In this document: positions 1 through 64,000 of the stretch, piece by piece
Numbering within the stretch: position 1 is the stretch's first letter
Layout of the letters: each line of letters opens with the position of its first letter
DNA from: Candidatus Micrarchaeia archaeon
GTDB taxonomy: Archaea; Micrarchaeota; Micrarchaeia; Anstonellales; J096
Direction of reading: 5' to 3'
Assembly (NCBI GenBank): GCA_041500865.1
Contig: JBGQMY010000003.1
Coordinates: 6,728 to 70,727, forward strand
DNA length: 64,000 nucleotides
Made by a program: the position numbers and the translations under genes
Notes under the pieces: model-generated
What the model was told of the DNA's origin: nothing
Database searches by the model: none
The model's input: the letters and a program-made list of their open reading frames with translations, nothing else

Positions 1-120
1 GATTATTATGACACGGTCAGGTACATGGAAGAAAGCGGGGCGAAAAAGGTGACATTTTTTGACGGCGAGCCTGATTACCTGTCAAAGGCCGCAAGGAGCC
101 TTGGCATAACCGTTGTTTAA
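1..120 (+). CDS. C-terminal fragment of an unidentified protein (gene starts upstream of window)
   Basis: Open frame from window edge to TAA at 118-120 (…DYYDTVRYMEESGAKKVTFFDGEPDYLSKAARSLGITVV*); no recognisable domain. Confidence 0.3.
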   Translation, partial: DYYDTVRYMEESGAKKVTFFDGEPDYLSKAARSLGITVV

Positions 121-759
121 TCAGCCGAACCTGATTGCGAACGTTGTCCTGTAAACCCTTTTTCCCTGTTTCAGGCCCCAGAGCTTCTTGCTTATCTTGT
201 AATCCCTTATGCCCAGCTCCTTGATGACCGCAAGCGCGCCCTTGGACGAGCCGACCTTGAAGTCAACGCCTTCCCTTAATTCTTCCTCTGAAGCCACGAA
301 CGTTTCCTCGGCAAGCGCGGCTGCGAACGCCTTTCTCCATTTTGCTACGTCCCTTGGGTTCCCCCTAAGCTGGATTATGGCCTCATAATAGTTTCCTGCC
401 TTCTTGTTGCATTGCTCGCAGATGGACTTCTGGATTTCAACCCTTACGGGGACTGTTATGGGCACGTTGCCCCTGTCTGTTTCAATTTCAAACGTCAGCG
501 TTGAGCTGTTTATGCCAATGGCCACGTTTCTGGCGTCCCTGCCCTTCACTTTCGCTGTAAGCCATTTGCCGATTGCCTGTGGCTGGACAGCTATCCACTT
601 CTTGCCCCGCAGGACGGCCCCGCACCTTGGGCACAGCGTGACTGAAAAGGATTTTGGAATCTCAATGTACGGCGTGTAGCAGTCTATGCATAGCATGTCT
701 ACGAACGGCTTGCTGCCCTTTTTCGCACCGCACTTTATGCAGACGTCAATCTCGGCCAT
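121..759 (-). CDS. NMD3-family Zn-ribbon protein (archaeal short form)
   Basis: 212 aa; N-terminal CxxC…CxxC…CxxC…CxxC cluster and 'AIIQLRG' segment typical of NMD3 N-domain. Confidence 0.5.
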   Translation of the reverse strand: MAEIDVCIKCGAKKGSKPFVDMLCIDCYTPYIEIPKSFSVTLCPRCGAVLRGKKWIAVQPQAIGKWLTAKVKGRDARNVAIGINSSTLTFEIETDRGNVPITVPVRVEIQKSICEQCNKKAGNYYEAIIQLRGNPRDVAKWRKAFAAALAEETFVASEEELREGVDFKVGSSKGALAVIKELGIRDYKISKKLWGLKQGKRVYRTTFAIRFG

Positions 760-789
760 GATGGGGATAATGCTGATTCGGTTTAAAAA

Positions 790-1734
790 TCAGGCGGCAA
801 TGCAGTCGCCGAAGGATTTCATGAACGCGTTTCCGGTTATGCCCGCAAGCCATTCTATTGACTTGAGGAATGCGGCCGTTTTCTCTTTGCCGCTTGCCTT
901 GGCGATTGAGGGCGCGGTCTTGTGTTCTTTATCTTCTGCCTCGATGCTTGCGTTGTGTTCAAGCAATAAGGCGCAGGTTGGGGTGTGTCCATACATTGCG
1001 GCAAACATGAGCGCAGTCATGCCGTATTCGTTCTTTGCATTTACGTCTGCGCCCTTCTTGATTAGCAGTGCGCAGGTGTCGGTATTCTCGTTCCGTGCTG
1101 CATACATGAGCGCGGTCCTGCCGCGGTTGTCCTTTACATCGATGCTTGCTCCTTTATCGAGCAGTAAAGCGCAGGTTTGGGCGTGTCCGTTCCTTGCGGC
1201 ACACATGAACGCTGTCCAGCCGTCGTTGTCCTTTGCCTCGATGGTTGCGCCTTTTTCAAGCAGTAAAGCGCAGGTTTCGGTGCGTCCGTTCCATGCGGCA
1301 TACATGAGCGCAGTCCAGCCGTCATTGCTCTTTGCCTCGATGCTTGCGTTGTGTTCAAGCAGTAAAGCGCAGGTTGGGGTGTGTCCGTTCATTGCGGCAT
1401 GCATGAGCGCAGTCCAGCCGCCATTGCTCTTTGCCTCGGTGCTTGCTCCTTTTTCAAGCAGTAAAGCGCAGGTTGGGGTGCGTCCGTTCCATGCGGCACG
1501 CATGAGCGCGGTATCGCCGGAGTTGTCCTTTGCGTCTATGCTTGCGCCTTTCTTCAACAGCCTACTGATTTCTTCAGCATCTCCGTTTCCAGCGGCACCC
1601 AGGAGGGCGTCATTGAACTGCTTCTGCGCTTTTTCTGACAGTTTCGGCTTCTCGCTTGGCGCCGGCTCTTGCCTGCGTTTTATGATATGCATCTTCTCAA
1701 GCGCGCGCCTGAGCAAGGGCTTCCTTTCCTGCAT
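790..1734 (-). CDS. ankyrin-repeat protein (about 8 repeats) with C-terminal …FMKSFGDCIAA tail
   Basis: Repeated GxTALMxAAxxGHxxxxxLLLEKGA motifs; probable ATG at 1732-1734 preceded by conserved promoter-like 'ATTTTTATTCCCTTTGCCGCACAACAAAGCC' (track start at 1752 is TTG). Confidence 0.8.
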   Translation of the reverse strand: MQERKPLLRRALEKMHIIKRRQEPAPSEKPKLSEKAQKQFNDALLGAAGNGDAEEISRLLKKGASIDAKDNSGDTALMRAAWNGRTPTCALLLEKGASTEAKSNGGWTALMHAAMNGHTPTCALLLEHNASIEAKSNDGWTALMYAAWNGRTETCALLLEKGATIEAKDNDGWTAFMCAARNGHAQTCALLLDKGASIDVKDNRGRTALMYAARNENTDTCALLIKKGADVNAKNEYGMTALMFAAMYGHTPTCALLLEHNASIEAEDKEHKTAPSIAKASGKEKTAAFLKSIEWLAGITGNAFMKSFGDCIAA

Positions 1735-1857
1735 GGCTTTGTTGTGCGGCAAAGGGAATAAAAATGGCTCCGCGAAGCTTTTTGGAAAAAGGCTTTGGCG
1801 AAAACAGGCTTAGCGCCCAGCCTTCCTTTGTTTGGCGCTGCGGCGCCCTAATCAAAG

Positions 1858-2994
1858 TCATGCTGCAATGCATTCGTTGAATGATACCATGAACGCGTTC
1901 CCCCCAATCGCAAACAATTCCATTAATTTGAGGAACTCCGCGGTGTCGGTGTATCTGGTATATGGGTTGTTGGGGTCTGCGGCCTTGTGCAGGGCTGTCT
2001 TGCCGCGATTGTCCTTTGCGTTTATGAATTCCTTTAAGTCCCCGTCTGTTTTTGCGTATTCGTCTATTAGCAATTTGCAGAAGTTGGTTAATCCGTATTG
2101 TGCGGCCTCGTGCAGGGCTGTCTTGCCGCCTTTGTCTTTTGCGGCAATCAGTTCCTTTGCGTCCCCGCCGGCTTTTGCGTATTCCTGTATCAGCAGCAGG
2201 GCGACGTCCTGGATAAGCCCAGACCGCGGAGCATTGTGCAGGGCTGTCTTGCCGCCTTTGTCTTCTGCGGCAATCAGCTCCTTTGCGTCCCCGCCTGCCT
2301 TTGCGTATTCCTGTATCAGTAGGGAGCATAATTGTGCCTCTTTCGAAGCTGCGGCCTCGTGCAGGGCTGTATTGCCGCCCGTGTTCCTTGCGGTTATGAT
2401 TTCCTTTGCGTCTCCGCCGGCTTTTGCGTATTCGCCTATGAGCAGGATGCCGATTTCAATATGCCCTTCCCATGCGGCATGGTGCAGGGGTGTGGTGTCA
2501 TAGTAATTGTCCTTTGCGGCAATCAGTTCCTTTGCGTCCCCGCCGGCTTTTGCGTATTCGCCTATGAGCAATTTGCAGGTTTCGGCGTGTCCCTTTTCTG
2601 CGGCATCATGCAGGGCTGTACCTTTACACTTGTCCTTTGCGGCAATGAGTTCCTTTATGTCGCCGCCTGCCTTTGCGTATTCGCCTATGAGCAGGGCGCA
2701 GGTTTCGGCGTGCCCATCCAATGCGGCATGGTGCAGGGGCGTCTTGCCTTCATTGTTTCTTGCAAGGACTGAATGACGGTCCTTATCCTTTGCAGTCATG
2801 TCCGCGCCTGTCTTGATGAGCCGCAGCATCTTTGCATTGTTGCCATTCTTTGCGGCGCTGATAAGCGCATTGTCAAGCCTTCTTCCGGCAAACAGCCTCC
2901 TTATCGACCGCGCTGCCGATGCCAGCACCTCCCTTGTGCGCTCCAAATGTTTTTTGGGCTTGCTGGCCTGCCGTGGCCTATGCCGCTGCTCCAT
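1858..2994 (-). CDS. ankyrin-repeat protein with C-terminal …FMVSFNECIAA tail
   Basis: 378 aa; about 8 ANK repeats (TPLHHAAxxGH…LLI); upstream region nearly identical to that of 790..1734. Confidence 0.8.
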   Translation of the reverse strand: MEQRHRPRQASKPKKHLERTREVLASAARSIRRLFAGRRLDNALISAAKNGNNAKMLRLIKTGADMTAKDKDRHSVLARNNEGKTPLHHAALDGHAETCALLIGEYAKAGGDIKELIAAKDKCKGTALHDAAEKGHAETCKLLIGEYAKAGGDAKELIAAKDNYYDTTPLHHAAWEGHIEIGILLIGEYAKAGGDAKEIITARNTGGNTALHEAAASKEAQLCSLLIQEYAKAGGDAKELIAAEDKGGKTALHNAPRSGLIQDVALLLIQEYAKAGGDAKELIAAKDKGGKTALHEAAQYGLTNFCKLLIDEYAKTDGDLKEFINAKDNRGKTALHKAADPNNPYTRYTDTAEFLKLMELFAIGGNAFMVSFNECIAA

Positions 2995-3024
2995 GCCTTT
3001 GTTGTGCGGCGAAGGGAATAAAAA

Positions 3025-3597
3025 TCAGGAGGAAATGCACATGTCAAATGCGGAAAGGAACGTGGGGACCGGTTCTTTGCCGAATAGATTTTGCAGGCGT
3101 TCTATGCGCCCAAGATATGCCATGACCTGGTTTCTACCTACATGTCCAGCAACCATGCGCGCAGTGCGTTGGTTCTGGCTCTCTTCTATGTTGATGTCCG
3201 CGCCGCGCCCAGCCAAGAACTTGCATGCCTCAATGCGGCCCCAGATTGCCGTATATATAAGTGCCGTCCTGTTGTAATTGTCAGTTGCGTTTATATCCGC
3301 GCCTTTTTCCAGCAATAGCGCGCATGTTTCGGTGCGGCCTTCCCTTGCCGCCCACATCAAAGGAGTCATTATGCTGCTTTTTGACCTTGCCTCAATGTCT
3401 GCGCCCGCGTTGAGGAGCTGCTCGATTTTCATGGTTTCGCCATGATAAGCGGCATTGAAGAGCGCCTGGTCCAATTCATCCTGGGTTTTCGCAACGATTG
3501 CCGGCTTTTCAGGCTCTAGTTTGCGGAAGCAGATTCTGCGCAGTGTCTTGATTATTTTGGATTCCCGCATTTTTTCCAGTGCGGCCATTCCTGCCAT
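3025..3597 (-). CDS. ankyrin-repeat protein with C-terminal …FLSAFDMCISS tail
   Basis: 190 aa; 3-4 ANK repeats (TPLMWAAREGRTETCALLLEKGADINA…). Confidence 0.8.
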   Translation of the reverse strand: MAGMAALEKMRESKIIKTLRRICFRKLEPEKPAIVAKTQDELDQALFNAAYHGETMKIEQLLNAGADIEARSKSSIMTPLMWAAREGRTETCALLLEKGADINATDNYNRTALIYTAIWGRIEACKFLAGRGADINIEESQNQRTARMVAGHVGRNQVMAYLGRIERLQNLFGKEPVPTFLSAFDMCISS

Positions 3598-3672
3598 GTT
3601 CCGGGATTGCGCGATAGATTATAAAAAACCACCTAATGCGCCTTTTTAACACTTTTCATCCCAAACAAATGC

Positions 3673-5031
3673 ATGCAGGAAAAGCCAATCTTGAATAATG
3701 GCGAGCCTAAACAGGCAAGGCAGCCATTGCTGGACAAGGACGCGGCACAAAGGGCGCTGGACTGCGGCCTTATCAGCGCAGTGATGGACGGAAAAATCGA
3801 AAACGCAAAAAGCCTCGTTGAAATGGGCGCAAGCGTTGAGGCAAAGGACTATTGGGGAAAGACCGCGCTGATGTGCGCATGCATGCAGGGCCATGAGGAT
3901 GTCGCCTTGTTTCTTATTGATAACGGCGCCAGCATGAATTCAAAAGACAATGGCGGATGGACGCCGATGATGTTTGCGGCGAACAATGGATTCAACGAAA
4001 TAATAGGGATGCTTATTGACAAGGGGGCAGATGCCTATGCGGTGGACAACGCGGGGCACACTGCGCTGATGCACGCGGTTCACGAAGAGCGCATTGACGC
4101 CGCGAGGTTCATGACAAAAAAGGGATTTGGGCTGAAAACGCACAGGATAAGGTGGATTGACGACATACCTTATGCCGCAAGCGAAGGAAGGGAGCTGATG
4201 ATGAGGTTCCTTGTTGAAGAAGGGGCGAATATCGACGCAGTCGGAGGCATGTTCTCCACGACTGCGCTTGATTACGAGATAAGGTGCGGGAACTTCGGAT
4301 TGGCGAAGTTCCTTTTGGACCATGGCGCCAACATCGACAAAGGAGACAGCTTTGAAAAGACTGTGCTGATTCGCGCAGTGGAAAACCGCAACATCAAGGC
4401 GATGTCGTTCATCCTGGAAAACAAGGCAAATATTGACGCAAGGGAGCAGACCAAGAAGACTGCGCTGATGATTGCATGTGAAAATGGGCATATGGAAGCG
4501 GTCAGGCTCCTTGTCGAGAACAAGGCATCGCTGGATTTGGGGGCGATGACTGCGCTGCTGCATGCATTGCAGAATAGGCATGCTGAAGTCGCAAAATTCC
4601 TGATAAAGAGCGGCGCAGACGTGAATGCGAAGGACATCAACGGCTTGACTGCGCTCATGTGGGCGTCACCCTGGGCAGACACGAACATCGCCAGGATGCT
4701 TCTGGAAAAAGGCGCCGATGTGAATGCAAGCGACAAGGAAAGAAAGACCGCGCTGATGCACGCAGCCGAAGGCAGGAACATCGGAACCATAATGTTCCTG
4801 GTGGACAACGGGGCATGGATAAACACAAAGGACATATATGAAAGGAATGCCGTGGATTACGCGCTTAGATACGACAGCAGCAGGACGGACATGCGCGTGC
4901 CGTACACCGATTCGCAGGGCGACGGGATGGAAACTGCAAGATTCCTGAGGTTCGCCCACATGTTCCAGCCCCTTGTGGGGATAGGACCGCTGAGCGAGCT
5001 TGCGCTGGATTTCGCTGCATGCGTTTCGTAA
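3673..5031 (+). CDS. large ankyrin-repeat protein (about 12 repeats) with C-terminal …LALDFAACVS tail
   Basis: 452 aa; repeated 'KTALMxAxxxGHxExVxxLIxxGAxxNxKD' units. Confidence 0.8.
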   Translation: MQEKPILNNGEPKQARQPLLDKDAAQRALDCGLISAVMDGKIENAKSLVEMGASVEAKDYWGKTALMCACMQGHEDVALFLIDNGASMNSKDNGGWTPMMFAANNGFNEIIGMLIDKGADAYAVDNAGHTALMHAVHEERIDAARFMTKKGFGLKTHRIRWIDDIPYAASEGRELMMRFLVEEGANIDAVGGMFSTTALDYEIRCGNFGLAKFLLDHGANIDKGDSFEKTVLIRAVENRNIKAMSFILENKANIDAREQTKKTALMIACENGHMEAVRLLVENKASLDLGAMTALLHALQNRHAEVAKFLIKSGADVNAKDINGLTALMWASPWADTNIARMLLEKGADVNASDKERKTALMHAAEGRNIGTIMFLVDNGAWINTKDIYERNAVDYALRYDSSRTDMRVPYTDSQGDGMETARFLRFAHMFQPLVGIGPLSELALDFAACVS

Positions 5032-5277
5032 GGGAACCAAGGTTCCCTTGACGCTCAACCTTCCTTTTATTTGGCACTGCGGTGCCCTAAATGCTTTTTT
5101 CTTTCCCGTAGACGGCTTTCTTTTTCGCAAAAATAGCTTCTTTTTTCCCAAGTATTTTTTCTTTGCAAAGGAGAACTTTTGCGCCAGCAGGCGCCAAACA
5201 TAGCTTCTTTTGGGGTGAAGGCAAAAATAGTTTCTTTTTCTCCAAGTACTTTTTCTTTTCTAAAGAAAAAGGACTTT

Positions 5278-5413
5278 TGCCAAGGGGGGGACTCGAACCC
5301 CCGACCTCTAGATGGCCCAAAGCGTGCCTATCATCGCCGTTTTCCAACGGCTCAGCACTCACAAAAGCGTGTTTTATGAGTCTAGCGCTCTAAGCCGGCT
5401 GAGCTACCTTGGC
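5278..5413 (-). tRNA. tRNA-Met/CAT-anticodon tRNA with ~60-nt intron at canonical 37/38 position
   Basis: Minus strand reads GCCAAGG-TA-GCTCAGCCGGCTTAGAGC-G-CTAGA-CTCATAA-[intron]-TCTAG-AGGTC-GGGGGTTCGAGTCCCCC-CCTTGGC-A. Confidence 0.75.
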
Positions 5414-5815
5414 TTGCATTAGGGATAGCCATGCATTATTTTTAAAACCCTGCTGTAGCGTTCCGCCTAACGTATGTGAACGTCAAAAAACGGCAGCAAA
5501 ATAATGAGCATCCGGACAATGGGCACTCATTGGCAAGCCCAAGGACTTAGCGTTGGGCGGGGGTCGGATTCCCTCGCGGATGGCCTGCAGCGTGCGCATA
5601 AGCGCGCTATCCTGCCCCTTATCTCCAGCCGCCCCTGGGAAGGCCCCTGCCGGCTCGTTGCACCTTATATGCCAGGCCAGCTCCAGGCGGAAAGGCCCAA
5701 ACATGCCGTCAAGCCGTATCTAAGCGCCTTGCCAACGAAAACCTGCAGAAAGAGCCTTGGGACAGTGATTTTATCGTGCCTGCTGCAAGGCCGATAAAAC
5801 CCCTTTTCCAATAGG

Positions 5816-6661
5816 CTATTCGCACCTGAATGTCATGGTGTTGCAGAACATGCCGTGCGGGCAGTTGTCGTCGCTTGCGCACCTGCCCTGCTGGGGCACG
5901 CATGTGCTGTTAGGCGCGCAGTACTGCCAGTTGTCGCAGTCTGCGTTGCTGTAGCAGTTTCCGTTCATGACCGTGCACTTGTGCGTCCTGCTTGCGCAGA
6001 ACTCCAATGCATTGCAGTCGGAATGGGTGTCGCAGTATCCAAGCGCCGCCTTGCACTTGTGGGACGGCAGCTGGCACAGCTGCCACGTGCTGCATTCCTC
6101 GTCCCCGTTGCAGAAGCCGGACTTCGGCGTGCACATGTGCGTCTTCACTGTGCAGGTCTCCCACGCCTCGCAGTCGGTGTCCAGGTCGCACCTGTCGGCC
6201 ATCGGTATGCATCTTTGGAGCGTCGTGTTGCAGTACTGGTACGAGTTGCACTCCGTGTCCTTCGTGCACCTGCCCGCCTTCAGCTTGCAGACGTGGCCCT
6301 TGGTGTCGCAGGAATACAGCGGGTTTGTGCAGTCTTCCTCGACGTTGCACCTGCCTTCAGCCGCTATGCACTTGTTGGCGGTAGTGTTGCACCATTCCCA
6401 CAGGTTGCAGTCGGCGTCCTTGCCGCACAGGCCCTGCTTCGCTATGCAGGTGTGCGTCTTGCCGTCGCAGGTCTGCCAGCCCAGGCAATTGGAGGACGAG
6501 TCGCACATGCCAGGCCTTGACTCGCACGCCTTGTCCGTTATGTTGCATGACTGCCAGCTCTTGCATTGGTCGTCGCCCGTGCAGCTGCCCTGTATGCAGC
6601 CGAAAGAAAACATGAATGCCGTTGCTATTGCCGCAATCGCCAAAATTCCTATGTGCTTCAT
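5816..6661 (-). CDS. secreted cysteine-rich tandem-repeat protein (10 x ~26-aa four-Cys repeats)
   Basis: Signal peptide MKHIGILAIAAIATAFMFSFGC; repeats C-x5-C-x5-C-x6-C (CxxDxDCxxWQxCxxxxxxC); several NxS/T sequons; start chosen at Met12 of track ORF. Confidence 0.7.
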   Translation of the reverse strand: MKHIGILAIAAIATAFMFSFGCIQGSCTGDDQCKSWQSCNITDKACESRPGMCDSSSNCLGWQTCDGKTHTCIAKQGLCGKDADCNLWEWCNTTANKCIAAEGRCNVEEDCTNPLYSCDTKGHVCKLKAGRCTKDTECNSYQYCNTTLQRCIPMADRCDLDTDCEAWETCTVKTHMCTPKSGFCNGDEECSTWQLCQLPSHKCKAALGYCDTHSDCNALEFCASRTHKCTVMNGNCYSNADCDNWQYCAPNSTCVPQQGRCASDDNCPHGMFCNTMTFRCE

Positions 6662-6694
6662 CAAAAATACACCCTTGCTTAGATTTTTACACAA

Positions 6695-6955
6695 ATGTTT
6701 TTAATGGTTTGGAATGGAGTTGGTAATATGCTTTACAGGATACCCATGGATAGGGGCGCATTCAGCGGCAAACTGTTCTACCTTGATAAGGATACGGACG
6801 CGCCGTACTGCAAACAGCACGGGGCCATGAACGTCGTAACCGTCGTAAGCAAGAATGGAAAAAAGTACCTGTGGTACAGGTGCCTCGTCTGCCACATAGG
6901 GGTCGTTTACGACAAGGATAACAAGACAAACCAGGGCTGGGCCGAGGCGAGGTAG
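6695..6955 (+). CDS. small Zn-ribbon-like protein (Cys/His pairs)
   Basis: 86 aa (or 75 aa from Met at 6728); YCKQHG…CLVCH; first gene of three co-directional adjacent/overlapping ORFs. Confidence 0.4.
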   Translation: MFLMVWNGVGNMLYRIPMDRGAFSGKLFYLDKDTDAPYCKQHGAMNVVTVVSKNGKKYLWYRCLVCHIGVVYDKDNKTNQGWAEAR

Positions 6956-7354
6956 ATGGACGCTGAAGGCATGATGAAGAAGCTCGACGCTTTGAAAATC
7001 AAATTCAGCGTTGTCGGAAGCTACGCGCTCATGGCAAACGGCTACAAGGTCAAGCCCAACGACGTTGACATCATAGTTGATAAGAAAGATGTTGAAAAGG
7101 CGAAATCCGCGCTCTCGGAGTTCGGGGCAGAGGCGGAAGTCTACGAAGGGACGCCAAAATCAAGGGTATTCACTCCGCAAGAGTACAAGGAGCTGTTCCT
7201 TTCAAAGTTCACCAACGACGACCTCATGATAGAGAAGCTCGCAAGGCACGCGGTTGACGAGCCGAGGCTGCTCGCGCTTTTTGAGGGAACGGAAATTATG
7301 TTCGTACTTGAAAGCATGAAAAAGGATATTGAACGGAAGCTTGCGAAAAAATGA
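6956..7354 (+). CDS. minimal nucleotidyltransferase (Pol-beta superfamily, MNT-like)
   Basis: 132 aa; 'VVGSYALMANG…PNDVDIIV' = hG[GS] + DxD NTase signature; start abuts stop of the upstream ORF. Confidence 0.55.
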   Translation: MDAEGMMKKLDALKIKFSVVGSYALMANGYKVKPNDVDIIVDKKDVEKAKSALSEFGAEAEVYEGTPKSRVFTPQEYKELFLSKFTNDDLMIEKLARHAVDEPRLLALFEGTEIMFVLESMKKDIERKLAKK

Positions 7355-8103
7355 GCGCCCTGGACTGGATAGCTTTGGCCATTGCCGGAATATACTCCAA
7401 GCTGCTTTCACTTGTCCAGCACCTTGGCACGCCGCTGCACGAGTCATGCCATTTTGTCGCCGCGTCGCTCGCCGGCCTAAGGGTCAGTGAGTTTGTGCCG
7501 TATTACGCGCTTTCCAAGGACAGGAATGCGCTGAAGGCGCAGGGCGTACTGGGCTATGTCAGGCACGAGAAGGCAAGGGACGAGGCAGTCAACATAATAG
7601 TCGGCGCATCGCCCCTGCTTGCGCTTTGTTTCGTGATACTTCTTGCTGACGCATACCTTGCAGACATGTACGGGAAGGCGCTTGTCAGCATAGTCGCGCT
7701 CGTTTTCCTCACGCCCTCGCGTAAGGATACGTTTGAGGACTTCTCTGACGTGGGGGCCACGATCATGAACATTCCCCTCATAATATTCATAAGGCTCGTT
7801 GGCCTGCTTTTCAACTCAAACGTCTTGCTGGCGATGGCGTTCCACGTTTTGCTGGCAATAGCGGTCCTGCTCCTTGTCATTGCCATGAAAACGCTTGTCG
7901 TCGCGTTCCTGTTCGCGTCGCTCCTCACGCTGCTTTCGTACAGGATGGCAAACGGCATATTGCTGTTCATTTCCAAGATGCTGTTTTACCTGACATTTCC
8001 GCTGTCAACCATTTTCTGGGCCGCGTGCGCAATATCTTATTATTACCTTGGGACAGACTATTTCAGCGCGATAATCGGCTATGTCCACGACATCTGGCCG
8101 TAA
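7351..8103 (+). CDS. polytopic membrane protein with HExxH motif (putative membrane metalloprotease)
   Basis: 250 aa; 'LHESCHFVAASLAG' then ≥5 hydrophobic helices; ATGA start/stop overlap with the NTase gene. Confidence 0.5.
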   Translation: MSALDWIALAIAGIYSKLLSLVQHLGTPLHESCHFVAASLAGLRVSEFVPYYALSKDRNALKAQGVLGYVRHEKARDEAVNIIVGASPLLALCFVILLADAYLADMYGKALVSIVALVFLTPSRKDTFEDFSDVGATIMNIPLIIFIRLVGLLFNSNVLLAMAFHVLLAIAVLLLVIAMKTLVVAFLFASLLTLLSYRMANGILLFISKMLFYLTFPLSTIFWAACAISYYYLGTDYFSAIIGYVHDIWP

Positions 8104-8191
8104 TACCCCCTGAAGCCTTTTTGGAAAAGGCTCCAGCGAAGCTTTTTAGAAAAAAGCTTCAGCAAAAACGGGCCTTTTTTGGAAAGGCGCA

Positions 8192-9220
8192 TCAGTTCAT
8201 CTGGTCGTAATACTCCTTGAGCCTTCCGTGCATGAGGTAAGGCGCGCTCTTTAGCGACTCTATGTCCCTGCTCCCCGTAAGGAACATGCAATGCCTGAAC
8301 TGGCGCGTCCACATATTGACTGTTTCGTCAAGCCTCTTTTCCTTGTGCGCCTTGAGGAAAGGCATGGCTGCCCCGAACATGTCCGCGCCTATCGCGAATG
8401 ATTTTGCGCCGTCTATGCCGCTCCTTATGCCGCCTGTCGCGATTATCTTTGCGAACGGGGATGACATGATTATTGAAAGCGCCGTTGGTATGCCCCATTC
8501 TTCAAACCCCGGAATCTTGCCGTTTCTTAGATACTCGACCTTGCTCCAGCTTGTGCCTCCGGAACCTGCAACGTCAATCCATTCTATCCCGATTTTGCCA
8601 AGCCGGAAAGCAACGCCCTTGACTATGCCGCCGCCGACCTCCTTTACGATGACCGGTATTTTCAGTGCGTCCTTGAGCGCCGCTATTTTTTCCTGCACGC
8701 CTTCCCAGTCCTTGTCGCCTTCAGGCTGAATCAGCTCCTGGAGCGGATTGAGGTGCACGGCAATTGCATCAGCCTCTATGGATGATGCGGCCTCGTCTAT
8801 CTTCATTATTTCGTACCTTTTGAGCTGGATTCCGCCGATGTTGCCTATCACAAATGCGCCAGGATGCTCTTTCTTCACGTAATAGGTGTCCCTAAGATTT
8901 GGGTTTTCAACCATCGCCCTCTGGCTTCCGAGGCCCATCGGTATCTTGTACTTTTCCGACATTTCCGCAAACGCGAGGTTTATGGGCTTCGCGCCCTTGA
9001 ACCCGCCTGTCATCGCTGAAATCAGCAGCGGATGGCTGAACGCCTTTCCAAGGAACTTCGCCTTTGTCGATATTGAATCGTAATTGATTTCAGGCATGGC
9101 ATTGTAAAGAAGCTCAACGTCGTCCAGGCCAGTGGCCTTGGAATATTGGGATTCCTTCCTCAGCGAGGCGAGGATGTGCTCCTCCTTCCTTTTCTCTATC
9201 TGGCTCGTGTCCTTGGCCAT
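8192..9220 (-). CDS. fni: isopentenyl-diphosphate delta-isomerase, type 2 (FMN-dependent)
   Basis: ISAMTGG, GNIGG, VKEVGGG, AGSGGTSW, ATGGIRSG motifs; start placed at MAKDTSQ… (track ORF extends to 9355). Confidence 0.8.
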   Translation of the reverse strand: MAKDTSQIEKRKEEHILASLRKESQYSKATGLDDVELLYNAMPEINYDSISTKAKFLGKAFSHPLLISAMTGGFKGAKPINLAFAEMSEKYKIPMGLGSQRAMVENPNLRDTYYVKKEHPGAFVIGNIGGIQLKRYEIMKIDEAASSIEADAIAVHLNPLQELIQPEGDKDWEGVQEKIAALKDALKIPVIVKEVGGGIVKGVAFRLGKIGIEWIDVAGSGGTSWSKVEYLRNGKIPGFEEWGIPTALSIIMSSPFAKIIATGGIRSGIDGAKSFAIGADMFGAAMPFLKAHKEKRLDETVNMWTRQFRHCMFLTGSRDIESLKSAPYLMHGRLKEYYDQMN

Positions 9221-9396
9221 GTTCCTGAATCGGCTGAAAGGGTTTAAAATGCTTCCATGGCCGCGGCTTTGCCCCTGAACTTCCCTGATTAAGCGACTTT
9301 GGGTCCAGAGCCCATGGCGGCCCTGAAGCAAATGGCGGAAATGCCTTTGTTCCAATAAAAATAGGTATTAAAGCTTTCCGTTGCAATGCTAATAAG

Positions 9397-10122
9397 ATGG
9401 TCGAAAACGTAAAAATCGTGCTTTTCAAGGACATGAAGAAGATGGGGCTCAGCAGGCCCAAGTTCATAGTCGGCTTCCCGACAATCGGGCTTGTCGGCAG
9501 TATATCTCTTGCGTATCTTACCAGCACCATGGATTTTGAGTTTGTCGGAACCATAAAAAGCAGCAGGTTCGCGCCTGTAGTTGCGATACACGACCACAAG
9601 CCGATACCGCCATTAAGGATAATGGTGTCCAGCAAGAGCAACCTCGTTGCCATAGTTTCCGAAATGAGCATCCCGATGACGATGTCGCAGAGCGTGTCTG
9701 ATGCGATACTTTCGCTGTTCAAGGAGATGGACGGCGAGATGATAGTGGTCTTGGGCGGGATTTCGCTCGGGGAGAAAAAGGACGGGATTTATTACATTCC
9801 CTCGACAGACCGGGCAAAGGCCCTGTGCGAGACAAAGAAGGTCGGCGAAAGCATAAAGGAGGGCGCAACGACAGGCGTAACGGCATTATTGATTATGGAG
9901 ACCGCGATGAGGCGGATAAACGCAGTGACGCTTTTGGCAGAGGCAAACCCTGACATAAGCGACCCCAGGGCAAGCAGCAACATACTCAAGTCCCTTTCAA
10001 GGCTGATTGACCTGCCGATAAAGACGGCGGAATTGGACAGGGAGGCAAGGGAAATCAGCGAGCAGGTCAAGGAAACGGAGCTGAAGTCAGCGCCGTTCCG
10101 CGGCGGGGACATGTATCGCTAG
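9397..10122 (+). CDS. PAC2-family (proteasome-assembly-chaperone-like) protein
   Basis: 241 aa; 'FIVGFPTIGLVGSISLAYL' resembles PAC2 GxPGxGxVG motif. Confidence 0.45.
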   Translation: MVENVKIVLFKDMKKMGLSRPKFIVGFPTIGLVGSISLAYLTSTMDFEFVGTIKSSRFAPVVAIHDHKPIPPLRIMVSSKSNLVAIVSEMSIPMTMSQSVSDAILSLFKEMDGEMIVVLGGISLGEKKDGIYYIPSTDRAKALCETKKVGESIKEGATTGVTALLIMETAMRRINAVTLLAEANPDISDPRASSNILKSLSRLIDLPIKTAELDREAREISEQVKETELKSAPFRGGDMYR

Positions 10123-10154
10123 TGTCCCTTAATTCAAAGGAACTATTTTTTGCG

Positions 10155-10655
10155 CTATACGTTTATGAGCTTTAGTTGAACCTTGGCGTTTATGTTAATA
10201 CCTGACGGCACATCCAGCTTAGCCTGCACGAACCAAGGTATGGTTGAGGGATCGCGTATCTTGGATTTGAGAAAATTTGCCAATGGATTATCCGGCATAT
10301 CAATTGGGGCAAGGGAGAGCGAGGAAGGAACTGCTATGGAAAATGCGTACACATCCCCGTTGTTGTATATTTTTTCTCCCGAAATCTGTTGTGGAATCTC
10401 GTGAAAGATTTGGGGTGGTCTTCCCTTCCAAACCATCATTTCTCCATGAAAAATTATCTCCAAGCTACGGGCTTGCAGCGGTTTTGGCAGATTAAGATAA
10501 ATCTTGCCGTTGATATTCTGCCCTGGCTTGAATTCAAGGCTTTCAAGTTCAATTTTTATGCTGCCATTGTCGCCAAATCCAAACATGCTGCCACCCATTT
10601 TTATATTTACTCGGCCTGTTTTAAAATATGCCGTAATATCTAAATCAATGAGCAC
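10155..10655 (-). CDS. hypothetical protein
   Basis: 166-aa ORF in AT-richer island; no recognisable motif. Confidence 0.4.
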   Translation of the reverse strand: MLIDLDITAYFKTGRVNIKMGGSMFGFGDNGSIKIELESLEFKPGQNINGKIYLNLPKPLQARSLEIIFHGEMMVWKGRPPQIFHEIPQQISGEKIYNNGDVYAFSIAVPSSLSLAPIDMPDNPLANFLKSKIRDPSTIPWFVQAKLDVPSGININAKVQLKLINV

Positions 10656-10688
10656 ATAGTTTTTAAATAAGCGAAGATATATCTTATC

Positions 10689-11567
10689 ATGGAATTGGCA
10701 AAAGTCGATCAGATTTTGTTCGGGATAGTTTTTCTGGCAGGGAGCTTCATGTTTGTATTGATCTCCCTTTGTCTGACTTTATTACCAGGCGGCTATATCC
10801 TTAATTCGCTGCCTGAATGGGTTCTATTGGGAGCATTCTTTATTTTTTTTATCGAGGCAGTAGCATGGTGGCTAAAGGGAACCCTTGCCATGGACGAAGC
10901 AAAGCTTGAACAAAAGAGCGCCACCCTCTGGTCGCAGTTGGGCCGCTTTCGCCAATATTTGGATGCGTTTAGGGTCGTGATCACTTCAATATTACTCCTG
11001 ATAATTTTTGGCGTTGCTTTTTATTACATATTCAACAGTCTCAAATCAGGAATGGTCTTCAGAATCCAATTCTTTGTTTTGCTTGCGACATATGTCTTTT
11101 ATCTTGTCGTAAGGAGCCCGCTATTGTCATTTCTGGAAAAACTGTTTGCGCCAGCAAGCAAGATGTTCCGCGGCAACCTGCCAAGCTACACGTTGAATGG
11201 CAGTGGGCTGACAATAGATCTTAATATAAGGAATCTATGGGGCCCGTCAGAGAAATATCTGGTTAATATAAACTTTGATGAGCTTGATGAGATAAGGACA
11301 TTCACGTTCCAAGAAGCAAGCACATTCCTTAGATATAAGATAGGTCCTAATGCTGAACTACTGGCAAAGCAAGCAAAGGGCATGTACAGTTACATGAAAC
11401 ATGAGATACCGAGGCCATCAACCTATATAGTACACGCTACTTCAAGCATCGGCAAAATCGTATTGCTAAGGGGGCCTGAACTTCTTTATTTTGTCGCTTT
11501 TGACAAGGACGACGTCAGCGACCTTCTGGACGCTTTTGAAAAATACAAGAAAAAGGCAGGAAAGTAA
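10689..11567 (+). CDS. hypothetical membrane protein (4 N-terminal TM helices + soluble C-domain)
   Basis: 292 aa; hydrophobic N-terminal third; AT-richer than flanking DNA. Confidence 0.45.
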   Translation: MELAKVDQILFGIVFLAGSFMFVLISLCLTLLPGGYILNSLPEWVLLGAFFIFFIEAVAWWLKGTLAMDEAKLEQKSATLWSQLGRFRQYLDAFRVVITSILLLIIFGVAFYYIFNSLKSGMVFRIQFFVLLATYVFYLVVRSPLLSFLEKLFAPASKMFRGNLPSYTLNGSGLTIDLNIRNLWGPSEKYLVNINFDELDEIRTFTFQEASTFLRYKIGPNAELLAKQAKGMYSYMKHEIPRPSTYIVHATSSIGKIVLLRGPELLYFVAFDKDDVSDLLDAFEKYKKKAGK

Positions 11568-11675
11568 GGTTTTGCATGCAAAGCCCCAACTAGGGGACAT
11601 GTACCGTTAGGCCTTGTTTGAATCAGCTTAAAAAAGAAAGAACTGGGTATCAAGAACACCTGCTTGGTTATTCTG

Positions 11676-12779
11676 TCATACGGCTAATTCCTTGGCAAAT
11701 AGCCTATTGAATCTTTCCACGACTCTTTTCCTGAAATTATAGCTATTTGCAAATCTGGCATAAGCAAGCCAGCCTTCCAGGCTTTTCACTATTTCTTCCC
11801 TGTTCATCTCTCCTTTATCGCATTTCCGTTTGAACATGTCAAGGCGCTCCCAGATTCTTCTGGCATTGCTCTTCTTGAGAAGCCGGTACCCATGAAAAAT
11901 CCTGAAGCCAAGAAATGCTATGCCCCGTTCCAATGGAATAATGCTGGACTTTTCAGGATGGAGCCTTATCTTGAGCCGGTATGCCAGAAACTCGCTTATT
12001 TCAGCGTTCCACATTTCAAGCATTTTCCTGTCCCTGTGCAGAATCACGAAATCATCCACATAGCGGATGTAATATCTGGCCCCAAGCCGCTCCTTTGCAA
12101 AATGGTCGAATCCGTTCAGGTATAGATTGGCAAAGAATTGCGAGGTCAGGTTTCCAAGGGGCATCCCTTTCCCATGAACTTCAGCTTTGTGGTTTGCCAA
12201 TATCATTCTTACCAATTGCATAATATCCGGATCCTTTATTTTACGGCTAATCATCTCCAATAGGATTTCATGTTCAACTGTCGCAAAATAATGCAGAATG
12301 TCCGCCTTGAGGGCATATCCGCAGCAAACGGATTCTTCATCGCTAGGCTCTTTTTCTGCTTTTGGCTTGCAGAAAGAGACCGCGCGCATGAACCGCTCCA
12401 GTCTCCGTATCGCATTATGCGTTCCCTTGCCTTTCCTGTTGGCAAATGAGTCAAAGATGAAATCCTTTTCAAAAATGGGCATTATGACGTTGCATAATGC
12501 ATGGTGCACAACGCGGTCCCTGAAATGGGACGCGCTTATTTTTCTGGTCTTTGGGTCCCTTACGAGGAATACAGTTGGCGGGCGAGGCGAATAGGCAAAT
12601 GCCTTCAGCTCGGATTCCAATTGCCTGAGATTATTTTCAAGATTGGATTCGAACTCAATTACATAATCCTTCAGCGTTTTCCTTTTTCTGGCTTTCTGAA
12701 ATGCAAGCTTAAGGTTTTCATAGGAGCAAACCTGCGGATAAAGATGCCTGTAGGATTTCATGGGTTTCGCCAAGCGCAC
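11676..12779 (-). CDS. diversity-generating retroelement (DGR) reverse transcriptase
   Basis: 367 aa; RT motifs incl. DGR-specific 'LGNLTSQFFANLYLNGFD' (replaces QG of intron RTs) and 'YIRYVDDFVI' (YxDD); TR lies immediately 5'; GTG at 12779 or ATG at 12761. Confidence 0.85.
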   Translation of the reverse strand: MRLAKPMKSYRHLYPQVCSYENLKLAFQKARKRKTLKDYVIEFESNLENNLRQLESELKAFAYSPRPPTVFLVRDPKTRKISASHFRDRVVHHALCNVIMPIFEKDFIFDSFANRKGKGTHNAIRRLERFMRAVSFCKPKAEKEPSDEESVCCGYALKADILHYFATVEHEILLEMISRKIKDPDIMQLVRMILANHKAEVHGKGMPLGNLTSQFFANLYLNGFDHFAKERLGARYYIRYVDDFVILHRDRKMLEMWNAEISEFLAYRLKIRLHPEKSSIIPLERGIAFLGFRIFHGYRLLKKSNARRIWERLDMFKRKCDKGEMNREEIVKSLEGWLAYARFANSYNFRKRVVERFNRLFAKELAV

Positions 12780-12790
12780 AGATAAATGCC

Positions 12791-13050
12791 CCTAGGGTGC
12801 AAGCCCAAGTCATTCCGAACGCATTGGACGGCCTGTAGTTCGCGTTGACGTTCTGCCTGTTGTTGCCGTTGTTGTTGACGTTGCGGACCAGAAGGCCTCA
12901 AGAGTAACCCGTCTGCCACAATGGCACTTTCGTGCCAACACCGCCGCTTCACGCTTTCAATCCATGATTTACTCAATGTCGCGGCTGAATCCCATGTCTG
13001 GCTTTAACCAGCACTGCAGACAGGTGTGTGGCCTAGGCTTGCACCCTAGG
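12791..13050. repeat. 15-bp perfect inverted repeats (cctagggtgcaagcc / ggcttgcaccctagg) bracketing TR plus ~135-nt spacer
   Basis: 12791-12805 is the exact reverse complement of 13036-13050; could form a long-range stem enclosing the TR RNA. Confidence 0.5.
12809..12898 (-). repeat. DGR template repeat (TR)
   Basis: ~90 nt homologous to 13315..13404; coding-strand reads …CGC AAC GTC AAC AAC AAC GGC AAC AAC AGG CAG AAC GTC AAC GCG AAC TAC…; all differences from VR are at TR adenines. Confidence 0.75.
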
Positions 13051-13076
13051 AATAGGGAAAAGGATGGAAAGCTTAT

Positions 13077-13988
13077 TTAAAGCGCTTTCCCTACCGCATC
13101 CAGGAATTCCCTGATTGGCGCTACGATCTGGGCGTCGATTATGCCAGGCATCCTGCCAACAGCGCTTACAGCCCTATTATATGCGGCTTTCAGCTCATCA
13201 GCCGAGATGCCGGGCACTTTGATAATCGTCTCTTTTTCAGCCGGTTTTCCTGACTGAACATTAGAGGCAAGAAGCGCCTGGATTTTTTCGGTGTCCCCTT
13301 CGGGGACTTCCAACGCCACCCCGAACGCACCGGACGGCCCGAAGTACGCGTAGACGCCCTGCCTGCCGTAGCCGAGGTCGTCGACGACGCGGACCAGAAG
13401 GCCCACATATGAAGAACCATTCAGCCTCCAAAGATATCTTGCATCCGGGCTTTGCGGCACCTTGTCTCCATGCGGAACGCCTGTTTCCTTATGCGGCATG
13501 TACAAGCCATCAGGACCTGGGAATTCTGGAACCGGTATCAGCCTGTCTTTTGAAATGTCCAAAACCATTGAATCTCCGTCTTTCTGGAAATCTTTTGAGG
13601 TTAGACCCAGTGCCACAAGCGCAACGTTCTTTTCGCCCTTATAATCCCCTGTTGTCGGCAAAACTATCCTTGAACCGTCTCCTGCGGAAAAGACTATCTC
13701 CTTTCCCAGTCTAACGCCTGGCTTTTCATAGGCGATTGAGGCGTCAACAGCGAAAGGCGTCATTGGAACCAAGCTTCTCCATGTCGCTCCAACGTTAAGC
13801 GCAACATCCGCTGTGTTATGGGATATGACTAGGCAATTGGTTCCATGCACATTGTTGAATTCCTCAACTAAAGGATGGGCATCAAAAAGCTTTGTTGTTC
13901 CGCTGTTCCTTAGAATCAGTATGTTCTTCTTTTGTCCGTTAGCCTCTAACTTTATCAGTTCCTTTCCAGCAATTTGGATTTGTGACAT
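13077..13988 (-). CDS. DGR target protein (variable protein; uncharacterised family, paralog of 59364..60158)
   Basis: 303 aa; contains the VR at aa ~196-225 (…VRVVDDLGYGRQGVYAYFGPSGAFG…); adjacent to TR-RT on same strand. Confidence 0.75.
   Translation of the reverse strand: MSQIQIAGKELIKLEANGQKKNILILRNSGTTKLFDAHPLVEEFNNVHGTNCLVISHNTADVALNVGATWRSLVPMTPFAVDASIAYEKPGVRLGKEIVFSAGDGSRIVLPTTGDYKGEKNVALVALGLTSKDFQKDGDSMVLDISKDRLIPVPEFPGPDGLYMPHKETGVPHGDKVPQSPDARYLWRLNGSSYVGLLVRVVDDLGYGRQGVYAYFGPSGAFGVALEVPEGDTEKIQALLASNVQSGKPAEKETIIKVPGISADELKAAYNRAVSAVGRMPGIIDAQIVAPIREFLDAVGKAL
13293..13307 (-). promoter_or_regulatory. GC hairpin 7 nt downstream of VR 3' end (IMH-associated stem-loop)
   Basis: gtcccc-ttc-ggggac: 6-bp GC stem, 3-nt loop, positioned as in characterised DGRs. 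Confidence 0.5.
13315..13404 (-). repeat. DGR variable repeat (VR) inside target gene
   Basis: Matches TR except ~20 positions, each where TR coding strand has A (TR AAC -> VR GTC/GAC/CTC/TAC/GGC/TTC codons). Confidence 0.75.
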
Positions 13989-14097
13989 ACGATATATTGG
14001 GAACCAAAGGATTTAAAAAACACACCTTTTAACACAAGATTACACATAGATGCCGCTGTTAGAAAAACTAATAAACCTACCCCTAACATAAGCCTAT

Positions 14098-14679
14098 ATG
14101 TCCAAACCGATAAAGGGAACACAGACGGAAAAGAACCTTCTCAAGGCATTTGCCGGCGAATCCCAGGCAAGGAACAGGTACACGTTCTTCGCGTCCGAGG
14201 CAAGGAAAGCCAATTATGAGCAGATATCCGCGATATTCCTTGAGACCGCAGAAAACGAGAAGGAGCACGCAAAAGTATTTTTCAAATACCTGGAAGGCGG
14301 GGATACTAAGATAACTGCGACTTATCCTGCAGGAAGGATAGGCACGACCGCGGAGAACCTGCTTGAGGCGGCAGACGGCGAGAAGCTAGAATGGGGCACG
14401 CTATACCCGGAGTTCGAGAAAGTCGCAAGGCAGGAAGGCTTTCCGGACGTTGCAAGCTCGTTCAAGGAGATAGCCGAAGTCGAGATGCACCACGAGCAGA
14501 GGTACAGGGCGCTGCTGGACAACATCAAGACCGGCGCGGTGTTCAAGAGGAAAGGGGACGCCGTGAGGTGGAAGTGCAGGAACTGCGGCTACATCCACGA
14601 AGGGCCCGAGGCGCCAAACCAGTGCCCGGCATGCAAGCATCCGCAGGCGTATTACGAGCTGCTGTGCGACAACTTTTAG
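14098..14679 (+). CDS. rbr: rubrerythrin (ferritin-like diiron domain + C-terminal rubredoxin CxxC…CxxC)
   Basis: [11 protein letters not shown]…EHAK…EMHHEQRY diiron ligands; C-terminal CRNCGY…CPACKHP. Confidence 0.85.
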
Positions 14680-14684
14680 ATTTT

Positions 14685-15179
14685 TCAGTTTAGCAGGAAC
14701 ACTGCCGCGTTCAGCAGCGCGGCAAAAGACACCCAAGCAATGTAAGGAGCCAGCAAAAGCCCGGCCGTCTTGGACACCTTATTGAATTCATTTATCGTCA
14801 TTGCGATTGAAGCCCAAAGCGCGATGATGCACAAAAGGCCCAGAAGCGGGGAATGCATGCCGAAGAAAAGGACAGACCATAAGACGTTAAGGATTAGCTG
14901 GACTGCAAATGCCGCCATGGCGCTTTTGGTTTCACGCGTTTTCCGTTCCATGAAAACCAGGTATGCGGCAATGCCCATCAGGATATATAGGATTGTCCAA
15001 ACAGGCCCGAAGACCCAATTTGGAGGCGAGAAGAACGGCTTGTTGAGGCCGGCATACCAGCCTGTTATTGAGGGAAACGTGAAGATTGGGCCGATTGCGC
15101 CTGCAATTAAGCAAACAACAACAAAAGCAACGGCGATTGCGGTGTCCCTTGCGTCCATGGCTGGCTTTCTGCTCAGCAT
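14685..15179 (-). CDS. tspO: TspO/MBR family membrane protein
   Basis: GWYAGLNKPFFSPPNWVFGPVWTILYILMGIAAY signature; start trimmed to Met16 to avoid overlap with tRNA-Leu. Confidence 0.65.
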   Translation of the reverse strand: MLSRKPAMDARDTAIAVAFVVVCLIAGAIGPIFTFPSITGWYAGLNKPFFSPPNWVFGPVWTILYILMGIAAYLVFMERKTRETKSAMAAFAVQLILNVLWSVLFFGMHSPLLGLLCIIALWASIAMTINEFNKVSKTAGLLLAPYIAWVSFAALLNAAVFLLN

Positions 15180-15210
15180 TTTAAAATACCTTCCAAACAC
15201 CATTTGGTAC

Positions 15211-15295
15211 GCAGGGGTTGCCAAGCCCGGTCAAAGGCGCGGGACTTAAGATCCCGTCTCTCAGGAGTTCGTGGGTTCAAATCCCACCCCCTGCA
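15211..15295 (+). tRNA. tRNA-Leu (anticodon TAA), long variable arm
   Basis: GCAGGGG-TT-GCCAAGCCCGGTCAAAGGC-G-CGGGA-CTTAAGA-TCCCG-TCTCTCAGGAGTTC-GTGGGTTCAAATCCCAC-CCCCTGC-A. Confidence 0.85.
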
Positions 15296-15296
15296 T

Positions 15297-15377
15297 TCGC
15301 ACCGGCTCATGCAGTGGCTGGTTTGGAGCTTCGGCTCCAAATCCCTCCAACCGTCCGCGGTTGAAGGTCCCACCCCC
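15297..15377 (+). pseudogene. tRNA-like remnant: partial duplicate of tRNA-Leu acceptor/T-arm with a UUCG hairpin replacing D/anticodon arms
   Basis: …GCAGTGG…TTGGAGC-TTCG-GCTCCAA…GGTTGAAGGTCCCACCCCCTGCA repeats the tRNA-Leu 3' end (GGGTTCAAATCCCACCCCCTGCA) 60 nt downstream. Confidence 0.35.
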
Positions 15378-15425
15378 TGCATAATTTTTTAAACTGGTTA
15401 AACCGAAAGATTCACTGGGGATGCA

Positions 15426-16001
15426 ATGGAACTCACGCTGATGCTTTTTTTGATTGCTGTAATCGTAATCAACGCCATCCCCGCATTCATGCCGCCAACG
15501 TGGGTATTGCTGGCGTATTATTCCAGGGGCAGCGGCGTGGACCTGCTGGTGCTTGCCGTGCTTGGCGCAGTTTGCTCGACAATCGGCAGAATCGTGCTTG
15601 CCAAGTGGTCCGGCCCGGTCACGTACCGCTTCTTCAGCAAGTCCATGGCCAGAAACGCAGAATTCGCGCATGAAGAAGCGGCGAAGCATCCGGGCGCGGA
15701 ATTCGTAAGCTCCTTTGTCTATGCCCTCAGCCCATTGCCGAGCAATACGGTATTCATCGTTACAGGCGCTGCAAATCTCAGGCTTCTTCCGATTGCAGGG
15801 GGCTTTTTTGCAGGGCGCGTAATCTCGTATTACCTGATTATGAATTTGGTGCGCTTTTCAATGTACCAGCTTGGTAGGATGTTTTCATTCTACGACCCTA
15901 CCGCATGGGTTCTGGACTTTCTCGGGATTGCGCTCTCCTTGCTGGTCTTCACAATAGACTGGAGGGGCCTGCTCCAGAGAAAACCCGGAAAAAAAGCTTG
16001 A
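15426..16001 (+). CDS. DedA/SNARE-associated-like membrane protein
   Basis: 191 aa, multiple TM helices; 'VTGAANLRLLPIAGGFFAGRVISY' resembles DedA core. Confidence 0.4.
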   Translation: MELTLMLFLIAVIVINAIPAFMPPTWVLLAYYSRGSGVDLLVLAVLGAVCSTIGRIVLAKWSGPVTYRFFSKSMARNAEFAHEEAAKHPGAEFVSSFVYALSPLPSNTVFIVTGAANLRLLPIAGGFFAGRVISYYLIMNLVRFSMYQLGRMFSFYDPTAWVLDFLGIALSLLVFTIDWRGLLQRKPGKKA

Positions 16002-16084
16002 GGCTTTTTGACAGGGAAGTTAAGCCGGCAAAGGGCGTCATTACGGCAAACAGCCACAAGGAACTTGTTGAGGCGCTTGAAAAA

Positions 16085-17119
16085 TCAGGAATTGGACTCA
16101 ATCAGCGAAACCAGGTTCCGGATTCCGTTCATCTTCTTGCCCGTGCGGTAGAAGACGTCAAGGTTCCGCCTGAGCCTCCTTGCCTTCTCTATGGCCATTG
16201 AAAGGCTGTACTCGTTGAGGCTGGACTGCTCCAGGTATTCGCCGATGCCAAGCTCTTTCACCATCCTGCAGTTGTTCACCCTCTCCGGATACCTTGGATT
16301 TGGGATGCAGACCATGGGCTTGCGCGCCATTATGCTTTCCATTATGCCGGTGTGGCCGCCGTGCAGGACGTTGAGCATGCTGCCGCCTACGAACTCACGG
16401 ACGTTTTCAACGTATATCAGGTTGCCCTCGCGCGGCCTGCTGCCGCGCATGATGAAATTGTAGTCCTTCATCCGCTTCGCGACTTCAGCTATGCCGCTTT
16501 CGGTGTTGAAGCCGGCGCCCAGGTTCAGCACGATTGAGCTGTTCTTCACCTTCCTTATGCTTGAAAGGTCCACCATCGGGCCAAGGAACTCCGCCGTCTT
16601 CGGAAGGTTGTGGTGGATGTTTTTCGCGCATATGGCATAAGGCAAGGGAAAATCCGGAACTGCAACGATGTTGGAGCTTGAGAACGCGGACGAAAAGAAC
16701 TTGTCCAGCCCCTTGACAAGCGCCTTCTGCATGCCTGAAAAGAACACGGAGTTGTCCGTGTTGTTTGAAACGAAGATGACCTTCTTTTTCAGCATGGTTG
16801 ACAGCATCAGGCCGAACATTGAGGAGTCAATGACAACCAAGTCCGCGCCCTCAATCGCCTTTTTCGCTGTGTCAATCGTTTTCGGGTCAAAGCGCTTGAC
16901 GATTTCAGCTATGGAGGCTGTCACGTCCAGGCCCTCCTGGCCGAGCTTTATGTCATACGGCTGCTCGACGTCAATAACGTCCACATGGCCCTCCTTCAGG
17001 TATTCGGAGCCCTGGCCGTAGCTTAGCACGCTGCCCCCTGTCCTGCTTATGACAGGCAGCATCCTCGCGGCATGGCCGTAGCCGAGGCCTTCCACTATAA
17101 ATGAAACGTTCTTCGGCAT
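16085..17119 (-). CDS. GT-B fold glycosyltransferase (MurG/UDP-glycosyltransferase-like)
   Basis: C-terminal 'VLHGGHTGIMESIMARKPMVCIP' nucleotide-sugar binding motif; start trimmed to MPKNVSFIVEG. Confidence 0.6.
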   Translation of the reverse strand: MPKNVSFIVEGLGYGHAARMLPVISRTGGSVLSYGQGSEYLKEGHVDVIDVEQPYDIKLGQEGLDVTASIAEIVKRFDPKTIDTAKKAIEGADLVVIDSSMFGLMLSTMLKKKVIFVSNNTDNSVFFSGMQKALVKGLDKFFSSAFSSSNIVAVPDFPLPYAICAKNIHHNLPKTAEFLGPMVDLSSIRKVKNSSIVLNLGAGFNTESGIAEVAKRMKDYNFIMRGSRPREGNLIYVENVREFVGGSMLNVLHGGHTGIMESIMARKPMVCIPNPRYPERVNNCRMVKELGIGEYLEQSSLNEYSLSMAIEKARRLRRNLDVFYRTGKKMNGIRNLVSLIESNS

Positions 17120-17224
17120 GAGAAATTGACCCGTAGCCATGTCTGCCTGGTGTTTTAAAAAGAATTGCGGCATCGGATTAGGTTTTTAAATGCTTTACCC
17201 AAAATGTCCCTTAGCTGGGCTTGT

Positions 17225-17324
17225 GGGCTCGTAGCTCAGTCGGTAGAGCGACGGTCTTATATGGCGCGTTCTAGCACAAACCTAAGTTAGCCGTAGGTCC
17301 TGGGTTCAAGTCCCAGCGGGCCCA
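17225..17324 (+). tRNA. intron-containing tRNA, apparent anticodon TAT (Ile)
   Basis: GGGCTCG-TA-GCTCAGTCGGTAGAGC-G-ACGGT-CTTATA-[~27-nt intron]-A-GCCGT-AGGTC-CTGGGTTCAAGTCCCAG-CGGGCCC-A. Confidence 0.7.
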
Positions 17325-17337
17325 CTTTTTCAATTTT

Positions 17338-18345
17338 GTGGTTGCAATGCCGTGCATAAAGGTGGAAAAACTGAAGGCGGAGAAGGCCATAAGGAGCCTG
17401 GCGGCAAAGGGCCTGATTGACATGTCCTTCTCAGTCATGCATGACAAAAGCCACGTTTATATTCCTGTAAAGGAAAAAATCAGAGGATACGCATACTCAA
17501 TGAAAAGGCCAAGGCCAAGAAAAGCGGGGCCGCGCAACCTTTCAGAGGCGCTTGGATTGCAGGGCGTGAAAGCCAAGAACGCGCTGTCCTCGTTTGACCT
17601 GCTTGGCAACATTGCGGTCGTGGAGCTGCCGAAAGGCATGGACGCAAAAAAGGCAGCAAAGGCCATCATGTCAATCCATAAGAACATAGAGGCAGTTTAT
17701 GCAAAAAAAGGCGGCATGGAAGGGAAATACCGGGTAAGGAAGTTCAGGCTGATTGGGGGAAAGGGGAAGAGCGTCGCAAGATACAGGGAAAACGGCGTGG
17801 CAATGGAGTTTGACGTAAAAAAGGTGTTCTTCTCGCCAAGGCTTTCAACAGAAAGGAAAAGGGTCGCCGGCCTTGTAGGAGAAAACGAGAGCGTGCTCGT
17901 GCTTTTTGCGGGCGTCGGGCCTTTTGCGCTATGCGTGGCAAAGGAAAGGCCAGCAGCGAAAGTGATAGGCATAGAGCTTAACGCAGAGGCTGTCAAATGG
18001 TTCAAAAGGAACATCAAACTGAACAAGCTGGGCAACGTTGAAGCCGTGCTGGGCGACGTGAAAAAGGAGCTTGCCAAAAGGGAATATGCGGGATGGGCGG
18101 ACAGGATTGTCATGCCGCTGCCCAAGGATGCGGAGCGCTTCCTGAAGGATGCAGGAAAGGCGTCAAAAAAGGGGACAATAATCCATTTCTACACGTTCGT
18201 GGACGCGAAAAGGCCGCTGGAGCACGCAAAGGAAAAGATAAAGGCCAATCTGGAAAGGCCTTTCAGGATAATCCAGGCCAGGAAGGTCAGGGACTACTCG
18301 CCAAAAACCGTGCAGGTCGTGGCTGATATAGAGATCCTGGGCTAG
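17338..18345 (+). CDS. tRNA (m1G37) methyltransferase Trm5/Tyw2 family
   Basis: SAM MTase motifs 'VLVLFAGVGPFALCVAK', 'VIGIELNAEAV', 'RIVMPLP'; 13 nt downstream of a tRNA gene. Confidence 0.6.
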   Translation: MVAMPCIKVEKLKAEKAIRSLAAKGLIDMSFSVMHDKSHVYIPVKEKIRGYAYSMKRPRPRKAGPRNLSEALGLQGVKAKNALSSFDLLGNIAVVELPKGMDAKKAAKAIMSIHKNIEAVYAKKGGMEGKYRVRKFRLIGGKGKSVARYRENGVAMEFDVKKVFFSPRLSTERKRVAGLVGENESVLVLFAGVGPFALCVAKERPAAKVIGIELNAEAVKWFKRNIKLNKLGNVEAVLGDVKKELAKREYAGWADRIVMPLPKDAERFLKDAGKASKKGTIIHFYTFVDAKRPLEHAKEKIKANLERPFRIIQARKVRDYSPKTVQVVADIEILG

Positions 18346-18618
18346 TCTGGCACTGGCACCTTTTGGCTGGCATGGGGCTGGGGTGTGCGTTCAAAATGGC
18401 AGCAAACGCAAGGTTAGAAGGAAAGCGTCACGCCCTTCTTCTTTTCAACCGTTCCCTCGCATCCCATGTCCTCCAGGTCCTTCATGTCCTTGAGCGTCAT
18501 GCTTTCTATTGAAATTCTCATCATGGTCACCAATGAATGCTCCGGATTCCTTGTTTATAAAGAAGGGCAGACCTCATTGCCAGAAGCCCAGGATGATGGG
18601 CGCTATGCCGAAATGATA

Positions 18619-19743
18619 CTATTGTTCTTTATTGCCGTCGACCTCTGGATTGCGCAGCGTGGTGTTTCCGTCAAGCCCGTCTATCTCGACGCTTGCCCTG
18701 GTAGACATCCTGGCGCTCACAAAGTCACCCAGCCGCTTCAGCGGCGCCTTTTCGGCGGCTTTGAACATCTCCTGCTGTATTGCCCCGTCCACCCAGGCGT
18801 TTATCTGCTCCCAATCGCCCTTGTCAATTGCCCTGGCGATGGCAGGGGCCTCCTTTTTCACATCGTTGATATAGCGGCACTTGGCTTCTAATTCAATGAC
18901 CTTGAACCTTATGAAGGCGAGCCTCTTGTTGACTTCGCCCTCCTCCCACCCCATTATGGACTTTATCTTGTCGTTCACTGCATTCATTATCTTCCTTATT
19001 CTCCTGTTGACGAAGAAGTCCATGAGCTTCCCTGTGGTGAAAAGGACCGTGGAAACGACGAACGCCCCTGTCCCGAGGACCATGGCCACATTGCTGCTTC
19101 CGGCCACTTTCTCAACTACGTCCCTCAGGTTTGACGCGAATGCTGCGGTCGTCACGCCAAGCGAGGCGGATATTGCGCTTAGGTACGTCATTATCCTTGG
19201 CCAGGACTTTTTTGAAAGGAATTCGTTGGCATAGGCTATGTCCTTTGACTGCTGTTTCTTAAGCACGTCTATCTCGCAGTCGGCGCTTTCCCTTATGTCT
19301 TTTATAGTGTAAAGCTCGCTCATTATCATTGAGTATACCGTTGAGACAAACTTGAAGTCCTTGAGCGCATTGTATCCCATGCCGATCAGTTCGTGGTTTA
19401 TCGTCTCAAGCCCGCAAATCCTCGCGTTTATCTCCTTTAGCGCGTTTGGTATGCTGTCGCAGTTGAACACCTGGTGGGCTTCTGCCATTATGTTGGATAT
19501 GAACCACGGCGCATCGTACTTGTCCTTTGCTATTATTGAATTTAATATGATTTTCAGCTTTGTGTCATCGTCTATGAGTTTACTTATGACCTGGTTTTCC
19601 TCGCACTTGGTGTAAACGCTGAGAAGCACGTCATTGGCATTTTTCTGGAAAACGCTGCGCCTGTCCTTTGCGCTGAACTTTCTGGTGTACTTTAGCCTTC
19701 TGGGCTTTTCCTGAGGGCCCTGGTTTTCTGCCATTTGCGCCAC
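18619..19743 (-). CDS. hypothetical protein with central TM helix
   Basis: 374-aa ORF; one hydrophobic segment (VAMVLGTGAFVVSTVLF); no known domain recognised. Confidence 0.45.
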   Translation of the reverse strand: MAQMAENQGPQEKPRRLKYTRKFSAKDRRSVFQKNANDVLLSVYTKCEENQVISKLIDDDTKLKIILNSIIAKDKYDAPWFISNIMAEAHQVFNCDSIPNALKEINARICGLETINHELIGMGYNALKDFKFVSTVYSMIMSELYTIKDIRESADCEIDVLKKQQSKDIAYANEFLSKKSWPRIMTYLSAISASLGVTTAAFASNLRDVVEKVAGSSNVAMVLGTGAFVVSTVLFTTGKLMDFFVNRRIRKIMNAVNDKIKSIMGWEEGEVNKRLAFIRFKVIELEAKCRYINDVKKEAPAIARAIDKGDWEQINAWVDGAIQQEMFKAAEKAPLKRLGDFVSARMSTRASVEIDGLDGNTTLRNPEVDGNKEQ

Positions 19744-19807
19744 CTGTGATATATTGTGGTCAATAGGGTATTTAAATGGAGACTATCCGACGGAAAAAGC
19801 CCTTTGC

Positions 19808-21097
19808 CTAAGGCGAAATCCTTGTCCTGTCCCTTGGGAACAGCATGGCCTCCCTTATGTTAGGGAGGTTGAGCGCCTTCATAGTCAGCCTTTCAAGGCC
19901 AAGGCTCCAGCCTGCATGCGGCGGCGCCCCATAGCGGAATGAATCAATGTAGAACCCAAAATCCGCAGGCTCAAGGCCCCTTTTCTTTAGCTGCGTTTCA
20001 AGCATGGCAGGCACGTGAATCCTCTGCGCGCCGCTGCTTATCTCCAGGCCCTTGTACATTAGGTCAAACGACTTGCAGATTTCCGGGTTGTCCTCTTTGG
20101 GCATTGAGTAGAACGCCCTTATCGCTGTCGGGAACTCGCTTATGACATATGCGTCCTCGTTGAGTATCTCGAATATCCTCTTCTCGTGCTCCTTTGAGAA
20201 GTCCTCGCCCCATTTGATTTTAACGTTATTTTCATTGAGCAGGTCTATCGTCTCTGTGTAGGTATACTCCTTGACGTTTTTTACCTCATGGATTTCCGGG
20301 TTGACTGACTTGGCTGGCCCGAACTCGGACGCCTTCTTGATAATATACTTGAACGCGTCAACTAGGCATTTTATGGCCATCTTGTCGTCGCAGAAGCCCA
20401 TTTCGCAGTCCATCTGCACAATCTCGTTCAGGTGGTATATGGTGTTGTGCTTCTCTGCCCTGAACACGGGCATCGTCATGAACACCTTTTCAAGGCCGCC
20501 GACAACTGCCATCTGCTTGTACAGCTGCGGGCTTTGCGCAAGGAAGGCCTTGTTCTCGAAATACTGGACCTCGAACACGTCCGCCCCGCCCTCGGTGGCG
20601 GCCCCTACAAGCGTAGTCGGATGGATTTCAACGAACCCGTTTGAGAGCATGAAGTCCCTGAACGCAGTGACTATGACTGACTTTGTCCTGAATATTGAAC
20701 TTACGCCTTCGCTCCTCAGGTCTATGAACCTGTAGTTGAGCCTTGTGTCTATCTCGGACGGAACGACCCCCGTAGGGTCAACAGGCAGCTTCCTTTCCAC
20801 TTTTGAAAGCACGCTCATGTCGGAAAGGACTATTTCAACGCCGTCCGGCGCTATGCTGTTTTTTGAGACAATGCCTTCAACGAAAATTACGTCCTCCTTG
20901 TTTACGTTAGTTTTTGAAAAGACGTCATCGCCAACGTCGTTCTTCTTTGCAATGACCTGGACCTTCCCTGTCCAGTCCCTCAGAAGTATGAACGCAAGCT
21001 TGCCCATCCTCCTTGTTTCGTGCACGTAGCCGGAGACTGCAACCTTGGAACCGGGTTTCAGCTTGGCCTCGGCGACCGGGATACGGGACGACAGCAT
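19808..21097 (-). CDS. aspS: aspartyl-tRNA synthetase (archaeal type, class IIb)
   Basis: 429 aa; N-terminal OB anticodon-binding domain, class II motifs incl. 'GAPPHAGWSLGLERL'. Confidence 0.9.
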   Translation of the reverse strand: MLSSRIPVAEAKLKPGSKVAVSGYVHETRRMGKLAFILLRDWTGKVQVIAKKNDVGDDVFSKTNVNKEDVIFVEGIVSKNSIAPDGVEIVLSDMSVLSKVERKLPVDPTGVVPSEIDTRLNYRFIDLRSEGVSSIFRTKSVIVTAFRDFMLSNGFVEIHPTTLVGAATEGGADVFEVQYFENKAFLAQSPQLYKQMAVVGGLEKVFMTMPVFRAEKHNTIYHLNEIVQMDCEMGFCDDKMAIKCLVDAFKYIIKKASEFGPAKSVNPEIHEVKNVKEYTYTETIDLLNENNVKIKWGEDFSKEHEKRIFEILNEDAYVISEFPTAIRAFYSMPKEDNPEICKSFDLMYKGLEISSGAQRIHVPAMLETQLKKRGLEPADFGFYIDSFRYGAPPHAGWSLGLERLTMKALNLPNIREAMLFPRDRTRISP

Positions 21098-21101
21098 CTA
21101 A

Positions 21102-21440
21102 TCACAGCTTCTTTGGCGCTTGCCTCTTCTCCTCCTTTTTCTCCTCTTTCTTTTCCTCTTCCTTTATGAAGCCGTTCCTCTTGAGTATGTATTTCGGCTC
21201 AACGGCCATCATGATGTCCGCATCGCTGTATGCGTAGGCTATCACGGTAGCCTTCCTTTCGCCGGCATGCTGGTTTATGGACTTCAGCACAAGGGTGTCC
21301 GGAAGCACGCCAGTCTTCAGCACTATGGCCTCCTTGACCTCTTCCTTCTTTGGAGTCGTCTTCTCGTACGCTATCTCAAAGACGAATTCCTTCCTCCCGA
21401 TGACCTTGTTCTCAGATTTCGCTATTATGTCTATGTTCAT
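21102..21440 (-). CDS. rps24e: 30S ribosomal protein S24e
   Basis: 'NKVIGRKEFVFEI…TTPKKEEVKE…EPKYILKRNG' matches S24e family; Lys/Glu-rich tail. Confidence 0.75.
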   Translation of the reverse strand: MNIDIIAKSENKVIGRKEFVFEIAYEKTTPKKEEVKEAIVLKTGVLPDTLVLKSINQHAGERKATVIAYAYSDADIMMAVEPKYILKRNGFIKEEEKKEEKKEEKRQAPKKL

Positions 21441-21444
21441 GGAA

Positions 21445-21846
21445 TCAATCCCCCTTGAAGACGCGCACTATGGCCTTTCTGCCCATGGACTCCATGACTT
21501 CAACGTCCCTGCCTTCAACGACCTCTGCCTTGAGGTCTTCCGGAACGTATGCCTCGAACATCTCTAACGTGTCCTTGTTCATGAGCTGGACGGTGTCCCC
21601 GCTTACGCTTATGACCTGCGCATTGTACTTGTTTATTACGGGAACGTGGACTTCGCCGTCGCTGCTGGTAAGGAAGTTCTTCTTCTGCCCGTCAAAGATG
21701 CCTATTGCGACTATCCTCATCTTCGCCGCGCCGTGCTTGCCGGGCTTTGAGACGTCTATGCTCACGACCCTGCACGGTATGTCGTCTATTATGATATACC
21801 TGCCGGGCTTTAGGTCCTTTGCCGAGCCGAAGTTGAAATCCGACAT
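21445..21846 (-). CDS. eif5a: translation initiation factor 5A (aIF5A)
   Basis: Hypusination loop 'SKPGKHGAAK'; 133 aa. Confidence 0.85.
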   Translation of the reverse strand: MSDFNFGSAKDLKPGRYIIIDDIPCRVVSIDVSKPGKHGAAKMRIVAIGIFDGQKKNFLTSSDGEVHVPVINKYNAQVISVSGDTVQLMNKDTLEMFEAYVPEDLKAEVVEGRDVEVMESMGRKAIVRVFKGD

Positions 21847-21887
21847 CCTAACACCAGTTTTTGCTAAAAAGGAAAGGGCTGAATCTT

Positions 21888-22196
21888 TCAGCCGAAAAGG
21901 TTCGCAAGGCCTGCCGCAGCCTCCTCTTCCTTCTTTCCCTCGTCCTTCTTCTCCTCCTTCGGCTTTTCCGCCGCAGGCGCAGCCGCAGCCGCAGGCGCAG
22001 CCGCAACCGCCGTTGCCGCCTTGAGAAGATCCTCGAAGTTCACGCCCTTGCAGGCGTCCGCGAGCACCTTTGCCCTGGCCTGGTCGGCTTCTGCGCCGGC
22101 CGCCTTCAGTATTGACACTATTCCGTCAGCGCTAACGTCCTTTCCCGCCCCGTGAAGGACGAGAACCGCATGCAAATATGGATCCACTTTTGTCAT
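21888..22196 (-). CDS. rpl12: 50S ribosomal stalk protein L12/P1
   Basis: Ala/Glu/Lys-rich hinge and terminal 'GLANLFG'. Confidence 0.85.
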   Translation of the reverse strand: MTKVDPYLHAVLVLHGAGKDVSADGIVSILKAAGAEADQARAKVLADACKGVNFEDLLKAATAVAAAPAAAAAPAAEKPKEEKKDEGKKEEEAAAGLANLFG

Positions 22197-22214
22197 TTCA
22201 ATCTACCTCTTTTT

Positions 22215-23159
22215 TTAGCCACCACTCTGTTTCTCAATTGACTTGAGAGCGTTACCCTGTGAAAATGCCTTTGCCAAAAGCTCAGGCATCACCCCTTCCG
22301 AATATGCCCCTGGATTCATCCCGATGCTCCTTCCCTGCCTCATCGCGTTCGTAAGCAGGAACGCCACGTTGGATTCGGTCGGATAGCTGGCGTTTATGCT
22401 CATGCTGAAGCCCTGCGCAAGCGCCTCCTTGAGGCCTTCCGCAAGCTGCTCAGCCCCTAGCCCGAGCACGTCAGCATTGAAGATTATCTTTCCGTCAAAC
22501 GCTTTCCATATGGTCAATCCGACCTTGAACGGCTTGATGCCCAGCATCTGGAGCGCCTGCACCTTTTCTTGCGTTAGCGTTGCGCCTTCCTTGGCCAGCA
22601 CGCTGTCTGCCGAAACCGCTATCTTTCCCTTGTCGACTTTGACGTTCAGGCCGGCCTGTTTCAGCTGCGTGAGCGCAGGGCCAGGCGGCATGTCCGTCTC
22701 CCCTGCCGGTATCACTATGTCAAACGGCGCCTTGTCGCCCGGCTTTGCGGCAACGCTGAGCATGTTGCCCATGAACATGTTGCTTATCTCGTATGGCGAA
22801 AGCTCGTTCGCCGCTATCAGGGCGACCGGGAAGTTTATGTCCGCATAAAGCTCCTTGGGCGCATTGCACTGCTCGAGCGCCCTTTTCACTATCGCGAGCT
22901 TCGCTATTTTGAACAGTGCGCCGTGCTTTTCCTTCAGCTTCCTCCTTACCTGCTGCACGAGCTTGTCGGGCGTCTTGGAAAGGTTGAGCAGCACTATTAT
23001 CTTCCTTTTCTTCAGCTCGTTGGCCATGTCCTTGACAGCGTTCTGCTTGTCCCTTATGGCCTTCCTCTCCTTCTTTTCTTTTGCAATGTCTTTGACTGCG
23101 CTTTGTTTGTCCGCTTTCTTCTCCTTCGTTTCCTTTGAACTTGAGACCTTGGCTGCCAT
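22215..23159 (-). CDS. rpl10: 50S ribosomal protein L10 (P0) with Lys-rich duplicated N-terminal extension
   Basis: P0 core from '…ANELKKRKIIVLLNL…'; preceded by two copies of 'DKQxAVKDxAxExKxRK'. Confidence 0.85.
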   Translation of the reverse strand: MAAKVSSSKETKEKKADKQSAVKDIAKEKKERKAIRDKQNAVKDMANELKKRKIIVLLNLSKTPDKLVQQVRRKLKEKHGALFKIAKLAIVKRALEQCNAPKELYADINFPVALIAANELSPYEISNMFMGNMLSVAAKPGDKAPFDIVIPAGETDMPPGPALTQLKQAGLNVKVDKGKIAVSADSVLAKEGATLTQEKVQALQMLGIKPFKVGLTIWKAFDGKIIFNADVLGLGAEQLAEGLKEALAQGFSMSINASYPTESNVAFLLTNAMRQGRSIGMNPGAYSEGVMPELLAKAFSQGNALKSIEKQSGG

Positions 23160-23792
23160 CTAGACCACCTTCTGCGGCTTGCCCATGCTGAGCTTGAAGT
23201 ATACGCTCCTGACGTTGCCTGTCGGTATCTTCTTCGTGACTGCGTCGAAAATCGTCCTTGCGTTCGCCATTGCGTCATCTATCTCCATTTTCTCAGTCCC
23301 TATGGGCGCCTGCACCGTCGGCAGGTACTTCCCTTTCGTTTGGACCTGCACGTTGTTCCTCGTTCCGTCAATCGCCTTCTTCACGTCGCCCGGAATCGGT
23401 ATCGGGTTCTTTCCCCTTGGGCCCAAAATCTTTGCCCAGTTCTTGGCAACCATGCCGATGAACTTCGGCTCAACCAGGAACAGGTGGTCCTTTGCCAGCT
23501 TCTTCACTTCCTTTTTGCTGAAGGACTCAATCTGGTCTGCTGAGACCGTCGCTTCCGCGCCGGCCTTCTTTGCCTCGTGCACCGTAAGCTCGGAGCCTAT
23601 GACAACGACCTTGTTCGGCTTGCCCTTGCCTTTCGGCAGCGGCAGGTTGACGTTGAGCCTGTTTTCCGGCTTTGAGAAGTCGATTGCCCTGAAGTTTATT
23701 ATCATTTCCAGGGACTGCTCAAACTTCCGCTTGCCCTTTTCCTCGAGGGCCTTGGATATGCATTCCTTGACCTTTTCGTCTTTCCAGTCCAT
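23160..23792 (-). CDS. rpl1: 50S ribosomal protein L1
   Basis: 210 aa, L1 family; abuts P0 gene (L1-P0-L12 cluster). Confidence 0.85.
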   Translation of the reverse strand: MDWKDEKVKECISKALEEKGKRKFEQSLEMIINFRAIDFSKPENRLNVNLPLPKGKGKPNKVVVIGSELTVHEAKKAGAEATVSADQIESFSKKEVKKLAKDHLFLVEPKFIGMVAKNWAKILGPRGKNPIPIPGDVKKAIDGTRNNVQVQTKGKYLPTVQAPIGTEKMEIDDAMANARTIFDAVTKKIPTGNVRSVYFKLSMGKPQKVV

Positions 23793-23984
23793 GTTAATCT
23801 CCCTCCCACAACCCCAAAAAGAACCTCGTTCTTTTTCGCTGAAGCCTTTTTCAAAAAAAGGCTTCCTGTGGTTAAACGGGCATTAGGAGAGATTGAGCGA
23901 AAAGTTTAAAAATGGAGACGTTACCCTAGGCAGGCCCTTTTTCTTCGCAAAGAAAAAGCCCCTGGGGAAAACGACCCCTTTCCT

Positions 23985-24557
23985 TTATTCCTTGGCGCCG
24001 ACCTGCTTCAGGAGATTGACTATTTCGGCGTTCCCATCGGATTCAGCATATATAAGTATAGTGTAACCGTTTTCGTCCTTTGCGTTGACGTCCGCGCCTT
24101 TGTCTATCAGCAGGCTAACTACATCAGTATGCTTCTTTACTACAGCCCACATGAGCGCGGTGTAACCGTGATTGGTTTTTGCGTTGACGTCCGCGCCTTT
24201 GTCTATCAGCAGCTTGGTGATATTAGTGTTCCCACCATATGCAGCCTGCATGAGCGCGGTGTAACCGTTTTCGTCCTTTGTGTTAACGTCCGCGCCTTTG
24301 TCTATCAGCAGGCTAACTACATCATTATTCCCAAAAGGTGCGGCATACATGAGCGCGGTCATGCCGGAACGATCTGTTGCGTTGACGTCCGCGCCTTTGT
24401 TGATTAAACTTTTCGCAAGGGCAGTATCGTTATGTTGAGTAGCGTTCAGTAACTCTGCAGTGTAATTCTCCTGCCCTGTCGGTTGATTGTTTGTCTGTCC
24501 CAAGCACCCGAAAAGCAGTACTAATCCAAGAACGATTGCCAATATCGCAGTTCTCAT
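23985..24557 (-). CDS. secreted/lipoprotein-like ankyrin-repeat protein
   Basis: Signal peptide with lipobox-like 'LLFGC'; 4-5 ANK repeats; no Cys tail. Confidence 0.75.
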   Translation of the reverse strand: MRTAILAIVLGLVLLFGCLGQTNNQPTGQENYTAELLNATQHNDTALAKSLINKGADVNATDRSGMTALMYAAPFGNNDVVSLLIDKGADVNTKDENGYTALMQAAYGGNTNITKLLIDKGADVNAKTNHGYTALMWAVVKKHTDVVSLLIDKGADVNAKDENGYTILIYAESDGNAEIVNLLKQVGAKE

Positions 24558-24795
24558 GCTTCCTATAATCTAATATAAACATATAAATCCATTGTGCATG
24601 CCTATTTTAGCAACTTTGCGTATTTACCAAGGGCTTCCTCTTTGCTTATCAGCCTGTGCTTGCCTTCCTTGAGCTCCTGGTCCATCCTTTGCATTTTCAG
24701 GACCGCAAGGCAATCCTTACTTTCTTTATTTGACTTCTTCATCAACTCCTCTTTTTTGGCAATCCCTTTTAAACCAAAGCCGGCAATGAAAATCC

Positions 24796-27387
24796 ATGCA
24801 GGCGCCAAGTGCCGGGCAGGCTTCGCAGCTTTCGTCTGAAACGCTCATCCGGATAGCCAGTATTGATGAAGCCCAGGCACTGAAGGCGCTGAACAGCAGG
24901 CCCGAAGGCCTTACCTCAAAAGAGGCAAAGGCAAGGCTCCTAAAATACGGGGAAAACAGGCCCATTGAAAGCAAAAGGAAGGGCATGCTCTCAAGGATAA
25001 TCGACGTCCTCAAGGACCCGCTCATACTGCTTCTTTCCTTCATGGCAATCCTTTCCTTCCTGACCGGGGACATGAAAGCCGCTGCCGTAATCGCGGCCAT
25101 GGTTCTTATGAGCTCGGCATTGAGGATGTCGCAGGAGCTCAAGGCTGACAATGCGGCGGAAAAGCTCAAGGAGATGGTGAAGACGACCGCGACCGTCCAC
25201 AGGGACGGTGTAAAACAGGACATCCCCCTCCATCTTCTTGTCCCGGGCGACATCATCCACCTTTCGGCAGGCGACCTTGTGCCTGCTGACGTCAGGATGA
25301 TAAAGTCAAGGGACATCTTCGTCAACCAGTCCGCGCTTACCGGGGAGTCCCTGCCTGTGGAAAAGCACGCGCCGAAAATAACTCCGGGAAGCAACGCCCT
25401 TGAGCTTGGAAACATCTGCTTCATGGGGACAAACATCGAAAGCGGGATAGGCGACGCGGTTGTCGTTAACACCGGGACCAGGACGTATTTCAGCTCGATA
25501 GCGGAAAGCATAATGAAGGAAAGCCCAACCAGCTTCGAAACAGGCATAAGGAGCTATGCGATTTTCAACATCAAGCTCATCCTTGTCATGGCGCCGCTGG
25601 TGCTGCTGATAAACGGGATAACGAAAGGCGACTGGTTCGAGGCGTTCCTTTTCGCCCTTGCCGTGGTGATTGGGCTTGCGCCTGAAATGATGTCGATGAT
25701 AGTCAACGTCACGCTTGCGAACGGCGCGAACAGGATGGCCGAGAAGAAGGTCATAATAAAGAGGCTGCATTCCATACAGGACCTTGGCGCGATGGACGTC
25801 CTTTGCACAGACAAGACAGGGACGATAACCGAAGGGAGAATCGTCCTGGAAAAGCACCTGGATGTCGAAGGGAACGAGAACAACTTCAGGGTCCTTGAAT
25901 ACGCGTATCTCAACAGCGTCTACCAGACCGGCATGAAAAACGTGATGGACGATGCAATCCTCAAGCATGCCGAGCTTGAGCCAAAGCTGAAGGCAAGGCA
26001 GAACTTCAAAAAGATAGACGAGGTCACGTTTGACTTCGAAAGAAGAAGGATGAGCGTCATTGTCCAGGAGGGCGACAAAAACCCGCTGCTGATATGCAAG
26101 GGCGCGGTCGATGAGGTGCTAAGCGTCTGCGATTTGGCGGAAATGGGGGGGCGGAAGTTCAAGCTGGAGAAAGGGCACCTAATCAAGGCAAAGGGGATAG
26201 TGGATGGATTAAACAGCCAGGGGTTCAGGGTAATCGCGGTCGCATACAAGGAAACGGAAAAGGCGAAGAAGGCGTACAAAGTGGCGGACGAGTCCCGTCT
26301 TGTGCTTTCGGGCTTCATAGCCTTCCTTGACCCGCCCAAGGCATCGGCCATAGAGGCGATAAGGGAGCTGCATGAGCACGGGGTCCATGTGAAAATCCTG
26401 ACCGGCGACAGCGAGCTTGTCACGAAAAACATCTGCTCGAAGGTCGGGATACATGCCGAAAGGTTCCTTCTTGGAAATGACATAGAGAAGATGAACGACG
26501 AAAGGCTGGGGAAGGAGGTCGAGCATATCTCCATTTTCGCAAAGCTGCTGCCCAAGCACAAGGAGCGGATAATAAACGCTCTGAGGAAAAACGGCCACGT
26601 GGTCGGCTTCCTTGGGGACGGCATAAACGACGCGCCGGGCCTGAGGGCGTCCGACGTCGGAATCTCGGTCGATACGGCCGTGGACATAGCAAAGGAAACG
26701 TCAACAGTGATACTTCTGGAAAAGGACCTCACTGTCCTTGCCGAAGGGATAAGGCAGGGGAGGGGCGTGTTCGGGAACATCACCAAATACCTGAAGATGG
26801 CCGCAAGCTCCACGTTCGGCAACATGTTCAGCGTCGTCGGCGGAAGCATATTCCTGCCGTTCCTTCCGATGCTGCCCATACAGATACTGGTGAACAACCT
26901 ATTGTACGACTTTTCGCAGACGACGATACCAAGCGACGGGGTTGACAGGGAATGGCTCAAGAAGCCCAGGAAATGGACCCTTGACAATATCAAGAAGTTC
27001 ATCTTCATCATAGGGCCAATAAGCTCCATCTTTGACTTTCTTACGTTCTTCGCGATGTTTTACGTGTTCAACGCATGGGCCAGCCCCGCGCTTTTCCAGA
27101 CAGGGTGGTTCATAGAGTCGCTTTTCACCCAGACGCTGATAATACACGTCATAAGGACGAACAAAATACCGTTTTTGCAGAGCAGCGCAAGCTGGCAGGT
27201 GATAATCTCCACTTCGCTTGTGTGCCTTATCGGCGTTGCGCTTCCTTATTCGCCCATAGGCCCCGCATTGGGGTTCGTGCCTCTGCCAAGCGGCTATTGG
27301 GTTTTCCTTGGCATCACCATAGCGGCTTACCTGACGCTCACGCAGCTGATAAAGTCGTGGTTCGTGAAAAGGTTCGGGGAGGATTAG
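24796..27387 (+). CDS. mgtA: Mg2+-importing P-type ATPase (MgtA-like)
   Basis: 863 aa; 'CTDKTGTITEG' phosphorylation site, 'GDGINDAP', 'TGD' motifs, MgtA-type N-terminus. Confidence 0.9.
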   Translation: MQAPSAGQASQLSSETLIRIASIDEAQALKALNSRPEGLTSKEAKARLLKYGENRPIESKRKGMLSRIIDVLKDPLILLLSFMAILSFLTGDMKAAAVIAAMVLMSSALRMSQELKADNAAEKLKEMVKTTATVHRDGVKQDIPLHLLVPGDIIHLSAGDLVPADVRMIKSRDIFVNQSALTGESLPVEKHAPKITPGSNALELGNICFMGTNIESGIGDAVVVNTGTRTYFSSIAESIMKESPTSFETGIRSYAIFNIKLILVMAPLVLLINGITKGDWFEAFLFALAVVIGLAPEMMSMIVNVTLANGANRMAEKKVIIKRLHSIQDLGAMDVLCTDKTGTITEGRIVLEKHLDVEGNENNFRVLEYAYLNSVYQTGMKNVMDDAILKHAELEPKLKARQNFKKIDEVTFDFERRRMSVIVQEGDKNPLLICKGAVDEVLSVCDLAEMGGRKFKLEKGHLIKAKGIVDGLNSQGFRVIAVAYKETEKAKKAYKVADESRLVLSGFIAFLDPPKASAIEAIRELHEHGVHVKILTGDSELVTKNICSKVGIHAERFLLGNDIEKMNDERLGKEVEHISIFAKLLPKHKERIINALRKNGHVVGFLGDGINDAPGLRASDVGISVDTAVDIAKETSTVILLEKDLTVLAEGIRQGRGVFGNITKYLKMAASSTFGNMFSVVGGSIFLPFLPMLPIQILVNNLLYDFSQTTIPSDGVDREWLKKPRKWTLDNIKKFIFIIGPISSIFDFLTFFAMFYVFNAWASPALFQTGWFIESLFTQTLIIHVIRTNKIPFLQSSASWQVIISTSLVCLIGVALPYSPIGPALGFVPLPSGYWVFLGITIAAYLTLTQLIKSWFVKRFGED

Positions 27388-27870
27388 TCATTCAAACCTT
27401 TTCAGCGCATATTCCGCGCCGCTCTTTTCCAGCACGCACTCGAAATAGTGCTTGCCCCTGTTGACTATCATCCGCTCTATTATATGGACGTCGCTCGGGA
27501 TTATGCGGCCCTTCATTTCCGCCATCTTTCCAAGAGGATACCAGCCAAGCTTGCCTTCTGTTTCGGCCGATATCTCGGTTGTTTCTGGGGAAAGCTCGCA
27601 CACGTTGAGCAGGAAGTGCTGGACAACTGCGCCGTTCTCGACAAGGTGCTCCGAGACCAGGCCAAGATGGGACTTGAACACTGCCCTTATGCCGGACTCC
27701 TCGAAGATTTCCCTCACTGCGGCATCGGAAACATGCTCGCCCTTTTCCACCTTGCCTCCCGGAAGCCCGAGAAGGCCCACGTAGTCGCCCTTCTTCCTCT
27801 GGAGAAGCAGTATGTTCCTGTCATTGTCTATGAGAGCGGAAATGGCAATCGGAAGAGGATATTCTGGCAT
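27388..27870 (-). CDS. NUDIX hydrolase
   Basis: Nudix box 'GGKVEKGEHVSDAAVREIFEESG'. Confidence 0.8.
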   Translation of the reverse strand: MPEYPLPIAISALIDNDRNILLLQRKKGDYVGLLGLPGGKVEKGEHVSDAAVREIFEESGIRAVFKSHLGLVSEHLVENGAVVQHFLLNVCELSPETTEISAETEGKLGWYPLGKMAEMKGRIIPSDVHIIERMIVNRGKHYFECVLEKSGAEYALKRFE

Positions 27871-27940
27871 GATTCAGTATTGAGAATAAACAAATATAAA
27901 ACAGTATGAAAAATGGATTTTGGCAATGAAAAAATGCCCC

Positions 27941-28351
27941 TTATTTGGCGCCATGCTCTTTGAGGAAGGCAATGGCCTTTTCTAGGGATTCATATCTTGG
28001 ATTTGGAATGCGCCTGTCATCCGGCTGCTCCGAACGCAAATGCTCAAGCTCGCGCAAGTTGCCAAGCGGTGTGCCGGCAGTGCAAATGGTTTTTGGGATG
28101 TGTAACAGGGCTTCTTTTGCATTCTCCAGCACGGTCATCTCTTCTTCATCCACGGCATTGGGGTCTGCCCCTTTCCGGATGAGGCACTCGACTTCCTTAT
28201 AATCGTAATTCTGGACTGCTTTAATCAGTTTCTTGTTTCTGTGATTCTCAACTACCGCCTTGAATTTCTCTAATATGCCGCGAGGACTGGGTTTGTACTG
28301 TTCATTAACCTGCCTGCCAATCTTGCTCGGCTCGACTACTGTGCCGTTCAT
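27941..28351 (-). CDS. small hypothetical protein with a single ankyrin-like repeat
   Basis: 136 aa; 'LIKAVQNYDYKEVECLIRKGADPNAVD'. Confidence 0.4.
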   Translation of the reverse strand: MNGTVVEPSKIGRQVNEQYKPSPRGILEKFKAVVENHRNKKLIKAVQNYDYKEVECLIRKGADPNAVDEEEMTVLENAKEALLHIPKTICTAGTPLGNLRELEHLRSEQPDDRRIPNPRYESLEKAIAFLKEHGAK

Positions 28352-28504
28352 GTGATATACGATGTATGCAAATGCTTAAATACTGATAATGCGCTGACGG
28401 TTGATACAAGAGAAGAATGCCCTTTATTTGGCGTCGGTTTTTCCCTGGGCCAAAACGATTTCTTTTTCCGCAGGCGCTTTTTCTTTGCAAAGAAAAAGGG
28501 CCTT

Positions 28505-28577
28505 TGGGGTAACCCGGATTTGAACCGGGATCACAAGCTCCCAAAGCTCGCAGGCTACCAGGTTGTCCCATTACCCC
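28505..28577 (-). tRNA. tRNA-Pro (anticodon TGG)
   Basis: GGGGTAA…CGAGC-TTTGGGA-GCTTG…CCCGGTTCAAATCCGGG-TTACCCC-A on minus strand; D-stem has one mismatch. Confidence 0.65.
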
Positions 28578-28624
28578 CTGAAAGGATGGGCATGCAAGAG
28601 TTTTAAATGCCTTGTCCCCGGCTG

Positions 28625-29188
28625 TCACAAACCGGCGCATTCCGCAAAATCCAGGATAAACCGCTTATGCCCGATGCCGATTAAGCTTTCAAGCGGCTTT
28701 ATTGCATCCATGATTGCCACAACGCCCCTGTATCCGCGCGTTATCATATGACGCCTGGTTGTTTGCCAGTATTCTCTTCTTGCATTACCTTTGAAATTCG
28801 CGCCTTTGCTTAGCAGCAGCGCGAACGTTCTTGCATTCCCATGCGCAAAGGCCAGCATGAGCGCGGTTATGCCCTGGTCGTTTCTTGCATTGATTTTTGC
28901 GCCCCTTTCCAGCAGCATGGAAACCGTTTCCGTCCTTCCGTTGGATGAGGCGAACATCAGCGGGGTCGTGCCTGCAATGCTCCTTGACTCAATGCCGATT
29001 CCGGCCTTCAGCAGCCTCATTATCCTTTTGGTTTTGCCTGTCCTTGCAGATTCTCCCAGAATGTTTTCCAGCCGCTTTACCTTTGCATTTTTGGATTCCG
29101 CGTTTTCTTGGCCCAGCTTATGGGCGGCAAGAAAAGACGCAATTGACCTTGCTGCGCGGATTGCGCGCCCCGTTGCATTTATCTGCAT
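28625..29188 (-). CDS. ankyrin-repeat protein with C-terminal …FILDFAECAGL tail
   Basis: 187 aa, 3 ANK repeats. Confidence 0.75.
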   Translation of the reverse strand: MQINATGRAIRAARSIASFLAAHKLGQENAESKNAKVKRLENILGESARTGKTKRIMRLLKAGIGIESRSIAGTTPLMFASSNGRTETVSMLLERGAKINARNDQGITALMLAFAHGNARTFALLLSKGANFKGNARREYWQTTRRHMITRGYRGVVAIMDAIKPLESLIGIGHKRFILDFAECAGL

Positions 29189-29220
29189 GGCTCAACTGTT
29201 CGCAAAAAGAGGTTAAAACA

Positions 29221-30126
29221 TTATCCCTTCGTTATGGGTATGCAGCCGTCCTTCGTTACGACGACCGTTTCCTCGAACTGCGCAATCGGCTGTCCATTGG
29301 CTTCTGCAAGCACCGGATACGCAATCAGCACCCTGGCCTTCAGCATCTCTTTTATGCCTGAGTTGAGGAGCAGCCTTGACTGGAATTCCTTGTGCAGCCA
29401 CCTTTCGCAGAACGGCATTGTCTTGTAGTTTTCAATGATGTACTCAAGCATCTTCCTGCTCTGCCTCATCCTTATGTTGCCCGGTATGAAAAGGCTGTAA
29501 ATCTCCACGCGGTCCGTCTCCTTTATGTAGCCCGCGCCCTCCTTCGTGGTCACGAAGGGCTCTATGGCGAACACGTCTCCTTCCTGGAACTCGTACATCT
29601 CGTTGGCAGGGATGTTGGGAATCTCGATGCCTGCATGGAGGTTCATCCACTCTATCTTGTGTCCTGCGAGGTTGGAAATCGGCTTGCAGCCGTTGTCCTT
29701 AATCGTTTCGTATATGATTTTGCTGACGTCATTGACAGGCACGCCGGGTTTTACCGCCTTTATGGCGTTCTCAAGCGCGTCCCTTGACGCCTTCATCAGC
29801 GAACCGTATTTGTTGCCGAGGTCAACCGTCACGGACGTGTCCGTTATCGCCTGCCCTTTCACGAGCCCGAAATCAACCTTAACAAGGCCGTCTTCCGGTA
29901 TCTCAGCCTCATCGTTCGCGGACGGCGTGTAGTGCGCCGCCAATTCGTTTGTGGATATGTTGACCGGGAATGCGGGCTTCGCGCCCTCCTTCTCCATCAT
30001 CTGCTCAAGCGTTTCAGCTATGTCAAAGAGCCTCTCGCCGACTATGACAAGCTGCTCCGCGTCCTTCTTGAGCTTCGCAGTGAGCTTGCCTGCCTCCTTG
30101 AGGTCGCCAAGCTCTAGGTTTTCCAT
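29221..30126 (-). CDS. map: methionine aminopeptidase, type 2 (archaeal)
   Basis: MetAP2 fold motifs (…AAHYTP…, HKIEW…, FAIEPF…); start at MENLELGD. Confidence 0.85.
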   Translation of the reverse strand: MENLELGDLKEAGKLTAKLKKDAEQLVIVGERLFDIAETLEQMMEKEGAKPAFPVNISTNELAAHYTPSANDEAEIPEDGLVKVDFGLVKGQAITDTSVTVDLGNKYGSLMKASRDALENAIKAVKPGVPVNDVSKIIYETIKDNGCKPISNLAGHKIEWMNLHAGIEIPNIPANEMYEFQEGDVFAIEPFVTTKEGAGYIKETDRVEIYSLFIPGNIRMRQSRKMLEYIIENYKTMPFCERWLHKEFQSRLLLNSGIKEMLKARVLIAYPVLAEANGQPIAQFEETVVVTKDGCIPITKG

Positions 30127-30173
30127 AAACGAACGTTCCAATCAAAGCTTTTTTAATGGCAGGCGGTTGCCGT

Positions 30174-30848
30174 CTACTGGCCTATGCAGCGCCTGAAATC
30201 CAGCAGGAATGCGGCAAATGCCTCTTTGCCAAACGGCTTTTGCAGGGATTCCCAAAAATCCAGGAGCACAATGTTGTTCCTTTTTGTATTTAATTCCGCC
30301 AGGCCGCGGGCATTGCGGCCGTCATCGTTCCTTGTGTCCAAATCAGCGCCATGCATGAGCAGGAGCCTGGCCGTTTCAATGCGGCCATGTATTGAAGTGT
30401 ACATGAGCAGGGTGTATTCTCCATGGCTCCTTGCATTTACGTCAGCCCCTTTTTCCAGCAGGAGCCTGGCGATGGCAGTATTTCCTGAACACGATGCATA
30501 CACGAGCGCGGTATAGCCGCAAATGCCCCTGATGTTCACGTCTGTTCCCTTTTCTATAAGGAATCTGGCTACTTCCGTGCATCCGCAATCCAATGCCCAC
30601 AAGAGAGCGGTTTGGCCGTGCTTGAATAAGATATTTGGGTTTGCGCCGGCTTCAACCAGCCGCGCGGCATTTGCAATATCTTCGGGCGCGTTGTTAAATG
30701 TCAATGCGGCCATTTCCCTGTTTAGGCTTTCAATCCTGACCGCATTGTCTGGCTCAAGCTTGCATTTATCTAATTGAATTGGCATTTTCGCATTTTGCGC
30801 ATGTCCCTGCATCTGCTCCTGGGCCATGGGCTTATTGTGCAAGAACAA
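30174..30848 (-). CDS. ankyrin-repeat protein with C-terminal …FLLDFRRCIGQ tail
   Basis: 224 aa, 4-5 ANK repeats. Confidence 0.75.
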   Translation of the reverse strand: MFLHNKPMAQEQMQGHAQNAKMPIQLDKCKLEPDNAVRIESLNREMAALTFNNAPEDIANAARLVEAGANPNILFKHGQTALLWALDCGCTEVARFLIEKGTDVNIRGICGYTALVYASCSGNTAIARLLLEKGADVNARSHGEYTLLMYTSIHGRIETARLLLMHGADLDTRNDDGRNARGLAELNTKRNNIVLLDFWESLQKPFGKEAFAAFLLDFRRCIGQ

Positions 30849-30901
30849 GGTTAATAATGATACTGGTTGGATATTCGGGCCCGAGGATTTAAATCAAGGG
30901 G

Positions 30902-31165
30902 TTACAGGCCTAGCCACTTTTCATATTCTTTATGCGTCCCTACAAAATAGAGCATCTTTGTTTTTGCAGATTCGTTTATCTTGTAGACAAGCCTGTACTG
31001 CCCTATCTCAGAAACATAGAAATCAAGCCCTTGCTTCAGATGCCTGGCTTGGATATCCTGCTGCAATTGGAGGATTTTCTTTGCCACCCTTTTTTTCATG
31101 CTGTTGTCAAGCCTTGAAAAATACCTGTCCCAGTCTGCATGAAAATTAAGGGCATAGGGGCTCAT
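30902..31165 (-). CDS. RelE/ParE-family type II toxin
   Basis: 87 aa; 'YRLVYKINESAKTKMLYFVGTHKEY' typical RelE/ParE core; 4-nt overlap with upstream antitoxin ORF. Confidence 0.65.
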   Translation of the reverse strand: MSPYALNFHADWDRYFSRLDNSMKKRVAKKILQLQQDIQARHLKQGLDFYVSEIGQYRLVYKINESAKTKMLYFVGTHKEYEKWLGL

Positions 31166-31443
31166 TCAAAAGCCTCTGGATATTTCCTGCGCACGTCCGC
31201 CAATGTCAGAACCCTTTTCTTTCCTGATTTTATTTCCTCGTCCATTTTCTGTAATTTTGCGGCTGCAAGCTCATCCAGGATTTCCTCGCTGGATTTCACA
31301 ACCCGGTATTCCTTCCCAAGCTCAAGTATGCCTGCGCGGACTGCCTCCGCCTTTGTCTTGAAGAAACCGGCTTCTACCAGCCTCTTCAGCGTATCCTCCA
31401 CAGAACCGTCCAGGTGTATTAATATGTCTGCCATTTCCACCAC
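31162..31443 (-). CDS. ribbon-helix-helix antitoxin
   Basis: 93 aa; N-terminal RHH-like 'ADILIHLDGSVEDTLKRLVEAGFFKTKAEAVRAGILEL'. Confidence 0.55.
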   Translation of the reverse strand: MVEMADILIHLDGSVEDTLKRLVEAGFFKTKAEAVRAGILELGKEYRVVKSSEEILDELAAAKLQKMDEEIKSGKKRVLTLADVRRKYPEAFE

Positions 31444-31574
31444 AATGTGGAATATATCAAATGGATATATAAATATATCATTTTGATAGATTTAAAATGC
31501 AAAAACGGGCCCGGGGCAGCCATGGCCGTGCGCGTCCATTTGTCCCAGGCCCTGCGCTGCAGAAGGTGATAAAC

Positions 31575-31648
31575 GGGCCCGGGGGGATTCGGACCCCCGA
31601 CATTCCGGTCCGAAGCCGGACACTCTATCCAGGCTGAGCTACGGGCCC
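31575..31648 (-). tRNA. tRNA-Arg (anticodon TCG)
   Basis: GGGCCCG-TA-GCTCAGCCTGGATAGAGT-G-TCCGG-CTTCGGA-CCGGA-ATGTC-GGGGGTCCGAATCCCCC-CGGGCCC-G. Confidence 0.8.
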
Positions 31649-31763
31649 CTATTTTCGTCTGTCTTGGCCCGGAGCGATTTTGCCAACAGGCAAAAACGAG
31701 CTACGGGCCCGTAATGGATTAGTGCCCCAACAACTATTTAAAGAAAACAGGTGAAACCAAACC

Positions 31764-32273
31764 ATGGAGCTGGATGAGAGCGTTTCAAGGTTTCCCTCAA
31801 TCGGAAGGGAGGGGTTTGAGCTTTTTGCGCTTTGCGCGATTGCGGTCTTTGCGCCGATGCTGGTTACGCAGCAGCTATTGCTTGGAACGATAGTCAACGC
31901 AACGCTGGTATTTTCAGCATTGAGGATAAGCGGGCCAAAGGCATATGTTCCTGCGTTCATACCTTCCATAATCACTGTCATGATGGGGTTAGTGCTTGGC
32001 CAGCCTGCTGCCGCGGTCGCTGCCATGCTGCCGTTCATATGGCTCGGCAACGCAACCCTCATGTTCATAATGAGGAAAGTGAAGGATGCATACTGGAAGG
32101 CCATTGCTGCCGCGGCTGCAACAAAGGCGGCCATGCTTTTCGCGTCCTCGCTAATCCTGGTTTACTTCGCAGGCCTGCCTGCGCAAATCCTTGCGGCGTT
32201 CGGGATGATTCAATTCGTTACTGCAATGCTGGGCGGCGCGCTGGCATACGCAATGATAAAGGCCAAAAATTAA
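31764..32273 (+). CDS. hypothetical small polytopic membrane protein (possibly ECF-type S component)
   Basis: 169 aa, 5-6 hydrophobic helices; preferred over antisense ORF 31649..32134. Confidence 0.45.
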   Translation: MELDESVSRFPSIGREGFELFALCAIAVFAPMLVTQQLLLGTIVNATLVFSALRISGPKAYVPAFIPSIITVMMGLVLGQPAAAVAAMLPFIWLGNATLMFIMRKVKDAYWKAIAAAAATKAAMLFASSLILVYFAGLPAQILAAFGMIQFVTAMLGGALAYAMIKAKN

Positions 32274-32275
32274 GC

Positions 32276-32914
32276 TCAGTTGTTCCTTGCCATGCCGACC
32301 CTTGTGCTGATGCTGCTGGCAACAGAGCGGAACAGGTCAGCCCTTCCGCCTTTGCAAAGCGACGCCACCGACATGAGGGATTCCGCAAGCACGCCTGCCA
32401 TGTATGCGTCAACCGCCTCCTTTTCCAGCCTGGAGGTCTCATTGAAGACATGCGAGTCGTCGCCGTGCTCAACAAGCGCAAGCACTGCCGCCTCTGTGCG
32501 CTCCTGGTATGCCAATATCGGAACGAACTCCTTCCCGTGCGGGTGCGACCCCATTGCAGATGCTGCGGCCTTTTTCAGGCTTATGTTGGACGTCGCCTTT
32601 GCAAGCGTCTTTGCGAAAATAAGGGCCTGCGGCATTTCCCAACAGGATAATGCTGCCGCAATGATCTCCATCCCCGCGTCTCCGGAGGCGAGCATTTTTG
32701 CCAGCAATAGCGGACTATTGAACGGGGTATGTTCGTCTACGGGCCGGCGCATTAAGATTGTCTCGGATGGCCCTTGTACCAGGAAAAACGAACGCTTGGG
32801 CGAGGTATTTTCGTGTACGAACGGGGACTTTATCGCGCCAAATTTGCCAAGCCTTTTCAGCTCTCTCTTCCTTTCATTGGTGGGGATGTCTACAAACGTT
32901 TTGGTTTCTGCCAT
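32276..32914 (-). CDS. hypothetical protein co-directional with and immediately downstream of the hydrogenase-like gene
   Basis: 212 aa; helical, weak resemblance to AlkD-like HEAT proteins only. Confidence 0.4.
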   Translation of the reverse strand: MAETKTFVDIPTNERKRELKRLGKFGAIKSPFVHENTSPKRSFFLVQGPSETILMRRPVDEHTPFNSPLLLAKMLASGDAGMEIIAAALSCWEMPQALIFAKTLAKATSNISLKKAAASAMGSHPHGKEFVPILAYQERTEAAVLALVEHGDDSHVFNETSRLEKEAVDAYMAGVLAESLMSVASLCKGGRADLFRSVASSISTRVGMARNN

Positions 32915-32974
32915 CGGATTTCACCTATATACGCTAATACTTCCAAAGAAGTGTTTAAAAATGTATCATTGTGT

Positions 32975-34066
32975 TCATTCTTTCTTGGCGTTCTGCAGGA
33001 ACGCGAAGCAGCTTGCGCCCTGCAAACTCGTGAAGAAAAGCGGGTCCAGCATCTTTATGGATTTGAGTTCTGCAGGCGTCCTTTCCTTGCTTTTTTCCGC
33101 AGCCTTCCTCATGGCCTCAGCCCTTGTCCTTATTGTGTCAGTGCCGGCTTTCGGGACCGGCTGGCCAGGGCCGCCGACGCACCCATACGTGCACATCATC
33201 ACTTCAATAAAATGGTATGTGGAGCCTGACCTTATCTTCTCAAGCAGCCTTTCCAGCGAAGGAAAGCCATAAACGACGGCTGCGCGCACCTCGTGCTTCC
33301 CTATCTTGAACGTATACTCCCTCATGCTCTCATCATGCCTCAGCTCGAGCAGCTCCTTTTTCTCGCCCATGTATGCCGCAACAGTAGTCAACAGGGCCTC
33401 GGTCACGCCTCCTGTCGCCCCAAAAATGACGCCGTCCTTCGAAGGAACGCTTATCTCCGTTATCGCACTTTCCTTCATGTTGGCGATGTTGAGCCCTTCC
33501 GACCTTGCCCATTCGCCTAGCTCCCTGGTCGTGACAACGTAATCGGTGTATTTCAGGCCGTTCTGCATCTTAAACTGCGCTTCGTGCTTCTTTAATGTGC
33601 ACGGCATTATGCCGACAACGGCTATGTTCTCTGGGGTGCGCCCCCATTCCTTTGAGAAGAACAGCTTTGAGACCGCGCCTGCCATCATCATTGGCGTCAC
33701 GATCTTGGATATCCTTGGAAGCAGCTCCGGGTGCCTTTTTTCCGCATACTCCCTCCAGCCCACGCAGCAGGAGTTGAAGACCGGGAACGCGCCTGCATCC
33801 CCTTTCTCAAGCATGCCGATGAACTCCTTTGCCTCAATGTAGACAATAACGTCCGCGCCGAATGACGTGTCAATGACCTCGTCAAAGCCGAGCGCCCTTA
33901 GGAGGGAGACAAGCTTTCCCGTAAGCTCGGTGCCAGGGGCGAAGCCGAACTCCTCGCCTATGCTGACGCGCATTGCAGGCGCAATCTGCGCAACCAGGTA
34001 CTTGCCTTTCTTTTTCTCCTCCCTAAGAGCCTCAAAAAGCCCCTTGCCCGAAAGGTCCATGCTCAA
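32975..34066 (-). CDS. [FeFe]-hydrogenase-like protein, H-cluster domain only (no ferredoxin-like N-terminal clusters)
   Basis: 363 aa; motifs L1 'FNSCCVGW', L2 'MPCTLKKHE', L3 'EVMMCTYGCVGGPGQP' in canonical order/spacing; N-terminal 'VAQIAPAMRVSIGEEFG'. Confidence 0.75.
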   Translation of the reverse strand: MSMDLSGKGLFEALREEKKKGKYLVAQIAPAMRVSIGEEFGFAPGTELTGKLVSLLRALGFDEVIDTSFGADVIVYIEAKEFIGMLEKGDAGAFPVFNSCCVGWREYAEKRHPELLPRISKIVTPMMMAGAVSKLFFSKEWGRTPENIAVVGIMPCTLKKHEAQFKMQNGLKYTDYVVTTRELGEWARSEGLNIANMKESAITEISVPSKDGVIFGATGGVTEALLTTVAAYMGEKKELLELRHDESMREYTFKIGKHEVRAAVVYGFPSLERLLEKIRSGSTYHFIEVMMCTYGCVGGPGQPVPKAGTDTIRTRAEAMRKAAEKSKERTPAELKSIKMLDPLFFTSLQGASCFAFLQNAKKE

Positions 34067-34077
34067 GTTTCCGCCAT

Positions 34078-34503
34078 ATGCGTTTTAATGCTTTCTGCCA
34101 ATATCAAAGCATGGACGCCGGCGCATTCAAGAGATATATGGAGGAAAGGTTCGGCATAAGGCAAAGCGGAACCGTCTTTGAGGACAGGAACGGCATGGTC
34201 AGGGTGTTCTCAAAACAGATTATGTCATCGCCGATAAGGGGAAGCAGGGGGTTCCCGGCATATGACATGGCGACGACCCATTATTTCTCCACGATGTTCG
34301 GGCATCTTGCCATGCGCAACTTCGTTGAATTGAAAAAGGAGGATGCCGAGGCGCTTGTCTCGGGCAAGGAAATTAAGCTGGGCCTTTCGGACGGAGAATA
34401 CATTGGAAGGCTGAATGAAAGGGGCATATGCACCATTGAAATTGAAAAGGGCATTGCAAGGGCGCACCTTCCCAAGCTGCTGAAGAGAAACAAAAAAGAA
34501 TGA
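34078..34503 (+). CDS. hypothetical protein
   Basis: 141-aa ORF; no confident domain. Confidence 0.3.
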   Translation: MRFNAFCQYQSMDAGAFKRYMEERFGIRQSGTVFEDRNGMVRVFSKQIMSSPIRGSRGFPAYDMATTHYFSTMFGHLAMRNFVELKKEDAEALVSGKEIKLGLSDGEYIGRLNERGICTIEIEKGIARAHLPKLLKRNKKE

Positions 34504-34507
34504 GGAA

Positions 34508-34762
34508 TTACTGGATGAGCTCGCCTGTCGCGAAGTTCCTGCCTATCCTTGATATCCTTATCATGTACTTCTGGCCGACCTCGGTCTCGCCCTTTACGAA
34601 TATTACATAGCCGCTTATCTTGGCCACGCCGTCGCCGCTCTTTCCCTTGCCTTCTATCGTGACCTCGAGCTCCTGGCCGACTTCCACCGGCTTTGCGCCG
34701 TAGTCCCTTGGCCCTGCGCCTTCCTCGCTCCCCATTCCTGCTTCTTCATCCATGACATCCAC
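34508..34762 (-). CDS. TRAM-domain RNA-binding protein
   Basis: 84 aa; 'VGQELEVTIEGKGKSGDGVAKISGYVIFVKGETEVGQKYMIRISRIGRNFATGELI'. Confidence 0.7.
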   Translation of the reverse strand: MDVMDEEAGMGSEEGAGPRDYGAKPVEVGQELEVTIEGKGKSGDGVAKISGYVIFVKGETEVGQKYMIRISRIGRNFATGELIQ

Positions 34763-34887
34763 CTTTCCAAGACTTTGAAAAACAAGGGAGGGAAAGGTTT
34801 TTAATCAATTTCTTTTTCTGCTGCCTGTTGGAACATGCAACACAAAAAAGCCTGGCATTTGGAAATGCAAATACTGGCGGTTTCCTG

Positions 34888-35850
34888 CTACCCTTTTCCC
34901 GCAAGCATGAACTGGGCCAGCAGCGCGTCTATCTGTATCCTTTCGTTCGCGCCTTCAGCTATCCTGAAGTTGTATTCGCCTATCCTGTCTATCAAGGAGA
35001 CTTTCAGCCTCTCGTCTATCTCCAGGGAAGGCAGCTCCTTGTAGAACTGTATGACGATGTCCTCCCCGCTGAGCCCGTATTTTATCATCATCTGCTCGAC
35101 TTCCTTCCTGGCCTCCTGGAACTTCCCTGCAAGCGCCAGCTTCATTGCCTTCCGGACAGCCTCCGGCTGTGCCGTGTTGCCGATGCTGAACACAAGCTCC
35201 GCGTCTATCTTCTTTGCGTGAAAGGACGCGCCCTGCATGACGTTTATGGCCTTCCTGAGGTCCCCTTCCGAAACGTAGAATATGGCGTCTTTCCCGTCTT
35301 CAGTCACTTCAATGCCCTCGCCTTCCTCAACCCGCTTTACCATTGAAAAGACGTCCTCCCTCTTCAATTGCAGAAAGCGGAATACGGCGCACCTGCTCTG
35401 TATCGGCTCTATTATCTTGCTGGAATAGTTACAACTGAGGATGAACCTCGTCACGTCGGAATAAATCTCCATCGTCCTCCTCAGGGCCTGCTGCGCGTCG
35501 CTCGTCAACGCGTCAGCCTCGTCAAGGAAGATGATTTTGAACCCTATCTTGTTCGTCCCGATGCTGCGCGCGAACTCCTTTATCTTTCCCCTTACGACAT
35601 CTATGCCCCTCTCGTCGCTCGCGTTGAGCTCAAGAAAATTGCCCCTGGCATCCTCGCCGTAAAGCTCGTGCGCCATGGCTATGGCCATCGTGGTTTTTCC
35701 TACGCCCGGAGGCCCTGCGAACATCAGGTGCGGGAGCGTCCTTTTCTTTACAAGGGACGCAAGCGCCTCCCTCACATGGGACTGGCCTATGACGTCCTTT
35801 ATTGTTTTTGGCCTGTACTTCTCGGTCCATGGAAGGAATTCACCGTGCAT
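34888..35850 (-). CDS. rfcS: replication factor C small subunit
   Basis: Walker A 'GPPGVGKTT', 'FLDEADALT', SRC motif 'IQSRCAVFRF'. Confidence 0.9.
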   Translation of the reverse strand: MHGEFLPWTEKYRPKTIKDVIGQSHVREALASLVKKRTLPHLMFAGPPGVGKTTMAIAMAHELYGEDARGNFLELNASDERGIDVVRGKIKEFARSIGTNKIGFKIIFLDEADALTSDAQQALRRTMEIYSDVTRFILSCNYSSKIIEPIQSRCAVFRFLQLKREDVFSMVKRVEEGEGIEVTEDGKDAIFYVSEGDLRKAINVMQGASFHAKKIDAELVFSIGNTAQPEAVRKAMKLALAGKFQEARKEVEQMMIKYGLSGEDIVIQFYKELPSLEIDERLKVSLIDRIGEYNFRIAEGANERIQIDALLAQFMLAGKG

Positions 35851-35948
35851 GGCTGTGATATGGGAAGCGGGGTTTTAAAAGCTTTTTAAATACAGAAATC
35901 AACTCAAACAACCACATTTTTAATACCTTCCATATATAGCCTTTAAAT

Positions 35949-38900
35949 ATGGCAGCCCTCAAAAACAAGCTACGAAGAGCAGTCGTCTACACGATGATTG
36001 CCGCTAACGCCGGTAATGCGAGCCCGGCATGGCTGCCGCGACATGAAAGATTGGGTGAAACAATGGCTGAAACAACCGTGAAGGGCGTTGAAAAGAAGGA
36101 CGAGGATGCCAGGCTCAAGAAGGGCGCGAAAATGCTTTATGACACGTACAAGAAGCTGTATCCCAAGGTCGATGAGAAACAATACTACATGTACCTTACG
36201 GCTTTCGGCAAAAAGCTGAACATATACAACGTGGAGGCCTTTAACACAAGCATCGGGGACGTAAGGAACATAGGGAATGGCCAGATGACCTTCATGGCGA
36301 TAAAAGAACTTGAAAGGCAGCGCTTGGAGAAGAAGGAGGCTGAAAGCTCCGGAAAGAGCTTTGTCCAGATGCAGAAGGAAAAAGAAACAAGGAGAGCGGA
36401 AACTGCCGGGCAAAGGGCAAAGAAAAGGGAGGCAGTCAAAGAAGAAGTTAGTAAGGTGATTACAGGCGGCGAGATAACGCCAGAGACCAAGCCTGCAAAG
36501 GTAACGGCTCCGGCCGTCATTGCCGGAAAAGGCATATTCGGGCAGACGCAAGGCGTTTTCCAGACGGAACAGAACGTCCTCAAAGGAAGCGACGGCAACG
36601 CAATGCTTGACAGCAGGGGCGCGGTCCAATACGCATATCCTTCAAACATGGCGTCGCTGCAGTCGCTTGGAGTGGTAGATTACAGCGCGCTGAAGGAAGC
36701 CACGGGAAATGATTTCATCGACCAGCTCAGGAAGAGCGAGGCAAAGGGCGGAACGGTCGAAGAAAGGGGCCAGAGGAGCTTCGAGACAACGGCAAGGATG
36801 ATAGGCGCGATAGTGCTTTACAACTCATTCGCATTCGCGGACAAGGCCGGGACAGTCAAGAAAAACCAGCTGAAGGATTATTGCGGCGACGACGGATACG
36901 CGGAAAACCTCGGGCGCGTGCTTTCGGCAAAGCCGCTGAGGAACCAGGGGCAGTTCATAGGCGAAGTGACGTCATTCATAGGGGCATACGTAAAGAACGG
37001 AAAGCTGACCGAGATAAACGGGGAAGGCAAGGACGAGAAGGGCAAGTCCAACGTGGGCATGTATGTCTATTCAATAGCCGCAATCGGCTCCGCATACACG
37101 CAGCGCGTGATAGGCGAAACGTTCGAGAGCCAGATGTCGTACCTCCAGGAAAGGAAGAAGGCCGCGGAGACGCAGAAGGCGGGGCTGGAAGGCCAGGTCA
37201 AGGAAGAGGCAAAGAGGCCCGCTGCCGCGCAGAGAGCCAAAAAATTGGCAGGTGAGGACGCGGAGACGCAGCTGAAAAAGGCTGATGCAGAAATACAGAG
37301 CATAACCGACATGACGGACAGCATCAGCAGCTACAGCTGGTACTACAAGAAGCCCATGACCGTGTCCGAGCTTTACAAAAGGCACAGGGACGAGGACAGG
37401 AAAAGGCTGACAAGCCTGAACGACTATGTCGGGGGCCTAAACATACCGCAAAGGATAAAGAGGCCGTTCCAGGACGCGCTTGAAAACGAAAAGACGCAGA
37501 TGGTGCTGCTCCAGATGGCCATAGAGGAGGCAAACCCCGAAGGGAGGATGACGCTTGCGGAGCTCAGGGAAAAAGGCAACATCTGGAGAAACTACAAGAC
37601 GCTTGTCACGCACAAACTCAAGGAGATAGCGACTTACAAGCTCAACAAGGGCCAAAGACTGATTTACGTGATGCTCAACAACAGGTACGGGGACCTCGTT
37701 GATGCCATAGAGGCAAAGCTGGGGCCTGAGGAGACGGCCAGGTTCATAGTGGACCTTGCAGACCCGTCGCAGGCAAAGAAGCAGGGCATGAGCTACGACG
37801 ACTACATAAGGGCCACGCTCAAGGATAAATGGATAAATGGAGGCATTTCCCCTGTAAAGGATGCAAAGGGCAGCATCCTAAAGGACCCAAGGGGCAACGT
37901 CATAAAAAGAGGCAGAAGCTGCCTTGATGATTACAGGAGCGGGTTCAACAGCAGCTACGGGCAAAAATCCGGCAGCCTGGACAGCCAAAGGTTTCCGGAC
38001 AAGCTGGTTGCGTCGCTTGTCATAGACCACAGGATAACGCAGGCGGAGCTGGACTTCCTGATTGCGAACAGGGGCGACATGAAGCCGGAGGAGGCGCTCA
38101 ACGCATTCAACGCCAAGCTCAACGACGCAAAGAAGAATTTCAACGAGAAGTCATATTCCACGGTAAAGCGCATGGTGGACGAGGCGCAGGGTCTCATAGG
38201 GTTTGACAAGGCGTATTATGAGGAGTTCAGGGACATAATACTTGTGAGGCTGGCCTTGATAGACATGACAAACCGGGCAACCCAGCGCACGTCAAGCCTT
38301 ACGCTGGACGGAATAATTGAAGGCAACCTGTCCGGGGTCAGGGCATTCGGGGCAAAGACGGCGGCGCTCGTTGCCAAGGTTGACGAGATTGCGCCTTTGG
38401 AGAAGATGCCGGACAACATAACCGGCGACGCCAAAGGGGTGCTGCTCCAGAGGGCGCGCACGCAGAGAATCAACGCGTACATAGAGCTTTTCAACAACGA
38501 GTTCTTCACGCTGAACGATGAAAGATATACCAAGATAACGGTGCAGAGGCTGAACGACTTCAAGCTCAGGCTTGACACGTGGGAGGAGGTGCTCAAAACG
38601 ATGAAGGAGGACGACCCGTACCACATCGCGAAGGACACTGTGCTCAGGGCCGGATGCATCCGGACGCTTGAGTCCATGAAGCAAAGGCTTGACGCAATCA
38701 TGAAGGAGGTCGGCGACAAAGGCATTGACCTGAGCGAAATAAAGGACCCTGGCGACAGGTTCCTGCTGGACCTTGTCATAAACGGAAGGGTCATCATCGC
38801 AGGAATCAACGGGTTCAGGTATTACGACAACGTCGCAACCGTGGACAGGCAGGGCTTCATACCCGTGATATTCTACTTCCTGAACAACATACAGCTCAAC

Positions 38901-41399
38901 GCCGAGGAGAACAGGTCGTACCTTGACCATGTGCTCAAAATGCCGGAAGGCAATGGCATAGACGTGTGGGAAGCGCCTGAAACAATAGCGCAGCAGCTGG
39001 AGACGGAAAGGAGCAACCGCATAGAAAACATGAGGTCGGAAGGCTGGAAGACGATAATGGGAAGCAGCGACAAGGCAACCGAGATGTACAGGATGCTGGG
39101 GTTCCAGCAGGCGTATGACTATTACTCCTCCTACCTGAAAAAGAACAAGGACAGCACATACGATTACAGCGACGCATCAGCCCTTGACGCTGAGCTGGAG
39201 CGGATTTTCGGAAAGGACATGCTCGACAACGTGAACCTGTCTGTAAAGTTCGCCATGAACATGTACACACCCAATAGGAATGTCTCCAAATACGACCTTG
39301 ACAGGCTGTCTACCCGGTTCAAGATGGTCCTGGCATCCAACCTTGTCCTGGAGGCGCCGTACTACGACTTGAGCAACACGGCAAAGCAGGGCTCCAAGAG
39401 CATTCCCGTTTCCGTGACAAAGAAGGACGGGGCAAAGGAGAGTGTCAATATCCAGTACCACGACAACATGGTGCAGAGATGGATAGAGGGCTACCGCAGC
39501 GCAAGGATTGGCGGGATATCCGTTGACAAGGACATGATTGAGGGCTTCATAGGCAGCATAGCGCAATGCAAATGGGCAGCGACGCTCAAGCCTGGCCAGT
39601 ATTCCATAACGTTCGAGAACGACCTGCACGAATTGAGGTCTTTCGACGTCACGGTAAGCAAGGTCGGTGGCGACATGAAAGGCGCGGCAGCCAACATAAA
39701 GATAGAGCCGATGTCCACGCTTGAGGACCTGCTGAAGACGCCCGGCGGATTCAGGGCGTACGAGGGCGACAGGATAGTCATGAGGAACAAGGCCGACAAC
39801 AGCGTGGCGCTGGCAACAAAGTCCAATTTCGGGGTTTTGATGGTGGCGAGCGCAAAGGTCGGCGGAAGGGGATTCGAGAATGCCGTAAACCAGGTGTCGC
39901 TGATGAACGACAACCTCGTGCCTGACGGAAGGCTTGAGGAGGGAACGCAGCCCGCATCGTTCTGGACAGGGCTGTACTTTGCCGTTACGAAGAAGGAGGC
40001 CATGTCATTCATCTCAAACAGGCAGATGGCGCTGTACGACATCGCGGCGACCTTCAGGCCAATCCGCGACATCAGGCCCGAGGTGCCTGTCAAGGTGACA
40101 AAAGTCCTTGGCAAGGAAACGCTGGACTTTGCGGCGCTCATAGGCGCCCCAAGCGATGCCGGAATATCCACCACGTGGGTGGATGCCGGCGGAGCGGTGC
40201 ACAACTGGTTCTCGGAGATGGCTGAAGGAAAACTGACAATAGACGAGAATGGGAACCTTTCTGCGCAGATAATGTCAAGGGCGACAGGAACGCAGCTCAT
40301 GCTCGGCGAGCTCAAAACGGAGCTTGACAGGCTTGGCTACACCGACGGCACGCCGCAAAGGGCCATCATACTGCAGCACCTGTTCGGCACAGGGCCGTAC
40401 AACGACAACATGGTAATCGAGGTCGTGGCGACCCAGCAGGGCAACAGGATATTCATAGTGACTAAAGGCGCGCAGAACATGGCACAGGCGGAGATAGGCA
40501 TTGAAATAGACAGGCAGACCATATCGGAAATGAGGTACGGATACCTCACCGACAGGCTAAGGCTCTTCATAGCGACGCAGACGCAGCTGAAGCTCGGGAA
40601 CGAGATAATAAACGTAAGGGTTGAGCTTGGGAAGACCGCAGCCGATTTCCAAAGCATGAAGAGGTTCAAGGACATCAAGACTGCGATAGTGAACGCATAC
40701 CTCAGCTCGAACATATTCGGCGCGGGATGGAGCACGGTGCTTTCTGAAAGCGGGAATGCGGTGACAGTGCAGCCGTACCTTGTGGCTTACCTGGAGCACA
40801 TGATGCCCAACGACCTGCAGAGGATAATCGAGACCGGCGGCGGAGTTTCCGGAATCCTGGAGACCGCAAATGCGGAATTCGGCGCCACCCCGCAGCTGAC
40901 AGGCATAACAGTCGGGCAAGGGGGGGACTGGATGGTAACCCCGAGCCTGAACCTGTACCAGAGATGGTTCACGGGAAGGCATTTTGACCTGTACCAGAGC
41001 GCTTCGGTGCACTACAGGTTCCCCACAGCCGGTCTCGTGGACAGGGTAAGCAAGGGGCATCTTGGGGGAACCTGGGGGGGTGGGGGGAACCTCGGATTCG
41101 ACTACATAATAGACAGGAACTGGAGGATGGGCCTTGGCGGAGGGTATGAATACGCCCCAATCTCCATACAGGCGCCTGTAAGCGTGTTCAGCTCCAGCGC
41201 CAGCATATCGTTCAGGAACAGGCTTTCGCTTGAGGTGATGGCCAACTACCAGCTGGACAAGGACTGGGGAACGGAGAACCTGCCTGTGCTGGGCCGCGGA
41301 GTCGTCGCAGGCAAGGCCGCGCTTGTCTACAACATCGGAAGGCTTGACTTCACCCCAAAGGAAAAGGGAACAGCAGCGAAGAAGGGCGGTAAGAAATGA
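35949..41399 (+). CDS. giant protein (1816 aa) of unknown function; Gly-rich C-terminal region
   Basis: Single uninterrupted ORF; possible RR-containing N-terminal signal (KLRRAVVYTMIAANAGNA); C-terminal 'GGTWGGGGNLGFDYIIDRNWRMGLGGGYEY'; stop overlaps start of next gene. Confidence 0.7.
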   Translation: MAALKNKLRRAVVYTMIAANAGNASPAWLPRHERLGETMAETTVKGVEKKDEDARLKKGAKMLYDTYKKLYPKVDEKQYYMYLTAFGKKLNIYNVEAFNTSIGDVRNIGNGQMTFMAIKELERQRLEKKEAESSGKSFVQMQKEKETRRAETAGQRAKKREAVKEEVSKVITGGEITPETKPAKVTAPAVIAGKGIFGQTQGVFQTEQNVLKGSDGNAMLDSRGAVQYAYPSNMASLQSLGVVDYSALKEATGNDFIDQLRKSEAKGGTVEERGQRSFETTARMIGAIVLYNSFAFADKAGTVKKNQLKDYCGDDGYAENLGRVLSAKPLRNQGQFIGEVTSFIGAYVKNGKLTEINGEGKDEKGKSNVGMYVYSIAAIGSAYTQRVIGETFESQMSYLQERKKAAETQKAGLEGQVKEEAKRPAAAQRAKKLAGEDAETQLKKADAEIQSITDMTDSISSYSWYYKKPMTVSELYKRHRDEDRKRLTSLNDYVGGLNIPQRIKRPFQDALENEKTQMVLLQMAIEEANPEGRMTLAELREKGNIWRNYKTLVTHKLKEIATYKLNKGQRLIYVMLNNRYGDLVDAIEAKLGPEETARFIVDLADPSQAKKQGMSYDDYIRATLKDKWINGGISPVKDAKGSILKDPRGNVIKRGRSCLDDYRSGFNSSYGQKSGSLDSQRFPDKLVASLVIDHRITQAELDFLIANRGDMKPEEALNAFNAKLNDAKKNFNEKSYSTVKRMVDEAQGLIGFDKAYYEEFRDIILVRLALIDMTNRATQRTSSLTLDGIIEGNLSGVRAFGAKTAALVAKVDEIAPLEKMPDNITGDAKGVLLQRARTQRINAYIELFNNEFFTLNDERYTKITVQRLNDFKLRLDTWEEVLKTMKEDDPYHIAKDTVLRAGCIRTLESMKQRLDAIMKEVGDKGIDLSEIKDPGDRFLLDLVINGRVIIAGINGFRYYDNVATVDRQGFIPVIFYFLNNIQLNAEENRSYLDHVLKMPEGNGIDVWEAPETIAQQLETERSNRIENMRSEGWKTIMGSSDKATEMYRMLGFQQAYDYYSSYLKKNKDSTYDYSDASALDAELERIFGKDMLDNVNLSVKFAMNMYTPNRNVSKYDLDRLSTRFKMVLASNLVLEAPYYDLSNTAKQGSKSIPVSVTKKDGAKESVNIQYHDNMVQRWIEGYRSARIGGISVDKDMIEGFIGSIAQCKWAATLKPGQYSITFENDLHELRSFDVTVSKVGGDMKGAAANIKIEPMSTLEDLLKTPGGFRAYEGDRIVMRNKADNSVALATKSNFGVLMVASAKVGGRGFENAVNQVSLMNDNLVPDGRLEEGTQPASFWTGLYFAVTKKEAMSFISNRQMALYDIAATFRPIRDIRPEVPVKVTKVLGKETLDFAALIGAPSDAGISTTWVDAGGAVHNWFSEMAEGKLTIDENGNLSAQIMSRATGTQLMLGELKTELDRLGYTDGTPQRAIILQHLFGTGPYNDNMVIEVVATQQGNRIFIVTKGAQNMAQAEIGIEIDRQTISEMRYGYLTDRLRLFIATQTQLKLGNEIINVRVELGKTAADFQSMKRFKDIKTAIVNAYLSSNIFGAGWSTVLSESGNAVTVQPYLVAYLEHMMPNDLQRIIETGGGVSGILETANAEFGATPQLTGITVGQGGDWMVTPSLNLYQRWFTGRHFDLYQSASVHYRFPTAGLVDRVSKGHLGGTWGGGGNLGFDYIIDRNWRMGLGGGYEYAPISIQAPVSVFSSSASISFRNRLSLEVMANYQLDKDWGTENLPVLGRGVVAGKAALVYNIGRLDFTPKEKGTAAKKGGKK

Positions 41400-43003
41400 G
41401 AATGCTGAAACTGGCGTTTGCGATTTGCCTGCTCGCCGGCGTTTCGCTGGCGCTGCAGTGGGGGGGAAGCGCGACCAGCAACGTAAGGTACGACGGCGGA
41501 AGCATAGCGACTTCCTGCATTGGCGAGCCAAGGCAGGACCCGTTCGACCTTTACGCCAACATACTGCATACGCTAACGGTCAACGCAAGCCTGACGCAGA
41601 ACGGCGTTGAGCCGGCCGAGTTTTCCTCAGGGCCGGCAAACCTGGACATAAGGGTGACGACGAACACCAGCATAGGCGCCATACTCGCGTCCTCATCGCT
41701 TAATTTCAACCAGAATGCGCAGCCTTCTCCTGCCGCAGCGAACCTTGCGTTTGACAATGCGGAATACAGCTACATAAGCAGCAAGTATCCGGTCTGCATA
41801 AACGAGGACCCCTCAAGGCCCGACGACAGGGGCGTGCATTACCTCAACTACATTTACGGCAGCGCAACGTGCAACCATGCAATGAGTGCCGCGGACGCAG
41901 TAACCGTCAATGTCGGATACAAGCCGTGCATGGCGGGGCCTGTCAGCGGCATGGGCAAGGGATACATGTACTGCACCGGCGGAACGCTCAAGGTCAATGG
42001 GCTGAACGCAGGCACGTTTTCATCCAGCCAGCAGTCATTCAGCACGACGGTAAATCTCGCAACAGGCACGACATCCATTCCCGTGTCAGTCACATACCAG
42101 TGCTACTTCGTTTTGGAAAAATACCTCAACACCGGGGACGTCCAGCCGATTGAACACCTGATATACCAGATGCCTGGCGGAGTGCCGATAACGCAGACTG
42201 TCAACATACCCATAAACAGGGTCAATCCGCCGCAAATCAACCTCGTGCCGTTCATAACGCTGAACAACACCAACTATTATACCGGGACGCATGTAACCGT
42301 AAACAAGGTCAATACGAAATTCGACATATCGTTCTTTGTCAACAGGACGGACAATCTCGTGCTGATAGAGACGCCATACCTGAACTGGTCAATAACGTCA
42401 ACGCCGCCCGAGCTAATCACCAGGACATACAGGGACTTCAAGCTCGTCCCTCCGCTCACTGTAGGGACGCCGCACCATCTGGTTCCGTCAGGCACAACGC
42501 CGCCCATAACAATAACGGTCTGCAGGCCAGGATTTGACACTGACACTATCACGCTGAACATCAACCAATGGAGGTCAATAATAGAGAGCAGCTACGACGA
42601 CAACAGCATAACAATAACGTTTGACTGCAGCAGCCTGGACAATCCCATGTGCACGTTCAACCCAAGCACCCTGATAACGTATCCTGGCCAGACGAAGATG
42701 ACGAACATGAGCTGCTACGACAAGAGGACTATGGAGCCCATGGACTGCCCCTCATACAGCGATGCGTCAATAACCCACGCAAACGGGGAATTTTCGAGCC
42801 ATTACCTACCCCTGGCATGGACGTATGACATCAGCGAGAATGCGACCAACCTGGTCAATGTAACCGCAATAGGAGGCACGAACCCTGACGAGGGGACTTA
42901 CAGCGACACTGTCACGGCGACGTTCCCTGGCAGCTACGTCCAGCCGTTCAGTTGCAAATTCAACCTTGAATGGGGAAGGCCCGACTGCAGGTATTACATG
43001 TAG
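41396..43003 (+). CDS. secreted Cys-rich, N-glycosylation-sequon-rich protein, translationally coupled to the giant ORF
   Basis: Signal peptide MRMLKLAFAICLLAGVSLALQW; ~20 Cys; >15 NxS/T sequons; ATGA overlap with 35949..41399. Confidence 0.7.
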   Translation: MRMLKLAFAICLLAGVSLALQWGGSATSNVRYDGGSIATSCIGEPRQDPFDLYANILHTLTVNASLTQNGVEPAEFSSGPANLDIRVTTNTSIGAILASSSLNFNQNAQPSPAAANLAFDNAEYSYISSKYPVCINEDPSRPDDRGVHYLNYIYGSATCNHAMSAADAVTVNVGYKPCMAGPVSGMGKGYMYCTGGTLKVNGLNAGTFSSSQQSFSTTVNLATGTTSIPVSVTYQCYFVLEKYLNTGDVQPIEHLIYQMPGGVPITQTVNIPINRVNPPQINLVPFITLNNTNYYTGTHVTVNKVNTKFDISFFVNRTDNLVLIETPYLNWSITSTPPELITRTYRDFKLVPPLTVGTPHHLVPSGTTPPITITVCRPGFDTDTITLNINQWRSIIESSYDDNSITITFDCSSLDNPMCTFNPSTLITYPGQTKMTNMSCYDKRTMEPMDCPSYSDASITHANGEFSSHYLPLAWTYDISENATNLVNVTAIGGTNPDEGTYSDTVTATFPGSYVQPFSCKFNLEWGRPDCRYYM

Positions 43004-43464
43004 TCTGTTATTGAGCAGAACGCATCCCTGCTCTTGCCGAGCAGGAAAACCCTTTTTTTCATCCTGTTGGCCTTTTTCATCACGCTTTCGCTTGAGGTAA
43101 GTATGTCCCTGAAGCCCGGATACTTTTCCAAATCGGCTTCATTGTCCGCCTTCAGGAGGCTGAACTTTGGATTGAAATTCTCCGGGACATTGGGCGGGAT
43201 GAACGCAACCCGCACGTCCATTGCATATAGCTTGTCAAGGAAGCGGATTTTCGGCATCTCTACCTGGATGAACAGCATCCGCGTGAGCGCGTCGTATATG
43301 TCAAGGTTCTTGCTGACGCCCTTTTCAAGGTCCTTGTCAATTATATGCAGCAAATCCGCGTCTATGCTCCGCGCGACCTCTATGGCAGGGCCGACCTTCC
43401 TCAGCGAGCTGTTGAAAAACGAGTAGAACGACTTGCCCCTGAGGCAGAGCCTGTAGCCTTTCAA
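42994..43464 (-). CDS. hypothetical protein
   Basis: 156-aa ORF with 4-nt overlap to hisS; no recognisable motif. Confidence 0.35.
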   Translation of the reverse strand: MKGYRLCLRGKSFYSFFNSSLRKVGPAIEVARSIDADLLHIIDKDLEKGVSKNLDIYDALTRMLFIQVEMPKIRFLDKLYAMDVRVAFIPPNVPENFNPKFSLLKADNEADLEKYPGFRDILTSSESVMKKANRMKKRVFLLGKSRDAFCSITDYM

Positions 43465-44684
43465 GACAGCTTCCCCCCTAGCTTGGAGATTGGAACTGCC
43501 TCTTCCTTGCCGCTCTTCATGTCCCTTAAAACGGCCTTGCCTTCGGCATACTCCTTAGGCCCGACAATCACGATGAACGGCATCGCCATCTTGTTGGCAT
43601 AGTCCAGCTGCGCAGAAAGCGACCTTTTTGAATAGTTCATGTCTGCATTGATTCCTGCCTTCCTTAATGCCGAGGCCACTTCAAACGCCTCCTTTTCCAT
43701 GTCCTTGACCCAGGCGACGTATGCCTTTGCATACGTTTTGACTGAAGGCGGCTGCTCCTTTCTCAAAAGATAGTAAAGCCTCTCAAACCCGAAGCTTATG
43801 CCTGCAGCGCAGTCCGGCTGGCCATACATGCCAAGCAGGCTGTCATACCTTCCGCCTGCGCAAACAGTGCCGATTTCCTCGCTGAGCTTGAGCTCGTAGA
43901 TGGGGCCTGTGTAATAATCAAGGCCTCTGACAAGATATGGCTTTATCTCGGCGTTATTGAAACGTTCAAGGATGTACTCCAGCTCCTTCGCGCCTTCCTC
44001 GCTGAACTTGGAGAGGTAGGACAAAAGCTTCTTATTGTCGCCCTCCACGAAAACGTCGGAAACGATTTCCTTTGCCTTTTCCTTGCCAAACGCCTTGGAA
44101 AGGTCCGAAAGCACGCCATCCTTTCCGGTCCTGTCGTACTTGTCTATTATCCTCAGCGCGGAATCCCTGTCCACGTTCCATTTTGCAGCCATGCCTTCCA
44201 GTATCTTCCTGCTGTTCAGCCAGAATTTCGCCTCTGAAACGTCAAACCCTGTTGCCTTCAATCCCTCAACCGCGAGGCTGAGAAGCTCCACTTCCGCTGA
44301 CTGCTCCTTCACGCCTATGATGTCGCAGTCTGCCTGCACGAATTCGCGGTACCTTGCCTTCTGCGGCTCCTCGTTGCGCCATACCGTGCCTATCGCATAA
44401 CGCTTGAAAGGCTTGTAAAGCGAAAGGTTGGATGCGGCATAGCGCGCAAGCGGAACGGTCAGGTCGAACCTCAGGCCGATGTTTTCTCCCTCAATCTTGA
44501 AAATTTCCTCCTTCACGGCCTCCCCGCTTTTTTTCGTCAGCGTGGAAAGGAATTCCATGGAGCCTGTTTCTGCAGGGTAGAACCCGTATTTCCTGAACAC
44601 GGCCCTGAGGCTGTCTGCCATTTTTTCCCTTTGCATGCTTTCCTCCACAGTGAAATCCCTTATGCCTGTCGGGGTCTGCTCCAT
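43461..44684 (-). CDS. hisS: histidyl-tRNA synthetase
   Basis: 407 aa class IIa HisRS; motif-2 region 'FRNE…' and His-binding region. Confidence 0.9.
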   Translation of the reverse strand: MEQTPTGIRDFTVEESMQREKMADSLRAVFRKYGFYPAETGSMEFLSTLTKKSGEAVKEEIFKIEGENIGLRFDLTVPLARYAASNLSLYKPFKRYAIGTVWRNEEPQKARYREFVQADCDIIGVKEQSAEVELLSLAVEGLKATGFDVSEAKFWLNSRKILEGMAAKWNVDRDSALRIIDKYDRTGKDGVLSDLSKAFGKEKAKEIVSDVFVEGDNKKLLSYLSKFSEEGAKELEYILERFNNAEIKPYLVRGLDYYTGPIYELKLSEEIGTVCAGGRYDSLLGMYGQPDCAAGISFGFERLYYLLRKEQPPSVKTYAKAYVAWVKDMEKEAFEVASALRKAGINADMNYSKRSLSAQLDYANKMAMPFIVIVGPKEYAEGKAVLRDMKSGKEEAVPISKLGGKLS

Positions 44685-44732
44685 GAGACAGAAGAAAGCA
44701 GGAAGAGTATAAAAGATTAGCGTTTTTGCGCG

Positions 44733-46043
44733 TCAGAGGGAGTTTATCTTTCTGCTGAACTCCATCATCCTGGGGTCGCCGAGCAGGAACCCCTTCTTCA
44801 GCTCTGCCTTGATTGCCCTGAGGAACATTTTCGCCCCTGCCCTGTCCCTCCTTTTCTTTGCAAGCTCATAAGCCCTTTTTGTTATGGACTCGAAGTCCAG
44901 CGCTGGCGTTATCCTGTACATTGAGTTGCTGAGCAGGACCTTCCTTGCCGTCTTTAGCGCCTTTTTCTCCCTGCCATTGTCGGCTATCCTGAGATAGAGC
45001 GCGCGGGCGCCGGCTCCCAGGCCCAGCAAACCGATTACTGCAATGATTCCGTATGTTGCGTACCTGATTATCTTCTTTTCCGTAGCCAAGAACTTTGCAA
45101 ACCCTGAAGGCTCGGCATTCTTCGCAGGCTCTGCGGCTGCGACTGTTTGCTGGGCGGCATGGACGTGCCTTATTATTGATGCCGCATGATGCTCATGATG
45201 CTTCTTTTTGGCTTCCTTTATGATTTTTGTTATTTTTGCGGCTGCGGCATGCACCGGCCTTGGCTTCGGCTTGGCAGCAAAGGCGGGCTTGCTCGCCCTT
45301 GGCTGAGTCACCCTTGTGTTATCTGTCGGCAGGTTCTGCTTTGCAACTGCAGGCGCCTTTGGCTCTGCAATTGCAGGCTTTTGCGGAACTGCCGTCATGG
45401 AGCCGTTCCAAACGTGTTGCGTGTCGTTTGCAGTCGTGGTTGCAGGTTCTGCAGCCTGTGCGCCTGTACCTGAGCCGCAGTACTTGTCGTATGTGTTTTC
45501 AAGGCCGTCCATGACAACGAAAACCGAATTCGGGATGGACCTCAGGTTTGCGCTGGTCGAATCGCCGTTCACGTAGACCATATGAAGGACGAGGGTGCCG
45601 GGCGAAACGACCGGAACGCCCTTTCCCTTTATCTCGCCCACAACGTCACCAAGCAGAAGCAGGGACCTGCGGTTGAGGCCCTTTGCGCTGAAATAATCGT
45701 TTACCACGTCGTTTATCTGCGACGCATCGGTTGAATTGGAGAAAAGCCAGAGCAGGTTGTCCCTTGCCTTTGCCTCCCTTGCGGTGGGCTTTTGTATGCC
45801 AACGTCGCTGAAGATGGAGTCCACTGACCAGGTCCTTTCTGACTCTGATTTGGAGAAAAGCGAGGAAACGAGCTCCGCCTTGGACGTTGTGTCCGCAAGC
45901 GGCTCGGCAAAGGAAATGCTTTTTCCTATTGTCGGGCTTAGCGCAACAGCCATGCCGGTTGCTATGATTACTGATATCGGCACTCTTTTTTGGGCATATT
46001 TGCTAGCAGTGTTGTTTCTCCATACGCCTTCTGCCTTTACCAT
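44733..46043 (-). CDS. hypothetical type-I membrane protein (signal peptide, Ala-rich ectodomain, TM, conserved cytoplasmic tail)
   Basis: 436 aa; C-terminal ~70 aa similar to C-terminus of 46112..46870 (…DPRM…). Confidence 0.45.
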   Translation of the reverse strand: MVKAEGVWRNNTASKYAQKRVPISVIIATGMAVALSPTIGKSISFAEPLADTTSKAELVSSLFSKSESERTWSVDSIFSDVGIQKPTAREAKARDNLLWLFSNSTDASQINDVVNDYFSAKGLNRRSLLLLGDVVGEIKGKGVPVVSPGTLVLHMVYVNGDSTSANLRSIPNSVFVVMDGLENTYDKYCGSGTGAQAAEPATTTANDTQHVWNGSMTAVPQKPAIAEPKAPAVAKQNLPTDNTRVTQPRASKPAFAAKPKPRPVHAAAAKITKIIKEAKKKHHEHHAASIIRHVHAAQQTVAAAEPAKNAEPSGFAKFLATEKKIIRYATYGIIAVIGLLGLGAGARALYLRIADNGREKKALKTARKVLLSNSMYRITPALDFESITKRAYELAKKRRDRAGAKMFLRAIKAELKKGFLLGDPRMMEFSRKINSL

Positions 46044-46111
46044 ATTTATCCACTATTATATACACAAAAAGAGTTTTTAAACCTATCTGCCTGTCCCGCC
46101 ATTTAAAAGGC

Positions 46112-46870
46112 TCAGACGGACTTCAGCCCGGCATAAAAGTCCCTCATCCGAGGGTCATAAGTGCCGAATGCCGTGGTAAGCTCCTTTTCAACGTCCATGA
46201 GGAATGACCTGGCTTCCTTCCTGTTTTTCACTGTCCTGGCTATCGCAATGGCCCTGGCTGTTATCGCTTCAACAGTGAGCCCCGGCTTTTTCTTGGACGG
46301 AACGGCGATCAGCTTCTGGGACATGATGACATGCCTTGCCCTCCTGAGCGCGATGTTCTCCTTGAAGCGCCTTACTATGCCCTCGAACCTTGTCTTGGAC
46401 CTTGGCTTGGCACGCCTTGGCTTCTTCCGCCTGGATATTGCATATGCCGCGGCTGCAGCCCCTATAATCCCCGTGCCTGCAAGGATGCCCTTCCATGGCA
46501 GTTTCTTGGCAGGCTTTTTCCCATGCCCGGCATCATTTGAGATGGCAAGCGCGTCTCCAAGTTCATTGCTCTTTTCAGCCTTGGCGGCCATATGCATTGC
46601 CCTGGCACATCTGCATTTGGCATGCGCCTTGGCCTTGGCCAGCCCCCCTGGGCTCTTTTGTTCCTCCTTGTTTTTGCCCAAGACCTTTTTTGGGATGGCC
46701 TGCGCTGAGGAATAGCTGGAATCGTGCATCGGGCTCTGTTTTGCCGCATATGCGCATCCGCTTATGGATGACCCGAATGCCAGCGCAAGCGTAGCGGCCA
46801 ATGCAAGCGGAAAATTGATTTTCCTGGCCTGTGTTTTGGCATACGTTTTAGCATCAATTTTATTAGCCAT
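46112..46870 (-). CDS. hypothetical membrane protein, paralog (C-terminal domain) of 44733..46043
   Basis: 252 aa; signal peptide + TM 'ILAGTGIIGAAAAAYAI' + shared C-terminal '…TAFGTYDPRMRDFYAGL'. Confidence 0.45.
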   Translation of the reverse strand: MANKIDAKTYAKTQARKINFPLALAATLALAFGSSISGCAYAAKQSPMHDSSYSSAQAIPKKVLGKNKEEQKSPGGLAKAKAHAKCRCARAMHMAAKAEKSNELGDALAISNDAGHGKKPAKKLPWKGILAGTGIIGAAAAAYAISRRKKPRRAKPRSKTRFEGIVRRFKENIALRRARHVIMSQKLIAVPSKKKPGLTVEAITARAIAIARTVKNRKEARSFLMDVEKELTTAFGTYDPRMRDFYAGLKSV

Positions 46871-46908
46871 GTTTATCCATTAATATGTACCTAAAACACT
46901 TTTTAAAC

Positions 46909-47670
46909 CTATTCCTGAAGCCAGATGGGCTTTCCGTCCTTCATATCTATGGACGCGGCCTGGCTTGCAAAAAGATTAATCATGTCCGGGCTGTTGATTT
47001 GCCTGGCATAGCCAAGCGCATCCATGCCTGCCTTGTCTATTGCCTTGGCATCAGCGCCCTTGCTTACCAGGAAAGCGCATGTTTCGCTGAATCCCCTCAT
47101 TGCTGCCCAGATGAGCGCGGTCCTGCCCCATACAGTATCACTTGCGTTTATGCTTGCGCCATTTTCAATAAGCAGGCTGCATACGCCAATCCTGCCCAGG
47201 TATGCCGCCCACATGAGCGGGGTCCTGCCTGACTTGTCTGTTGCATTGACGCTTGCGCCTTTCTTTATCAGGAGTGCACAGGTGCTGGCTCTCCCACGGT
47301 ATGCTGATTCCATGAGCGGGGTGATGCCATTCACGTCAGTCGTTTCCATGTCCGCGCCATTTTCCAGCAGGAATGCGCATATCCTTTTGTTGCCTGCGCC
47401 CGCAGACCCCATGAGCGCGGTTTTGCCGCATTCGCTCTTTGCATTGACGTCCGCGCCAGCCTTGATGAGCCGCAGGATTTCTTCTGCATTTTTCGAGCCC
47501 TGCCATTGGAATTTTGCGTTCCATGCCGCATTGAGGAGTTTTTTGTCCAGTTCCTCCTGCAGGTCAGTGCGGAGCTTGCTTGGTTTGTCTGGCTCAGGCT
47601 TCATCTTTTTGTCAAAAGGCGGCTTTCTGTTAGTTGCACTGCGCCTTTGTTTCTCCGTTTTCTGCGCCAT
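46909..47670 (-). CDS. ankyrin-repeat protein
   Basis: 253 aa, about 5 ANK repeats; first of three tandem ANK genes with duplicated promoter regions. Confidence 0.75.
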   Translation of the reverse strand: MAQKTEKQRRSATNRKPPFDKKMKPEPDKPSKLRTDLQEELDKKLLNAAWNAKFQWQGSKNAEEILRLIKAGADVNAKSECGKTALMGSAGAGNKRICAFLLENGADMETTDVNGITPLMESAYRGRASTCALLIKKGASVNATDKSGRTPLMWAAYLGRIGVCSLLIENGASINASDTVWGRTALIWAAMRGFSETCAFLVSKGADAKAIDKAGMDALGYARQINSPDMINLFASQAASIDMKDGKPIWLQE

Positions 47671-47702
47671 GTGTCCGTTTATGTTAGAAAAAGATTAAAA
47701 GG

Positions 47703-48452
47703 TTATGCGGGGCCCGGCGACTGCCGCAAGCTGGCAATATAGGGCTTTCTTTTGGCCGGACCCATGGACGCGGCGCGCCTAAGCAGGTCAACCGTGCCTG
47801 TATGCTCGTTTTCCTGTGCCCATACGTATGCGGTCATGCCCCCATTGTCCTTTATGCTGATGTCTGCGCCTTTTTCAAGCAGCAGCATTGCCGTTTCCCT
47901 GTATCCGATTTCAGCGGCATATGTAAGCGCGGTCCTGCCGAAGTTGTCCCTTGCATCCACGTTTGCGCCTTTCCCAATCAGCAATGCGCAAATGCCGGCC
48001 TGTCCGCCAAATGCCGCATGCATCAGTGCAGTCCTTTCAAGGCTGTCTGTTGCGTCCACGATTGCGCCTTTCCCAATCAGCAGGGCGCATATGGCCATCA
48101 GCCCTGACGATGCGGCGTGCATGAGGGCAGTTCCGCCGACGTTGTCCTTTGCATCGATGGCTGCCGCGTTGTCAATCAGCATTATGCATGTCTCGGCATG
48201 CCTCCGCTGTGCGGAAAGCATCAGCGCGGTCATGCCCCTGCCGTCTACTGCATCTGCCTGCGCGCCCTGTTCCAGCAGCATTTTGGCCTTGCCTGTCTCG
48301 CCGTCCATGGCCGCCTGCAGAAGTTCCAAGCCCAGCCTTTTCTGCCGCCTGTTGGCGGGCCTCTTGCACCCATCCGCCTCTGGCTTGAAAAATGCCCTTT
48401 CCGGCTTTTTTTCGCTTTTTGGGATTCCGAATTTACCCAATGTGAGGAGCAT
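47703..48452 (-). CDS. ankyrin-repeat protein
   Basis: 249 aa, about 5 ANK repeats. Confidence 0.75.
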   Translation of the reverse strand: MLLTLGKFGIPKSEKKPERAFFKPEADGCKRPANRRQKRLGLELLQAAMDGETGKAKMLLEQGAQADAVDGRGMTALMLSAQRRHAETCIMLIDNAAAIDAKDNVGGTALMHAASSGLMAICALLIGKGAIVDATDSLERTALMHAAFGGQAGICALLIGKGANVDARDNFGRTALTYAAEIGYRETAMLLLEKGADISIKDNGGMTAYVWAQENEHTGTVDLLRRAASMGPAKRKPYIASLRQSPGPA

Positions 48453-48533
48453 GTGTCTGTTTATGCATAAAAAGGATTAAAAGGTTATGCCGGGCCTGGC
48501 GGTTGCCGCAAGCTGGCAAGATAGGACTTTCTT

Positions 48534-49607
48534 TTATCTGGTTGCCCACTTATAGATTTCAACGCCCAGGAGAAACTGAGGCGTTGCGCCGCTGCTATCT
48601 ATCGCGTTTTCGTCCGCCCCATTTTTCACAAGGAATTTGTATACTTTCCTGTTCATTCCAAAAACGGTTTCTGCGGCATAGTGCAGTGCTGTCCTGCCTT
48701 CCTTGTCGCCCATATCAATAAACTTTTTCACATTCCCGCCGGCTTCAGCATATTTTTGTATGAGGAGGTTGCAGATTAAAGTCCTGCCTGGCAACGCAGG
48801 AATGGCTGCGGCATGGTGCAGGGATGTCCGGCCGTCATTGCTTTTTGCGGCAATCAGCTTCTTTATGTCCCCTCCGGATTTTGCGTATTCTTTTATAAGA
48901 AACGCGCAGGTTTTTATGCTTCCGTAAGCTGCGGCATACATGAGCGGGGTGTTGCCGCAGTTGTCCGCTGCGTTCAGGTCGGCGCCATTTTCAACCAGAA
49001 TCTCGCAGGTTTCTGTGTACCCGTAGCATGTTGATGCTGCAGTTATGAGCGCGGTTTCACCGTATTCGTTTCTCGCATTCACGTCAGCGCCGTTATCAAT
49101 CAGCAGATTGCATGTCTCGGGATTACGGGCTGCAGCATATATGAGCGGAGTGTTGCCGAACTTGTCCCTTGCGTCCACATCCGCCCCGGCTTTCAGAAAA
49201 GTCTCAATCCCTGCAGAGTCACAAAAAAATGTGTTGGTTATAGCCTCATCAAGAAGCATGCTGTCCAACCGCGCCTGTTCCATCTTGGAAATCGCCGGTT
49301 TCGCATCTGCTGCGGCCTTCCTTTGGCTTTTGTTTTTCTTGGAATAGCAATTCAGGACTTTTATGCAGTTTGCCAATTTTCTCTGCGCCATTTCCAAGCT
49401 AATGTCATTCCAGCAGCCTCCGCACGCCAGCGCGGCTGCGAGAATTCCGGGCATTACCCACGCCGGAATGCGGATTCCGATTTTTTTATTGGCGGCTGTT
49501 GGGTTATCGGCTGCGTCCTTTGCCTTTCTCGTTATCATGCATATTTGATTTTCGCTGTTTTTTGCGCCATCCGCTGCCTTTGCCAAAAACGGCTTTTCTG
49601 CTGCCAT
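48534..49607 (-). CDS. ankyrin-repeat protein
   Basis: 357 aa, about 7 ANK repeats (…GNTPLMYAAAYGSIKTCAFLI…). Confidence 0.75.
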   Translation of the reverse strand: MAAEKPFLAKAADGAKNSENQICMITRKAKDAADNPTAANKKIGIRIPAWVMPGILAAALACGGCWNDISLEMAQRKLANCIKVLNCYSKKNKSQRKAAADAKPAISKMEQARLDSMLLDEAITNTFFCDSAGIETFLKAGADVDARDKFGNTPLIYAAARNPETCNLLIDNGADVNARNEYGETALITAASTCYGYTETCEILVENGADLNAADNCGNTPLMYAAAYGSIKTCAFLIKEYAKSGGDIKKLIAAKSNDGRTSLHHAAAIPALPGRTLICNLLIQKYAEAGGNVKKFIDMGDKEGRTALHYAAETVFGMNRKVYKFLVKNGADENAIDSSGATPQFLLGVEIYKWATR

Positions 49608-49801
49608 GCCTATAATATCAATATATCATTTTTAAAACACGCATATTCGCTAATTTACACCACAACGAAATCGCGGCTATTGCCGCCCTTTCTGCTCATT
49701 ATCTGATATTTAAGAGCGTTTGCATGCATCTTATGGAAAAGAATATCCATTGCCAAAATCCGGTGGGGGGTTGCCAGTTTGCGGTCGGGATGGGCCAAGG
49801 G

Positions 49802-50746
49802 CTATGCCGGGCCTGCGGCTTTCGCGCCCTCCAGCTCGCGCCTGGACTTCCAGAAGAAGAACCCTATGCAAGCGAATGTGACAATCGGGGATATATACTC
49901 GGGTATAGCCATGCCGAACGCCCCCAGCAGCATGACCAGGCCAAGGAAGAATATGGAGTACATGGCCCCGTTCTTGAGGAACACGTATTTTTTGACGTTC
50001 TCTATGTTCCTTATCGTTATGGTCCTTACGATTATGGCGCCCAGGCCGTTCCCTATCAGTATCAGGGGTATGAAAAATGTGAATGCGAACGCGCCGATAA
50101 CCCCGTCTATGGAGAACGTCGCGTCAATGACCTCCAGATAGAGCAGCTTGCTTATGTCGCCCATGCTGGAATCGGCGCTGCCGTCCATCATCTCCTTTTC
50201 CCTGGCCTCGGCGCTCTGCCTGAAGCCGTGCGTTATGAAGAACGCAGTGGAGCCTGCAACTGCCGCAAAGGCCATGAGCGGCTCCCTGTTTATCGCGAAC
50301 CATGTTATGGCCAGCAGGATAACGGAAATGGCCGCATAGAACCAAATGCCCTTGCCGTAGAAGAACCGCTCGCCTGCAAGCCCGAATTTTTTCGGTTCAA
50401 GGAACAGCCAGTGGAAAAACAGGAAAATCAGGAACACGCCGCCTGCGGAAAGCAGCAGGGGCGCGCTTTTTTCCATTGCGTCCCTTACGCTTCCGCTGTC
50501 GCTGAACATCGCCATGGCAAGGTCATAGAGGCTGAGGCCGGGATTCGCCGCCCAAAGTATGGCGACCGGAAGCGCGAACCTTACGACCACAACCGCGATT
50601 ATTATCCCGTAAAAGAGGAACCAGCGCCTCGCCCTTTCGCTTGTCTTGGAAAGGACCTCCGCGTTTATCACTGCGTTGTCGATGCTGCTTATGGACTCGA
50701 AGAGCGCAAGCCCGAGTATGGTAAGGAATATCAGCAGCAAGTCCAC
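49802..50746 (-). CDS. TerC/DUF475-family integral membrane protein
   Basis: 314 aa; paired 'SIDNAV' / 'SIDGVIGAF' motifs within hydrophobic helices; preferred over antisense ORF 49724..50932. Confidence 0.65.
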   Translation of the reverse strand: MDLLLIFLTILGLALFESISSIDNAVINAEVLSKTSERARRWFLFYGIIIAVVVVRFALPVAILWAANPGLSLYDLAMAMFSDSGSVRDAMEKSAPLLLSAGGVFLIFLFFHWLFLEPKKFGLAGERFFYGKGIWFYAAISVILLAITWFAINREPLMAFAAVAGSTAFFITHGFRQSAEAREKEMMDGSADSSMGDISKLLYLEVIDATFSIDGVIGAFAFTFFIPLILIGNGLGAIIVRTITIRNIENVKKYVFLKNGAMYSIFFLGLVMLLGAFGMAIPEYISPIVTFACIGFFFWKSRRELEGAKAAGPA

Positions 50747-50787
50747 GGAGGGCTATGCCATGCAAGGTTTAAAAACATGAAAGAAGA

Positions 50788-51429
50788 ATGGCATCCATGG
50801 ACTTCGTTGTTAAGAAAACCATGGCCCCGGAATTCGGAAAGGAGACGCTGGAGGACGCGGACAGCATATCCAGGGGATTGGACTACGACGACGACATCGG
50901 GATGGTCAGATACGTTGACGGAAGGAAGATAGGCGTGTATTTCGTGCCGTTCTCGCTCTACCTTGCGCTCAAGCGGCACGGCATGCCGGCAAGGCAGTTC
51001 GGCGTCATCGGGCTGGTGCAAAAGGGCGAAAGGTACGTGATGACGGTACAGGCAAGGAGGACGGTGGAGCCAAGGGGTATCGGCAGGGTCCTGGACGTTC
51101 CGGAAAGGAAAGGCCTCAGCTTCCAGGGCTTCGCATCCGAGTGGGAGGAAAATCCAATTGAGGCCGCATATGCGGAGCTGGAGGAGGAGCTCGGGCTGGA
51201 GGGCGACGACGTCACTGAAGCCAGAAGTGAATTGATAATGAAGGACGACGAGGTGCTCCTTGCCGTGCTTTTCAGGACCGAGCTGGAGGAGGGCGTGATG
51301 CGCAGGCTCAGGTCCCTTGCCGTTGACAGCTGGGAGGCAAAGGAGGTTATGCTGATGACAAAGGCGGATGCAAGGGAGTTTATCAAGGACAGCCCCCTGC
51401 TCGCGGTGTTTGACAGGCTGGTATCATGA
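50788..51429 (+). CDS. hypothetical protein with degenerate Nudix-box-like segment
   Basis: 213 aa; 'SEWEENPIEAAYAELEEELGL' resembles but does not match the Nudix box; ATGA coupling to nadK. Confidence 0.4.
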   Translation: MASMDFVVKKTMAPEFGKETLEDADSISRGLDYDDDIGMVRYVDGRKIGVYFVPFSLYLALKRHGMPARQFGVIGLVQKGERYVMTVQARRTVEPRGIGRVLDVPERKGLSFQGFASEWEENPIEAAYAELEEELGLEGDDVTEARSELIMKDDEVLLAVLFRTELEEGVMRRLRSLAVDSWEAKEVMLMTKADAREFIKDSPLLAVFDRLVS

Positions 51430-52112
51430 AAATAAAGATATTCCACAATCCGAAAAAGGGATGGGCAGGAAAGGCTGCCAGGGAGGTCGGGGCATACCTG
51501 GCAAAAAACGGACATGCAGCCTGCAAAAAGGGCGCTGGCGCGACAGTGATGATAGGCGGGGACGGGACCGTAATACACCACAAGAACGACATAGAGGGGA
51601 TATTGATAGGGATAGGCTCCAAAAGGTCGGGCATCTGCCAGCTCGGCAGGGACGGCTGGAAAGGCAGGATTGGGCGCATGCTGCACGCGAAGCCGGAAAA
51701 GCTGTTCATGCTGGAAGCGGACATAAGCGGAAGGAGATACGGCGTAATGAACGACATATCGATACGGTCCCCCGATTTCAGGGCCATCCACACAAGGGTT
51801 TCGTGCCCCTATGTTGACCAGGGCTTCTTCGGGGACGGCATAAACGTGTGCGGAAGGCTGGGTTCTACCGGCTACAACAGGTCGCTGTTTGGGCCGATAG
51901 TGCTCAGCAATGACGCCATTGCGATAGCGCCGATTGCGCCCATACTGCAGCAGCCCAACGCCCTTGTCATGCCTTTTTGCAGTATAAGCATAAGCTGCCT
52001 GGAGAGCGCGTGCTGTGTCATAGACGGCCAACACGTCGTTAAGATGGGCAAGTCGATTGAGGTGCGGAAAGGCAGAATGATATTGTACGGGAAGGACGGC
52101 CTAAGCCTGTAG
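51426..52112 (+). CDS. nadK: NAD+ kinase
   Basis: 'VMIGGDGTVIHH' (GGDG motif), 'NDISIRS', 'GSTGYNRSLFGPIV'. Confidence 0.75.
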   Translation: MKIKIFHNPKKGWAGKAAREVGAYLAKNGHAACKKGAGATVMIGGDGTVIHHKNDIEGILIGIGSKRSGICQLGRDGWKGRIGRMLHAKPEKLFMLEADISGRRYGVMNDISIRSPDFRAIHTRVSCPYVDQGFFGDGINVCGRLGSTGYNRSLFGPIVLSNDAIAIAPIAPILQQPNALVMPFCSISISCLESACCVIDGQHVVKMGKSIEVRKGRMILYGKDGLSL

Positions 52113-52146
52113 CCTGCCCCATAATTGTAAAGGATTGGCTATGTGC

Positions 52147-52899
52147 CTATGGCGCCGGCTCGCTGCCGGCCGCCCCCAGGATAAGCGCTGTGCCGATGAT
52201 GTCTTCAAAAAGCAGGTTCAGCCTGTACCTCAAGCCGATTACGTCGTCCATTGACGGCGAAGAATCTTTGTCGAGCATCAGCGAAAGCTTCGGCTCGCCT
52301 TCCGTTTCAACCGAAATCTCCACGCCATCGCCGGCCTGCTTCATGGTTATCCTCTTTTTCCAGTTCTTGGGCCTGTCGGTTATGGTCATCGAGGAGTCGC
52401 ATGCGTCGATAAAATAATATATTCCGTTTTCAGGCTGGATGTTCAGCGCCTCGTTCATCACCGCCTCGGCTATCAGCATGAATGCCCTGTTGGCGCTGTT
52501 TCTTTGCACGAATGAGCTCGTACGTCTCATGACTTTTACGACATCTGCCTCGTACGCCTTTTCCTTGCCTGGCTCGTTGAAGGAGGCGACTCTTTCAAGG
52601 GTCGGAAACAGGGATACCGCAGCCTCAGCGGTTTTTGCCTCTTGCTTTGGCTGGCCCGATGCCTGCTGCCCCGCAGCTACCGGAGAAACGGCCAGGAGCG
52701 AGCACAGGACGAGCCTGCCTGCAAGCCTTGCCAGCCTGCCCTGCCTTTTTTTGCATTCATTCTTGAAAATGGAGATATTGTCCTTTTTCCGCGCCTTTTT
52801 CCAAAGGGCCGCCTTCTCCAGCCTTGCCACGCTATCATCTCCCCTTTGCCACTTGTTCGCCTTCGGTCTTTGGTGCCTTCTTCCTTGCCTTTGTCTCAA
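52147..52899 (-). CDS. hypothetical secreted protein
   Basis: 250-aa ORF; internal signal-peptide-like 'LVLCSLLAVSPVAAG' suggests true start is downstream of track start. Confidence 0.35.
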   Translation of the reverse strand: MRQRQGRRHQRPKANKWQRGDDSVARLEKAALWKKARKKDNISIFKNECKKRQGRLARLAGRLVLCSLLAVSPVAAGQQASGQPKQEAKTAEAAVSLFPTLERVASFNEPGKEKAYEADVVKVMRRTSSFVQRNSANRAFMLIAEAVMNEALNIQPENGIYYFIDACDSSMTITDRPKNWKKRITMKQAGDGVEISVETEGEPKLSLMLDKDSSPSMDDVIGLRYRLNLLFEDIIGTALILGAAGSEPAP

Positions 52900-53317
52900 C
52901 CAGCCTTTCCGCGCTTATGGCATGCGCCTTTTCCGTCACTTCCCTCAATTGCGCCGGAGTCAGCTCATTGCGGACAAGCACGACGTTCTGAGCGCCTTGG
53001 CTGTTTATGACTGCGAATATGCCTGTATGGGATACCTCTTTTGCCGCCATCCGTTCCTTTTCCTTATTCAGTTTTTCCACCATCTTCATCTTGCTGAAAT
53101 TGTCGTGGTTCAGGCTTTCGCCCTTTCCAATGCCAAGGCTTTTCTTGAAATCGTCAACCGTCTTTATCTTGAAGTAAGACACGTAGTCGCGGTATTCGCT
53201 GGTTTGGATTGAGGGGAACTTTGGGCTATTTTCCTTATACAGGGACTTTGCAACATTGTCATATACTTTTTCCGGCTTTACAGCAACCTTCGTCGTGTCA
53301 GACACCATGGATTTCAC
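52900..53317 (-). CDS. hypothetical protein (Lys/Glu-rich)
   Basis: Track ORF 52835..53317 (160 aa); 3' end overlaps next ORF, so end is uncertain. Confidence 0.35.
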
Positions 53318-53390
53318 CTATAGCCATTTTGGCAGGAAAGAATTTTAAAACGCGGATGCGGATTGCTGGACAGGTGGATATGGACGCAAT

Positions 53391-53463
53391 TGGGCCCGCC
53401 CGGATTCGAACCGGGGGTTTTCTGCGTGTAAGGCAGACGTCTTGACCGCTCGACTACGGGCCC
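53391..53463 (-). tRNA. tRNA-Val (anticodon TAC)
   Basis: GGGCCCG-TA-GTC…GAC-G-TCTGC-CTTACAC-GCAGA-AAACC-CCCGGTTCGAATCCGGG-CGGGCCC-A. Confidence 0.8.
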
Positions 53464-53584
53464 TGTCTTATTCCATCTATGAGCCTGTTAGAGCCTTGGG
53501 TGCTTTTTCCAAGCCCAAGAGGACTACGGGCCCCCTCTTTTCATATGGCTAGTATTAGCCGCAATTAGAATTTAAAAGGGTTCC

Positions 53585-54088
53585 ATGCAACCAAGAACCA
53601 TGCCGATAACAACAAAGGCAGGGGACGACGGAAAGACCGGCACGCTCTCCGGCAAAAGGGTCAGCAAGTGCAGCAGCGAGATTGAGCTTTTCGGCGCCAT
53701 TGACGGGCTCATTGCGATGCTGGGCTATGCGGCCGGCGAGCTCGGAAACGATGAGCTGCTCGCCATCCAAACCGAGATGGAGAGGATTTTCCGCAATGTG
53801 GCAAGGCTTGACGACATAGGCTCATCGTACGTAAAAAGCATTGAGGGAAAAATCGCGCAGAAGGAGAAGGCAGCAAAAAGCATAAGGGGCTTTGTGAGGC
53901 CCATGGGCAAGAGCGCGCTTGCGCACCTTTGCAGGGAATGCGCAAGAAACGCGGAAAGGAAGGCTGTCTGCGCATACGAGAAAAAGGGGATGGCGAACAT
54001 AACCGTTTATTTGAACAGGCTCTCAGACTACATATTCCTGATAGCGTGCGAAGAGGCAATAAAGAGGAACGAGCTCAGCTTTTTTTAG
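53585..54088 (+). CDS. ATP:cob(I)alamin adenosyltransferase, PduO type
   Basis: 'ITTKAGDDGKTGTLSGKRVSK…EIELFGAIDGLIAMLGYA' N-terminal signature. Confidence 0.75.
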   Translation: MQPRTMPITTKAGDDGKTGTLSGKRVSKCSSEIELFGAIDGLIAMLGYAAGELGNDELLAIQTEMERIFRNVARLDDIGSSYVKSIEGKIAQKEKAAKSIRGFVRPMGKSALAHLCRECARNAERKAVCAYEKKGMANITVYLNRLSDYIFLIACEEAIKRNELSFF

Positions 54089-54350
54089 CGCTTGCCTTCT
54101 TCGGCTCAGGCGCTGCCTTCTTGGTTTCCCTGTCGACCATGTTCCTGAGGTGCTGTACCGCCCACAGTATGCCGCCGAACAGGAAAAGGTAAACCACGTT
54201 TATGTTGAGGCCGAGGAACGTGGCCCCCTGCGGGAACATTATGCCGGATGCCAAGGCGAAAAATGCGGAAACTACCGCTCCCAAGAGGCAGAGCGCGCTT
54301 ATCACGAGGAAAAAGAGCCTCGCGTCCGTTTTCTCAAACATGCTTATCAC
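54075..54350 (-). CDS. small hypothetical membrane protein
   Basis: 91 aa, two hydrophobic helices, Lys-rich tail. Confidence 0.3.
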   Translation of the reverse strand: MISMFEKTDARLFFLVISALCLLGAVVSAFFALASGIMFPQGATFLGLNINVVYLFLFGGILWAVQHLRNMVDRETKKAAPEPKKASAKKS

Positions 54351-54433
54351 TTTTTTAGTCAGAAGCTACTCCGTTCATCATTAATCAGACTGGAACGGTC
54401 TCATCATCCTGCATAATATGGGGTGCAAAGAGT

Positions 54434-54859
54434 TTATAAAGGTTGGCTGGCTTCGCCCTGCAGAATCCTCTTGTGGTCCGGCACCATGTTCATTACGTTT
54501 CCGTTGTCAAAGAACGCGCAGCCCAAAACCACGCCGTTGTGCGAAACGGCCACATAGCCGCGGGAGCACCATCCGTTTTTTGCGCTTATGTCCTTTCCGG
54601 AGCAGAAGGCCATTGCCTGCTCCCTGCCGACAAAAAGGACGTTGCGCGTGCACATCCACCCGAATGCCTGCAGGAAATCCGATGACGGTTTAAAGGCGCC
54701 GTTCTTTTTTCCGATTACTATGCCGCGCGTCTCCTCGTTCCTTGCATTAAATCCGTCAAGCGAGGACGCATAAACGACTGACTTGCCTGCGCCTGCCTCC
54801 TTTGTCGAAAGCCCTGGCACAAGGGTTATCCCGAAGCGGCTGAAAAGGTAGTCCTGCAT
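54434..54859 (-). CDS. PUA-domain RNA-binding protein (Nip7-like)
   Basis: 'GYVAVSHNGVVLGCAFFDNGNVMNMV' PUA-like C-terminus; start trimmed to Met16 to clear aIF2g stop. Confidence 0.5.
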   Translation of the reverse strand: MQDYLFSRFGITLVPGLSTKEAGAGKSVVYASSLDGFNARNEETRGIVIGKKNGAFKPSSDFLQAFGWMCTRNVLFVGREQAMAFCSGKDISAKNGWCSRGYVAVSHNGVVLGCAFFDNGNVMNMVPDHKRILQGEASQPL

Positions 54860-54864
54860 TTGGC

Positions 54865-56055
54865 TCACTTTGAAACGGCCGAGCCTATGCCGCAGAAGCG
54901 CCACCGCTGGCCTATCCTCCTGCTTATGGCGATTTTGTCGCTTCCGAAGACGATTATGGGCCGCTTTAGCGAGATGGCAGCTATGCCCTTGTTGAGCTTC
55001 GCGATTACGCCTACCGAGGTCGCGGAATGCACGTTTATCAGCAGCGGCTCCCCCATCCTGAGCGGGGCGTTGTCTATGTCCTTCCTGTCTATCAGCTCGT
55101 ATTTCATGCTTATTGAGGAAACCGGGTCGGGTATCGCGCCCTTTATGCTTATCGTGTTCCCTATCAGCGTGTCGGATTTGGTCAGCGAAGGGTCGAGGAA
55201 CGTGCCCATGCCCACAAGGCCGCCTGGCCTTGCCTCCTCTATGCTCTCCTCCCCTGCCCTAAGGCCGGATATGGAGGTCTTAAGCGGCGTGAAGCTGTCC
55301 TCAGAGCCGTATCCCGGCTTTATCTCTATCTCGTCGCCAACCTTGAACGTTCCTTTCACGATGGCGCAGCCGAGCACGCCCCCTTTCAGGTTTTTTATCT
55401 CCTCGCCAGGCCTGTTAACGTCAAAGCTCCTTACGACGTATGCGACAGGGACATCCGATTTCTCCCTTTCAGACGCAACCATGGTCTTGTCAATCTGCTC
55501 GACGAGGTATTCCAGGTTAAGCGCATGCGGGGCCGAAATGGGCACTATTGGGGCGTTCTCGGCAAACGTGCCTTTCACGAATGCCTTTATCTCATTGTAA
55601 TTTTCAATCGCCTTTTCCTTTGTCACCAGGTCTATCTTGGTCTGCACTATGATTATTTTCCTTACGCCCATCTTTTCCAGTATCATGAAATGCTCCTTTG
55701 TCTGCTCCTGCGGGCATTTTTCGCTTGCCGAAATCAGGAACAGCGCGCCGTCTATCACGCTTGATGCGGATATGGCGGTCGCCATGAGCGACTCGTGGCC
55801 CGGCGCGTCCACAAAGGAAAGTTTTCTTACGAAGCTGCACTTGCCGCCGCACTCAGGGTGCTTGTCAGAAACCCAGTATTTACCGCAGCTTTCGCACTTG
55901 TAGATGTTCAAGTCGGCGTAACCGAGCTTTATCGTGATTCCCCTTTTCAGCTCCTCGCTGTGCGTGTCGGTCCATTTTCCTGTCAATGCCTTGACAAGCG
56001 TGGTCTTGCCGTGGTCCACGTGCCCGAAGAGACCTATGTTAAGCTCAGGTTGCAA
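54865..56055 (-). CDS. eif2g: translation initiation factor 2 gamma subunit (aIF2-gamma)
   Basis: G-domain 'GHVDHGKTTL', 'DAPGH', 'QTKIDL'; Zn-ribbon insert CxxC…C…C. Confidence 0.9.
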   Translation of the reverse strand: MQPELNIGLFGHVDHGKTTLVKALTGKWTDTHSEELKRGITIKLGYADLNIYKCESCGKYWVSDKHPECGGKCSFVRKLSFVDAPGHESLMATAISASSVIDGALFLISASEKCPQEQTKEHFMILEKMGVRKIIIVQTKIDLVTKEKAIENYNEIKAFVKGTFAENAPIVPISAPHALNLEYLVEQIDKTMVASEREKSDVPVAYVVRSFDVNRPGEEIKNLKGGVLGCAIVKGTFKVGDEIEIKPGYGSEDSFTPLKTSISGLRAGEESIEEARPGGLVGMGTFLDPSLTKSDTLIGNTISIKGAIPDPVSSISMKYELIDRKDIDNAPLRMGEPLLINVHSATSVGVIAKLNKGIAAISLKRPIIVFGSDKIAISRRIGQRWRFCGIGSAVSK

Positions 56056-56061
56056 GGCAAG

Positions 56062-56457
56062 TCACTCCTTCTTGGCTTCCTTTGGCTTAGGCGGCTTTGC
56101 GACACTGTCTATCGCCACGCTGCCTTCAGTCACCGCGGTTGCGTTGACCTGGACGATTTCCTGGGTGTATGAGTCGCCCCTTACGGTCTTCTTGTGCCTC
56201 GCGCCCTTGTCCTTTGACTTGTAGCCTGGTCCAGACGAAAGCAGCGCCCTTTCCCTTCTCTGGCCGTGGATGTCATGCCTCATCGGTATTCCGCTCGTGT
56301 CGCTTCCGCCCCTGAGCCTTATTGTCCATCCCGCAAGCCCGATGAAGCCGGCGTCCAGCTCCTCGCCGACCTTCTTTCCGACAAGGAAGTGCTCCTTTTC
56401 CGCAGGAACCTCCACCTGGTATGTCTTTCCGCTTTTTGTGCCTATGTTTAATATCAT
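56062..56457 (-). CDS. rps6e: 30S ribosomal protein S6e
   Basis: 131 aa S6e family ('…GGSDTSGIPMRHD…'); classic S6e-aIF2g adjacency. Confidence 0.8.
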   Translation of the reverse strand: MILNIGTKSGKTYQVEVPAEKEHFLVGKKVGEELDAGFIGLAGWTIRLRGGSDTSGIPMRHDIHGQRRERALLSSGPGYKSKDKGARHKKTVRGDSYTQEIVQVNATAVTEGSVAIDSVAKPPKPKEAKKE

Positions 56458-56634
56458 TGAATCGCCTTTGATGAAAGCAAAGTCTATGTTGGCAGTATTG
56501 TTTAAAAAGGTATGCGCATCGCCCCTGGATTGCGGTTTTTAACCCCTTCGTAAGGGGGAAGAATCCCCCTTGACGCTCAACCCCCTCTTCATTAGGGTCT
56601 TGCTAGCCGTTTTTAATTTGTTCGCCGCATTAAT

Positions 56635-57339
56635 TTGATTATGGAACAGAGGCAGAAGCCCATCCGCGGAGCCATGCAAAAGGCGAAATCGCTGTTTTCA
56701 GGCAAGGCGAAGCCCGAAGGCGCGAGAAGGTTGAACGAGAAAGAGCAGAAGGAGTTGAATGACAGGCTCTTTGCCGCGATTTGGGATTATAAAAAATTAT
56801 TAACTGACGAAATGCAAATCGAAACCCATATTGTAGCGCGTTATACTTCAAGGTCGCGCATCAGGAGGCTGTTGAGGCTTGGCGCAGACGTGGATGCAAA
56901 GGACAGCGGCGGCGAGACCCCGCTCACGCGGGCCGCATGGAAAGGCGATATGGACATTTGCAAAATCCTGATTGAAAACGGGGCAAACCTGGAGGCAAAA
57001 GACGCGTATTGGGGAGATACGGCATTGATGCTTGCTGCCCGCAATGGCAATCAGTATTTGGTTAAATACCTTGTTTCGCGCGGGGCTGATGTGAACGCAA
57101 GGAACAATAATGGCGAAACGCCTTTGGTTCTGGCTGTTGGCGGCAGCACGACAAAGGAATGGAAGACTGTGCGTGTCCTTCTTCAGAGCGGCGCAAACCA
57201 GCTTGGAGCCGCTTTTATGCATGCCAGATTTGACGTGGCTGAATTGCTGAAAAATGCAATGATGAATCAGCTTGAAAATGTAATCGGAAAAGAAAGCTTC
57301 GCGCTGTTCATGCGCTCGTTCAGGGAATGCACTGCCTGA
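56635..57339 (+). CDS. ankyrin-repeat protein with C-terminal …FMRSFRECTA tail
   Basis: 234 aa; paralog of 58359..59093 (N-terminal 'KSLFSxKAKPExARxLNEKEQKxLND' and tail conserved). Confidence 0.75.
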   Translation: MIMEQRQKPIRGAMQKAKSLFSGKAKPEGARRLNEKEQKELNDRLFAAIWDYKKLLTDEMQIETHIVARYTSRSRIRRLLRLGADVDAKDSGGETPLTRAAWKGDMDICKILIENGANLEAKDAYWGDTALMLAARNGNQYLVKYLVSRGADVNARNNNGETPLVLAVGGSTTKEWKTVRVLLQSGANQLGAAFMHARFDVAELLKNAMMNQLENVIGKESFALFMRSFRECTA

Positions 57340-57342
57340 TGT

Positions 57343-58269
57343 TCATTCCCCTTCTGTCATGCCCGCCTTAAGCGGCAGGCCCTGCCTCGGGACAAGCGTT
57401 TGGGCGTAATTGGAAAACAGCATTACGGCGGCGATGCCTGCCAGCAGGACCGCCAAGCCAGGCATTACTCCCATGCCGAGCACGCTCCATTTGCCCAGCG
57501 CAGTTTTCATCACCGATTCGTGGAACAGGAAGAGCGCGAACGTGGATTTCCCTGCAATGGAAAATGCGCTGCGGACGGCTTTGGAGCCGAAGTCCGGGAC
57601 AAGCGAGAAAAGGAAAAACAATGCAAACGGCACTGCCATCACAGGATAGGCGATTGAAAGCAGCAATGGCGACAAAAGCCAAACGTCCCTCCTGCCGTGC
57701 GCCAGCGCGATGCCAAAGCAGAATTCAGCCATGAAGAACAGCGGCGAAAACGACGTTAGCGAACCGTCCATCAAGCGGATTGCGAGCGAAACGATTACGG
57801 CAAGCAGCAGGAAGGCAGGGAACCTCTTTGTCAGCAGGTTCAGGTAAGGATAGAGTATATACAGCCCTATCAGCGGCACCACGAACCATGATGGGCTGAT
57901 GAGCGTGTATTGCACGGCACTGTCAATCCAGTTCATGAACGAGAAATGGAGCAGGATGTCGCCAATGGCCCCGGAATATACCTGTGTGCCGAAAAGAATG
58001 GCGACAAGCAGCAAGGCAGGATAATAAAGCGAGGATATCTTCAGCCAGCGCCTGAAAATCCATCCCAAGTCAAACGAAACAAGGCCCGGATAGCGCATGG
58101 CAAGCGCGAAGCCGCTTATGATGAAGAACAGCGAGGCGCCGATGAACCCGTAAGGCCTCAGCCCGGAATCAAGCGTGAACTCGTATGCCACGTGAAAACC
58201 GATTATGAGGAGTATGGCGACAACCCTGGCGAAATCCAGCCACACTATCCTGTTATCGGGATTGGGCAT
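57343..58269 (-). CDS. acyltransferase-3 family membrane protein (OatA-like)
   Basis: 308 aa, about 10 TM helices; N-terminal 'RIVWLDFARVVAILLIIGFHVAYE'. Confidence 0.65.
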   Translation of the reverse strand: MPNPDNRIVWLDFARVVAILLIIGFHVAYEFTLDSGLRPYGFIGASLFFIISGFALAMRYPGLVSFDLGWIFRRWLKISSLYYPALLLVAILFGTQVYSGAIGDILLHFSFMNWIDSAVQYTLISPSWFVVPLIGLYILYPYLNLLTKRFPAFLLLAVIVSLAIRLMDGSLTSFSPLFFMAEFCFGIALAHGRRDVWLLSPLLLSIAYPVMAVPFALFFLFSLVPDFGSKAVRSAFSIAGKSTFALFLFHESVMKTALGKWSVLGMGVMPGLAVLLAGIAAVMLFSNYAQTLVPRQGLPLKAGMTEGE

Positions 58270-58358
58270 TGCACATATATGCGGGATAACGGTTTTATCC
58301 CTTTCCTTTTTCCAAGTGATAAAAAAGAGCCGGATTTTTAACCCCTTTTGAGCATAAT

Positions 58359-59093
58359 TTGATTATGAAGCAGAAGGAAAGGCAGGAAAGCCATGTATTC
58401 CTGCAAAAGTCGAAATCGCTGTTTTCGCGCAAGGCAAAGCCAGAATCAGCAAGAAAGCTAAACGAGAAAGAACAAAAGGATTTGAATGACATGCTCTTTG
58501 CAGTGATTTCAAAGCATAAAAAATTTACAGAGGATGCCACCTCTTATGAGCCTGCCCAAATCCACATTGTATCATATCCTATATCAATTATCCGAATCAA
58601 GAGGCTGCTTAAAGCCGGAGCGAATCTTGAAGCAAGGGACAATGAAGGCAGGACTCCGTTAATGTATGCTATATTTACTGAGCATATGGACATCTCCAAA
58701 ATTCTTGTTGAAAATGGCGCAGAGATTGAGGCAAAGAACAATGACGATATGACAGCACTGATGTTTGCTGCAGCCTCAGGTAATCATAAGATAGCTAACT
58801 ATTTAATTTCGCGGGGGGCAGACGTAAATGCAAAAGATAGAAATGGTCATACCCCATTGGTTTTGGCTGTCCATAATGACTTTGTTAGATCTGGCAGCGG
58901 CCACAACATCCTTAAAACCGCCAAGATCCTGATAAAGAACGGGGCCATAATAGGCCAGAATGCACTCATGTGCGCGGGTAGGGATAAAACGATTGAGTTT
59001 CTTAAAAAAGCAATGCTGGCCCAGCTCGAAAAACAGATGGGAAAACAAAATTTCTCGCTGTTTATGCAATCTTTTAAGGAATGCACTGCCTGA
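58359..59093 (+). CDS. ankyrin-repeat protein with C-terminal …FMQSFKECTA tail
   Basis: 244 aa; paralog of 56635..57339. Confidence 0.75.
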   Translation: MIMKQKERQESHVFLQKSKSLFSRKAKPESARKLNEKEQKDLNDMLFAVISKHKKFTEDATSYEPAQIHIVSYPISIIRIKRLLKAGANLEARDNEGRTPLMYAIFTEHMDISKILVENGAEIEAKNNDDMTALMFAAASGNHKIANYLISRGADVNAKDRNGHTPLVLAVHNDFVRSGSGHNILKTAKILIKNGAIIGQNALMCAGRDKTIEFLKKAMLAQLEKQMGKQNFSLFMQSFKECTA

Positions 59094-59124
59094 TTTTTAA
59101 AACGTTCCGGGGACAACTACAAAC

Positions 59125-59208
59125 GCCAGGGTGGCAGAATCCGGTAATGCGCCAGACTTGAGATCTGGTGCCCGCAAGGGCTCAGGGGTTCAAATCCCCT
59201 CCCTGGCG
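59125..59208 (+). tRNA. tRNA-Ser (anticodon TGA), long variable arm
   Basis: GCCAGGG…CCAGA-CTTGAGA-TCTGG-TGCCCGCAAGGGCTC-AGGGGTTCAAATCCCCT-CCCTGGC-G. Confidence 0.85.
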
Positions 59209-59363
59209 AAGCCCCTTTTCTTCGCGAAGAAAAGGTCCTTGGGTTCAAAAGAAGGCGTTTTGTAAAAGCCCAGGGAAAAACCGACGCATCAACCGTTTTT
59301 CGCCGAAGCCTTTTTTCAAAAGGCTTCGCGGAAAGAAAAGCTATTTTTGGCGCCTGTGGGCGC

Positions 59364-60158
59364 TTATTGCCTCAGCAGTTTTTCAGCAGCGTCTAGTTGC
59401 TCTTTTGTACCCCTGACTACAAGCGTGCCGTCGTCCTCTCTTGTTACTGTCATTTGTGCGGGCTTTGCTTCAAGCGCCCGCGCCCCCTTCGGGGTCCCAC
59501 CCAACGACGCCACCCCGAGAAGCGCGGACGACCCGTTGTTGAGGTTGACGTTCCTCCTGAAGTAGTAGTCGAGGAAGTTGTAGCCGCGGGCAACAGGGCC
59601 GACCCTCCCGGAACCATCAACCCGCCACAGACGGCTGGCTTGTGGGTTGCGGGAACCAATTTCCTTTCCTGTCGGTATGCCATGCTTGCCATCAAGAGGA
59701 TACCAACCGTCCTTTTCCGGGAAGTTGGGAATAATATCAATAACGTTTGATCTTATCATAATCTCCTTGCCGTCAATTTCAAGCGAGTAGTCCGGATGCT
59801 CTGAAACCAGGATGGCGTTCTTCTCGCTTCCGTAGTCTCCTATTGGGAATATCCAGCGCTCCCTTGTTTCCGGGTCTGTGTATACGATTGCCTTAAGCTC
59901 CTTGCTGAACATCTTGCTCCTGTTGAATTCAGTTCTAGGCTCGACGTATGCGGCCATCGTGCCTGTCCAGCACGGAAAAACCTCAACTATTGATTTATAT
60001 CCATCTCCTGCAAACGCCTTTTCCATCTTTGCGTTTGAGGCGATTATCATTCCCGTCTCTGCGACCCTTTGGATTGCAACTTTGGCTGAAACGCCCTCTT
60101 TGTAGGGTATGAATGCCTTTAAGCCCTTTTCACTTGTCAGTTGGACTGTTCCTGCCAT
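59364..60158 (-). CDS. paralog of the DGR target protein, with VR-like NNC-codon segment and downstream GC hairpin
   Basis: 264 aa; aligns to 13077..13988 (…DYGSEKNAILV… / …DYKGEKNVALV…); region 59515-59600 encodes 'GYNFLDYYFRRNVNLNNG' followed by GGGGTGGCG…CCCCGAAGGGG. Confidence 0.6.
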   Translation of the reverse strand: MAGTVQLTSEKGLKAFIPYKEGVSAKVAIQRVAETGMIIASNAKMEKAFAGDGYKSIVEVFPCWTGTMAAYVEPRTEFNRSKMFSKELKAIVYTDPETRERWIFPIGDYGSEKNAILVSEHPDYSLEIDGKEIMIRSNVIDIIPNFPEKDGWYPLDGKHGIPTGKEIGSRNPQASRLWRVDGSGRVGPVARGYNFLDYYFRRNVNLNNGSSALLGVASLGGTPKGARALEAKPAQMTVTREDDGTLVVRGTKEQLDAAEKLLRQ

Positions 60159-60246
60159 GGATATGGCTGTGCATCAAAGTCCTTTTAAATTTATCTTTGA
60201 ACACGTTTTACCACAGTTGGCAGGAGGTTAGCAACGTGGCATATTA

Positions 60247-61149
60247 TTATTTCGGCAGCCGTTGGGCTAGCGCATCAAGCTCTTTCAGCACCCTGTCCGG
60301 CGAATATTCCTTAAGTTTCTTGACAACGTTTTTGTCGTCCAGCATCTTCCCCTCAAGCGGGATTGCAACCCCGTCAACGGTTGAAGGGTCGTTCATGTGC
60401 AGCGAAAACGGGCAGCGGCCGAGCTTGCCTGGCGGCGTCTGCGAAGGGTCTATGATTATGCGGCCAGGCAGCTTTTCATGGCCCCCTGAAACCTCGAGGC
60501 CCGTCTTCCTTTTCACTATGGCTGTCCACCTGCCCACGAACGAGCCGAGCGGGTCGGACTTGCTGTACCCAAGGTGCCTGCTGTAGAAATCAGCCGCAAC
60601 CGGCTTTTCCAGCATCAGGTAGACGTGGAACGAGCTGCCTGTGTACATGGCAAACGGCTGGAACGGCGCCAAGGCGGAAAACTCCTTGTCTGCCTTTATG
60701 GTTTCAAGCAGTGTCTTTGCAGCAAGCTGCGCATCCTCGCCGCTCGCAGTCCCGCCCCTGTCTATGTCTATGAATATCCTGTCAATCGTTTTCCCTTTTT
60801 CGCCATTTACGGCATAGAAAAAATCGGCAAGCTTGCGCGGCGGGAAATAGCGCCATATCTTTCCCTGTAACGGAGTAATATTGTCTTTTGCGTCCTCAAG
60901 GTGCCTGCCTTCGCTTCTTTGCTTGAGAAAGGCGTCGTCAACGCCTTTTGCCAGCTCCTCGGAATACAATGGAGAAAGGTATGAGCCGCGGTTCAGGAAC
61001 GGCTTTGCGGCTTTCGGAATCAGCACCTTCGCCGCTATTTCTTTTCCCTTAAGGAAACCTGCCAATTTGGCAGCAACCCTAGAATAATAGCCAACAACGT
61101 CCAAGTCCCCGAACGGATGCAGCGCGTCTGCCATGGAAGCATAGCGCAA
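60247..61149 (-). CDS. archaeo-eukaryotic primase-polymerase, LigD polymerase-domain-like (PrimPol/PolDom)
   Basis: AEP motifs I 'FIDIDRGG', II 'TGSSFHVYLML', III 'GRIIIDPSQ…GKLGRCPFSLH'. Confidence 0.55.
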   Translation of the reverse strand: MRYASMADALHPFGDLDVVGYYSRVAAKLAGFLKGKEIAAKVLIPKAAKPFLNRGSYLSPLYSEELAKGVDDAFLKQRSEGRHLEDAKDNITPLQGKIWRYFPPRKLADFFYAVNGEKGKTIDRIFIDIDRGGTASGEDAQLAAKTLLETIKADKEFSALAPFQPFAMYTGSSFHVYLMLEKPVAADFYSRHLGYSKSDPLGSFVGRWTAIVKRKTGLEVSGGHEKLPGRIIIDPSQTPPGKLGRCPFSLHMNDPSTVDGVAIPLEGKMLDDKNVVKKLKEYSPDRVLKELDALAQRLPK

Positions 61150-61409
61150 CCAACGCTTAAAAGGCTAATTGATTGGGTGCAGATAATTCCTTGTACGCGT
61201 TTCAGCCCTGCCAGCCAAAGGAAGCGGATTTTTCGCTGATGCATTCGTCTCAAAACAAAGGGTTTCCTTCGTCATTCTGCAAAGGCAGCATAGCAAACGT
61301 TATAAACCAAGCTTCCCAAGCATAAAAAGTGGCTGAAACAATAAACGAGAACACCAGCGGCAGGCCGGTTTCCCCTGCGCGCTGCAGCGTAAGGGAAGCG
61401 AGCAGGCAG

Positions 61410-62870
61410 ATGAACGTAAGGAAGCTCAGGAAGATGGGCATTGACTTTTTTGTCGGCGTGTCAAAGGAAAGGGCGGAAATGCGAAGGCCGCTGGCAATAC
61501 CGATATCTTCCCCCACAGAAGAACAGAGGCTTGTCGGGAAGGCAATCTCCATAAAAGTTGTCGGAAGGAGCAGAAAAAGATACGGCATAATGAGCGACAG
61601 CGAAACGACAGTGAACGAAAACGGCAGGACATTCAAGGTCCTGGACGCAAAGTTCATAGACAACGGAAACATCAAGAAGATGCACCTGGAATATGACGTA
61701 ACGGAGCTTGTGCAGGCAGGGGCAAGGCCGGAAGAGATACCTATCGTGGAGTTCACTGCAGACGAAAGCGGCGTGCTGACCTACGCAAGCAGGCAATATG
61801 AGGCAAACATCGAAGAATATGGTAATAGCACAGGCTATTCGCTCGGCAGGCCAAGGGACGGCGTTGTCGGAAAATACATGATAAATTCATTCATGGAGGG
61901 CAAGGAGCGCGAGGAGATGGAAAATATATTCCGGGAGGCAAAGGGCGGATTCCACGTCTTGAAGGAGATAAACCTCCCGTTCTTCCTCATGTGCCTAAGC
62001 TGCTGCATGGGGCTGCAGTGCAAGGGCAGCAACATGACGAACGTCGCCTTGTCCTACGTCGTCAAAGGCGGCACGTTCTTTTACGGGGCAATAAACAACT
62101 CCAGGCTCAGCGAAAAGGAATGGAGGCAGGTCTGGGAGGCCATGGCAAAGGAAAAGCGCTGGTGGAAAATGCCCAGGAGACGCGAAATAAGGAAGGCTGA
62201 CAGGCGCGATATGGGCAAGGGCGGCGAAAGGCTTATCGCGCTGCTTTCGGCGGCGGCATGGGCGTCGTCATCTCCGTCAAACGGAAAAAGGCAGGACAAG
62301 GCAAAGGAAGACGCAATGATTGCCGTTCCTGTAAGTAAAGCCGCGGCAGCCGCAGAAACCCAAAAATATTTCTCGCAAAAGACATTCCGAGGCATAATGG
62401 AAAGGCTGGAAAGCAAAACAAATGCAGGGGCAAAGGCCAAAGCGCCTGTTGCGGCAGCTATGTCCATGCTTGGCATAAGCGCATTTGCAAGGATGGACAT
62501 CCGTTCTGTCAAGATTGCGTTCATGCATGCCGCGGCACAGCCCTGGCCGTTGCACCATGCGGCAATGGCGCGCACGCCATGGGCTGCAAAGGCAGTTTTC
62601 ACGTCAGCCTTGCCATCAGCTTCGCCTGCGGCGCAAAGGCGCGCAAGCCCGGCTTTTGGCAGGGCGCGCAGCAAGGCGGCAAAGGCAGCAATTGGCTATG
62701 CCATGATGATTGCGGCTGCTTTCACCAGGCATGCGAAACGCAAGAAAGCAAGGAAAAATGGCGATGCTGGCGGAATAATGCTGAACATACTGTCCTATAT
62801 CGCATCAGGCGTAAGGACATATATGCAGCTTAGGCAGGTTTCATACTACCCTTATGCCGAGCATCTTTGA
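61410..62870 (+). CDS. hypothetical protein: conserved ~250-aa N-domain plus Ala/Lys-rich low-complexity C-terminus
   Basis: Paralogous to the ORF starting at about 63056 (…GRSxxKYGIxSDxE…ENGRTxKxLxAxFIDNGNxKxMxxEYDxTELV…GVVGKY…FYGAINNS…). Confidence 0.4.
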   Translation: MNVRKLRKMGIDFFVGVSKERAEMRRPLAIPISSPTEEQRLVGKAISIKVVGRSRKRYGIMSDSETTVNENGRTFKVLDAKFIDNGNIKKMHLEYDVTELVQAGARPEEIPIVEFTADESGVLTYASRQYEANIEEYGNSTGYSLGRPRDGVVGKYMINSFMEGKEREEMENIFREAKGGFHVLKEINLPFFLMCLSCCMGLQCKGSNMTNVALSYVVKGGTFFYGAINNSRLSEKEWRQVWEAMAKEKRWWKMPRRREIRKADRRDMGKGGERLIALLSAAAWASSSPSNGKRQDKAKEDAMIAVPVSKAAAAAETQKYFSQKTFRGIMERLESKTNAGAKAKAPVAAAMSMLGISAFARMDIRSVKIAFMHAAAQPWPLHHAAMARTPWAAKAVFTSALPSASPAAQRRASPAFGRARSKAAKAAIGYAMMIAAAFTRHAKRKKARKNGDAGGIMLNILSYIASGVRTYMQLRQVSYYPYAEHL

Positions 62871-63055
62871 GGCCGTCCTCATCCGAACCCATAGCGTTAC
62901 TGTTGCGGTTTGTCATAGCCTTCGTCATTGGGCGAAGAAGCCATGGCATCATTTAAAAACCAGACTGGGCAACCGTAAAACGTGGGAATCGATATAATTG
63001 AAAACAGGAGCGGCAGCCCGAAATCGCCTGTCTCCTACCAGATACGCCAGACCGC

Positions 63056-64000
63056 AATGCAGAACAGGATGGACAGGCTGGCGTGCTACACCATAAACAA
63101 TTACGTGGGCATGTACAAGGAAATCGTCAACCCAAAAAGCTTCCTTGTGCCCATATCATCTGTCGCTGCAGGCCAGAGGCTGATAAGAAAAACGATACAT
63201 ACTGAAACGGTAGGCAGGAGCGACGAAAAATACGGCATAATAAGCGATGGCGAAAGATTCGTCTCGGAAAACGGCAGGACGCTGAAGAGGATAGAGGCAA
63301 CGTTCATAGACAACGGAAACGTAAAGAGGATGCAGGTTGAATACGACATAACGGAGCTCGTGAATGCCGGCGCAAAGCCGGAAGAGATACCCATACTGGA
63401 GTTCACGACCGACGCCAACGGCGTGCTGATATACGCAAGCAGGCAATACGACGACAACATAGACGCCTACAAGAGGAAGACGGGATATGATAAAGGAGTT
63501 TACAGGGACGGCGTCGTCGGAAAATACAACATCAAGAGCTTCATGATAGGAAGGCAGCAGCAGGAGATGGAAAACATATTCCAGGAGACAAGGTCCGGAT
63601 TCCACGTAATAAGGGAGATAAACGTTCCTTTCTTCCTGAGTTTTGGCCTGCACTGCAAGGACAGCAACATGACGAACGTCGTTGTCTCGTATATCATGCA
63701 GGACGGGATGCTTTTCTACGGCGCAATAAACAACTCCAAGCAGAGCGACAGGGAGTGGAAAAGGGTATGGATAGGCATAACCAAGAGGAAGTTCTGGAGG
63801 ATAAGGGCAAGGAAATTCAGGAGGGAAAGGATTGACCCGAGGGAAGTTGGAATTGGCGGCGCAGCCATGCTGCAGTTCGCCGCGCTGGGCCCGGCGGCAT
63901 CAATGGGATTTTCCGGAATGGAAACAAGGGAATCAAGGCTTCTGGCGCGCTTTGCAAAGGGCGGGGCGGCATTCGGGAACGCAAGGCCGCCTAAAAAAGG
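63056..64000 (+). CDS. paralog of 61410..62870 (runs off window end)
   Basis: Open frame from ATG 63056 to window edge with >50% identity to N-domain of 61410..62870. Confidence 0.4.

Follow-up and report, generated by a model that had tools for sequence, protein, structure and literature searches.

A perfect 15-bp inverted repeat in an archaeal DGR locus forms part of a longer RNA helix, here called P0, whose two strands bracket the TR and whose pairing is maintained by compensatory base changes in related cassettes. We consider it fairly probable that the repeat is the core of a conserved helix in the RT-mRNA leader of Avd-less DGRs, and that this helix serves to hold the TR between two helices for initiation. 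The upstream strand of P0 lies at the beginning of an RNA that matches the Rfam family RT-16, whereas the downstream strand follows the TR and falls outside that model. The repeat itself was described in an initial annotation of the window, by which we mean the whole 64-kb stretch of DNA that was analysed; the longer helix, its conservation and its relation to RT-16 emerged from the analyses reported below.

Results

An Avd-less DGR in a DPANN archaeon

All parts of the DGR lie on the minus strand, and their coordinates are collected in Table 1. The open reading frame of the RT extends back to a GTG at 12779, and relatives begin at the Met equivalent to the ATG given as the likely start. The best solved relative of the RT is Bordetella bRT (8ub7 and related entries, E=8e-48, residues 2-349), which is matched over the full length, the next-best PDB matches being group II intron RTs (5e-20). 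The target gene, about 73 codons of which lie 3' of the VR, had no Pfam match, and its best PDB match was unconvincing (E=0.005). A comparison of TR and VR along their 88 nt showed mismatches at 20 of 27 adenines in the TR and nowhere else. The terminal motifs, GGGGU in the VR and GGAAU in the TR, show an IMH/IMH* contrast that was found here and in about 40 relatives. Furthermore, the hairpin on the 3' side of the VR is, judged by its sequence, a GRA-triloop target-site hairpin of the type described for nanoarchaeal DGRs.

With a DGR-clade RT, adenine-only differences between TR and VR, and an IMH/IMH* pair with a hairpin 3' of the VR, the locus is on sequence criteria a bona fide chromosomal DGR of a DPANN (Micrarchaeota-like) archaeon. 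Its neighbours are archaeal housekeeping genes (PAC2, TspO, Trm5/TYW2 and rubrerythrin). The closest relatives of the RT come from Micrarchaeota MAGs (59-74% identity), with others in Woese-, Pace- and Nanoarchaeota, and a search of viral contigs yielded no relatives. Relatives occur in samples of groundwater, peat or sediment, and in some of them the TR carries an insertion.

Table 1. Coordinates of the DGR features and of the associated RNA elements in the 64-kb window.
Feature	Positions	Strand	Basis
DGR RT gene, likely start ATG 12761	11676..12761	-	Pfam RVT_1 3e-17 and PDB match
P0 3' strand, containing the arm 12791-12805 and starting at U12812	12790..12812	-	
TR, with terminal IMH*-like GGAAU at 12816-12812	12811..12898	-	direct repeat with VR
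Match to Rfam RF03019 (RT-16), full model, positions 1-158	12899..13050	-	62.4 bits, gathering score 50, E=3.3e-7
P2 3' strand GCAGACGGGU, ending 8 nt before the TR	12907..12916	-	Rfam alignment, RNAalifold
P2 5' strand ACCUGUCUGC, closing the RT-16 core	13016..13025	-	Rfam alignment, compensatory changes in RNAalifold
CAC linker between P0 and P2 (C13028-A13027-C13026)	13026..13028	-	alignment, Rfam consensus CUACAC, RNAalifold
P0 5' strand, containing the arm 13036-13050 and ending at the near-invariant A13029	13029..13051	-	
TATA-like box TTTAAATA, overlapping the target stop codon	13074..13081	-	clustering of TATA-like boxes in relatives
DGR target gene, 303 aa	13077..13988	-	ORF list
Hairpin GUCCCC-GAA-GGGGAC, 11 nt 3' of the VR	13293..13307	-	sequence
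VR, with terminal IMH-like GGGGU at 13322-13318	13317..13404	-	direct repeat and comparison with TR

Avd or HRDC genes accompany most DGRs, but not all, and none was detected here. Profiles of Avd (PF05635) and HRDC gave no match among the 16 window ORFs that lie between about -7 kb and +6 kb of the DGR, a search confined to the 64-kb window. In addition, the two minus-strand ORFs that can be drawn through spacer and TR (12758-12976 and 12810-12941) had no Pfam match, and a phmmer search with an approximate Bordetella Avd query returned nothing useful. The initial annotation had described the cassette as lacking an avd gene and its spacer as lacking a convincing ORF, and had suggested searching the spacer with these profiles; our searches of the spacer and the neighbouring ORFs agree with it on both points. 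Across 53 related loci, no conserved ORF was found in the spacer-TR region, the longest stop-free stretches varying in strand and frame and mostly reflecting the TR itself. We therefore rejected a hidden accessory gene in the spacer, given the lack of a Pfam match and of any conserved frame or strand.

The absence of Avd also holds for 21 of the 22 relatives that were scanned (54 small ORFs). The only Avd-family ORF, L026:5476-5940 (PF05635, E=2.8e-16), lies 360 nt 3' of the RT in its locus, and neither the window nor any of the other 61 loci yielded a homologue of it. Avd-less DGRs as such are already known, architecture A accounting for 29% of DGRs (Wu et al. 2017, PMC5758913).

A longer helix extends the inverted repeat

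The two arms of the repeat, CCTAGGGTGCAAGCC (12791-12805, plus strand) and GGCTTGCACCCTAGG (13036-13050), are exact reverse complements, as the initial annotation had stated and as both a reading of the sequence and a pattern search confirmed. At the DNA level the repeat can be extended to 22 nt with 86% complementarity and is the longest inverted repeat of the region. In a k-mer scan of the entire 64 kb, no other perfect inverted repeat with arms 20-400 nt apart reached 15 bp. In 100 dinucleotide-preserving shuffles the mean number of such repeats was 0.01, with any at all in just one shuffle. Being unique in the window and having a near-zero expectation in shuffled sequence, the repeat is thus real and not a product of chance. 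Its arms bracket the TR, as first described, together with the non-coding stretch that reaches up to the stop codon of the target gene.

On the minus-strand RNA, G·U pairs extend the helix to 23 positions, so that P0 is longer than first noticed; it contains a single C·A mismatch (13031/12810). In line with the earlier suggestion that the arms could form a long-range stem, folding of the minus-strand RNA as a single sequence placed P0 in both the MFE and the centroid structure. The extended duplex has a predicted energy of -40.3 kcal/mol, compared with -8.8 and -5.7 kcal/mol for the local hairpins that the two arms can form. The first base of its 3' strand, U12812, is also the base at which TR/VR homology ends. 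On the other strand, the helix is followed by a short linker, in which A13027 is conserved in 53 of 53 aligned loci.

Two further roles for the helix were considered and set aside. A bulge-helix-bulge processing stem or circular RNA was dropped because the near-perfect helix in the window is free of 3-nt bulges, and a role as a target-site guide was rejected, the 5' strand being complementary to the flank of the VR over only 4 nt.

The spacer upstream of the TR is an RT-16 RNA

The 152-nt spacer between the upstream end of the repeat and the TR (13050-12899) matches the whole of the RT-16 model above its gathering score. It has the same orientation as the RT gene, whose start follows 138 nt after the match. 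In relatives too, RT-16 directly precedes TR and RT, as an Rfam scan showed for 19 of 20 loci and nhmmer for 54 of 62. The family belongs to a set of 19 ‘RT’ motifs that were discovered beside RT genes; their function was left open, the authors guessing at retrons or DGRs (Weinberg et al. 2017, PMC5737381).

The curated model stops where the TR begins and therefore does not contain the post-TR strand with which the upstream arm pairs in P0. Instead, Rfam draws the first 19 nt of the window's match (CCUAGG-GUGCAAG-CCUAGG, 13050-13032), in which the upstream arm lies, as a local hairpin, P1. Read from its 5' end, the RNA thus comprises the P0 5' strand with its near-invariant A, the CAC, P2 with the RT-16 core, 8 nt, the TR, the P0 3' strand and finally the RT start. 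The RT start codon lies 29 nt past the helix, with about 50 nt between it and the TR. The initial annotation had left open whether the stem would act in place of a structured spacer RNA or together with one. Since the spacer is an RT-16 RNA, the second alternative stands and the first does not: the stem works with a structured RNA, not instead of one.

P0 covaries in related cassettes

We then assessed the pairing in 53 distinct DPANN loci, using a gap-free alignment anchored at A|CAC of RT-16 and at AA|U at the end of the TR, in which position -k was compared with position +k for the 12 proximal pairs. Of all cells, 81.0% were paired, against 65.2±1.2% with shuffled partners. Cells changed on both sides numbered 153 against 66, and the covariation score was 0.557 against 0.280; none of these three values was reached in any of 500 shuffles. 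When the register was slid, only 24-46% of cells were paired. Changes on both sides were seen in 11 of the 12 pairs. At -2/+2, for example, 28 loci have C-G and 24 have U-A; -4/+4 is G-C in 35 and A-U in 12, and -7/+7 is U-A in 20, A-U in 15 and G-C in 4. The apparent invariance of A(-1):U(+1) is partly built into the anchor motifs. Exceptions are one distinct relative in which -1 is a C (L130/L131), and L070/L071, in which the usual 5' part is absent.

The 3' anchors of the 53 loci were chosen by eye from the motif at the TR end, and two further sets consequently serve as checks. In the 33 loci whose 3' anchor was fixed by the end of TR/VR homology, 81.1% of cells were paired, compared with 65.1±1.9% for shuffled partners. 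In a hold-out set of 26 further loci from metagenomes, whose anchors were assigned automatically and solely by the IMH*/IMH signature, 79.5% of cells were paired against 66.1±2.2%, the highest of 2000 permutations reaching 73.1%. A less guided test that replaced the anchored 3' segment by the 70 nt upstream of the RT yielded -22.5 against -20.6 kcal/mol, a small difference, though one reached in only 2 of 5000 permutations; because so loose a segment diluted the signal, the anchors were fixed independently through the TR/VR boundary and the hold-out test was added.

The distal part of P0 behaves in the same way, native partners giving -15.0 kcal/mol and swapped partners -9.4 kcal/mol. The net gain over local folding was -12.6 kcal/mol for native and -4.1 kcal/mol for swapped partners, and it exceeded 5 kcal/mol in 94% of native pairs. 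Furthermore, RNAalifold applied without guidance to six Micrarchaeota-type relatives predicted P0, the 3-nt linker and P2. It also drew an extra pairing between the J-segment and the TR (columns 167-173 with 261-267), which involves invariant bases only and which we do not claim. Finally, G·U combinations outnumbered A·C combinations by 57 to 35, or by 57 to 23 when the TR-coded position was left out, an excess that fits pairing, and selection, on the sense RNA.

The covariation analysis proposed in the initial annotation thus revealed compensatory changes both in the 53 related loci and in the 26 hold-out loci. Related cassettes without the inverted repeats had been named there as grounds for abandoning the stem. 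What we find instead is that the sequences of the arms differ between related cassettes while their pairing is kept.

A putative promoter would place P0 at the 5' end of the RT mRNA

The TATA-like box TTTAAATA precedes the first paired base of P0 by 29 nt. TATA-like hexamers also cluster in a set of 50 loci, where they lie at -29 to -26 relative to the beginning of the helix. We regard this box as the putative promoter of a transcript comprising RT-16, TR and RT. The usual spacing of archaeal TATA boxes would put the start of transcription at P0 or within a few nucleotides of it. From the position of the box and this spacing we infer that the transcript probably starts at the helix, in which case the RT mRNA would begin with a structured leader made up of RT-16 and P0.

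Local hairpin P1 and the long-range helix are alternatives

In most relatives the 5' strand of P0 is interrupted by one or two hairpins, which correspond to the top of P1, whereas the post-TR strand is continuous; the interruption turns the helix into a three-way junction. The window and several Micrarchaeota lack the inserted hairpin, which explains why the repeat seen here is long and unbroken. Because P0 and the base of P1 share nucleotides, they are alternatives to each other. In most relatives, the local hairpin and P0 compete for these bases, and both may form, the local hairpin possibly first, during transcription. The long-range form is favoured as the stable state by the pairs -1 to -3, by the distal extension of the helix and by the complementarity of the loops.

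Discussion

A model for template definition by P0

A junction of two helices at the template is a feature that this RNA shares with retron and Bordetella RNAs, and it is from this likeness that we infer what P0, P2 and the RT-16 core might do. The RT would bind the RT-16 core in cis, the core providing an RT-binding platform that makes Avd unnecessary, and the TR would be a loop held between two adjacent helices. P0 would bring the TR's 3' boundary to the active site of the RT and so probably sets where reverse transcription starts. Synthesis of cDNA would then begin at the adenines adjoining U12812 and run through the TR, until P2 stops it at the TR 5' end. Priming may use the 2'-OH of A13029 or A13027, which are candidate adenosines for this step. 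One point against the model is that the two TR adenines that adjoin the helix are always represented by GG in the VR. They behave as a fixed IMH*/IMH difference and not as mutagenised sites, so cDNA synthesis beginning at them would have to leave these bases untransferred.

More tentatively, RT-16 and P0 together could be a self-priming, Avd-independent and retron-like DGR template RNA in which the exchange of P1 for P0 serves as a checkpoint. The RT would bind the leader of its own mRNA, the helix would join the 3' boundary of the TR to a conserved adenosine (A13029 or A13027) in the active site, cDNA would be primed by the 2'-OH of that adenosine and halted by P2, and the switch from P1 to P0 would license reverse transcription only after the whole TR has been transcribed. 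We put this forward as a possibility that is somewhat against the odds; were it true, RT-16-type elements would link retrons and Bordetella-type DGRs architecturally.

Other explanations of the inverted repeat

P0 might be a regulatory or processing stem that has no part in the reverse transcription machinery, for instance a switch with P1 for translation of the RT, a protection of the 5' end of the transcript, or a mark for cleavage that releases the TR RNA. Such roles would suit a helix that lies in the 5' UTR of the RT gene and ends 29 nt before the start codon, and whose long-range pairing excludes the local one. For Bordetella, moreover, priming from a nick in the template RNA has been proposed (PMC5703328). 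However, the helix does not cover the region of the start codon, and the helix in the window has no bulge-helix-bulge motif. In about 40 loci, the first base of its 3' strand coincides exactly with the boundary of TR/VR homology, which points to a template-defining role. We judge a purely regulatory or processing stem to be unlikely.

We find it quite unlikely that the arms belong to two independent local hairpins, P1 (13050-13032) and a post-TR hairpin (CUUGGG-CUUGCAC-CCUAGG), which contact each other, if at all, only by kissing of the complementary 7-nt loops, the long-range repeat being a by-product. Each arm can fold on itself with the energies given above, the curated RT-16 model has a local P1, and the strands of P1 are mutually complementary in relatives. 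Yet the pairs -1 to -3/+1 to +3 lie outside the local hairpins and covary all the same, as the C-G and U-A loci at -2/+2 illustrate (28 and 24). The distal helix reaches 5' of the base of P1 in many relatives, and the loop bases are complementary in all relatives with a mini-P1. In addition, the extended duplex of the window exceeds the local hairpins in stability by about 26 kcal/mol, the average gain across loci being the -12.6 kcal/mol reported above. The long-range helix P0 remains the better account of these observations.

An action of the repeat at the DNA level, whether in recombination or inversion, in delimiting a mobile element or in forming a cruciform, is very improbable. In favour of such a role, the repeat is perfect over 15 bp and includes the palindrome CCTAGG, but there is no recombinase or transposase among the nearby ORFs, and the position of the repeat is fixed relative to the RNA motif and the TR boundary. 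Moreover, the arms remain complementary across 79 loci in which their sequences differ, and G·U pairs are preferred on the sense strand. A chance match, for which only the small size of the repeat speaks, is scarcely credible given an expectation of 0.01 per window in shuffled sequence and a pairing that is conserved and covaries.

Comparison with known systems

The idea of a TR-bracketing duplex, the RT-16 family and Avd-less DGRs are all already known. In the searchable literature we found no assignment of RT-16 to DPANN DGRs or placement of RT-16 upstream of the TR, and no covarying closing helix with the post-TR segment or permuted retron-like topology. On the reading preferred here, in which P0 closes the template, the orphan family RT-16 would gain a likely function and a corrected, larger structure, and a cis-acting RNA would be identified for a widespread group of Avd-less DPANN DGRs. 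The compact element, consisting of about 270 nt of RNA and an RT of 361 aa, is also a candidate for reconstitution and for the engineering of targeted mutagenesis.

Among gene-based descriptions, architecture A1 (Wu et al. 2017, PMC5758913) has the same order of target, TR and RT without an accessory gene; that classification is silent on RNA. The DGRs of Nanoarchaeota (Paul et al. 2015, PMC4372165) share with the present locus the IMH TGGGGT, the IMH* TGGAAT and the GRA-triloop hairpin. In the accessible text of that report, neither a structured RNA nor a closing helix is mentioned, and small basic ORFs between RT and target are flagged as Avd-like by pI and size only; such a small basic ORF is not conserved here. 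A survey that joined 40 nt upstream of the TR to 100 nt downstream of it (Handa et al. 2018) could not, with that window, have seen the helix described here, and its one entry from Woesearchaeota has only a 9-bp AU duplex.

The RNA of the Bordetella BPP-1 DGR, which comprises the avd 3' end, the TR and Sp (Rfam RT-10), offers a close structural parallel. There, as cryo-EM has revealed, Sp47-56 pairs with TR118-129, the priming A56 pairing with U118 beside the first templated base, and after a 2-nt linker Sp59-70 forms a duplex with avd upstream of the TR that stops synthesis and is required for it (10.1101/2023.10.23.563531). Both RNAs hold the TR as a loop between two linker-joined duplexes that arise from one continuous strand, and both have a terminal A:U pair beside the first templated base; in the present locus the parts occur in permuted order, as P0, CAC linker and P2. 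The differences are equally clear. In Bordetella, which cannot do without Avd, the continuous strand belongs to a structured spacer that binds RT-Avd and follows the TR. Here both that strand and the structured RNA precede the TR, and Avd is absent. The closing helix spans at least 22 bp and thereby far exceeds the 10 bp of the Bordetella template:primer duplex, a further point against the model. In Bordetella the cDNA is primed from the 2'-OH of an internal adenosine, for which A13029 and A13027 are at present candidates here. A template-bracketing duplex may be needed for reverse transcription in DGRs generally, and a permuted RNA may be able to supply it.

In retrons, the a1/a2 repeats insulate the ncRNA, and synthesis starts from the 2'-OH of a conserved guanosine that adjoins them (PMC8989520). 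The order of elements in the retron ncRNA (msr-msd) is the same as here, namely a 5' repeat, a priming purine, structured non-templating RNA, template and a 3' repeat, and in the present locus too the flanking repeats enclose structured RNA and template, with a conserved purine beside the stem. The locus nevertheless differs from a retron in having an RT of the DGR clade and not of the retron clade, a TR/VR pair with adenine-specific changes, and a conserved purine that is A and not G; no retron effector gene was found among the housekeeping neighbours. The resemblance of P0 to the a1/a2 repeats nonetheless provides a concrete and testable model of how the synthesis of cDNA might start and stop in a minimal DGR.

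A fixed difference between template and variable repeats

Comparison of the template repeat (TR) with the variable repeat (VR) showed that the final two or three TR adenines (GGAA|U, GAAA|U or CGAA|U) invariably correspond to G in the VR, both in the window and in about 40 related loci, and that this holds even where the position is a silent third codon position. As judged from the paired repeats, this is a fixed directional difference of the IMH/IMH* type and not random mutagenesis. No Pfam family matches the target protein itself, and no PDB entry is a convincing relative. Its VR is not C-terminal, being followed by about 73 residues, and the GAA-loop hairpin of the target gene lies within the coding sequence. 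Elsewhere in the window, two Rfam tRNA matches are probably intron-containing archaeal tRNAs.

Features of the window and the evidence for each
Feature	Position	Strand	Source or remark
IMH/IMH* difference	VR 13318-13322 vs TR 12812-12816	-	TR/VR comparison
Target gene	13077-13988	-	VR internal
tRNA, 100 nt	17225-17324	+	Rfam; not reported by ARAGORN
tRNA, 136 nt	5278-5413	-	Rfam; not reported by ARAGORN

Variation among related cassettes

Six related DGR loci in other genomes (L032, L028, L019, L013, L058 and L014) carry a hairpin insertion of 18-48 nt within the TR, 20-80 nt upstream of its end, that is missing from the matching VR, with perfect TR/VR homology on both flanks. The stems of these insertions show covariation, and the four insertions from Woese/Nano loci have CUCG-AAA-helix-CGAG in common. 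Since a copied insertion would disrupt the target gene on homing, either splicing removes it or the RT skips it, or else these DGRs lack activity. In the window, the TR is without an insertion of this kind.

The RT of six independent relatives (L026, L030, L031, L036, L044 and L048) is spread over two reading frames. The change of frame occurs at G-runs or (GA)n runs within a variable loop, roughly 450-650 nt from the start of the ORF. Programmed frameshifting or slippage could explain this arrangement, as could phase-variable on/off switching of the RT or errors in assembly. In the window, the RT is a single intact ORF.

Downstream of the L026 RT, starting after 360 nt, lies an ORF of the Avd accessory protein family (L026:5476-5940 (+); PF05635, E=2.8e-16). 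It is the sole such ORF found close to an RT-16-type DGR among 54 small ORFs from 22 relatives, and neither the window nor any of the 61 remaining genome loci has a homologue of it.

At L035, a second RT-16 + TR unit (L035:2534-2935), with its closing helix partly eroded, sits 1.2 kb upstream of the principal unit. A shortened RT start (METFTDLYTNICSGLGRA) and then a stop codon come next, which gives this second unit the appearance of a decayed DGR.

Two contigs that binning assigned to CPR bacteria, L051 (Candidatus Dojkabacteria) and L006 ('bacterium'), also carry RT-16-type DGRs. Both of these DGRs have the same closing helix as the others of this type, pairing the RT-16 start with sequence just past the TR. 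Horizontal transfer or mis-binning may account for their occurrence there.

Follow-up and report, generated by a model that had tools for sequence, protein, structure and literature searches.

The 64,000-nucleotide stretch of DNA analysed here (the window) comes from a member of the Micrarchaeota, a tiny symbiotic archaeon, and encodes a stand-alone [FeFe] hydrogenase, HydA. As judged from its sequence, HydA is an H-cluster-only group A [FeFe] hydrogenase with predicted catalytic activity; the family, residue and fold tests agree on the stand-alone, H-cluster-only form proposed in an earlier sequence-only reading. HydA very probably belongs to the 'minimal group A1' of DPANN archaea, an assignment made from its taxonomy, size, domain architecture and gene context and not by direct alignment to the characterised members Mu and Ia. 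The features of the locus are listed in Table 1.

Table 1. Features of the hydA locus, in coordinates of the window.
Feature	Position	Strand	Description and support
hydA	32975..34060	(-)	361 aa from ATG; ORF, Pfam, NCBIfam, PDB, AF2 and Foldseek support
L1 motif FNSCCVGW	33755..33778	(-)	HydA residues 97-104; sequence and profile alignment to CpI
L2 motif MPCTLKKHE	33581..33607	(-)	HydA residues 154-162; sequence and CpI register
L3 motif EVMMCTYGCVGGPGQP	33158..33205	(-)	HydA residues 288-303; sequence and CpI register
212-aa orphan gene	32276..32914	(-)	Candidate partner in the sequence-only reading; between hydA and the membrane gene, co-directional with hydA
Membrane protein gene	31764..32273	(+)	169 aa, 5-6 helices; convergent to hydA, 701 bp from the hydA 3' end
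130-aa gene	34111..34503	(+)	Divergent upstream neighbour of hydA; narrow-clade conservation; longest ORF from 34078

Gene model and domain content of HydA

The hydA reading frame (32975..34066 on the minus strand) codes for 363 aa if TTG is taken as the start. The start codon is likely the ATG at 34060, two codons inside the TTG at 34066. This choice is backed by the N-termini of homologues and by a public 361-aa annotation, all of which begin at the ATG, so that the 363-aa ORF of the sequence-only reading stands as a frame while its TTG is probably not the start. The residue numbers of HydA given below follow the 363-aa (TTG) numbering. The exact protein is already deposited in NCBI and JGI.

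The H-cluster domain that had been read from the letters was recovered by a full-length match to the Pfam model Fe_hyd_lg_C (PF02906; model positions 1-245 of 245, E 1.3e-70, 238 bits against a cut-off of 22). The stretch ahead of the H-domain is just 21 residues long, and Pfam shows no second domain in the protein. HydA has six Cys in total, the first being residue 100; five of them belong to the H-cluster and one is located close to the C-terminus. The claim that the enzyme lacks an accessory cluster domain is borne out by this short N-terminal stretch, the single Pfam domain and the Cys count. The protein thus described consists of a complete H-domain fold and a C-terminal small-subunit-like tail. 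In a phmmer search against PDB the best match is 8a6t_A (E 1e-61), and the top matches are true [FeFe] hydrogenases.

H-cluster motifs and active-site residues

The conserved N-terminal stretch, given earlier as VAQIAPAxRVSxGEEFG, reads VAQIAPAMRVSIGEEFG in HydA (residues 24-40). All three H-cluster Cys motifs named in the sequence-only reading were found as well, and the five cluster Cys are intact and conserved in 59/59 relatives, which span 36-90% identity to HydA. At the sequence level, this motif set is far beyond chance.

The L1 motif differs from the canonical TSCCPxW by N in place of T and V in place of P, both typical of the family, and retains both Cys. In the register of the Clostridium pasteurianum enzyme CpI, C100 corresponds to C299 (the proton relay), C101 to C300 (a ligand of [4Fe-4S]H), and P301 is replaced by Val. 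All 59 relatives share S99, C100, C101, G103 and W104; at position 102, 43 of them have I, 13 have V and 3 have T. In the L2 motif, M154, C156, K159 and E162 correspond to CpI M353, C355 (a cluster ligand), K358 (the CN-ligand contact) and E361, respectively, and none of the 59 relatives deviates at M, P, C, K or E. In the L3 motif, M290 corresponds to M497, C292 to C499 and C296 to C503, which forms the bridge to the [2Fe] subsite. This motif contains a family-specific GGPGQP in place of the canonical GGGQP (CpI G507 is replaced by Pro), and its residues E288, M290, C292, C296, G298, G299, P300, G301 and Q302 are again invariant in the whole set.

The [4Fe-4S]H cubane is held by four Cys (C101, C156, C292 and C296), with C296 bridging to [2Fe]. 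Retained pocket residues include M154, K159, M290, F215, P30 and P125, together with the proton-relay Cys C100. Of the CpI proton pathway C299-E279-S319-E282-R286, HydA keeps four residues out of five, namely C100, E78, S120 and E81; the last position is Met85. The positions of E282 and R286 vary across HydA relatives, and differences in proton-transfer residues have also been noted in print (PMC11216029). Near the cluster, the family-specific substitutions relative to CpI are P301 to V/I, S357 to L, G507 to P and Q325 to M. Two near-cluster family signatures, NSCC[I/V]GW and GGPGQP, are thereby documented.

Fold, classification and relatives

The AF2 model of HydA (pLDDT 90.6, pTM 0.90) has TM scores of 0.85-0.87 against the solved [FeFe] hydrogenases HydA1, CbA5H and CpI; Foldseek gave E 4e-33 and TMq 0.85-0.87 over about 350-360 columns against 8a6t, 6ttl and CpI. 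The structure prediction suggested with the sequence-only reading thus returned the H-domain fold; the residue content of the pocket comes from alignment. Among NCBIfam models, HydA scores 293.8 bits with group A6, 274.9 with group A and 132.4 with group B1. The group A scores are thus far above that for group B; all of these scores fall short of the full-length cut-offs, solely for lack of the N-terminal Fe-S domains.

Proteins of the Nar1 type are marked by a Cys cluster at the N-terminus and by changes in the L1 and L3 motifs. Homology to non-catalytic Nar1/NARF proteins with altered L1 Cys was the refuting case named in the sequence-only reading; HydA has intact L1 Cys and an intact pocket, lacks the N-terminal Cys site and is matched best by true hydrogenases, and this reading was rejected.

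Among the enzymes closest to HydA in kind is HydA1 of Chlamydomonas reinhardtii (M1-type group A; 3lx4, 6gm5; phmmer E ~1e-52), which likewise has only the H-cluster, held by the same L1-L3 ligands, and draws electrons straight from ferredoxin. In contrast to HydA, it is about 100 residues longer, carries the canonical TSCCP and GGGQP motifs and is matured by HydEFG; because of its insertions, the two proteins align in two stretches. The H-domains of the M3-type group A enzymes CpI (4xdc) and Thermoanaerobacter kivui HydA1 (8a6t) superpose on HydA throughout at 32-37% identity and share with it the residues contacting the H-cluster. An N-terminal extension of about 200 residues provides these enzymes with an electron relay of three or four accessory Fe-S clusters, whereas HydA has none, and the outer proton-path residue R286 of CpI is Met in HydA.

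The relatives of HydA are proteins of 330-390 aa with Fe_hyd_lg_C as the only domain, named as Micrarchaeota, Anstonellales, Bilamarchaeaceae or Iainarchaeum. The nearest named ones come from Micrarchaeota / Micrarchaeia MAGs (71-72% identity). In a rough NJ tree HydA falls within a large Micrarchaeota/Iainarchaeota clade, and the bacterial M3 enzymes, CpI among them, lie elsewhere. Together with the archaeal neighbours of hydA in the window (RFC small subunit and aIF2-gamma), these relatives support the archaeal origin claimed for the enzyme.

Enzymes of the DPANN 'minimal group A1' come from Micrarchaeota, Iainarchaeota or Nanoarchaeota; they are 363 aa long on average and carry the H-cluster only (Greening et al., Cell 2024, PMC11216029). 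Two of them, 'Mu' from Micrarchaeota UBA95 and 'Ia' from Ca. Iainarchaeum andersonii, were expressed, loaded with [2Fe]adt and evolve H2 (PMC11216029). HydA shares with this group the H-cluster domain as the only domain followed by the small-subunit-like C-terminal tail, the size (361/363 aa), the Micrarchaeota host, one hydA per locus, a linked small membrane gene ('hyd6TM', matched by description) and the absence of HydEFG nearby, and it differs in nothing of kind. HydA has Val at CpI P301 and Met at Q325, and in its tight sub-clade (68-90% identity) the 130-aa gene and the 212-aa gene are present as additional, lineage-specific neighbours. Since the family was published in 2024 and close relatives made H2, we regard HydA as an ordinary new member of it.

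The sequence-only reading had described HydA as an ultraminimal, functionally little characterised form. That description does not hold, as the class is the published 'minimal group A1' with two active members, and the term 'ultraminimal' is kept for group E, with proteins of about 286 aa (PMC11216029). Group E enzymes, e.g. Fm of Ca. Forterrea multitransposorum, resemble HydA in being DPANN-encoded, monomeric and H-cluster-only. They are shorter (~260-290 aa) and have the motifs TSPC, GPCxxKKxE and FCxGGCxxGPG, and therefore lack the C299-type proton-relay Cys. With 21% identity to such proteins and different motifs, HydA was not assigned to group E.

Predicted function of HydA

On the combined evidence we consider it likely that HydA is a cytoplasmic, monomeric, H-cluster-only enzyme of the DPANN minimal group A1 that carries out ferredoxin-driven fermentative H2 production. 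The steps follow homologue biochemistry and established group A chemistry. Reduced ferredoxin would dock at the solvent-exposed [4Fe-4S]H cluster, directly because an accessory-cluster relay is absent. Electrons would pass on to the [2Fe] subsite, protons would arrive via E81, S120, E78 and C100, and H2 would leave. Ferredoxin would be re-oxidised in this way during fermentation of host-derived carbon. Ferredoxin-coupled fermentative H2 production is also the role predicted for DPANN group A1 as a whole, the hosts being predicted obligate fermenters without respiratory reductases (PMC11216029).

Gene neighbourhood of hydA

The sequence-only reading had pointed to the co-directional 212-aa ORF as a possible partner of HydA. 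It has its own AGGTGA ribosome-binding site and an upstream A/T-rich box, as read from the sequence, and is conserved at the protein level (75% and 56%). The protein forms just three clusters among 5.8e9 proteins, all from three close lineages, and has no Pfam or NCBIfam matches even at E 10. Where present, the gene is always flanked by hydA on one side and the membrane gene on the other; it is missing from loci L001-L004, in which HydA is 90% identical, and from L005/L007 and L006. By these sequence comparisons, the 212-aa gene is a real, lineage-specific add-on. As a narrow-clade orphan missing from the lineage closest in HydA, it was dropped as a general HydA partner. Two plus-strand ORFs that overlap real genes, an antisense 330-aa ORF (32280-33272) and a 272-aa ORF (31832-32650), were taken as spurious.

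The 130-aa protein shows 92% and 58% identity to 129-aa proteins encoded at the corresponding site of L001 and L005, respectively. Its gene was seen only in loci with a HydA identity of at least 68%, and no family matches were found in Pfam or NCBIfam. A giant 1,816-aa ORF showed no BLAST homology to the ORFs of ~1,600 aa that adjoin hydA in other Micrarchaeota.

By locus comparison, the conserved neighbour of hydA is the convergent membrane gene rather than the 212-aa ORF. It is most likely 'hyd6TM', an uncharacterised small membrane gene linked to archaeal hydA (PMC11216029), as matched by description. The association holds in both directions. Of 52 archaeal hydA loci, 27 have the membrane gene at a distance of at most 1 kb; conversely, an adjacent Fe_hyd_lg_C gene is found in 21 of 46 membrane-gene loci, which were gathered with a hand-made degenerate DNA pattern, the family being divergent. 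The membrane family adjoins three hydrogenase architectures: minimal A1, M3-type and, in the metagenome sample, group-E-like enzymes of about 260 aa. Next to the latter, the membrane gene and the hydrogenase gene are co-directional and overlapping, in an apparent operon.

The predicted fold of the membrane protein resembles an ECF-transporter S-component, and the best structural matches of the model (pLDDT 71) are vitamin and cofactor capture proteins, at Foldseek scores that are not significant. Members of the family have invariant polar residues within the helices. No match to Pfam, including ECF_trnsprt (PF12822), or to NCBIfam was obtained even at E 10; sub-threshold matches to S-component families were seen for 5 of 105 relatives (best E 0.003), and a search of PDB with the family profile did not find S-components. 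The protein likewise has no significant sequence similarity to S-components or solitary S-like transporters (RibU, BioY, ThiT, BtuM). Neither EcfA nor EcfT was found near the membrane gene, an ABC ATPase is absent from the window, and 87 loci contain just three ABC ORFs, none of them adjacent. Solitary S-like transporters exist, such as BtuM and some BioY proteins, and therefore the missing EcfA/A'/T components are compatible with an uptake role.

The membrane protein, whose gene is the one most consistently linked to hydA, is the leading candidate for a partner of HydA in function. The two proteins might form a membrane-associated unit, in which the S-component-like protein serves for docking or takes up a needed compound, instead of HydA being a free monomer. 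The two-way association, the three hydrogenase architectures with the same-strand overlap and the invariant intramembrane polar residues all favour such a unit. In the window, however, the genes are convergent and not co-transcribed, with the 212-aa gene between them; 23 of the 52 archaeal loci lack a membrane gene nearby, and five well-flanked membrane-gene loci lack hydA. Given also the modest quality of the membrane model and the modelling of group A1 enzymes as monomers (PMC11216029), we consider such a unit unlikely, though it is the strongest of the alternatives to the free ferredoxin-driven enzyme.

Maturation, electron donors and catalytic role

No HydE, HydF or HydG gene was found in the whole 64-kb window by a six-frame scan: credible radical-SAM ORFs with CX3CX2C are absent and the sole GTPase is aIF2-gamma. 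The sequence-only reading, which had noted no maturase genes nearby, can thus be extended to the entire stretch. HydE/F/G were also not found beside hydA in the related loci sampled. Two CX3CX2C ORFs beside hydA were rejected as maturases, as the ORF in L033 matches no family and that in L138 encodes a 'radical SAM mobile pair protein B' rather than HydE or HydG. A scan of Cys-rich ORFs and all larger ORFs of the 64 kb did not find a ferredoxin or a 2-oxoacid:ferredoxin oxidoreductase. The absence of HydEFG and donor genes from the window is typical of the family of HydA. A full HydEFG set is encoded in just 5 of 130 archaeal genomes with hydA (PMC11216029); genomes without maturases are the norm, and the absence of HydEFG is therefore compatible with family membership. 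As the search covered the 64-kb window, the electron donor and the in vivo maturation of HydA are assumptions of the scheme given above.

These gaps, the rarity of full maturase sets among archaeal hydA genomes and the concession that activity of the class in native hosts is unobserved (PMC11216029) leave some room for a HydA that never receives [2Fe] and acts as a plain [4Fe-4S] protein, Nar1/NARF-like, in a redox or scaffold function. Against this, C100, K159, M154, M290, F215, P125 and E78 are invariant or nearly so in the 59 relatives, and it would be difficult to account for such conservation of [2Fe]-contact and proton-delivery residues if there were no selection for catalysis. HydA also has neither the Nar1-type N-terminal Cys cluster nor altered L1/L3 motifs, and homologues bind the cofactor and make H2 (PMC11216029), which makes a non-catalytic role very unlikely.

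Sensory [FeFe] hydrogenases of groups C and D replace the C299-equivalent proton-relay Cys. It is extremely improbable that the main role of HydA is to take up or to sense H2: in vitro, [FeFe] hydrogenases work in both directions and the R286 to Met change at the surface end of the proton path could shift the catalytic bias, but HydA keeps the relay Cys and has no PAS/signalling domain or accessory clusters, and the tested homologues evolve H2 readily and reside in hosts predicted to ferment (PMC11216029).

Implications for DPANN hydrogenases

The wider question is how the H-cluster is built in archaea without HydE/F/G, to which the locus in the window gives no answer. Beyond published work, the only lead here is the S-component-like fold of the membrane protein together with its linkage to three hydrogenase architectures. 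We speculate that this protein may be a solitary ECF-S-like uptake protein supplying what HydA needs in the absence of HydEFG, in the most radical form a [2Fe] precursor or subsite from the host or environment. We hold this idea to be very improbable; if true, it would explain the maturation of DPANN [FeFe] hydrogenases without maturases. If the link between the membrane protein and the hydrogenases were functional, it would bear directly on the maturation puzzle. With HydA, one more intact sequence joins a known family of H2 catalysts that are very small and of interest to biotechnology.

The hydA gene and its product

The open reading frame claimed for an H-cluster-only [FeFe] hydrogenase is present on the minus strand; its translation has 363 residues and contains all four motif stretches that the sequence-only reading had quoted (see the table). 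The listed frame begins with TTG. Given that homologues begin at a methionine two codons downstream and that the identical sequence is publicly annotated as 361 aa, the ATG at 34060 is the likely start. The exact protein is already public as 'iron only hydrogenase large subunit-like protein', and a sequence identical to the window is found in NCBI assembly GCA_041480205.1, contig JBGOZM010000005.1.

The Pfam model Fe_hyd_lg_C matches HydA end to end (model positions 1-245 of 245, E 1.3e-70), and the Pfam scan found no second domain. The protein has six cysteines in total and is thus unable to hold an accessory cluster, the absence of which had been proposed. The NCBIfam models of group A (294 and 275 bits) outscore that of group B (132 bits) by a wide margin; HydA falls below their curated full-length cut-offs only because the models include N-terminal Fe-S domains, absent here. 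The top match among solved structures is T. kivui HydA1 (E 1e-61), and the best matches further include HydA2 of the hydrogen-dependent CO2 reductase, Clostridium pasteurianum CpI, CbA5H, D. desulfuricans HydAB and C. reinhardtii HydA1; all the best matches are true hydrogenase catalytic subunits. An AlphaFold2 model built from 59 relatives (pLDDT 90.6, pTM 0.90) superposes over its whole length on these hydrogenases (Foldseek E 4e-33, TMq 0.85-0.87). A Nar1/NARF-like identity, with altered L1 cysteines and best homologues of that type, was looked for and is ruled out, since the L1 cysteines are unaltered and the best homologues are true hydrogenases.

The residue register was set by a profile alignment of HydA with CpI, and the H-cluster surroundings were then tabulated over the 59 relatives. 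The H-domain is complete: no ligand or pocket residue is missing, and most of the proton path is there as well. Near the cluster, NSCC[I/V]GW stands in place of TSCCPxW and GGPGQP in place of GGGQP, its proline being invariant (59/59 relatives). On this alignment, both substitutions are family signatures, not peculiarities of the window copy.

Relatives and published class

A database search yielded about 100 proteins of 330-390 aa with Fe_hyd_lg_C alone, the named ones stemming from Micrarchaeota, Anstonellales, Bilamarchaeaceae and Iainarchaeum MAGs. In a rough neighbour-joining tree, HydA falls into a tight sub-clade of the large archaeal group; the bacterial M3 enzymes, CpI among them, branch separately. 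By taxonomy, length, architecture and gene context it belongs to the class of the minimal archaeal group A1 [FeFe] hydrogenases known from three DPANN phyla (Greening et al., Cell 2024, PMC11216029). These are monomeric enzymes, 363 residues long on average, whose H-cluster is exposed to solvent and which carry no accessory clusters; they 'differ in their proton-transferring residues' (PMC11216029). The label 'ultraminimal' used in the sequence-only reading does not apply: in print this class is named 'minimal', and 'ultraminimal' is kept for group E, of about 286 aa (PMC11216029). Two members, Mu (Micrarchaeota) and Ia (Iainarchaeum), evolved H2 after expression in E. coli and loading with synthetic [2Fe]adt, Mu roughly half as fast as CrHydA1 when assayed in lysates (PMC11216029). 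The predicted role of the class is ferredoxin-coupled fermentative H2 production; its native activity is unobserved, as the authors concede (PMC11216029). The full HydEFG set occurs in just 5 of 130 hydA-bearing archaeal genomes, and an alternative maturation route was proposed (PMC11216029). The observation of the window HydA is confirmed and its interpretation supported, for a kind of enzyme already published and tested.

HydA-like proteins of about 380 aa were also found in gut and other Bacilli/Firmicutes MAGs, e.g. 'Candidatus Enterosoma' (L054, L056-L058, L060, L061, L063-L066, L068 and L069). At 33-37% identity to the DPANN family, they share its NSCC[IV]GW and MPCx[LI]KKxE patterns; they form a separate clade in the rough tree, and none has the membrane-protein neighbour described below.

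Flanking genes

The survey of the window combined motif scans in six frames with Pfam scans of larger or Cys-rich ORFs. It found no radical-SAM protein and no HydF-type GTPase in the whole 64 kb, where aIF2-gamma is the sole GTPase; the earlier statement that no maturases lie nearby holds. The same scans found no ferredoxin or 2-oxoacid:ferredoxin oxidoreductase in the 64 kb, so no local gene accounts for the electron donor.

The 212-aa ORF that had been put forward as a hydA partner has an AGGTGA ribosome-binding site and two homologues at 75% and 56% protein identity, which mark it as a real gene, co-directional with hydA. It sits between hydA and the next gene wherever found, matches no family even at E 10, and is represented by just three clusters among 5.8 billion proteins. 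It is absent from a lineage with 90%-identical HydA and from two others at 71-72%. On this distribution it is an insertion specific to the lineage and not a general partner. The function-unassigned 130-aa gene on the other side of hydA has counterparts at the same position (92% and 58% identity) in a narrow clade only, and no family match.

Features of the window, in window coordinates, and HydA residues, numbered by the 363-residue version (TTG start)
Feature	Position	Strand	Remarks
hydA	32975-34066	-
Motif VAQIAPAMRVSIGEEFG	HydA 24-40		read from sequence
Motif FNSCCVGW	HydA 97-104		read from sequence
Motif MPCTLKKHE	HydA 154-162		read from sequence
Motif EVMMCTYGCVGGPGQP	HydA 288-303		read from sequence
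Cubane ligands and bridging Cys (CpI C300, C355, C499, C503)	HydA C101, C156, C292, C296		invariant
Proton relay (CpI C299)	HydA C100		invariant
Pocket (CpI M353, K358, E361, F417, M497, P231, P324)	HydA M154, K159, E162, F215, M290, P30, P125		invariant
Proton path (CpI E279)	HydA E78		57/59
Proton path (CpI S319)	HydA S120		Ser/Thr 54/59
Proton path (CpI E282)	HydA E81		variable
Proton path, surface end (CpI R286)	HydA Met85		variable
Membrane gene, 169 aa	31764-32273	+	convergent with hydA
212-aa ORF	32276-32914	-
130-aa gene	34111-34503	+	divergent from hydA, 50-bp common intergenic region
Third-kind hydrogenase loci (metagenome L082-L154)	e.g. L105:3331-4627, L154:9284-10580, L110:2476-3989
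Reverse transcriptase, 367 aa	11676-12779	-	Pfam RVT_1, E 3e-17
Template repeat (TR)	12815-12897	-	just 5' of reverse transcriptase
Variable repeat (VR)	13321-13403	-	C-terminal third of 303-aa ORF 13077-13988
Ankyrin-repeat proteins	1858-2994, 28625-29188, 30174-30848, 46909-47670, 47703-48452, 48534-49607	-
Ankyrin-repeat protein	3673-5031	+
HigB/RelE-type toxin	30902-31165	-	Pfam HigB_toxin, E 1e-6
93-aa toxin partner	31162-31443	-	upstream, overlaps toxin gene
1,816-aa ORF	35949-41399	+	no Pfam match
535-aa ORF, 14 Cys	41396-43003	+	overlaps end of 1,816-aa ORF; no family match
Rubrerythrin, rubredoxin-like C-terminal domain	14098-14679	+
FMN-dependent dehydrogenase-like protein	8192-9355	-
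Cobalamin adenosyltransferase-family protein	53585-54088	+

A conserved membrane neighbour

The gene that travels with hydA is the convergent membrane gene. In 64 species-representative loci pulled by the HydA family (52 archaeal, 12 bacterial Bacilli), a homologue lies less than 1 kb from hydA in 27 of the 52 archaeal loci and in none of the 12 bacterial ones. An exhaustive search gave a family of 439 clusters with relatives of 170-200 aa; its invariant residues (G41, N45, N96, K121, Q150, T153) are mostly polar ones within helices.

Conversely, metagenome contigs were scanned with a back-translated signature of the membrane family. An Fe_hyd_lg_C protein directly adjoins a true family member in 21 of 46 loci, many contigs being too short to tell. 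The adjoining hydrogenases are of three kinds: minimal, window-like enzymes; M3-type proteins of 593-655 aa with 2Fe-2S and 4Fe-4S domains; and fourteen proteins some 250-330 aa long that carry TSPC, GPCxxKKxE and FCxGGCxxGPG motifs. The third kind matches Fe_hyd_lg_C at Pfam E ~1e-36, shares only 21% identity with the window HydA and most likely represents group E. In most of its loci the hydrogenase gene is directly preceded by the membrane gene on the same strand, and several pairs overlap. The published link of the membrane protein, which is most likely the 'hyd6TM' of Greening et al., is to group A only (PMC11216029).

The AlphaFold model of the membrane protein is of moderate confidence (pLDDT 71). 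The ECF S-component family ranks top by Foldseek probability, the match not being significant; Pfam ECF_trnsprt gives sub-threshold matches in 5 of 105 relatives and is the only family matching more than one of them. For the window protein itself, profile searches of family and structure databases gave no significant sequence match. Neither an ECF ATPase nor a T component is encoded in the vicinity. We do not assign the protein to the ECF family. It is genomically coupled to [FeFe] hydrogenases, of which it is a candidate functional partner, and on the model it would be S-component-like in fold.

Other features of the window

A canonical diversity-generating retroelement of low GC (0.43) occupies 11676-13988 on the minus strand. 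TR and VR differ at 17 of 83 aligned bases, all at template adenines (17/24 A; other bases 0), and the VR-containing ORF has no family match. At least seven ankyrin-repeat proteins are encoded in the 64 kb, unusually many for an archaeon, and they may serve a DPANN symbiont in interactions with its host. The HigB pair is 91-94% identical to that of a related locus whose HydA is just 71% identical (L005), being conserved beyond its surroundings, and is absent from L001; this suggests a cassette that moves between genomes. Synteny within the narrow clade keeps the 1,816-aa ORF upstream of RFC, TRAM and hydA. Its identity to the counterpart in the lineage with 90%-identical HydA is only 29%; it is therefore very fast-evolving, and it may act at the surface or in interaction with the host. 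The rubrerythrin is consistent with anaerobe peroxide defence.

Proposed function

Judging from homologue biochemistry and from what is established for group A, the cubane would be inserted by a generic Fe-S assembly system, and a [2Fe] subsite would be installed too. Reduced ferredoxin would dock directly at the exposed cubane, protons would pass via E81, S120, E78 and C100, and the H2 released would dispose of fermentative reducing power. Possibly HydA and the S-like protein form a membrane-associated unit, which is compatible with this fermentative scheme. That HydA is never given the [2Fe] subsite is unlikely, because the residues serving only that site are strictly conserved. A function in uptake or sensing is unlikely as well, since HydA has no signalling domain and retains the proton-relay cysteine.

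What is new here is the tentative fold assignment of the membrane neighbour and the finding that it accompanies several classes of hydrogenase. In its strong version, the idea that ties this neighbour to maturation seems to us very improbable; more broadly, the link could bear on the maturation of hydrogenases in archaea that lack HydEFG.

Follow-up and report, generated by a model that had tools for sequence, protein, structure and literature searches.

A giant archaeal gene with a predicted C-terminal beta-barrel and its coupled partner: a candidate envelope pair in Micrarchaeota

The stretch of DNA analysed here (64,000 nucleotides; the window), whose source clade is archaeal and belongs to the Micrarchaeota (DPANN), carries two adjacent genes, A and B. 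We give an even chance to the reading in which their products build an envelope complex that spans a membrane, determines specificity, and occurs only in a small freshwater/sediment clade of Micrarchaeota. This reading, which is wholly computational, has three parts. The last ~265 residues of A are predicted to fold as a transmembrane-type barrel of 12-14 strands. B is predicted to be a Sec-exported beta-sandwich protein, disulfide-rich and N-glycosylated, whose synthesis is tied to that of A via an ATGA overlap. A together with the N-terminal half of B is inherited as a unit, one replaced by homologous recombination between close relatives, with breakpoints ~100 nt into A and midway through B.

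The gene pair and its locus

The locus is laid out as follows, in window coordinates.

35851..35948: A/RFC intergenic region, 98 nt, a divergent promoter region between the RFC small-subunit gene (minus strand) and A
~35886-35895: TTTTTAAATA, likely TATA box of RFC, opposite strand
~35916-35925: TTTTTAATA, likely TATA box of gene A, ~28 nt ahead of its start codon
35949..41399, plus strand: gene A, 1816 aa, ATG start
41396..41399, plus strand: ATGA stop/start overlap, coupling A to B translationally
41396..43003, plus strand: gene B, 535 aa

Both A and B are real genes, as judged from sequence comparison. The two open reading frames and the ATGA overlap described in the earlier note were verified at these coordinates, and the overlap implies that translation of B is coupled to that of A. 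The same 4-nt overlap recurs at loci L001, L002, L004, L005, and L009, while A and B are separated by 18 nt at L003 and by 12 nt at L006. B follows A in 8/8 loci found, and the two are co-inherited, so the proposal of a dedicated gene pair conserved in related genomes holds. In comparison with the closest relative, A and B give dN/dS values of 0.23 and 0.25. In every recovered genome the pair lies between RFC and HisRS, with flanks diverging down to ~72-77%. Four AT-rich boxes in the A/RFC intergenic region are invariant in an alignment of five loci, and the region is ~0.9 identical to L002 at the nucleotide level. The mRNA of A is likely leaderless or short-leader with TTTTTAATA as its TATA box; the TATA assignments for A and RFC follow from archaeal promoter geometry.

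Neither A nor B retrieved matches in Pfam, NCBIfam, PHROGs, PADLOC, or PDB sequences, in agreement with the initial view that both lack known domains. The relatives of A are P0002 (82-83% identity by BLASTP/MAFFT), P0003 (39-43%), P0004 plus P0012 (a split form), and P0005/P0020 (28-34%), and the family comprises ~10 relatives among 1.84 billion representative proteins. A giant frame broken in other assemblies had been named as evidence against A. One such case was found, in the MAG at L003 (NCBI JAPLWW010000060), where A occurs as two genes; one stops and the next restarts within a tight junction that coincides with a module boundary (around residues 1018/1048). All other full-length copies are intact.

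Composition and architecture of the two products

The two products can be divided into the following parts.

35949..36038, plus strand: N-terminal motif of A, MAALKNKLRRAVVYTMIAANAGNASPAWLP, residues 1-30, conserved
36039..39002, plus strand: N-module of A, residues ~31-1018, a separate gene in L003
39090..40556, plus strand: middle module of A, residues ~1048-1536, mixed alpha/beta, starting the second gene in L003
40557..41348, plus strand: predicted 12-14-stranded outer-membrane-type beta-barrel, A residues 1537-1800
41349..41396, plus strand: Lys-rich C-terminal tail of A, FTPKEKGTAAKKGGKK, conserved, family consensus end KKGGKK
41396..41455, plus strand: signal peptide of B, MRMLKLAFAICLLAGVSLAL, conserved in homologs
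41456..42130, plus strand: variable N-terminal half of B, residues ~21-245, inherited with A
42131..43000, plus strand: conserved Cys-rich C-terminal half of B, residues ~246-535, following the species signal

The A product (202 kDa, pI 8.8) has 4 Cys and no TM helix, is non-repetitive in that no internal repeats were found, and carries sequons at background density (0.5 per 100 aa). The suggestion that A is a surface protein thus survives in part: a membrane-embedded portion is predicted (see below), but the lack of repeats and the background sequon density are not those of a typical adhesin. The N-module is K/E-rich and helix-prone in composition, and the first ~1000 residues (28-1040) are indistinguishable in composition from the genome's cytoplasmic proteins. 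For the middle module, the AF2 model ma27e8e73a5b8 has 10-residue block mean pLDDT values from 27 to 84 and a disordered stretch at model residues 288-333; bacterial cadherin-like repeats match A weakly but repeatedly at ~1197-1292 (E 1e-6).

At its N-terminus, MAALKNKLRRAVVYTMIAANAGNASPAWLP combines a basic n-region (charge +4), a weakly hydrophobic stretch of 9-12 aa, and a small-residue c-region, and it is a marginal candidate for a Sec/Tat-like signal or docking peptide. Its KD10, the best 10-residue mean of Kyte-Doolittle hydropathy, is 1.47 (range 1.25-1.84), ranking 22nd of 51 ORFs, and the RR pair is unconserved (RLRT in P0003, RIRS in P0004), so the RR-type signal initially considered possible for A is weak. 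The near-identity of MAALKNKLRRAVVYTMIAANAGNASPAWLP to its counterpart in L002/P0020 is largely due to its position left of the recombination breakpoint described below.

B has the look, from its composition, of an exported, disulfide-rich, extracellular glycoprotein. It is acidic (pI 4.9) and all-beta, with 29% S+T+N and 13% charged residues, and its signal is strongly hydrophobic (KD10 2.66), as had been expected of a clear signal peptide, with cleavage likely near SLA|LQ. The earlier note had put B at about 20 cysteines and more than 15 sequons; the counts are 14 cysteines, 13 of them in the mature protein, and 8 NxS/T sequons, which at ~1.5 per 100 aa is still ~3x the window mean of 0.45. 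Eleven of the cysteines are invariant across five homologs, seven of them in the C-terminal half (C376, C411, C419, C440, C451, C520, and C531). The signal, the invariant cysteines, and the sequon excess support the idea of a secreted, Cys-rich, sequon-decorated protein despite the corrected counts. No internal repeats and no C-terminal TM helix were found in B, which ends in a conserved RPDCRYYM. The structure model of B has a pLDDT of only 43, and this low quality counts against the envelope complex.

One large and one smaller co-transcribed archaeal envelope gene, the latter acidic, sequon-rich, and prone to glycosylation, recall a two-component S-layer like SlaA/SlaB of Sulfolobales, but we consider it highly improbable that A and B are one. 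The Micrarchaeota S-layer protein is acidic, ~101 kDa, and carries PF05123 (bioRxiv 10.1101/2021.04.28.441871). Pfam searches found no PF05123 (S_layer_N) in A or B, A is basic, K/E-rich, and sequon-poor, unlike an S-layer protein, B has no membrane-anchoring helix, and a family of so few members is too rare for a phylum-wide wall.

The predicted C-terminal barrel

The Gly-rich C-terminal segment pointed out in the earlier note (17% Gly over residues 1701-1800; 28% Gly+Pro over 1701-1750) is the most informative part of A, and it is predicted to be an outer-membrane-type beta-barrel. The predicted structure is a closed antiparallel barrel of 12-14 strands, as the outer-membrane barrel fold class (8 or more long strands) requires, with 10-residue block mean pLDDT values mostly of 70-83 over residues 1537-1800 and dips to 46 and 62. 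It comes from one AF2 model built from 10 sequences, with a mean pLDDT of 66.9, which weighs against the envelope complex, as does the conflict between a barrel reaching the membrane and the marginal signal and cytoplasm-like first ~1000 residues of A.

Several features of the barrel can be seen without AF2. Strand faces alternate in sequence, one being ~0.7 and the other ~0.3 hydrophobic; at the family level, the alignment has an h.h.h pattern with aromatic columns at strand ends, and beta-periodicity peaks at residues 1705-1764. Across 10 members, four turns (TAN, TGRH, DRN, and RNR) have lengths of 3, 4, 3, and 2-3 with a standard deviation of 0-0.4 and are basic (30 K+R, 7 D+E). Opposite these short conserved turns, and alternating with them, are long, variable loops that are indel-rich (length standard deviation 1.5-4.3) and acidic (33 K+R vs 46 D+E). 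The Lys-rich tail (52 K+R and 6 D+E across members) shares its side of the barrel with the short basic turns. At the level of homology, the weak Pfam matches of A fall exclusively in outer-membrane barrel families (PF03797 and PF13505, both at E ~0.009, and OmpW). Profile searches of PDB sequences gave no match, and no barrel family reached significance in sequence.

This lack of significant homology, together with the shallow alignment, would fit a barrel that is not embedded in a membrane or is an AlphaFold artefact, with A a large cytoplasmic scaffold or enzyme-less structural protein sharing only an operon with B; the cytoplasm-like composition, absent TM helix, and weak signal of A point the same way. 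We nonetheless hold this to be unlikely. The alignment itself displays the alternation of turns and loops, the dyad pattern of hydrophobicity, and aromatic residues at the strand ends. If A were inside, B outside, and nothing spanned the membrane, it would be difficult to account for their strict pairing and translational coupling and for the inheritance of A together with the N-terminal half of B.

The nearest structures, CymA (4d5b), OmpG (2f1c), KdgM (4pr7), and FadL (1t16), are monomeric 12-14-stranded bacterial outer-membrane channels, with identities of 6-12% and no significant sequence or profile match. A differs from them in being archaeal, in carrying the barrel as the tail of an 1816-aa protein with a Lys-rich extension after it, and in a charge asymmetry that is basic on the turn side.

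The order of a signal-like N-terminus, a long passenger, and a C-terminal barrel is also that of an autotransporter, and A could on that ground be an exported protein with its barrel in an outer archaeal membrane and ~1500 residues displayed as an adhesin, B being accessory. A sub-threshold match to PF03797, the family of type Va autotransporters (Hbp, BrkA, NalP, and EspP), agrees with this, as does the former description of ARMAN-type cells as diderm, cited in PMC8871954 and bioRxiv 10.1101/2021.04.28.441871. On balance we find an autotransporter-like A rather unlikely. At 15.9 bits (E 0.012), the PF03797 score is under the gathering cut-off of 26; the best member has E 0.009, and 2/10 members match. 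The modelled part of the passenger (1040-1536) is alpha/beta and lacks a beta-helix, residues 28-1040 match cytoplasmic proteins in composition and sequon density, unlike B, and the N-terminal signal is weak with its RR pair unconserved. An aromatic chain end is the beta-signal for BAM; the last strand of A ends ...YNIGRLDF, but after F1801 comes the 15-aa Lys-rich tail TPKEKGTAAKKGGKK, and the chain end is not aromatic. In addition, A has an obligatory coupled partner gene, no archaeal BAM is known, and cultivated Micrarchaeota have an S-layer and no outer membrane. Two-partner secretion (TpsB/TpsA) was also tried and rejected, as A and B do not present an Omp85-type 16-strand barrel with POTRA and a TPS-domain cargo.

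Two further groups place a large N-terminal region before a C-terminal barrel. In the exopolysaccharide secretins BcsC, PgaA, and PelB, a large alpha-helical region at the N-terminus is combined with a porin at the C-terminus. A has neither TPR nor other repeats, its fold scores against them are lower than against the 14-strand porins, and no polysaccharide synthase genes were found near A/B. The Toc159-family receptors of chloroplasts, a group to which the Foldseek match 7vcf_F points, combine a large domain in the cytosol with a C-terminal beta-barrel domain in the membrane. The cytoplasm-like composition and basic turn face of A suggest a comparable topology, with the soluble N-terminal mass on the synthesis side and the C-terminal barrel as anchor. 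This is an analogy, as A has no sequence relationship to Toc159 and no GTPase domain.

A swapped cassette and a possible role

Comparison with L002, which is 97% identical to the window in RFC and 86% in both HisRS and orf156, indicates that A plus the N-terminal half of B is a ~6-kb cassette replaced between close relatives. Identity to L002 is 34% in A, 37% in the N-terminal half of B, and 68% in its C-terminal half; at the nucleotide level, the two halves of B give ~0.35-0.53 and 0.67-0.79. The halves rank the relatives differently: L001 and L003 reach 60% and 55% in the N-terminal half, whereas the C-terminal half is only 41% identical to L003, and A shares the incongruent pattern. The edges in the nucleotide-identity profile are sharp.

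36050..36150: left cassette boundary, where sliding-window identity to L002 drops from ~0.9 to ~0.45
~42,100-42,130: right cassette boundary, in the middle of B

Among copies of one allele type, A and B have a dS of 0.40, which matches the flanks (0.30-0.52), and omega is 0.23-0.25. No 100-codon window of A/B has omega >0.4, so direct positive selection is unsupported. The locus behaves like a specificity cassette that is swapped, as would fit an interaction with hosts or viruses. The earlier suggestion of host-cell interaction accords with the swapping, but A is not a typical adhesin. Loci that determine host/virus specificity are expected to be of this kind, exchanged between near-identical genomes, and A/B is a testable candidate.

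Cassette replacement between close relatives is likewise typical of defence and mobile loci, and A and B are orphan proteins; the rapid turnover would be explained if the pair belonged to an integrated virus, to another mobile element, or to an island of anti-virus defence. We think this very unlikely. The RFC-HisRS position is fixed in every recovered genome, the locus is always present with no presence/absence variation, the gene lists contain no integrase or tRNA-flanked structure, and A/B have no matches in PHROGs, PADLOC, IMG/VR, or GenBank phages.

Under the preferred reading of an envelope complex, the short fixed basic turns and the Lys-rich tail would form one face of the barrel and the long variable acidic loops the other. 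The barrel is probably the anchor of the complex in a lipid membrane, where it may also act as a pore, and the large N-terminal mass of A probably stays on the basic face. Linkage suggests that A is probably in contact with the N-terminal half of B. The variable head of B probably sits on the loop face, and its conserved half probably binds an invariant envelope component. The complex would probably determine the specificity of cell-cell (host) contact or serve as a virus receptor. A functional analogy, and only that, is offered by Myxococcus TraA/TraB, a two-gene operon for contact-dependent outer-membrane fusion and exchange, in which a secreted, Cys-rich recognition protein, polymorphic and with a variable head that decides partner specificity, is encoded together with a barrel-containing membrane partner. 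A and B share the operon of a variable Cys-rich secreted protein and a barrel partner, but have no PA14, OmpA, or MYXO-CTERM in Pfam searches, differ in gene order and sizes, and include a ~1500-aa N-terminal region of A without counterpart.

Transmembrane beta-barrels count as a hallmark feature of the bacterial outer membrane and of derived organelles. In the literature searched, no description of one in archaea was found, and the predicted porin-like fold of A is, to that extent, apparently undescribed there. Archaea are not known to have BAM/Omp85. Cultivated Micrarchaeota are reported to have one membrane and an S-layer (bioRxiv 10.1101/2021.04.28.441871; PMC11329633), which leaves no obvious membrane for an outer-membrane-type barrel; it could lie in the cell's own membrane, in a second archaeal membrane, or in that of the host. 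A predicted barrel of this type at the end of a giant orphan protein in a DPANN symbiont may point to a second lipid membrane in some Micrarchaeota; alternatively, the barrel may work in a membrane context that is new for this fold, the cell's own or the host's.

DPANN archaea are unable to make their own lipids and many metabolites, and A/B may bear on the molecular basis of their attachment to and exchange with hosts. A bolder version, to which we assign a low probability, is that A carries a true transmembrane beta-barrel, made by a monoderm archaeon without BAM, which is either placed in its own cytoplasmic membrane or driven into that of the host upon contact, A/B acting as the allele-specific gate of a DPANN-host lipid/metabolite conduit. 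If true, this would be the first archaeal-origin beta-barrel membrane protein system and the first such barrel in a non-outer membrane. With the barrel in the cell's own membrane, the cytoplasm would contain the ~1500-aa N-terminal mass along with the KKGGKK tail and the basic turns, and B and the acidic variable loops would be outside.

The A/B gene pair and the A family

Both reading frames described in the earlier note are present, together with the overlap that couples them:

35949-41399 (+), A, giant ORF of 1816 aa
41396-43003 (+), B, coupled ORF of 535 aa
41396-41399, ATGA, in which the stop codon of A overlaps the start codon of B

As had been said, neither protein has a known domain, with no match to A or B in Pfam, NCBIfam, PHROGs or PADLOC, and PDB sequence searches using both single sequences and family profiles returned nothing significant. 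When the conservation of the pair was checked, a homolog of B was found directly after A in all 8 of 8 loci, mostly with the same 4-nt overlap. We conclude that A and B form a translationally coupled gene pair, and that the pair is conserved. Gene order at the locus is conserved too, i.e., Fe-hydrogenase-like gene, small ORF, RFC (replication factor C small subunit), A, B, orf156 and HisRS, and the window's gene annotation likewise has A flanked by RFC and HisRS. One homologous locus, L003, comes from an NCBI metagenome-assembled genome (MAG) labelled Candidatus Micrarchaeota, with Lac Pavin sediment as its source; pattern scans of genomes and metagenomes gained only L007, which lies on the L003 contig, and L008. 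The locus was checked for a viral, plasmid-like or defence origin, and no sign of one was found. The window is archaeal. Two of its tRNA genes are much above standard length, detected by Rfam and missed by ARAGORN:

5278-5413 (-), tRNA gene of 136 nt
17225-17324 (+), tRNA gene of 100 nt

These genes presumably bear introns, which is consistent with the archaeal origin of the window.

The A-family profile, run exhaustively with HMMER against 1.84 billion representative proteins, matched 12 of them, two being spurious repeat matches. Full-length relatives of A are P0002 (82-83% identity by BLASTP/MAFFT), P0003 (39-43%), and P0005 and P0020 (28-34%). The intact giant ORF of the earlier note thus has full-length counterparts, but in the independent assembly of L003 two genes of 1279 aa and 770 aa stand in its place, P0004 for the N-half and P0012 for the C-half. 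The junction, at L003 10044-10051, consists of a stop codon, 2 nt and an ATG (it reads GAGATGTGActATG) and corresponds approximately to A residues 1018/1048, or window positions of about 39000-39090, with around 30 residues absent in L003. This split point marks a module boundary in A; the split itself, seen in the single assembly available for L003, reflects either a version that naturally has two subunits or a frameshift in the assembly.

Downstream of this boundary, a stretch of A at residues of about 1197-1292 (window about 39537-39824) was matched weakly and more than once in the profile search (E 1e-6, by way of 5 repeats) by the bacterial cadherin-like/VCBS-type adhesins P0017 and P0018, whose repeats are ~95 aa long; the common motif is (R/D)SFD(V/F)TV. 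P0017 and P0018 were not accepted as homologs of A; the stretch may represent one small Ig-like element within A.

Replacement of the A/B cassette

Compared with locus L002, the flanks of the window are close (RFC 97%, HisRS 86% and orf156 86% identity), whereas A and B are just 34% and 54% identical (whole protein). The identities obtained for individual proteins differ in the order in which they place the other loci.

Protein identity of the window copy to copies at homologous loci
RFC: L008 97%, L002 97%, L001 85%, L003 77%
A: L008 83%, L001 43%, L003 43%, L002 34%
B N-half (residues 1-245): L001 60%, L003 55%, L002 37%
B C-half: L002 68%, L003 41%

RFC clusters the window with L008 and L002, whereas A and the B N-half place L002 as the most distant copy; the B C-half tracks the species signal. 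Cassette boundaries were taken from a sliding nucleotide-identity profile.

Nucleotide identity of the window to L002
98-nt intergenic region and first ~100 nt of A: about 0.9
about 36,150 to about 42,100: 0.3-0.55
B C-half: 0.67-0.79
right flank: 0.82-0.90

Among relatives carrying the same allele (L008 and L009), dS of A is 0.40 vs 0.30-0.52 for the flanks, i.e., there is no excess synonymous divergence. Omega (dN/dS) is 0.23-0.25 for A and B vs 0.05-0.10 for housekeeping neighbours, and a search for positive selection at 100-codon resolution found no window with omega above 0.4. These sequence comparisons establish a cassette replacement. Together, the identity pattern, the profile and the dS values indicate that a ~6-kb unit (A and the B N-half) exists as deeply diverged alleles side by side in one genus-level clade, within which they are exchanged by homologous recombination. 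Such a pattern is typical of specificity loci for cell-cell or virus-cell recognition.

Although A and P0020 share only 28-34% identity overall, their first 30 residues are near-identical, and this stretch was considered as a strongly constrained targeting signal. This reading was dropped: the near-identity is mostly linkage, because these residues lie to the left of the recombination breakpoint, where the nucleotide profile shows flanks about 90% identical.

Immediately upstream of A lies a short shared regulatory candidate:

35851-35948, 98-nt divergent RFC/A intergenic region

In its alignment (A8), four AT-rich boxes (TTTTTAAATA, CACATTTTTAA, TTCCATATATA and TTTAAATATGGC) do not vary among loci whose A proteins share just 34-43% identity. 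The region probably serves as a compact archaeal promoter that works in both directions and gives a leaderless A mRNA.

Predicted localisation of B and predicted barrel in A

The earlier note had pictured both proteins on the cell surface, which our results do not support in this simple form. The signal peptide recognised in B is strong (KD10, the best 10-residue Kyte-Doolittle mean, is 2.66). Cysteines and NxS/T sequons had been overcounted, at about 20 and more than 15; we found 14 and 8, respectively, with a sequon density ~3-fold the window mean (1.5-1.55 vs 0.45 per 100 aa). B further has 29% S+T+N, 13% charged residues, a pI of 4.9, 11 invariant Cys and no C-terminal anchor. Judged by sequence, these features are those of an archaeal glycoprotein destined for export, and all B homologs share them. 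A contains 4 Cys, its sequon density is at background level and it lacks a TM helix (top 19-residue hydropathy window 1.53). In composition, residues 28-1040 of A (30% charged, 16% S+T+N and 0.49 sequons per 100 aa) are indistinguishable from the window's cytoplasmic proteins, RFC and HisRS among them. For the suggested RR-type signal, the n-region has a charge of +4, but the hydrophobic core is weak (KD10 1.25-1.84, ranking 22 of 51 window ORFs) and the RR pair is not conserved.

An AlphaFold2 model of A residues 1040-1816, built from an alignment of 10 sequences, has a mean pLDDT of 66.9. Within it, residues 1537-1800 are modelled as 12-14 long antiparallel strands, with pLDDT 10-residue block means mostly of 70-83 and dips to 46 and 62. 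When the model was searched against PDB with Foldseek, only membrane barrels were retrieved, the best target (TM-score 0.54) being the EspP barrel.

Three checks are independent of the model: strand alternation, the turn and loop pattern, and weak sequence matches. The predicted strands alternate, one face being ~70% hydrophobic/aromatic vs ~30% for the opposite face. Across the family (10 members), four turns of fixed length (TAN, TGRH, DRN and RNR; length sd 0-0.4) link the last eight strands. They are net basic (30 K+R vs 7 D+E) and alternate with four indel-rich loops (length sd 1.5-4.3) that are net acidic (33 K+R vs 46 D+E), and aromatic columns stand at the strand ends. A conserved Lys-rich tail (KKGGKK) follows the barrel and lies with the basic turns on one side of it. 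Weak sequence matches were to outer-membrane barrel families only, namely PF03797 and PF13505 (E about 0.009) and further DUF3575, DUF5686 and OmpW. The OmpW matches (phmmer, E 0.2-0.4) were rejected as homology, disappearing with family profiles, and are retained as weak compositional support only. We also dropped an autonomous-domain reading of the 'standalone' ~300-aa barrel proteins P0013-P0016, because they are gene fragments truncated at contig edges. The C-terminus of A thus has a barrel-type architecture at the sequence level and is predicted to form a closed 12-14-strand barrel; by modelled fold it would belong to the outer-membrane barrel class, and by sequence to no family.

A differs from autotransporters in that its PF03797 match is under the cut-off, its signal is weak, its modelled passenger is not a beta-helix and its chain lacks a terminal aromatic residue. 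Nor is it a member of TpsB/Omp85. The architectures of BcsC/PgaA, Toc159 and Myxococcus TraAB offer possible analogies to A/B, which we take as leads. No archaeal barrel of this kind was found described in the literature searched. A/B is not equivalent to the Micrarchaeota S-layer protein, a ~101-kDa PF05123 protein (bioRxiv 10.1101/2021.04.28.441871), and for cultivated Micrarchaeota a single membrane with an S-layer has been reported (bioRxiv 10.1101/2021.04.28.441871; PMC11329633).

With residues 28-1040 of A cytoplasm-like in composition and B showing export-type features, a complex spanning a membrane via the barrel fits better than simple double surface display. The barrel would be embedded in a lipid membrane, with the N-terminal ~1500 residues of A remaining on the basic-turn side. 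The variable N-half of B would dock on A, probably at the acidic loop face, and the conserved Cys-rich half would bind an invariant envelope component, making the complex a specificity-determining contact or pore device of a symbiont envelope. The A/B finding is real on computational evidence from a shallow family; it goes beyond the earlier statement and has other grounds. What is new is that an outer-membrane-type barrel is predicted in a protein context and an organism without precedent for one. That A/B is categorically new, an archaeal beta-barrel in a non-outer or host membrane gating symbiont and host, we consider improbable.

Other features of the window

Five ankyrin-repeat proteins are encoded within 64 kb, a density unusual for an archaeon and reminiscent of symbiont effectors:

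28625-29188 (-), ankyrin-repeat protein
30174-30848 (-), ankyrin-repeat protein
46909-47670 (-), ankyrin-repeat protein
47703-48452 (-), ankyrin-repeat protein
48534-49607 (-), ankyrin-repeat protein

In the close relatives L008 and L009, no ankyrin gene occupies the sites of the first two genes, which indicates that ankyrin content differs between strains. Window positions 27,888-28,187, 28,779-29,078 and 30,279-31,478 have no alignment to L008, and L009 carries only a 105-aa ORF at the ankyrin position.

Further features are:

44733-46043 (-), orphan 436-aa ORF adjoining HisRS
46112-46870, 252-aa membrane protein
5819-6661 (-), Cys-rich ORF (14.6% cysteine) whose signal resembles that of a lipoprotein (…MFSFGC)
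12899-13050 (-), Rfam RT-16 RNA (RF03019) match, adjoining an ORF at 13077-13988 (-)

The orphan ORF has hydrophobic stretches near its N-terminus and ~100 residues before its C-terminus, and is 50% identical to its L002 ortholog vs 86% for HisRS; it is another envelope-type gene that evolves fast, situated at the edge of the locus. The 252-aa protein has a comparable layout, and by eye the two resembled paralogs, but BLASTP showed no significant similarity between them (E 2). The Cys-rich ORF may be a further secreted protein or a spurious antisense ORF. The RT-16 match (62.4 bits vs a gathering score of 50) could be a retron- or reverse-transcriptase-associated RNA.

Follow-up and report, generated by a model that had tools for sequence, protein, structure and literature searches.

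A remote DGR target gene in a micrarchaeal genome with a variable region related to the template of a second DGR lineage

The gene analysed here, ORF2, was compared with the DGRs of DUSEL4 Nanoarchaeota and with AvpA, which is their variable protein (Paul et al. 2015, PMC4372165; Handa et al. 2016, PMC5006420; PDB 5ioo). The features described for Nanoarchaeota DGRs include an IMH motif pair and a GRA-triloop hairpin inside the target ORF, and Nanoarchaeota carry four or more DGRs per genome (PMC4372165). In Treponema denticola and Legionella, remote targets are VR-bearing paralogs located far from the reverse transcriptase (RT) and the template (TR) (Wu et al. 2018, PMC5758913; Nimkulrat et al. 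2016, PMC4891356). A non-adjacent target is expected to show only A-to-N differences from its TR (Wu et al. 2018, PMC5758913), and target genes of T. denticola survive in strains without RT or TR (PMC4891356). The BPP-1 system combines an IMH, a downstream GC-rich hairpin with a GRNA tetraloop and a 7-10 bp stem, and upstream homology with adenine-specific mutagenesis; a 6-bp extension of the spacer keeps measurable activity (Guo et al. 2011, PMC3240598).

ORF2 shares traits with these systems and departs from them in several respects. It has no detectable sequence similarity to AvpA, and the one cassette in view, some 46 kb away, has a TR that does not match it. Like the remote targets of T. 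denticola and Legionella, it is a VR-bearing paralog far from RT and TR; in a sister MAG one TR serves both an adjacent and a remote target, and targets in its family outlive lost core components, as they do in those bacteria. It is unlike them in that the TR which it matches with adenine-only differences was seen in a different genome and nowhere else, whereas the TR on its own contig fails. With BPP-1 it shares the IMH, the downstream GC-rich hairpin, the upstream homology and adenine-specific differences, but here the hairpin has a 3-nt GAA loop and a 6-bp stem and lies inside the coding sequence, and an RT-16 RNA lies upstream of the TR. All elements of ORF2 match known DGR biology, namely remote targets (PMC5758913), remnants (PMC4891356) and the archaeal IMH and hairpin (PMC4372165); only the template-like 3' half of its VR and a pair of sister alleles might be mechanistically new.

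The window, that is, the whole stretch of 64,000 nucleotides that was analysed, derives from a small DPANN-type archaeon. ORF2 (59364..60158, minus strand) is an intact 264-aa variable-protein gene of a subfamily that we call type B. An earlier note on this DNA, made from the sequence alone, had regarded it as a paralog of the DGR target at 13077-13988, and this was borne out by 28% identity over 185 aligned residues (E 2e-15). An AlphaFold model built from 33 homologs was confident (pLDDT 89) and predicted a C-type-lectin fold with a small C-terminal beta-hairpin/helix domain, placing the VR near the C-terminus of the lectin-fold domain. A Pfam search of ORF2 assigned no family, and a sequence search of the PDB returned no relative. 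In the family alignment, the hypervariable block is flanked by GRVGPVARG and PS..GVAVEAP, which are kept in all members. On the evidence set out below, we regard ORF2 as a genuine non-adjacent DGR target of the Nanoarchaeota/DPANN kind.

A GCGCC-N5-GGCGC inverted repeat (59349..59363, minus strand) directly follows the ORF2 stop codon, with T-rich tracts next to it, and is probably a bidirectional terminator common to ORF2 and a convergent tRNA-Ser(TGA) gene (59124..59209, plus strand), which belongs to the context outside the DGR. The inverted-repeat motif also occurs 3' of two homologs, P0003 and P0009, and convergent tRNA genes lie 70-250 nt downstream of all three (Ser-TGA at ORF2; Arg-CCT at P0003, L125 9103-9178; Gln-CTG at P0009, L126 10878-10950), with the motif GCGCCnnCAGGCGCCAAAA...TTTC common to these sites. 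We dropped the convergent tRNA as a general family feature because the three tRNAs differ and 28 more distant loci have none. On the other side, 88 nt upstream of ORF2 and on the same strand, is a gene for a 300-aa protein (60247-61149, minus strand) with a weak match to the LigD primase-polymerase (E 0.14) and AEP-like motifs (IDIDR, SSFHVY) recognised by eye; other remote copies have no such neighbour. Positions 61329-64000 together with 4035-7277 of the overlapping contig L001 hold two tandem paralogous units of about 1.65 kb with 71-80% nucleotide identity, whose products of 513 and 529 aa have Ala/Lys-rich low-complexity C-terminal halves and no Pfam match. Ankyrin-repeat genes with 99-nt repeat units are unusually numerous in the window (900-1600, 3250, 24000-24430, 28850, 47000-49200, 56635-57339, 58359-59093), and two paralogous ones lie just downstream of ORF2. 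Two tRNA matches are long, at 5278-5413 (136 nt) and 17225-17324 (100 nt); they are probably intron-containing, as would suit DNA from an archaeon.

The variable region of ORF2, VR2, covers 93 nt including the IMH (59508..59600, minus strand, as are all its parts) and corresponds to codons 187-217. It starts with an invariant 5' anchor, GGCCCTGTTGCCCGCGGCTAC (59580..59600), which encodes GPVARGY and is identical to the 5' end of two type-B TRs (TRx of the sister cassette L123 and the TR of L136). The variable codon block that follows (59532..59579) reads AAC TTC CTC GAC TAC TAC TTC AGG AGG AAC GTC AAC CTC AAC AAC GGG; the run from GGC TAC AAC to AAC AAC GGG that the earlier note had quoted is thus present at 59532-59585, and after it come GGGGTGGCG ... 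ACCCCGAAGGGG. The IMH, GGGGTGGCG (59508..59516), is identical over its nine nucleotides in VR2, in VR1 of the resident DGR and in the homologs P0003 and P0004. TRs carry GGAATGAC(T/C) in its place, so that VR2 shows the IMH versus IMH* difference, CGGGGT in VRs against CGGAAT in TRs.

Downstream of the IMH, the hairpin GACCCC-GAA-GGGGGC (59482..59496, minus strand) lies inside ORF2 and consists of four G-C pairs, one A.G mismatch and one closing G-C pair around the loop; it is of the GC-rich archaeal type with a GRA triloop inside the ORF, apart from the single internal mismatch. The resemblance to the IMH and hairpin of VR1 that had been noted earlier is real, with CCCC-GAA-GGGG present in addition to the identical IMH, although the spacer between IMH and hairpin is 11 nt in VR2 and 6 nt in VR1 and most members. 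The local reading frame of VR2 is also shifted by five extra bases before the hairpin and one after it, and as a result the hairpin reads ACC CCG AAG GGG GCG CGG (TPKGAR) in ORF2 and CCC GAA GGG GGC GCG (PEGGA) in the sister genes. Despite this change of frame, the 17 nt CCCCGAAGGGGGCGCGG are identical in VR2 and the sister genes, an argument that the DNA itself is under constraint. Decay was considered as the cause of the long spacer and of the double frameshift and was rejected, since the cassette-linked homolog P0004 has GGCGTCGTT and a 12-nt spacer. Among 16 family members, whose hairpin segments were picked by eye and mostly at a fixed 6 nt after the IMH, all six pairs of the 6-bp stem around the 3-nt loop showed double changes; pairing was 94.8% compared with 78.5% in shuffles (0/500 reached it) and was lost when one partner was slid. 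Folding of the IMH-hairpin region as a single sequence was not better than that of shuffles (z-score not significant), and the support for the hairpin is therefore comparative.

The resident DGR, which we call type A, occupies 11.7-14 kb of the window with all its parts on the minus strand. Target 1 (13077..13988, 303 aa) contains VR1 (13314-13403) and a hairpin (13293-13307); an RT-16 RNA (Rfam RF03019; 12899..13050; 62.4 bits, gathering score 50) lies between it and TR1 (12808..12897), which is the template of VR1 only, and RT1 (11676..12779; RVT_1 3.1e-17) is the sole reverse transcriptase in the window, 62% identical to the RT of the sister cassette. The RT-16 RNA holds the same place between target and TR in three related cassettes (L123, L135, L136), but neither ORF2 nor any of the remote copies examined has it nearby, so that it is a marker of cassettes and not of targets. 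TR1 and VR1 differ at 20 A sites and at one non-A position over 90 nt, the latter in IMH/IMH*, and at 17 A sites and no non-A position over 84 nt in the codon-aware alignment. A close type-A counterpart in the metagenome (L134) has a target 60% identical to target 1, and directly downstream of its RT is a phage-type integrase gene (L134 2986-3951), which hints that type-A cassettes can move on integrative elements. Elsewhere in the window, a RelE/ParE-type toxin-antitoxin pair (30905-31473, minus strand) adjoins a tRNA gene with no DGR part beside it and is 40-48% identical to a pair directly downstream of the sister DGR RT (L123 12286-12869). A comparison of synteny between the window and the sister cassette was set aside as uninformative, as it consists only of this mobile pair.

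In the codon-aware alignment, TR1 and VR2 differ at 12 A sites and 18 non-A positions and by a 3-nt gap. TR1 shows 14-15 non-A mismatches with VRs of a different genome, so that its similarity to VR2 is of the family level only. An adenine-tolerant scan of the window with all-degenerate patterns (A->A, C->M, G->R, T->W) recovered TR1 for VR1 and found no partner for VR2, and an adenine-tolerant pattern derived from VR2 had no match at TR1. ORF2 thus does not show only A-to-N differences from the resident TR, and the proposal that the same TR diversifies it in trans does not hold.

A different template fits far better. The closest homologs of ORF2, P0002 (64% identity) and P0003 (62%), come from sister MAGs (GCA_041478675.1, GCA_041500405.1). 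P0002 is the target of a cassette with an RT-16 RNA, a TR (TRx) and a 367-aa RT (L123), and P0003 is located on another contig of the same MAG (L125), with no RT within 8-10 kb. In GCA_041500405.1, TRx differs from the VR of P0002 at 20 A sites and from that of P0003 at 14, in both cases with no non-A difference, and therefore one TR serves the adjacent and the remote target. Over the first 69 nt, VR2 differs from TRx at 8 of 24 adenines and at none of the 45 non-A positions; over 84 nt there are nine A-site and six non-A differences. Throughout the block 59532..59579 every difference falls on a template adenine and all variable codons still end in C. Since the coding DNA flanking the VR upstream is only 72.6-77.2% identical among ORF2 and the sister genes, agreement at 45 of 45 non-A positions would arise by chance with a probability of at most about 1e-5 by our own calculation, which argues that VR2 was written from a type-B template. 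The six non-A differences all lie in the last 15 nt before the IMH and include a Pro->Ser change at a nearly invariant site. This segment varies among the TRs of other lineages (L135, L136) and in VR2 resembles the VR of P0006, and the differences may come from a TR peculiar to this lineage and not from decay. Another type-B cassette (P0004, L136) has a TR whose start is identical over 27 nt; P0004 itself differs from the TR of its own cassette at 16 A sites and four non-A positions when aligned without gaps, and matches it apart from an indel. The alignment of TR1 to VR2 that had been proposed in the earlier note thus gave only family-level homology; the adenine-specific pattern was seen with the sister TR, over 69 nt. 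The other suggestion of the note, that ORF2 could belong to another DGR with TR and RT outside the window, fits this adenine-only match.

The family to which ORF2 belongs is large and has no Pfam model; a search of 1.84 billion proteins gave 1,025 representatives with E <= 1e-3. Few homologs had a source name, usually that of a Micrarchaeota or 'ainarchaeum' MAG, and one fragment bore the label Nitrospira. In 8 of 62 metagenome loci, a TR within the locus matched the VR with 0-4 non-A mismatches; seven of these also show an RT, and the eighth (L147) lies on a contig that ends just after the TR. A VR-like NNC block with an IMH, but neither RT nor TR in up to 5 kb around it, was seen in at least 12 loci, in some of which the hairpin is lost. 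The VRs of P0009 and of P0006, the latter being a third paralog of the sister MAGs, show decay or truncation, with T or A at third positions and no hairpin. Locus L131 (10001-10681, P0005) is syntenic with the sister cassette (from a tRNA-intron endonuclease to a DRG-type GTPase), but TR, RT and the toxin-antitoxin pair are gone and the target ends right after its VR. Together with the remote target of the sister MAG, these copies indicate that live remote targets, fossils and cassette loss all occur in the family.

We searched for a cognate cassette in this genome. The window, 4.6 kb to its right (L001, L002) and 2.5 kb to its left (L139), about 71 kb in all, contain no type-B TR, second RT or second RT-16 RNA; the one RT, one TR and one RT-16 RNA present are all type A. 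By tblastn, no RT besides RT1 was found in the window or L001. Between the window start and a point 8.4 kb upstream of ORF2 there was no type-B TR, further RT-16 or second RVT gene, and no complete DGR cassette adjoins ORF2. Neither among 32 ORF2 homologs nor among the best 120 RT matches was there another type-B protein or another RT, respectively, with the NCBI+JGI source signature of this genome; as most matches were not traced to samples, this is weak evidence. P0005, P0006 and P0013 were rejected as paralogs from the same genome because they belong to other samples or MAGs, and P0035 and P0036, the closest RTs to the sister RT, were rejected as a second RT because they come from other samples; more than 7,000 DPANN RTs show 53-67% identity. 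The pattern GGCCCTGTTGCCCGC(NNC)9NGGNGG(NNC)6NGGTCGTCC had no match in a collection of metagenome contigs; as VR2 itself was also missing there, the collection does not include the source metagenome and this negative result carries no weight. Viral contigs contained no type-B TR and no family member, giving no sign of a virus-borne cassette.

The 3' half of VR2 is unusually close to a template. The run AGGAGGAACGTCAACCTCAACAAC (59535..59558, minus strand) holds four consecutive unmutated AAC codons, and along the nine AAC positions of the template the order of retained (R) and mutated (m) codons is RmmmmRRRR. Five of nine AAC codons were thus kept, whereas ten other TR-VR pairs together kept 7 of 92 (binomial P = 2.5e-4), and the impression of the earlier note that this half is oddly template-like was correct. 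A related pattern exists in the sister MAGs. P0003 and P0316 are alleles of the remote target; across some 262 residues they differ nowhere but in the VR, where the IMH-distal two-thirds read GYIGLSYDGRW and GYDSLYCD-WG, respectively, and the IMH-proximal third, SVSFDC, is common and already mutated; the cassette-adjacent VR of P0002 is identical in both MAGs. This suggests that the remote copy has recently been rewritten in part. The alleles differ in the IMH-distal part only, and an IMH-anchored partial event as in BPP-1 would predict the opposite.

Assemblies of the genome were compared for variability at ORF2. ORF2 and target 1 are both singletons at 90% clustering. The exact ORF2 protein is present in an NCBI and a JGI assembly, which are probably from the same sample, and the NCBI contig differs from the window by three SNPs in 14.6 kb, none in VR2 and one in the tRNA-Ser gene (59199). 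In the Logan assembly, the exact ORF2 and target-1 proteins are missing and 8 of 8 neighbouring proteins are present. A Logan contig (SRR29605729, L206) shows no difference from the window over 7.5 kb and breaks off at 59671 in ORF2, 71 nt before VR2; this break, which is not inside the VR, hints at read-level heterogeneity.

We propose that ORF2 encodes a variable protein with a C-type-lectin fold and is a non-adjacent DGR target outside the reach of the resident element. VR2 would last have been rewritten by adenine-mutagenic retrohoming from a type-B TR of the form GGCCCTGTTGCCCGCGGCTACAACAACCTCAACTACAACAACAGGAGGAACGTCAAC(A/C)TCAACAAC..., and ORF2 would keep what a recipient needs, that is, the IMH, the GAA-loop hairpin within the ORF and the 5' homology anchor. 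A rival reading makes ORF2 a second target of the resident DGR, diversified in trans by TR1 and RT1 by way of the common IMH and hairpin: VR1 and VR2 have the same IMH 9-mer and similar hairpins, TR1 and VR2 share GAACGTCAAC, and in the Bordetella phage DGR an IMH, a hairpin and at least 8 bp of homology suffice for retargeting (PMC3240598). Homing from TR1 would, however, overwrite the IMH-proximal part of VR2, which instead has TCGTCCGCGCTTCTC where TR1 has CCGTCCAATGCGTTC, and the 18 non-A mismatches with the 3-nt indel are what TR1 gives with VRs of another genome. The only-A-to-N relation (PMC5758913) fails accordingly; a role of the resident DGR is refuted for the consensus sequence, and we regard it as very improbable overall. 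Still less credible is that ORF2 is an ordinary paralog with no DGR history, whose NNC codons and GC-rich hairpin are merely inherited family features. The conservation of GRVGPVARG ... PS..GVAVEAP throughout the family and the unremarkable folding energy of the hairpin region would agree with such inheritance, but over 69 nt VR2 departs from a real TR at adenines only, the hairpin keeps its DNA sequence through a change of frame, and copies that have decayed, such as P0009 and P0006, look quite different.

Given a type-B origin of VR2, the fate of its cassette has to be considered. A second, type-B cassette (RT-16 RNA, TR and RT) elsewhere in the genome would serve ORF2 in trans, as in the sister genome. 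We favour such a cassette because the 45 non-A and all third codon positions are undecayed, the cis elements are intact, the sister MAG provides a precedent and nanoarchaeal genomes with multiple DGRs are known; the absence of ORF2 and target 1 from the Logan assembly and the end of L206 in ORF2 support it indirectly. Against it count the absence of a second cassette from about 71 kb, the six non-A differences at the 3' end, the stem mismatch and the high AAC retention. We infer that the cognate cassette is still in the genome and that ORF2 is still being rewritten, and put the chance that an unseen second cassette still serves it in trans at about even. A recently orphaned target is a serious if somewhat less probable reading: the type-B cassette would have written VR2 and then been lost or replaced by type A, leaving a frozen, functional lectin-fold allele. 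The only RT and TR in about 71 kb are type A, no second type-B protein of this sample was recognisable among the homologs, and cassette loss (L131) as well as VR decay or hairpin loss (P0006, P0009 and several metagenome copies) are documented in the family; in T. denticola, targets are known to survive in strains lacking RT or TR (PMC4891356). The Pro->Ser change at a conserved site, the stem mismatch and the non-A differences at the 3' end of VR2 would fit orphaning, as would the exact ORF2 protein in two assemblies with SNPs elsewhere and none in VR2, but those assemblies are probably from the same sample, and the 3' differences resemble those between TR lineages (L135, L136, P0006) and need not be decay. 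The reading frame, IMH and hairpin are intact, and over 69 nt neither the 45 non-A positions nor any third codon position has decayed, so that any loss of the cassette must be recent.

The template-like half of VR2 also raises the idea that VR rewriting in this archaeal DGR lineage is patchy or biased to the IMH-distal (5') part and not always IMH-anchored as in BPP-1. A mutagenised 5' half joins an essentially unmutated 3' half in VR2, and the P0003/P0316 alleles likewise differ in the IMH-distal part; we consider the idea doubtful. If true, it would imply internal resolution of a cDNA/target heteroduplex or another integration mechanism. ORF2 may possibly also serve as a natural specificity test, in which a resident DGR spares a non-cognate VR with an identical IMH and a near-identical hairpin.

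These results indicate that two distinct DGR template lineages have targets in the genome of the window, and that an IMH and hairpin in common with the nearest DGR are not enough to make a gene its target. An automated annotation of DGRs would either overlook ORF2 or attribute it to the wrong element. Remote copies are many in this family of about 1,000 clusters, and adjacency-based DGR surveys therefore under-count DPANN targets. If reads show that ORF2 still varies, it would be a clean archaeal example of diversification in trans over more than 46 kb or between replicons; if it does not vary, it would offer a dated instance of an orphaned target. The retention of template codons and the sister alleles could further bear on how the cDNA of archaeal DGRs is integrated.
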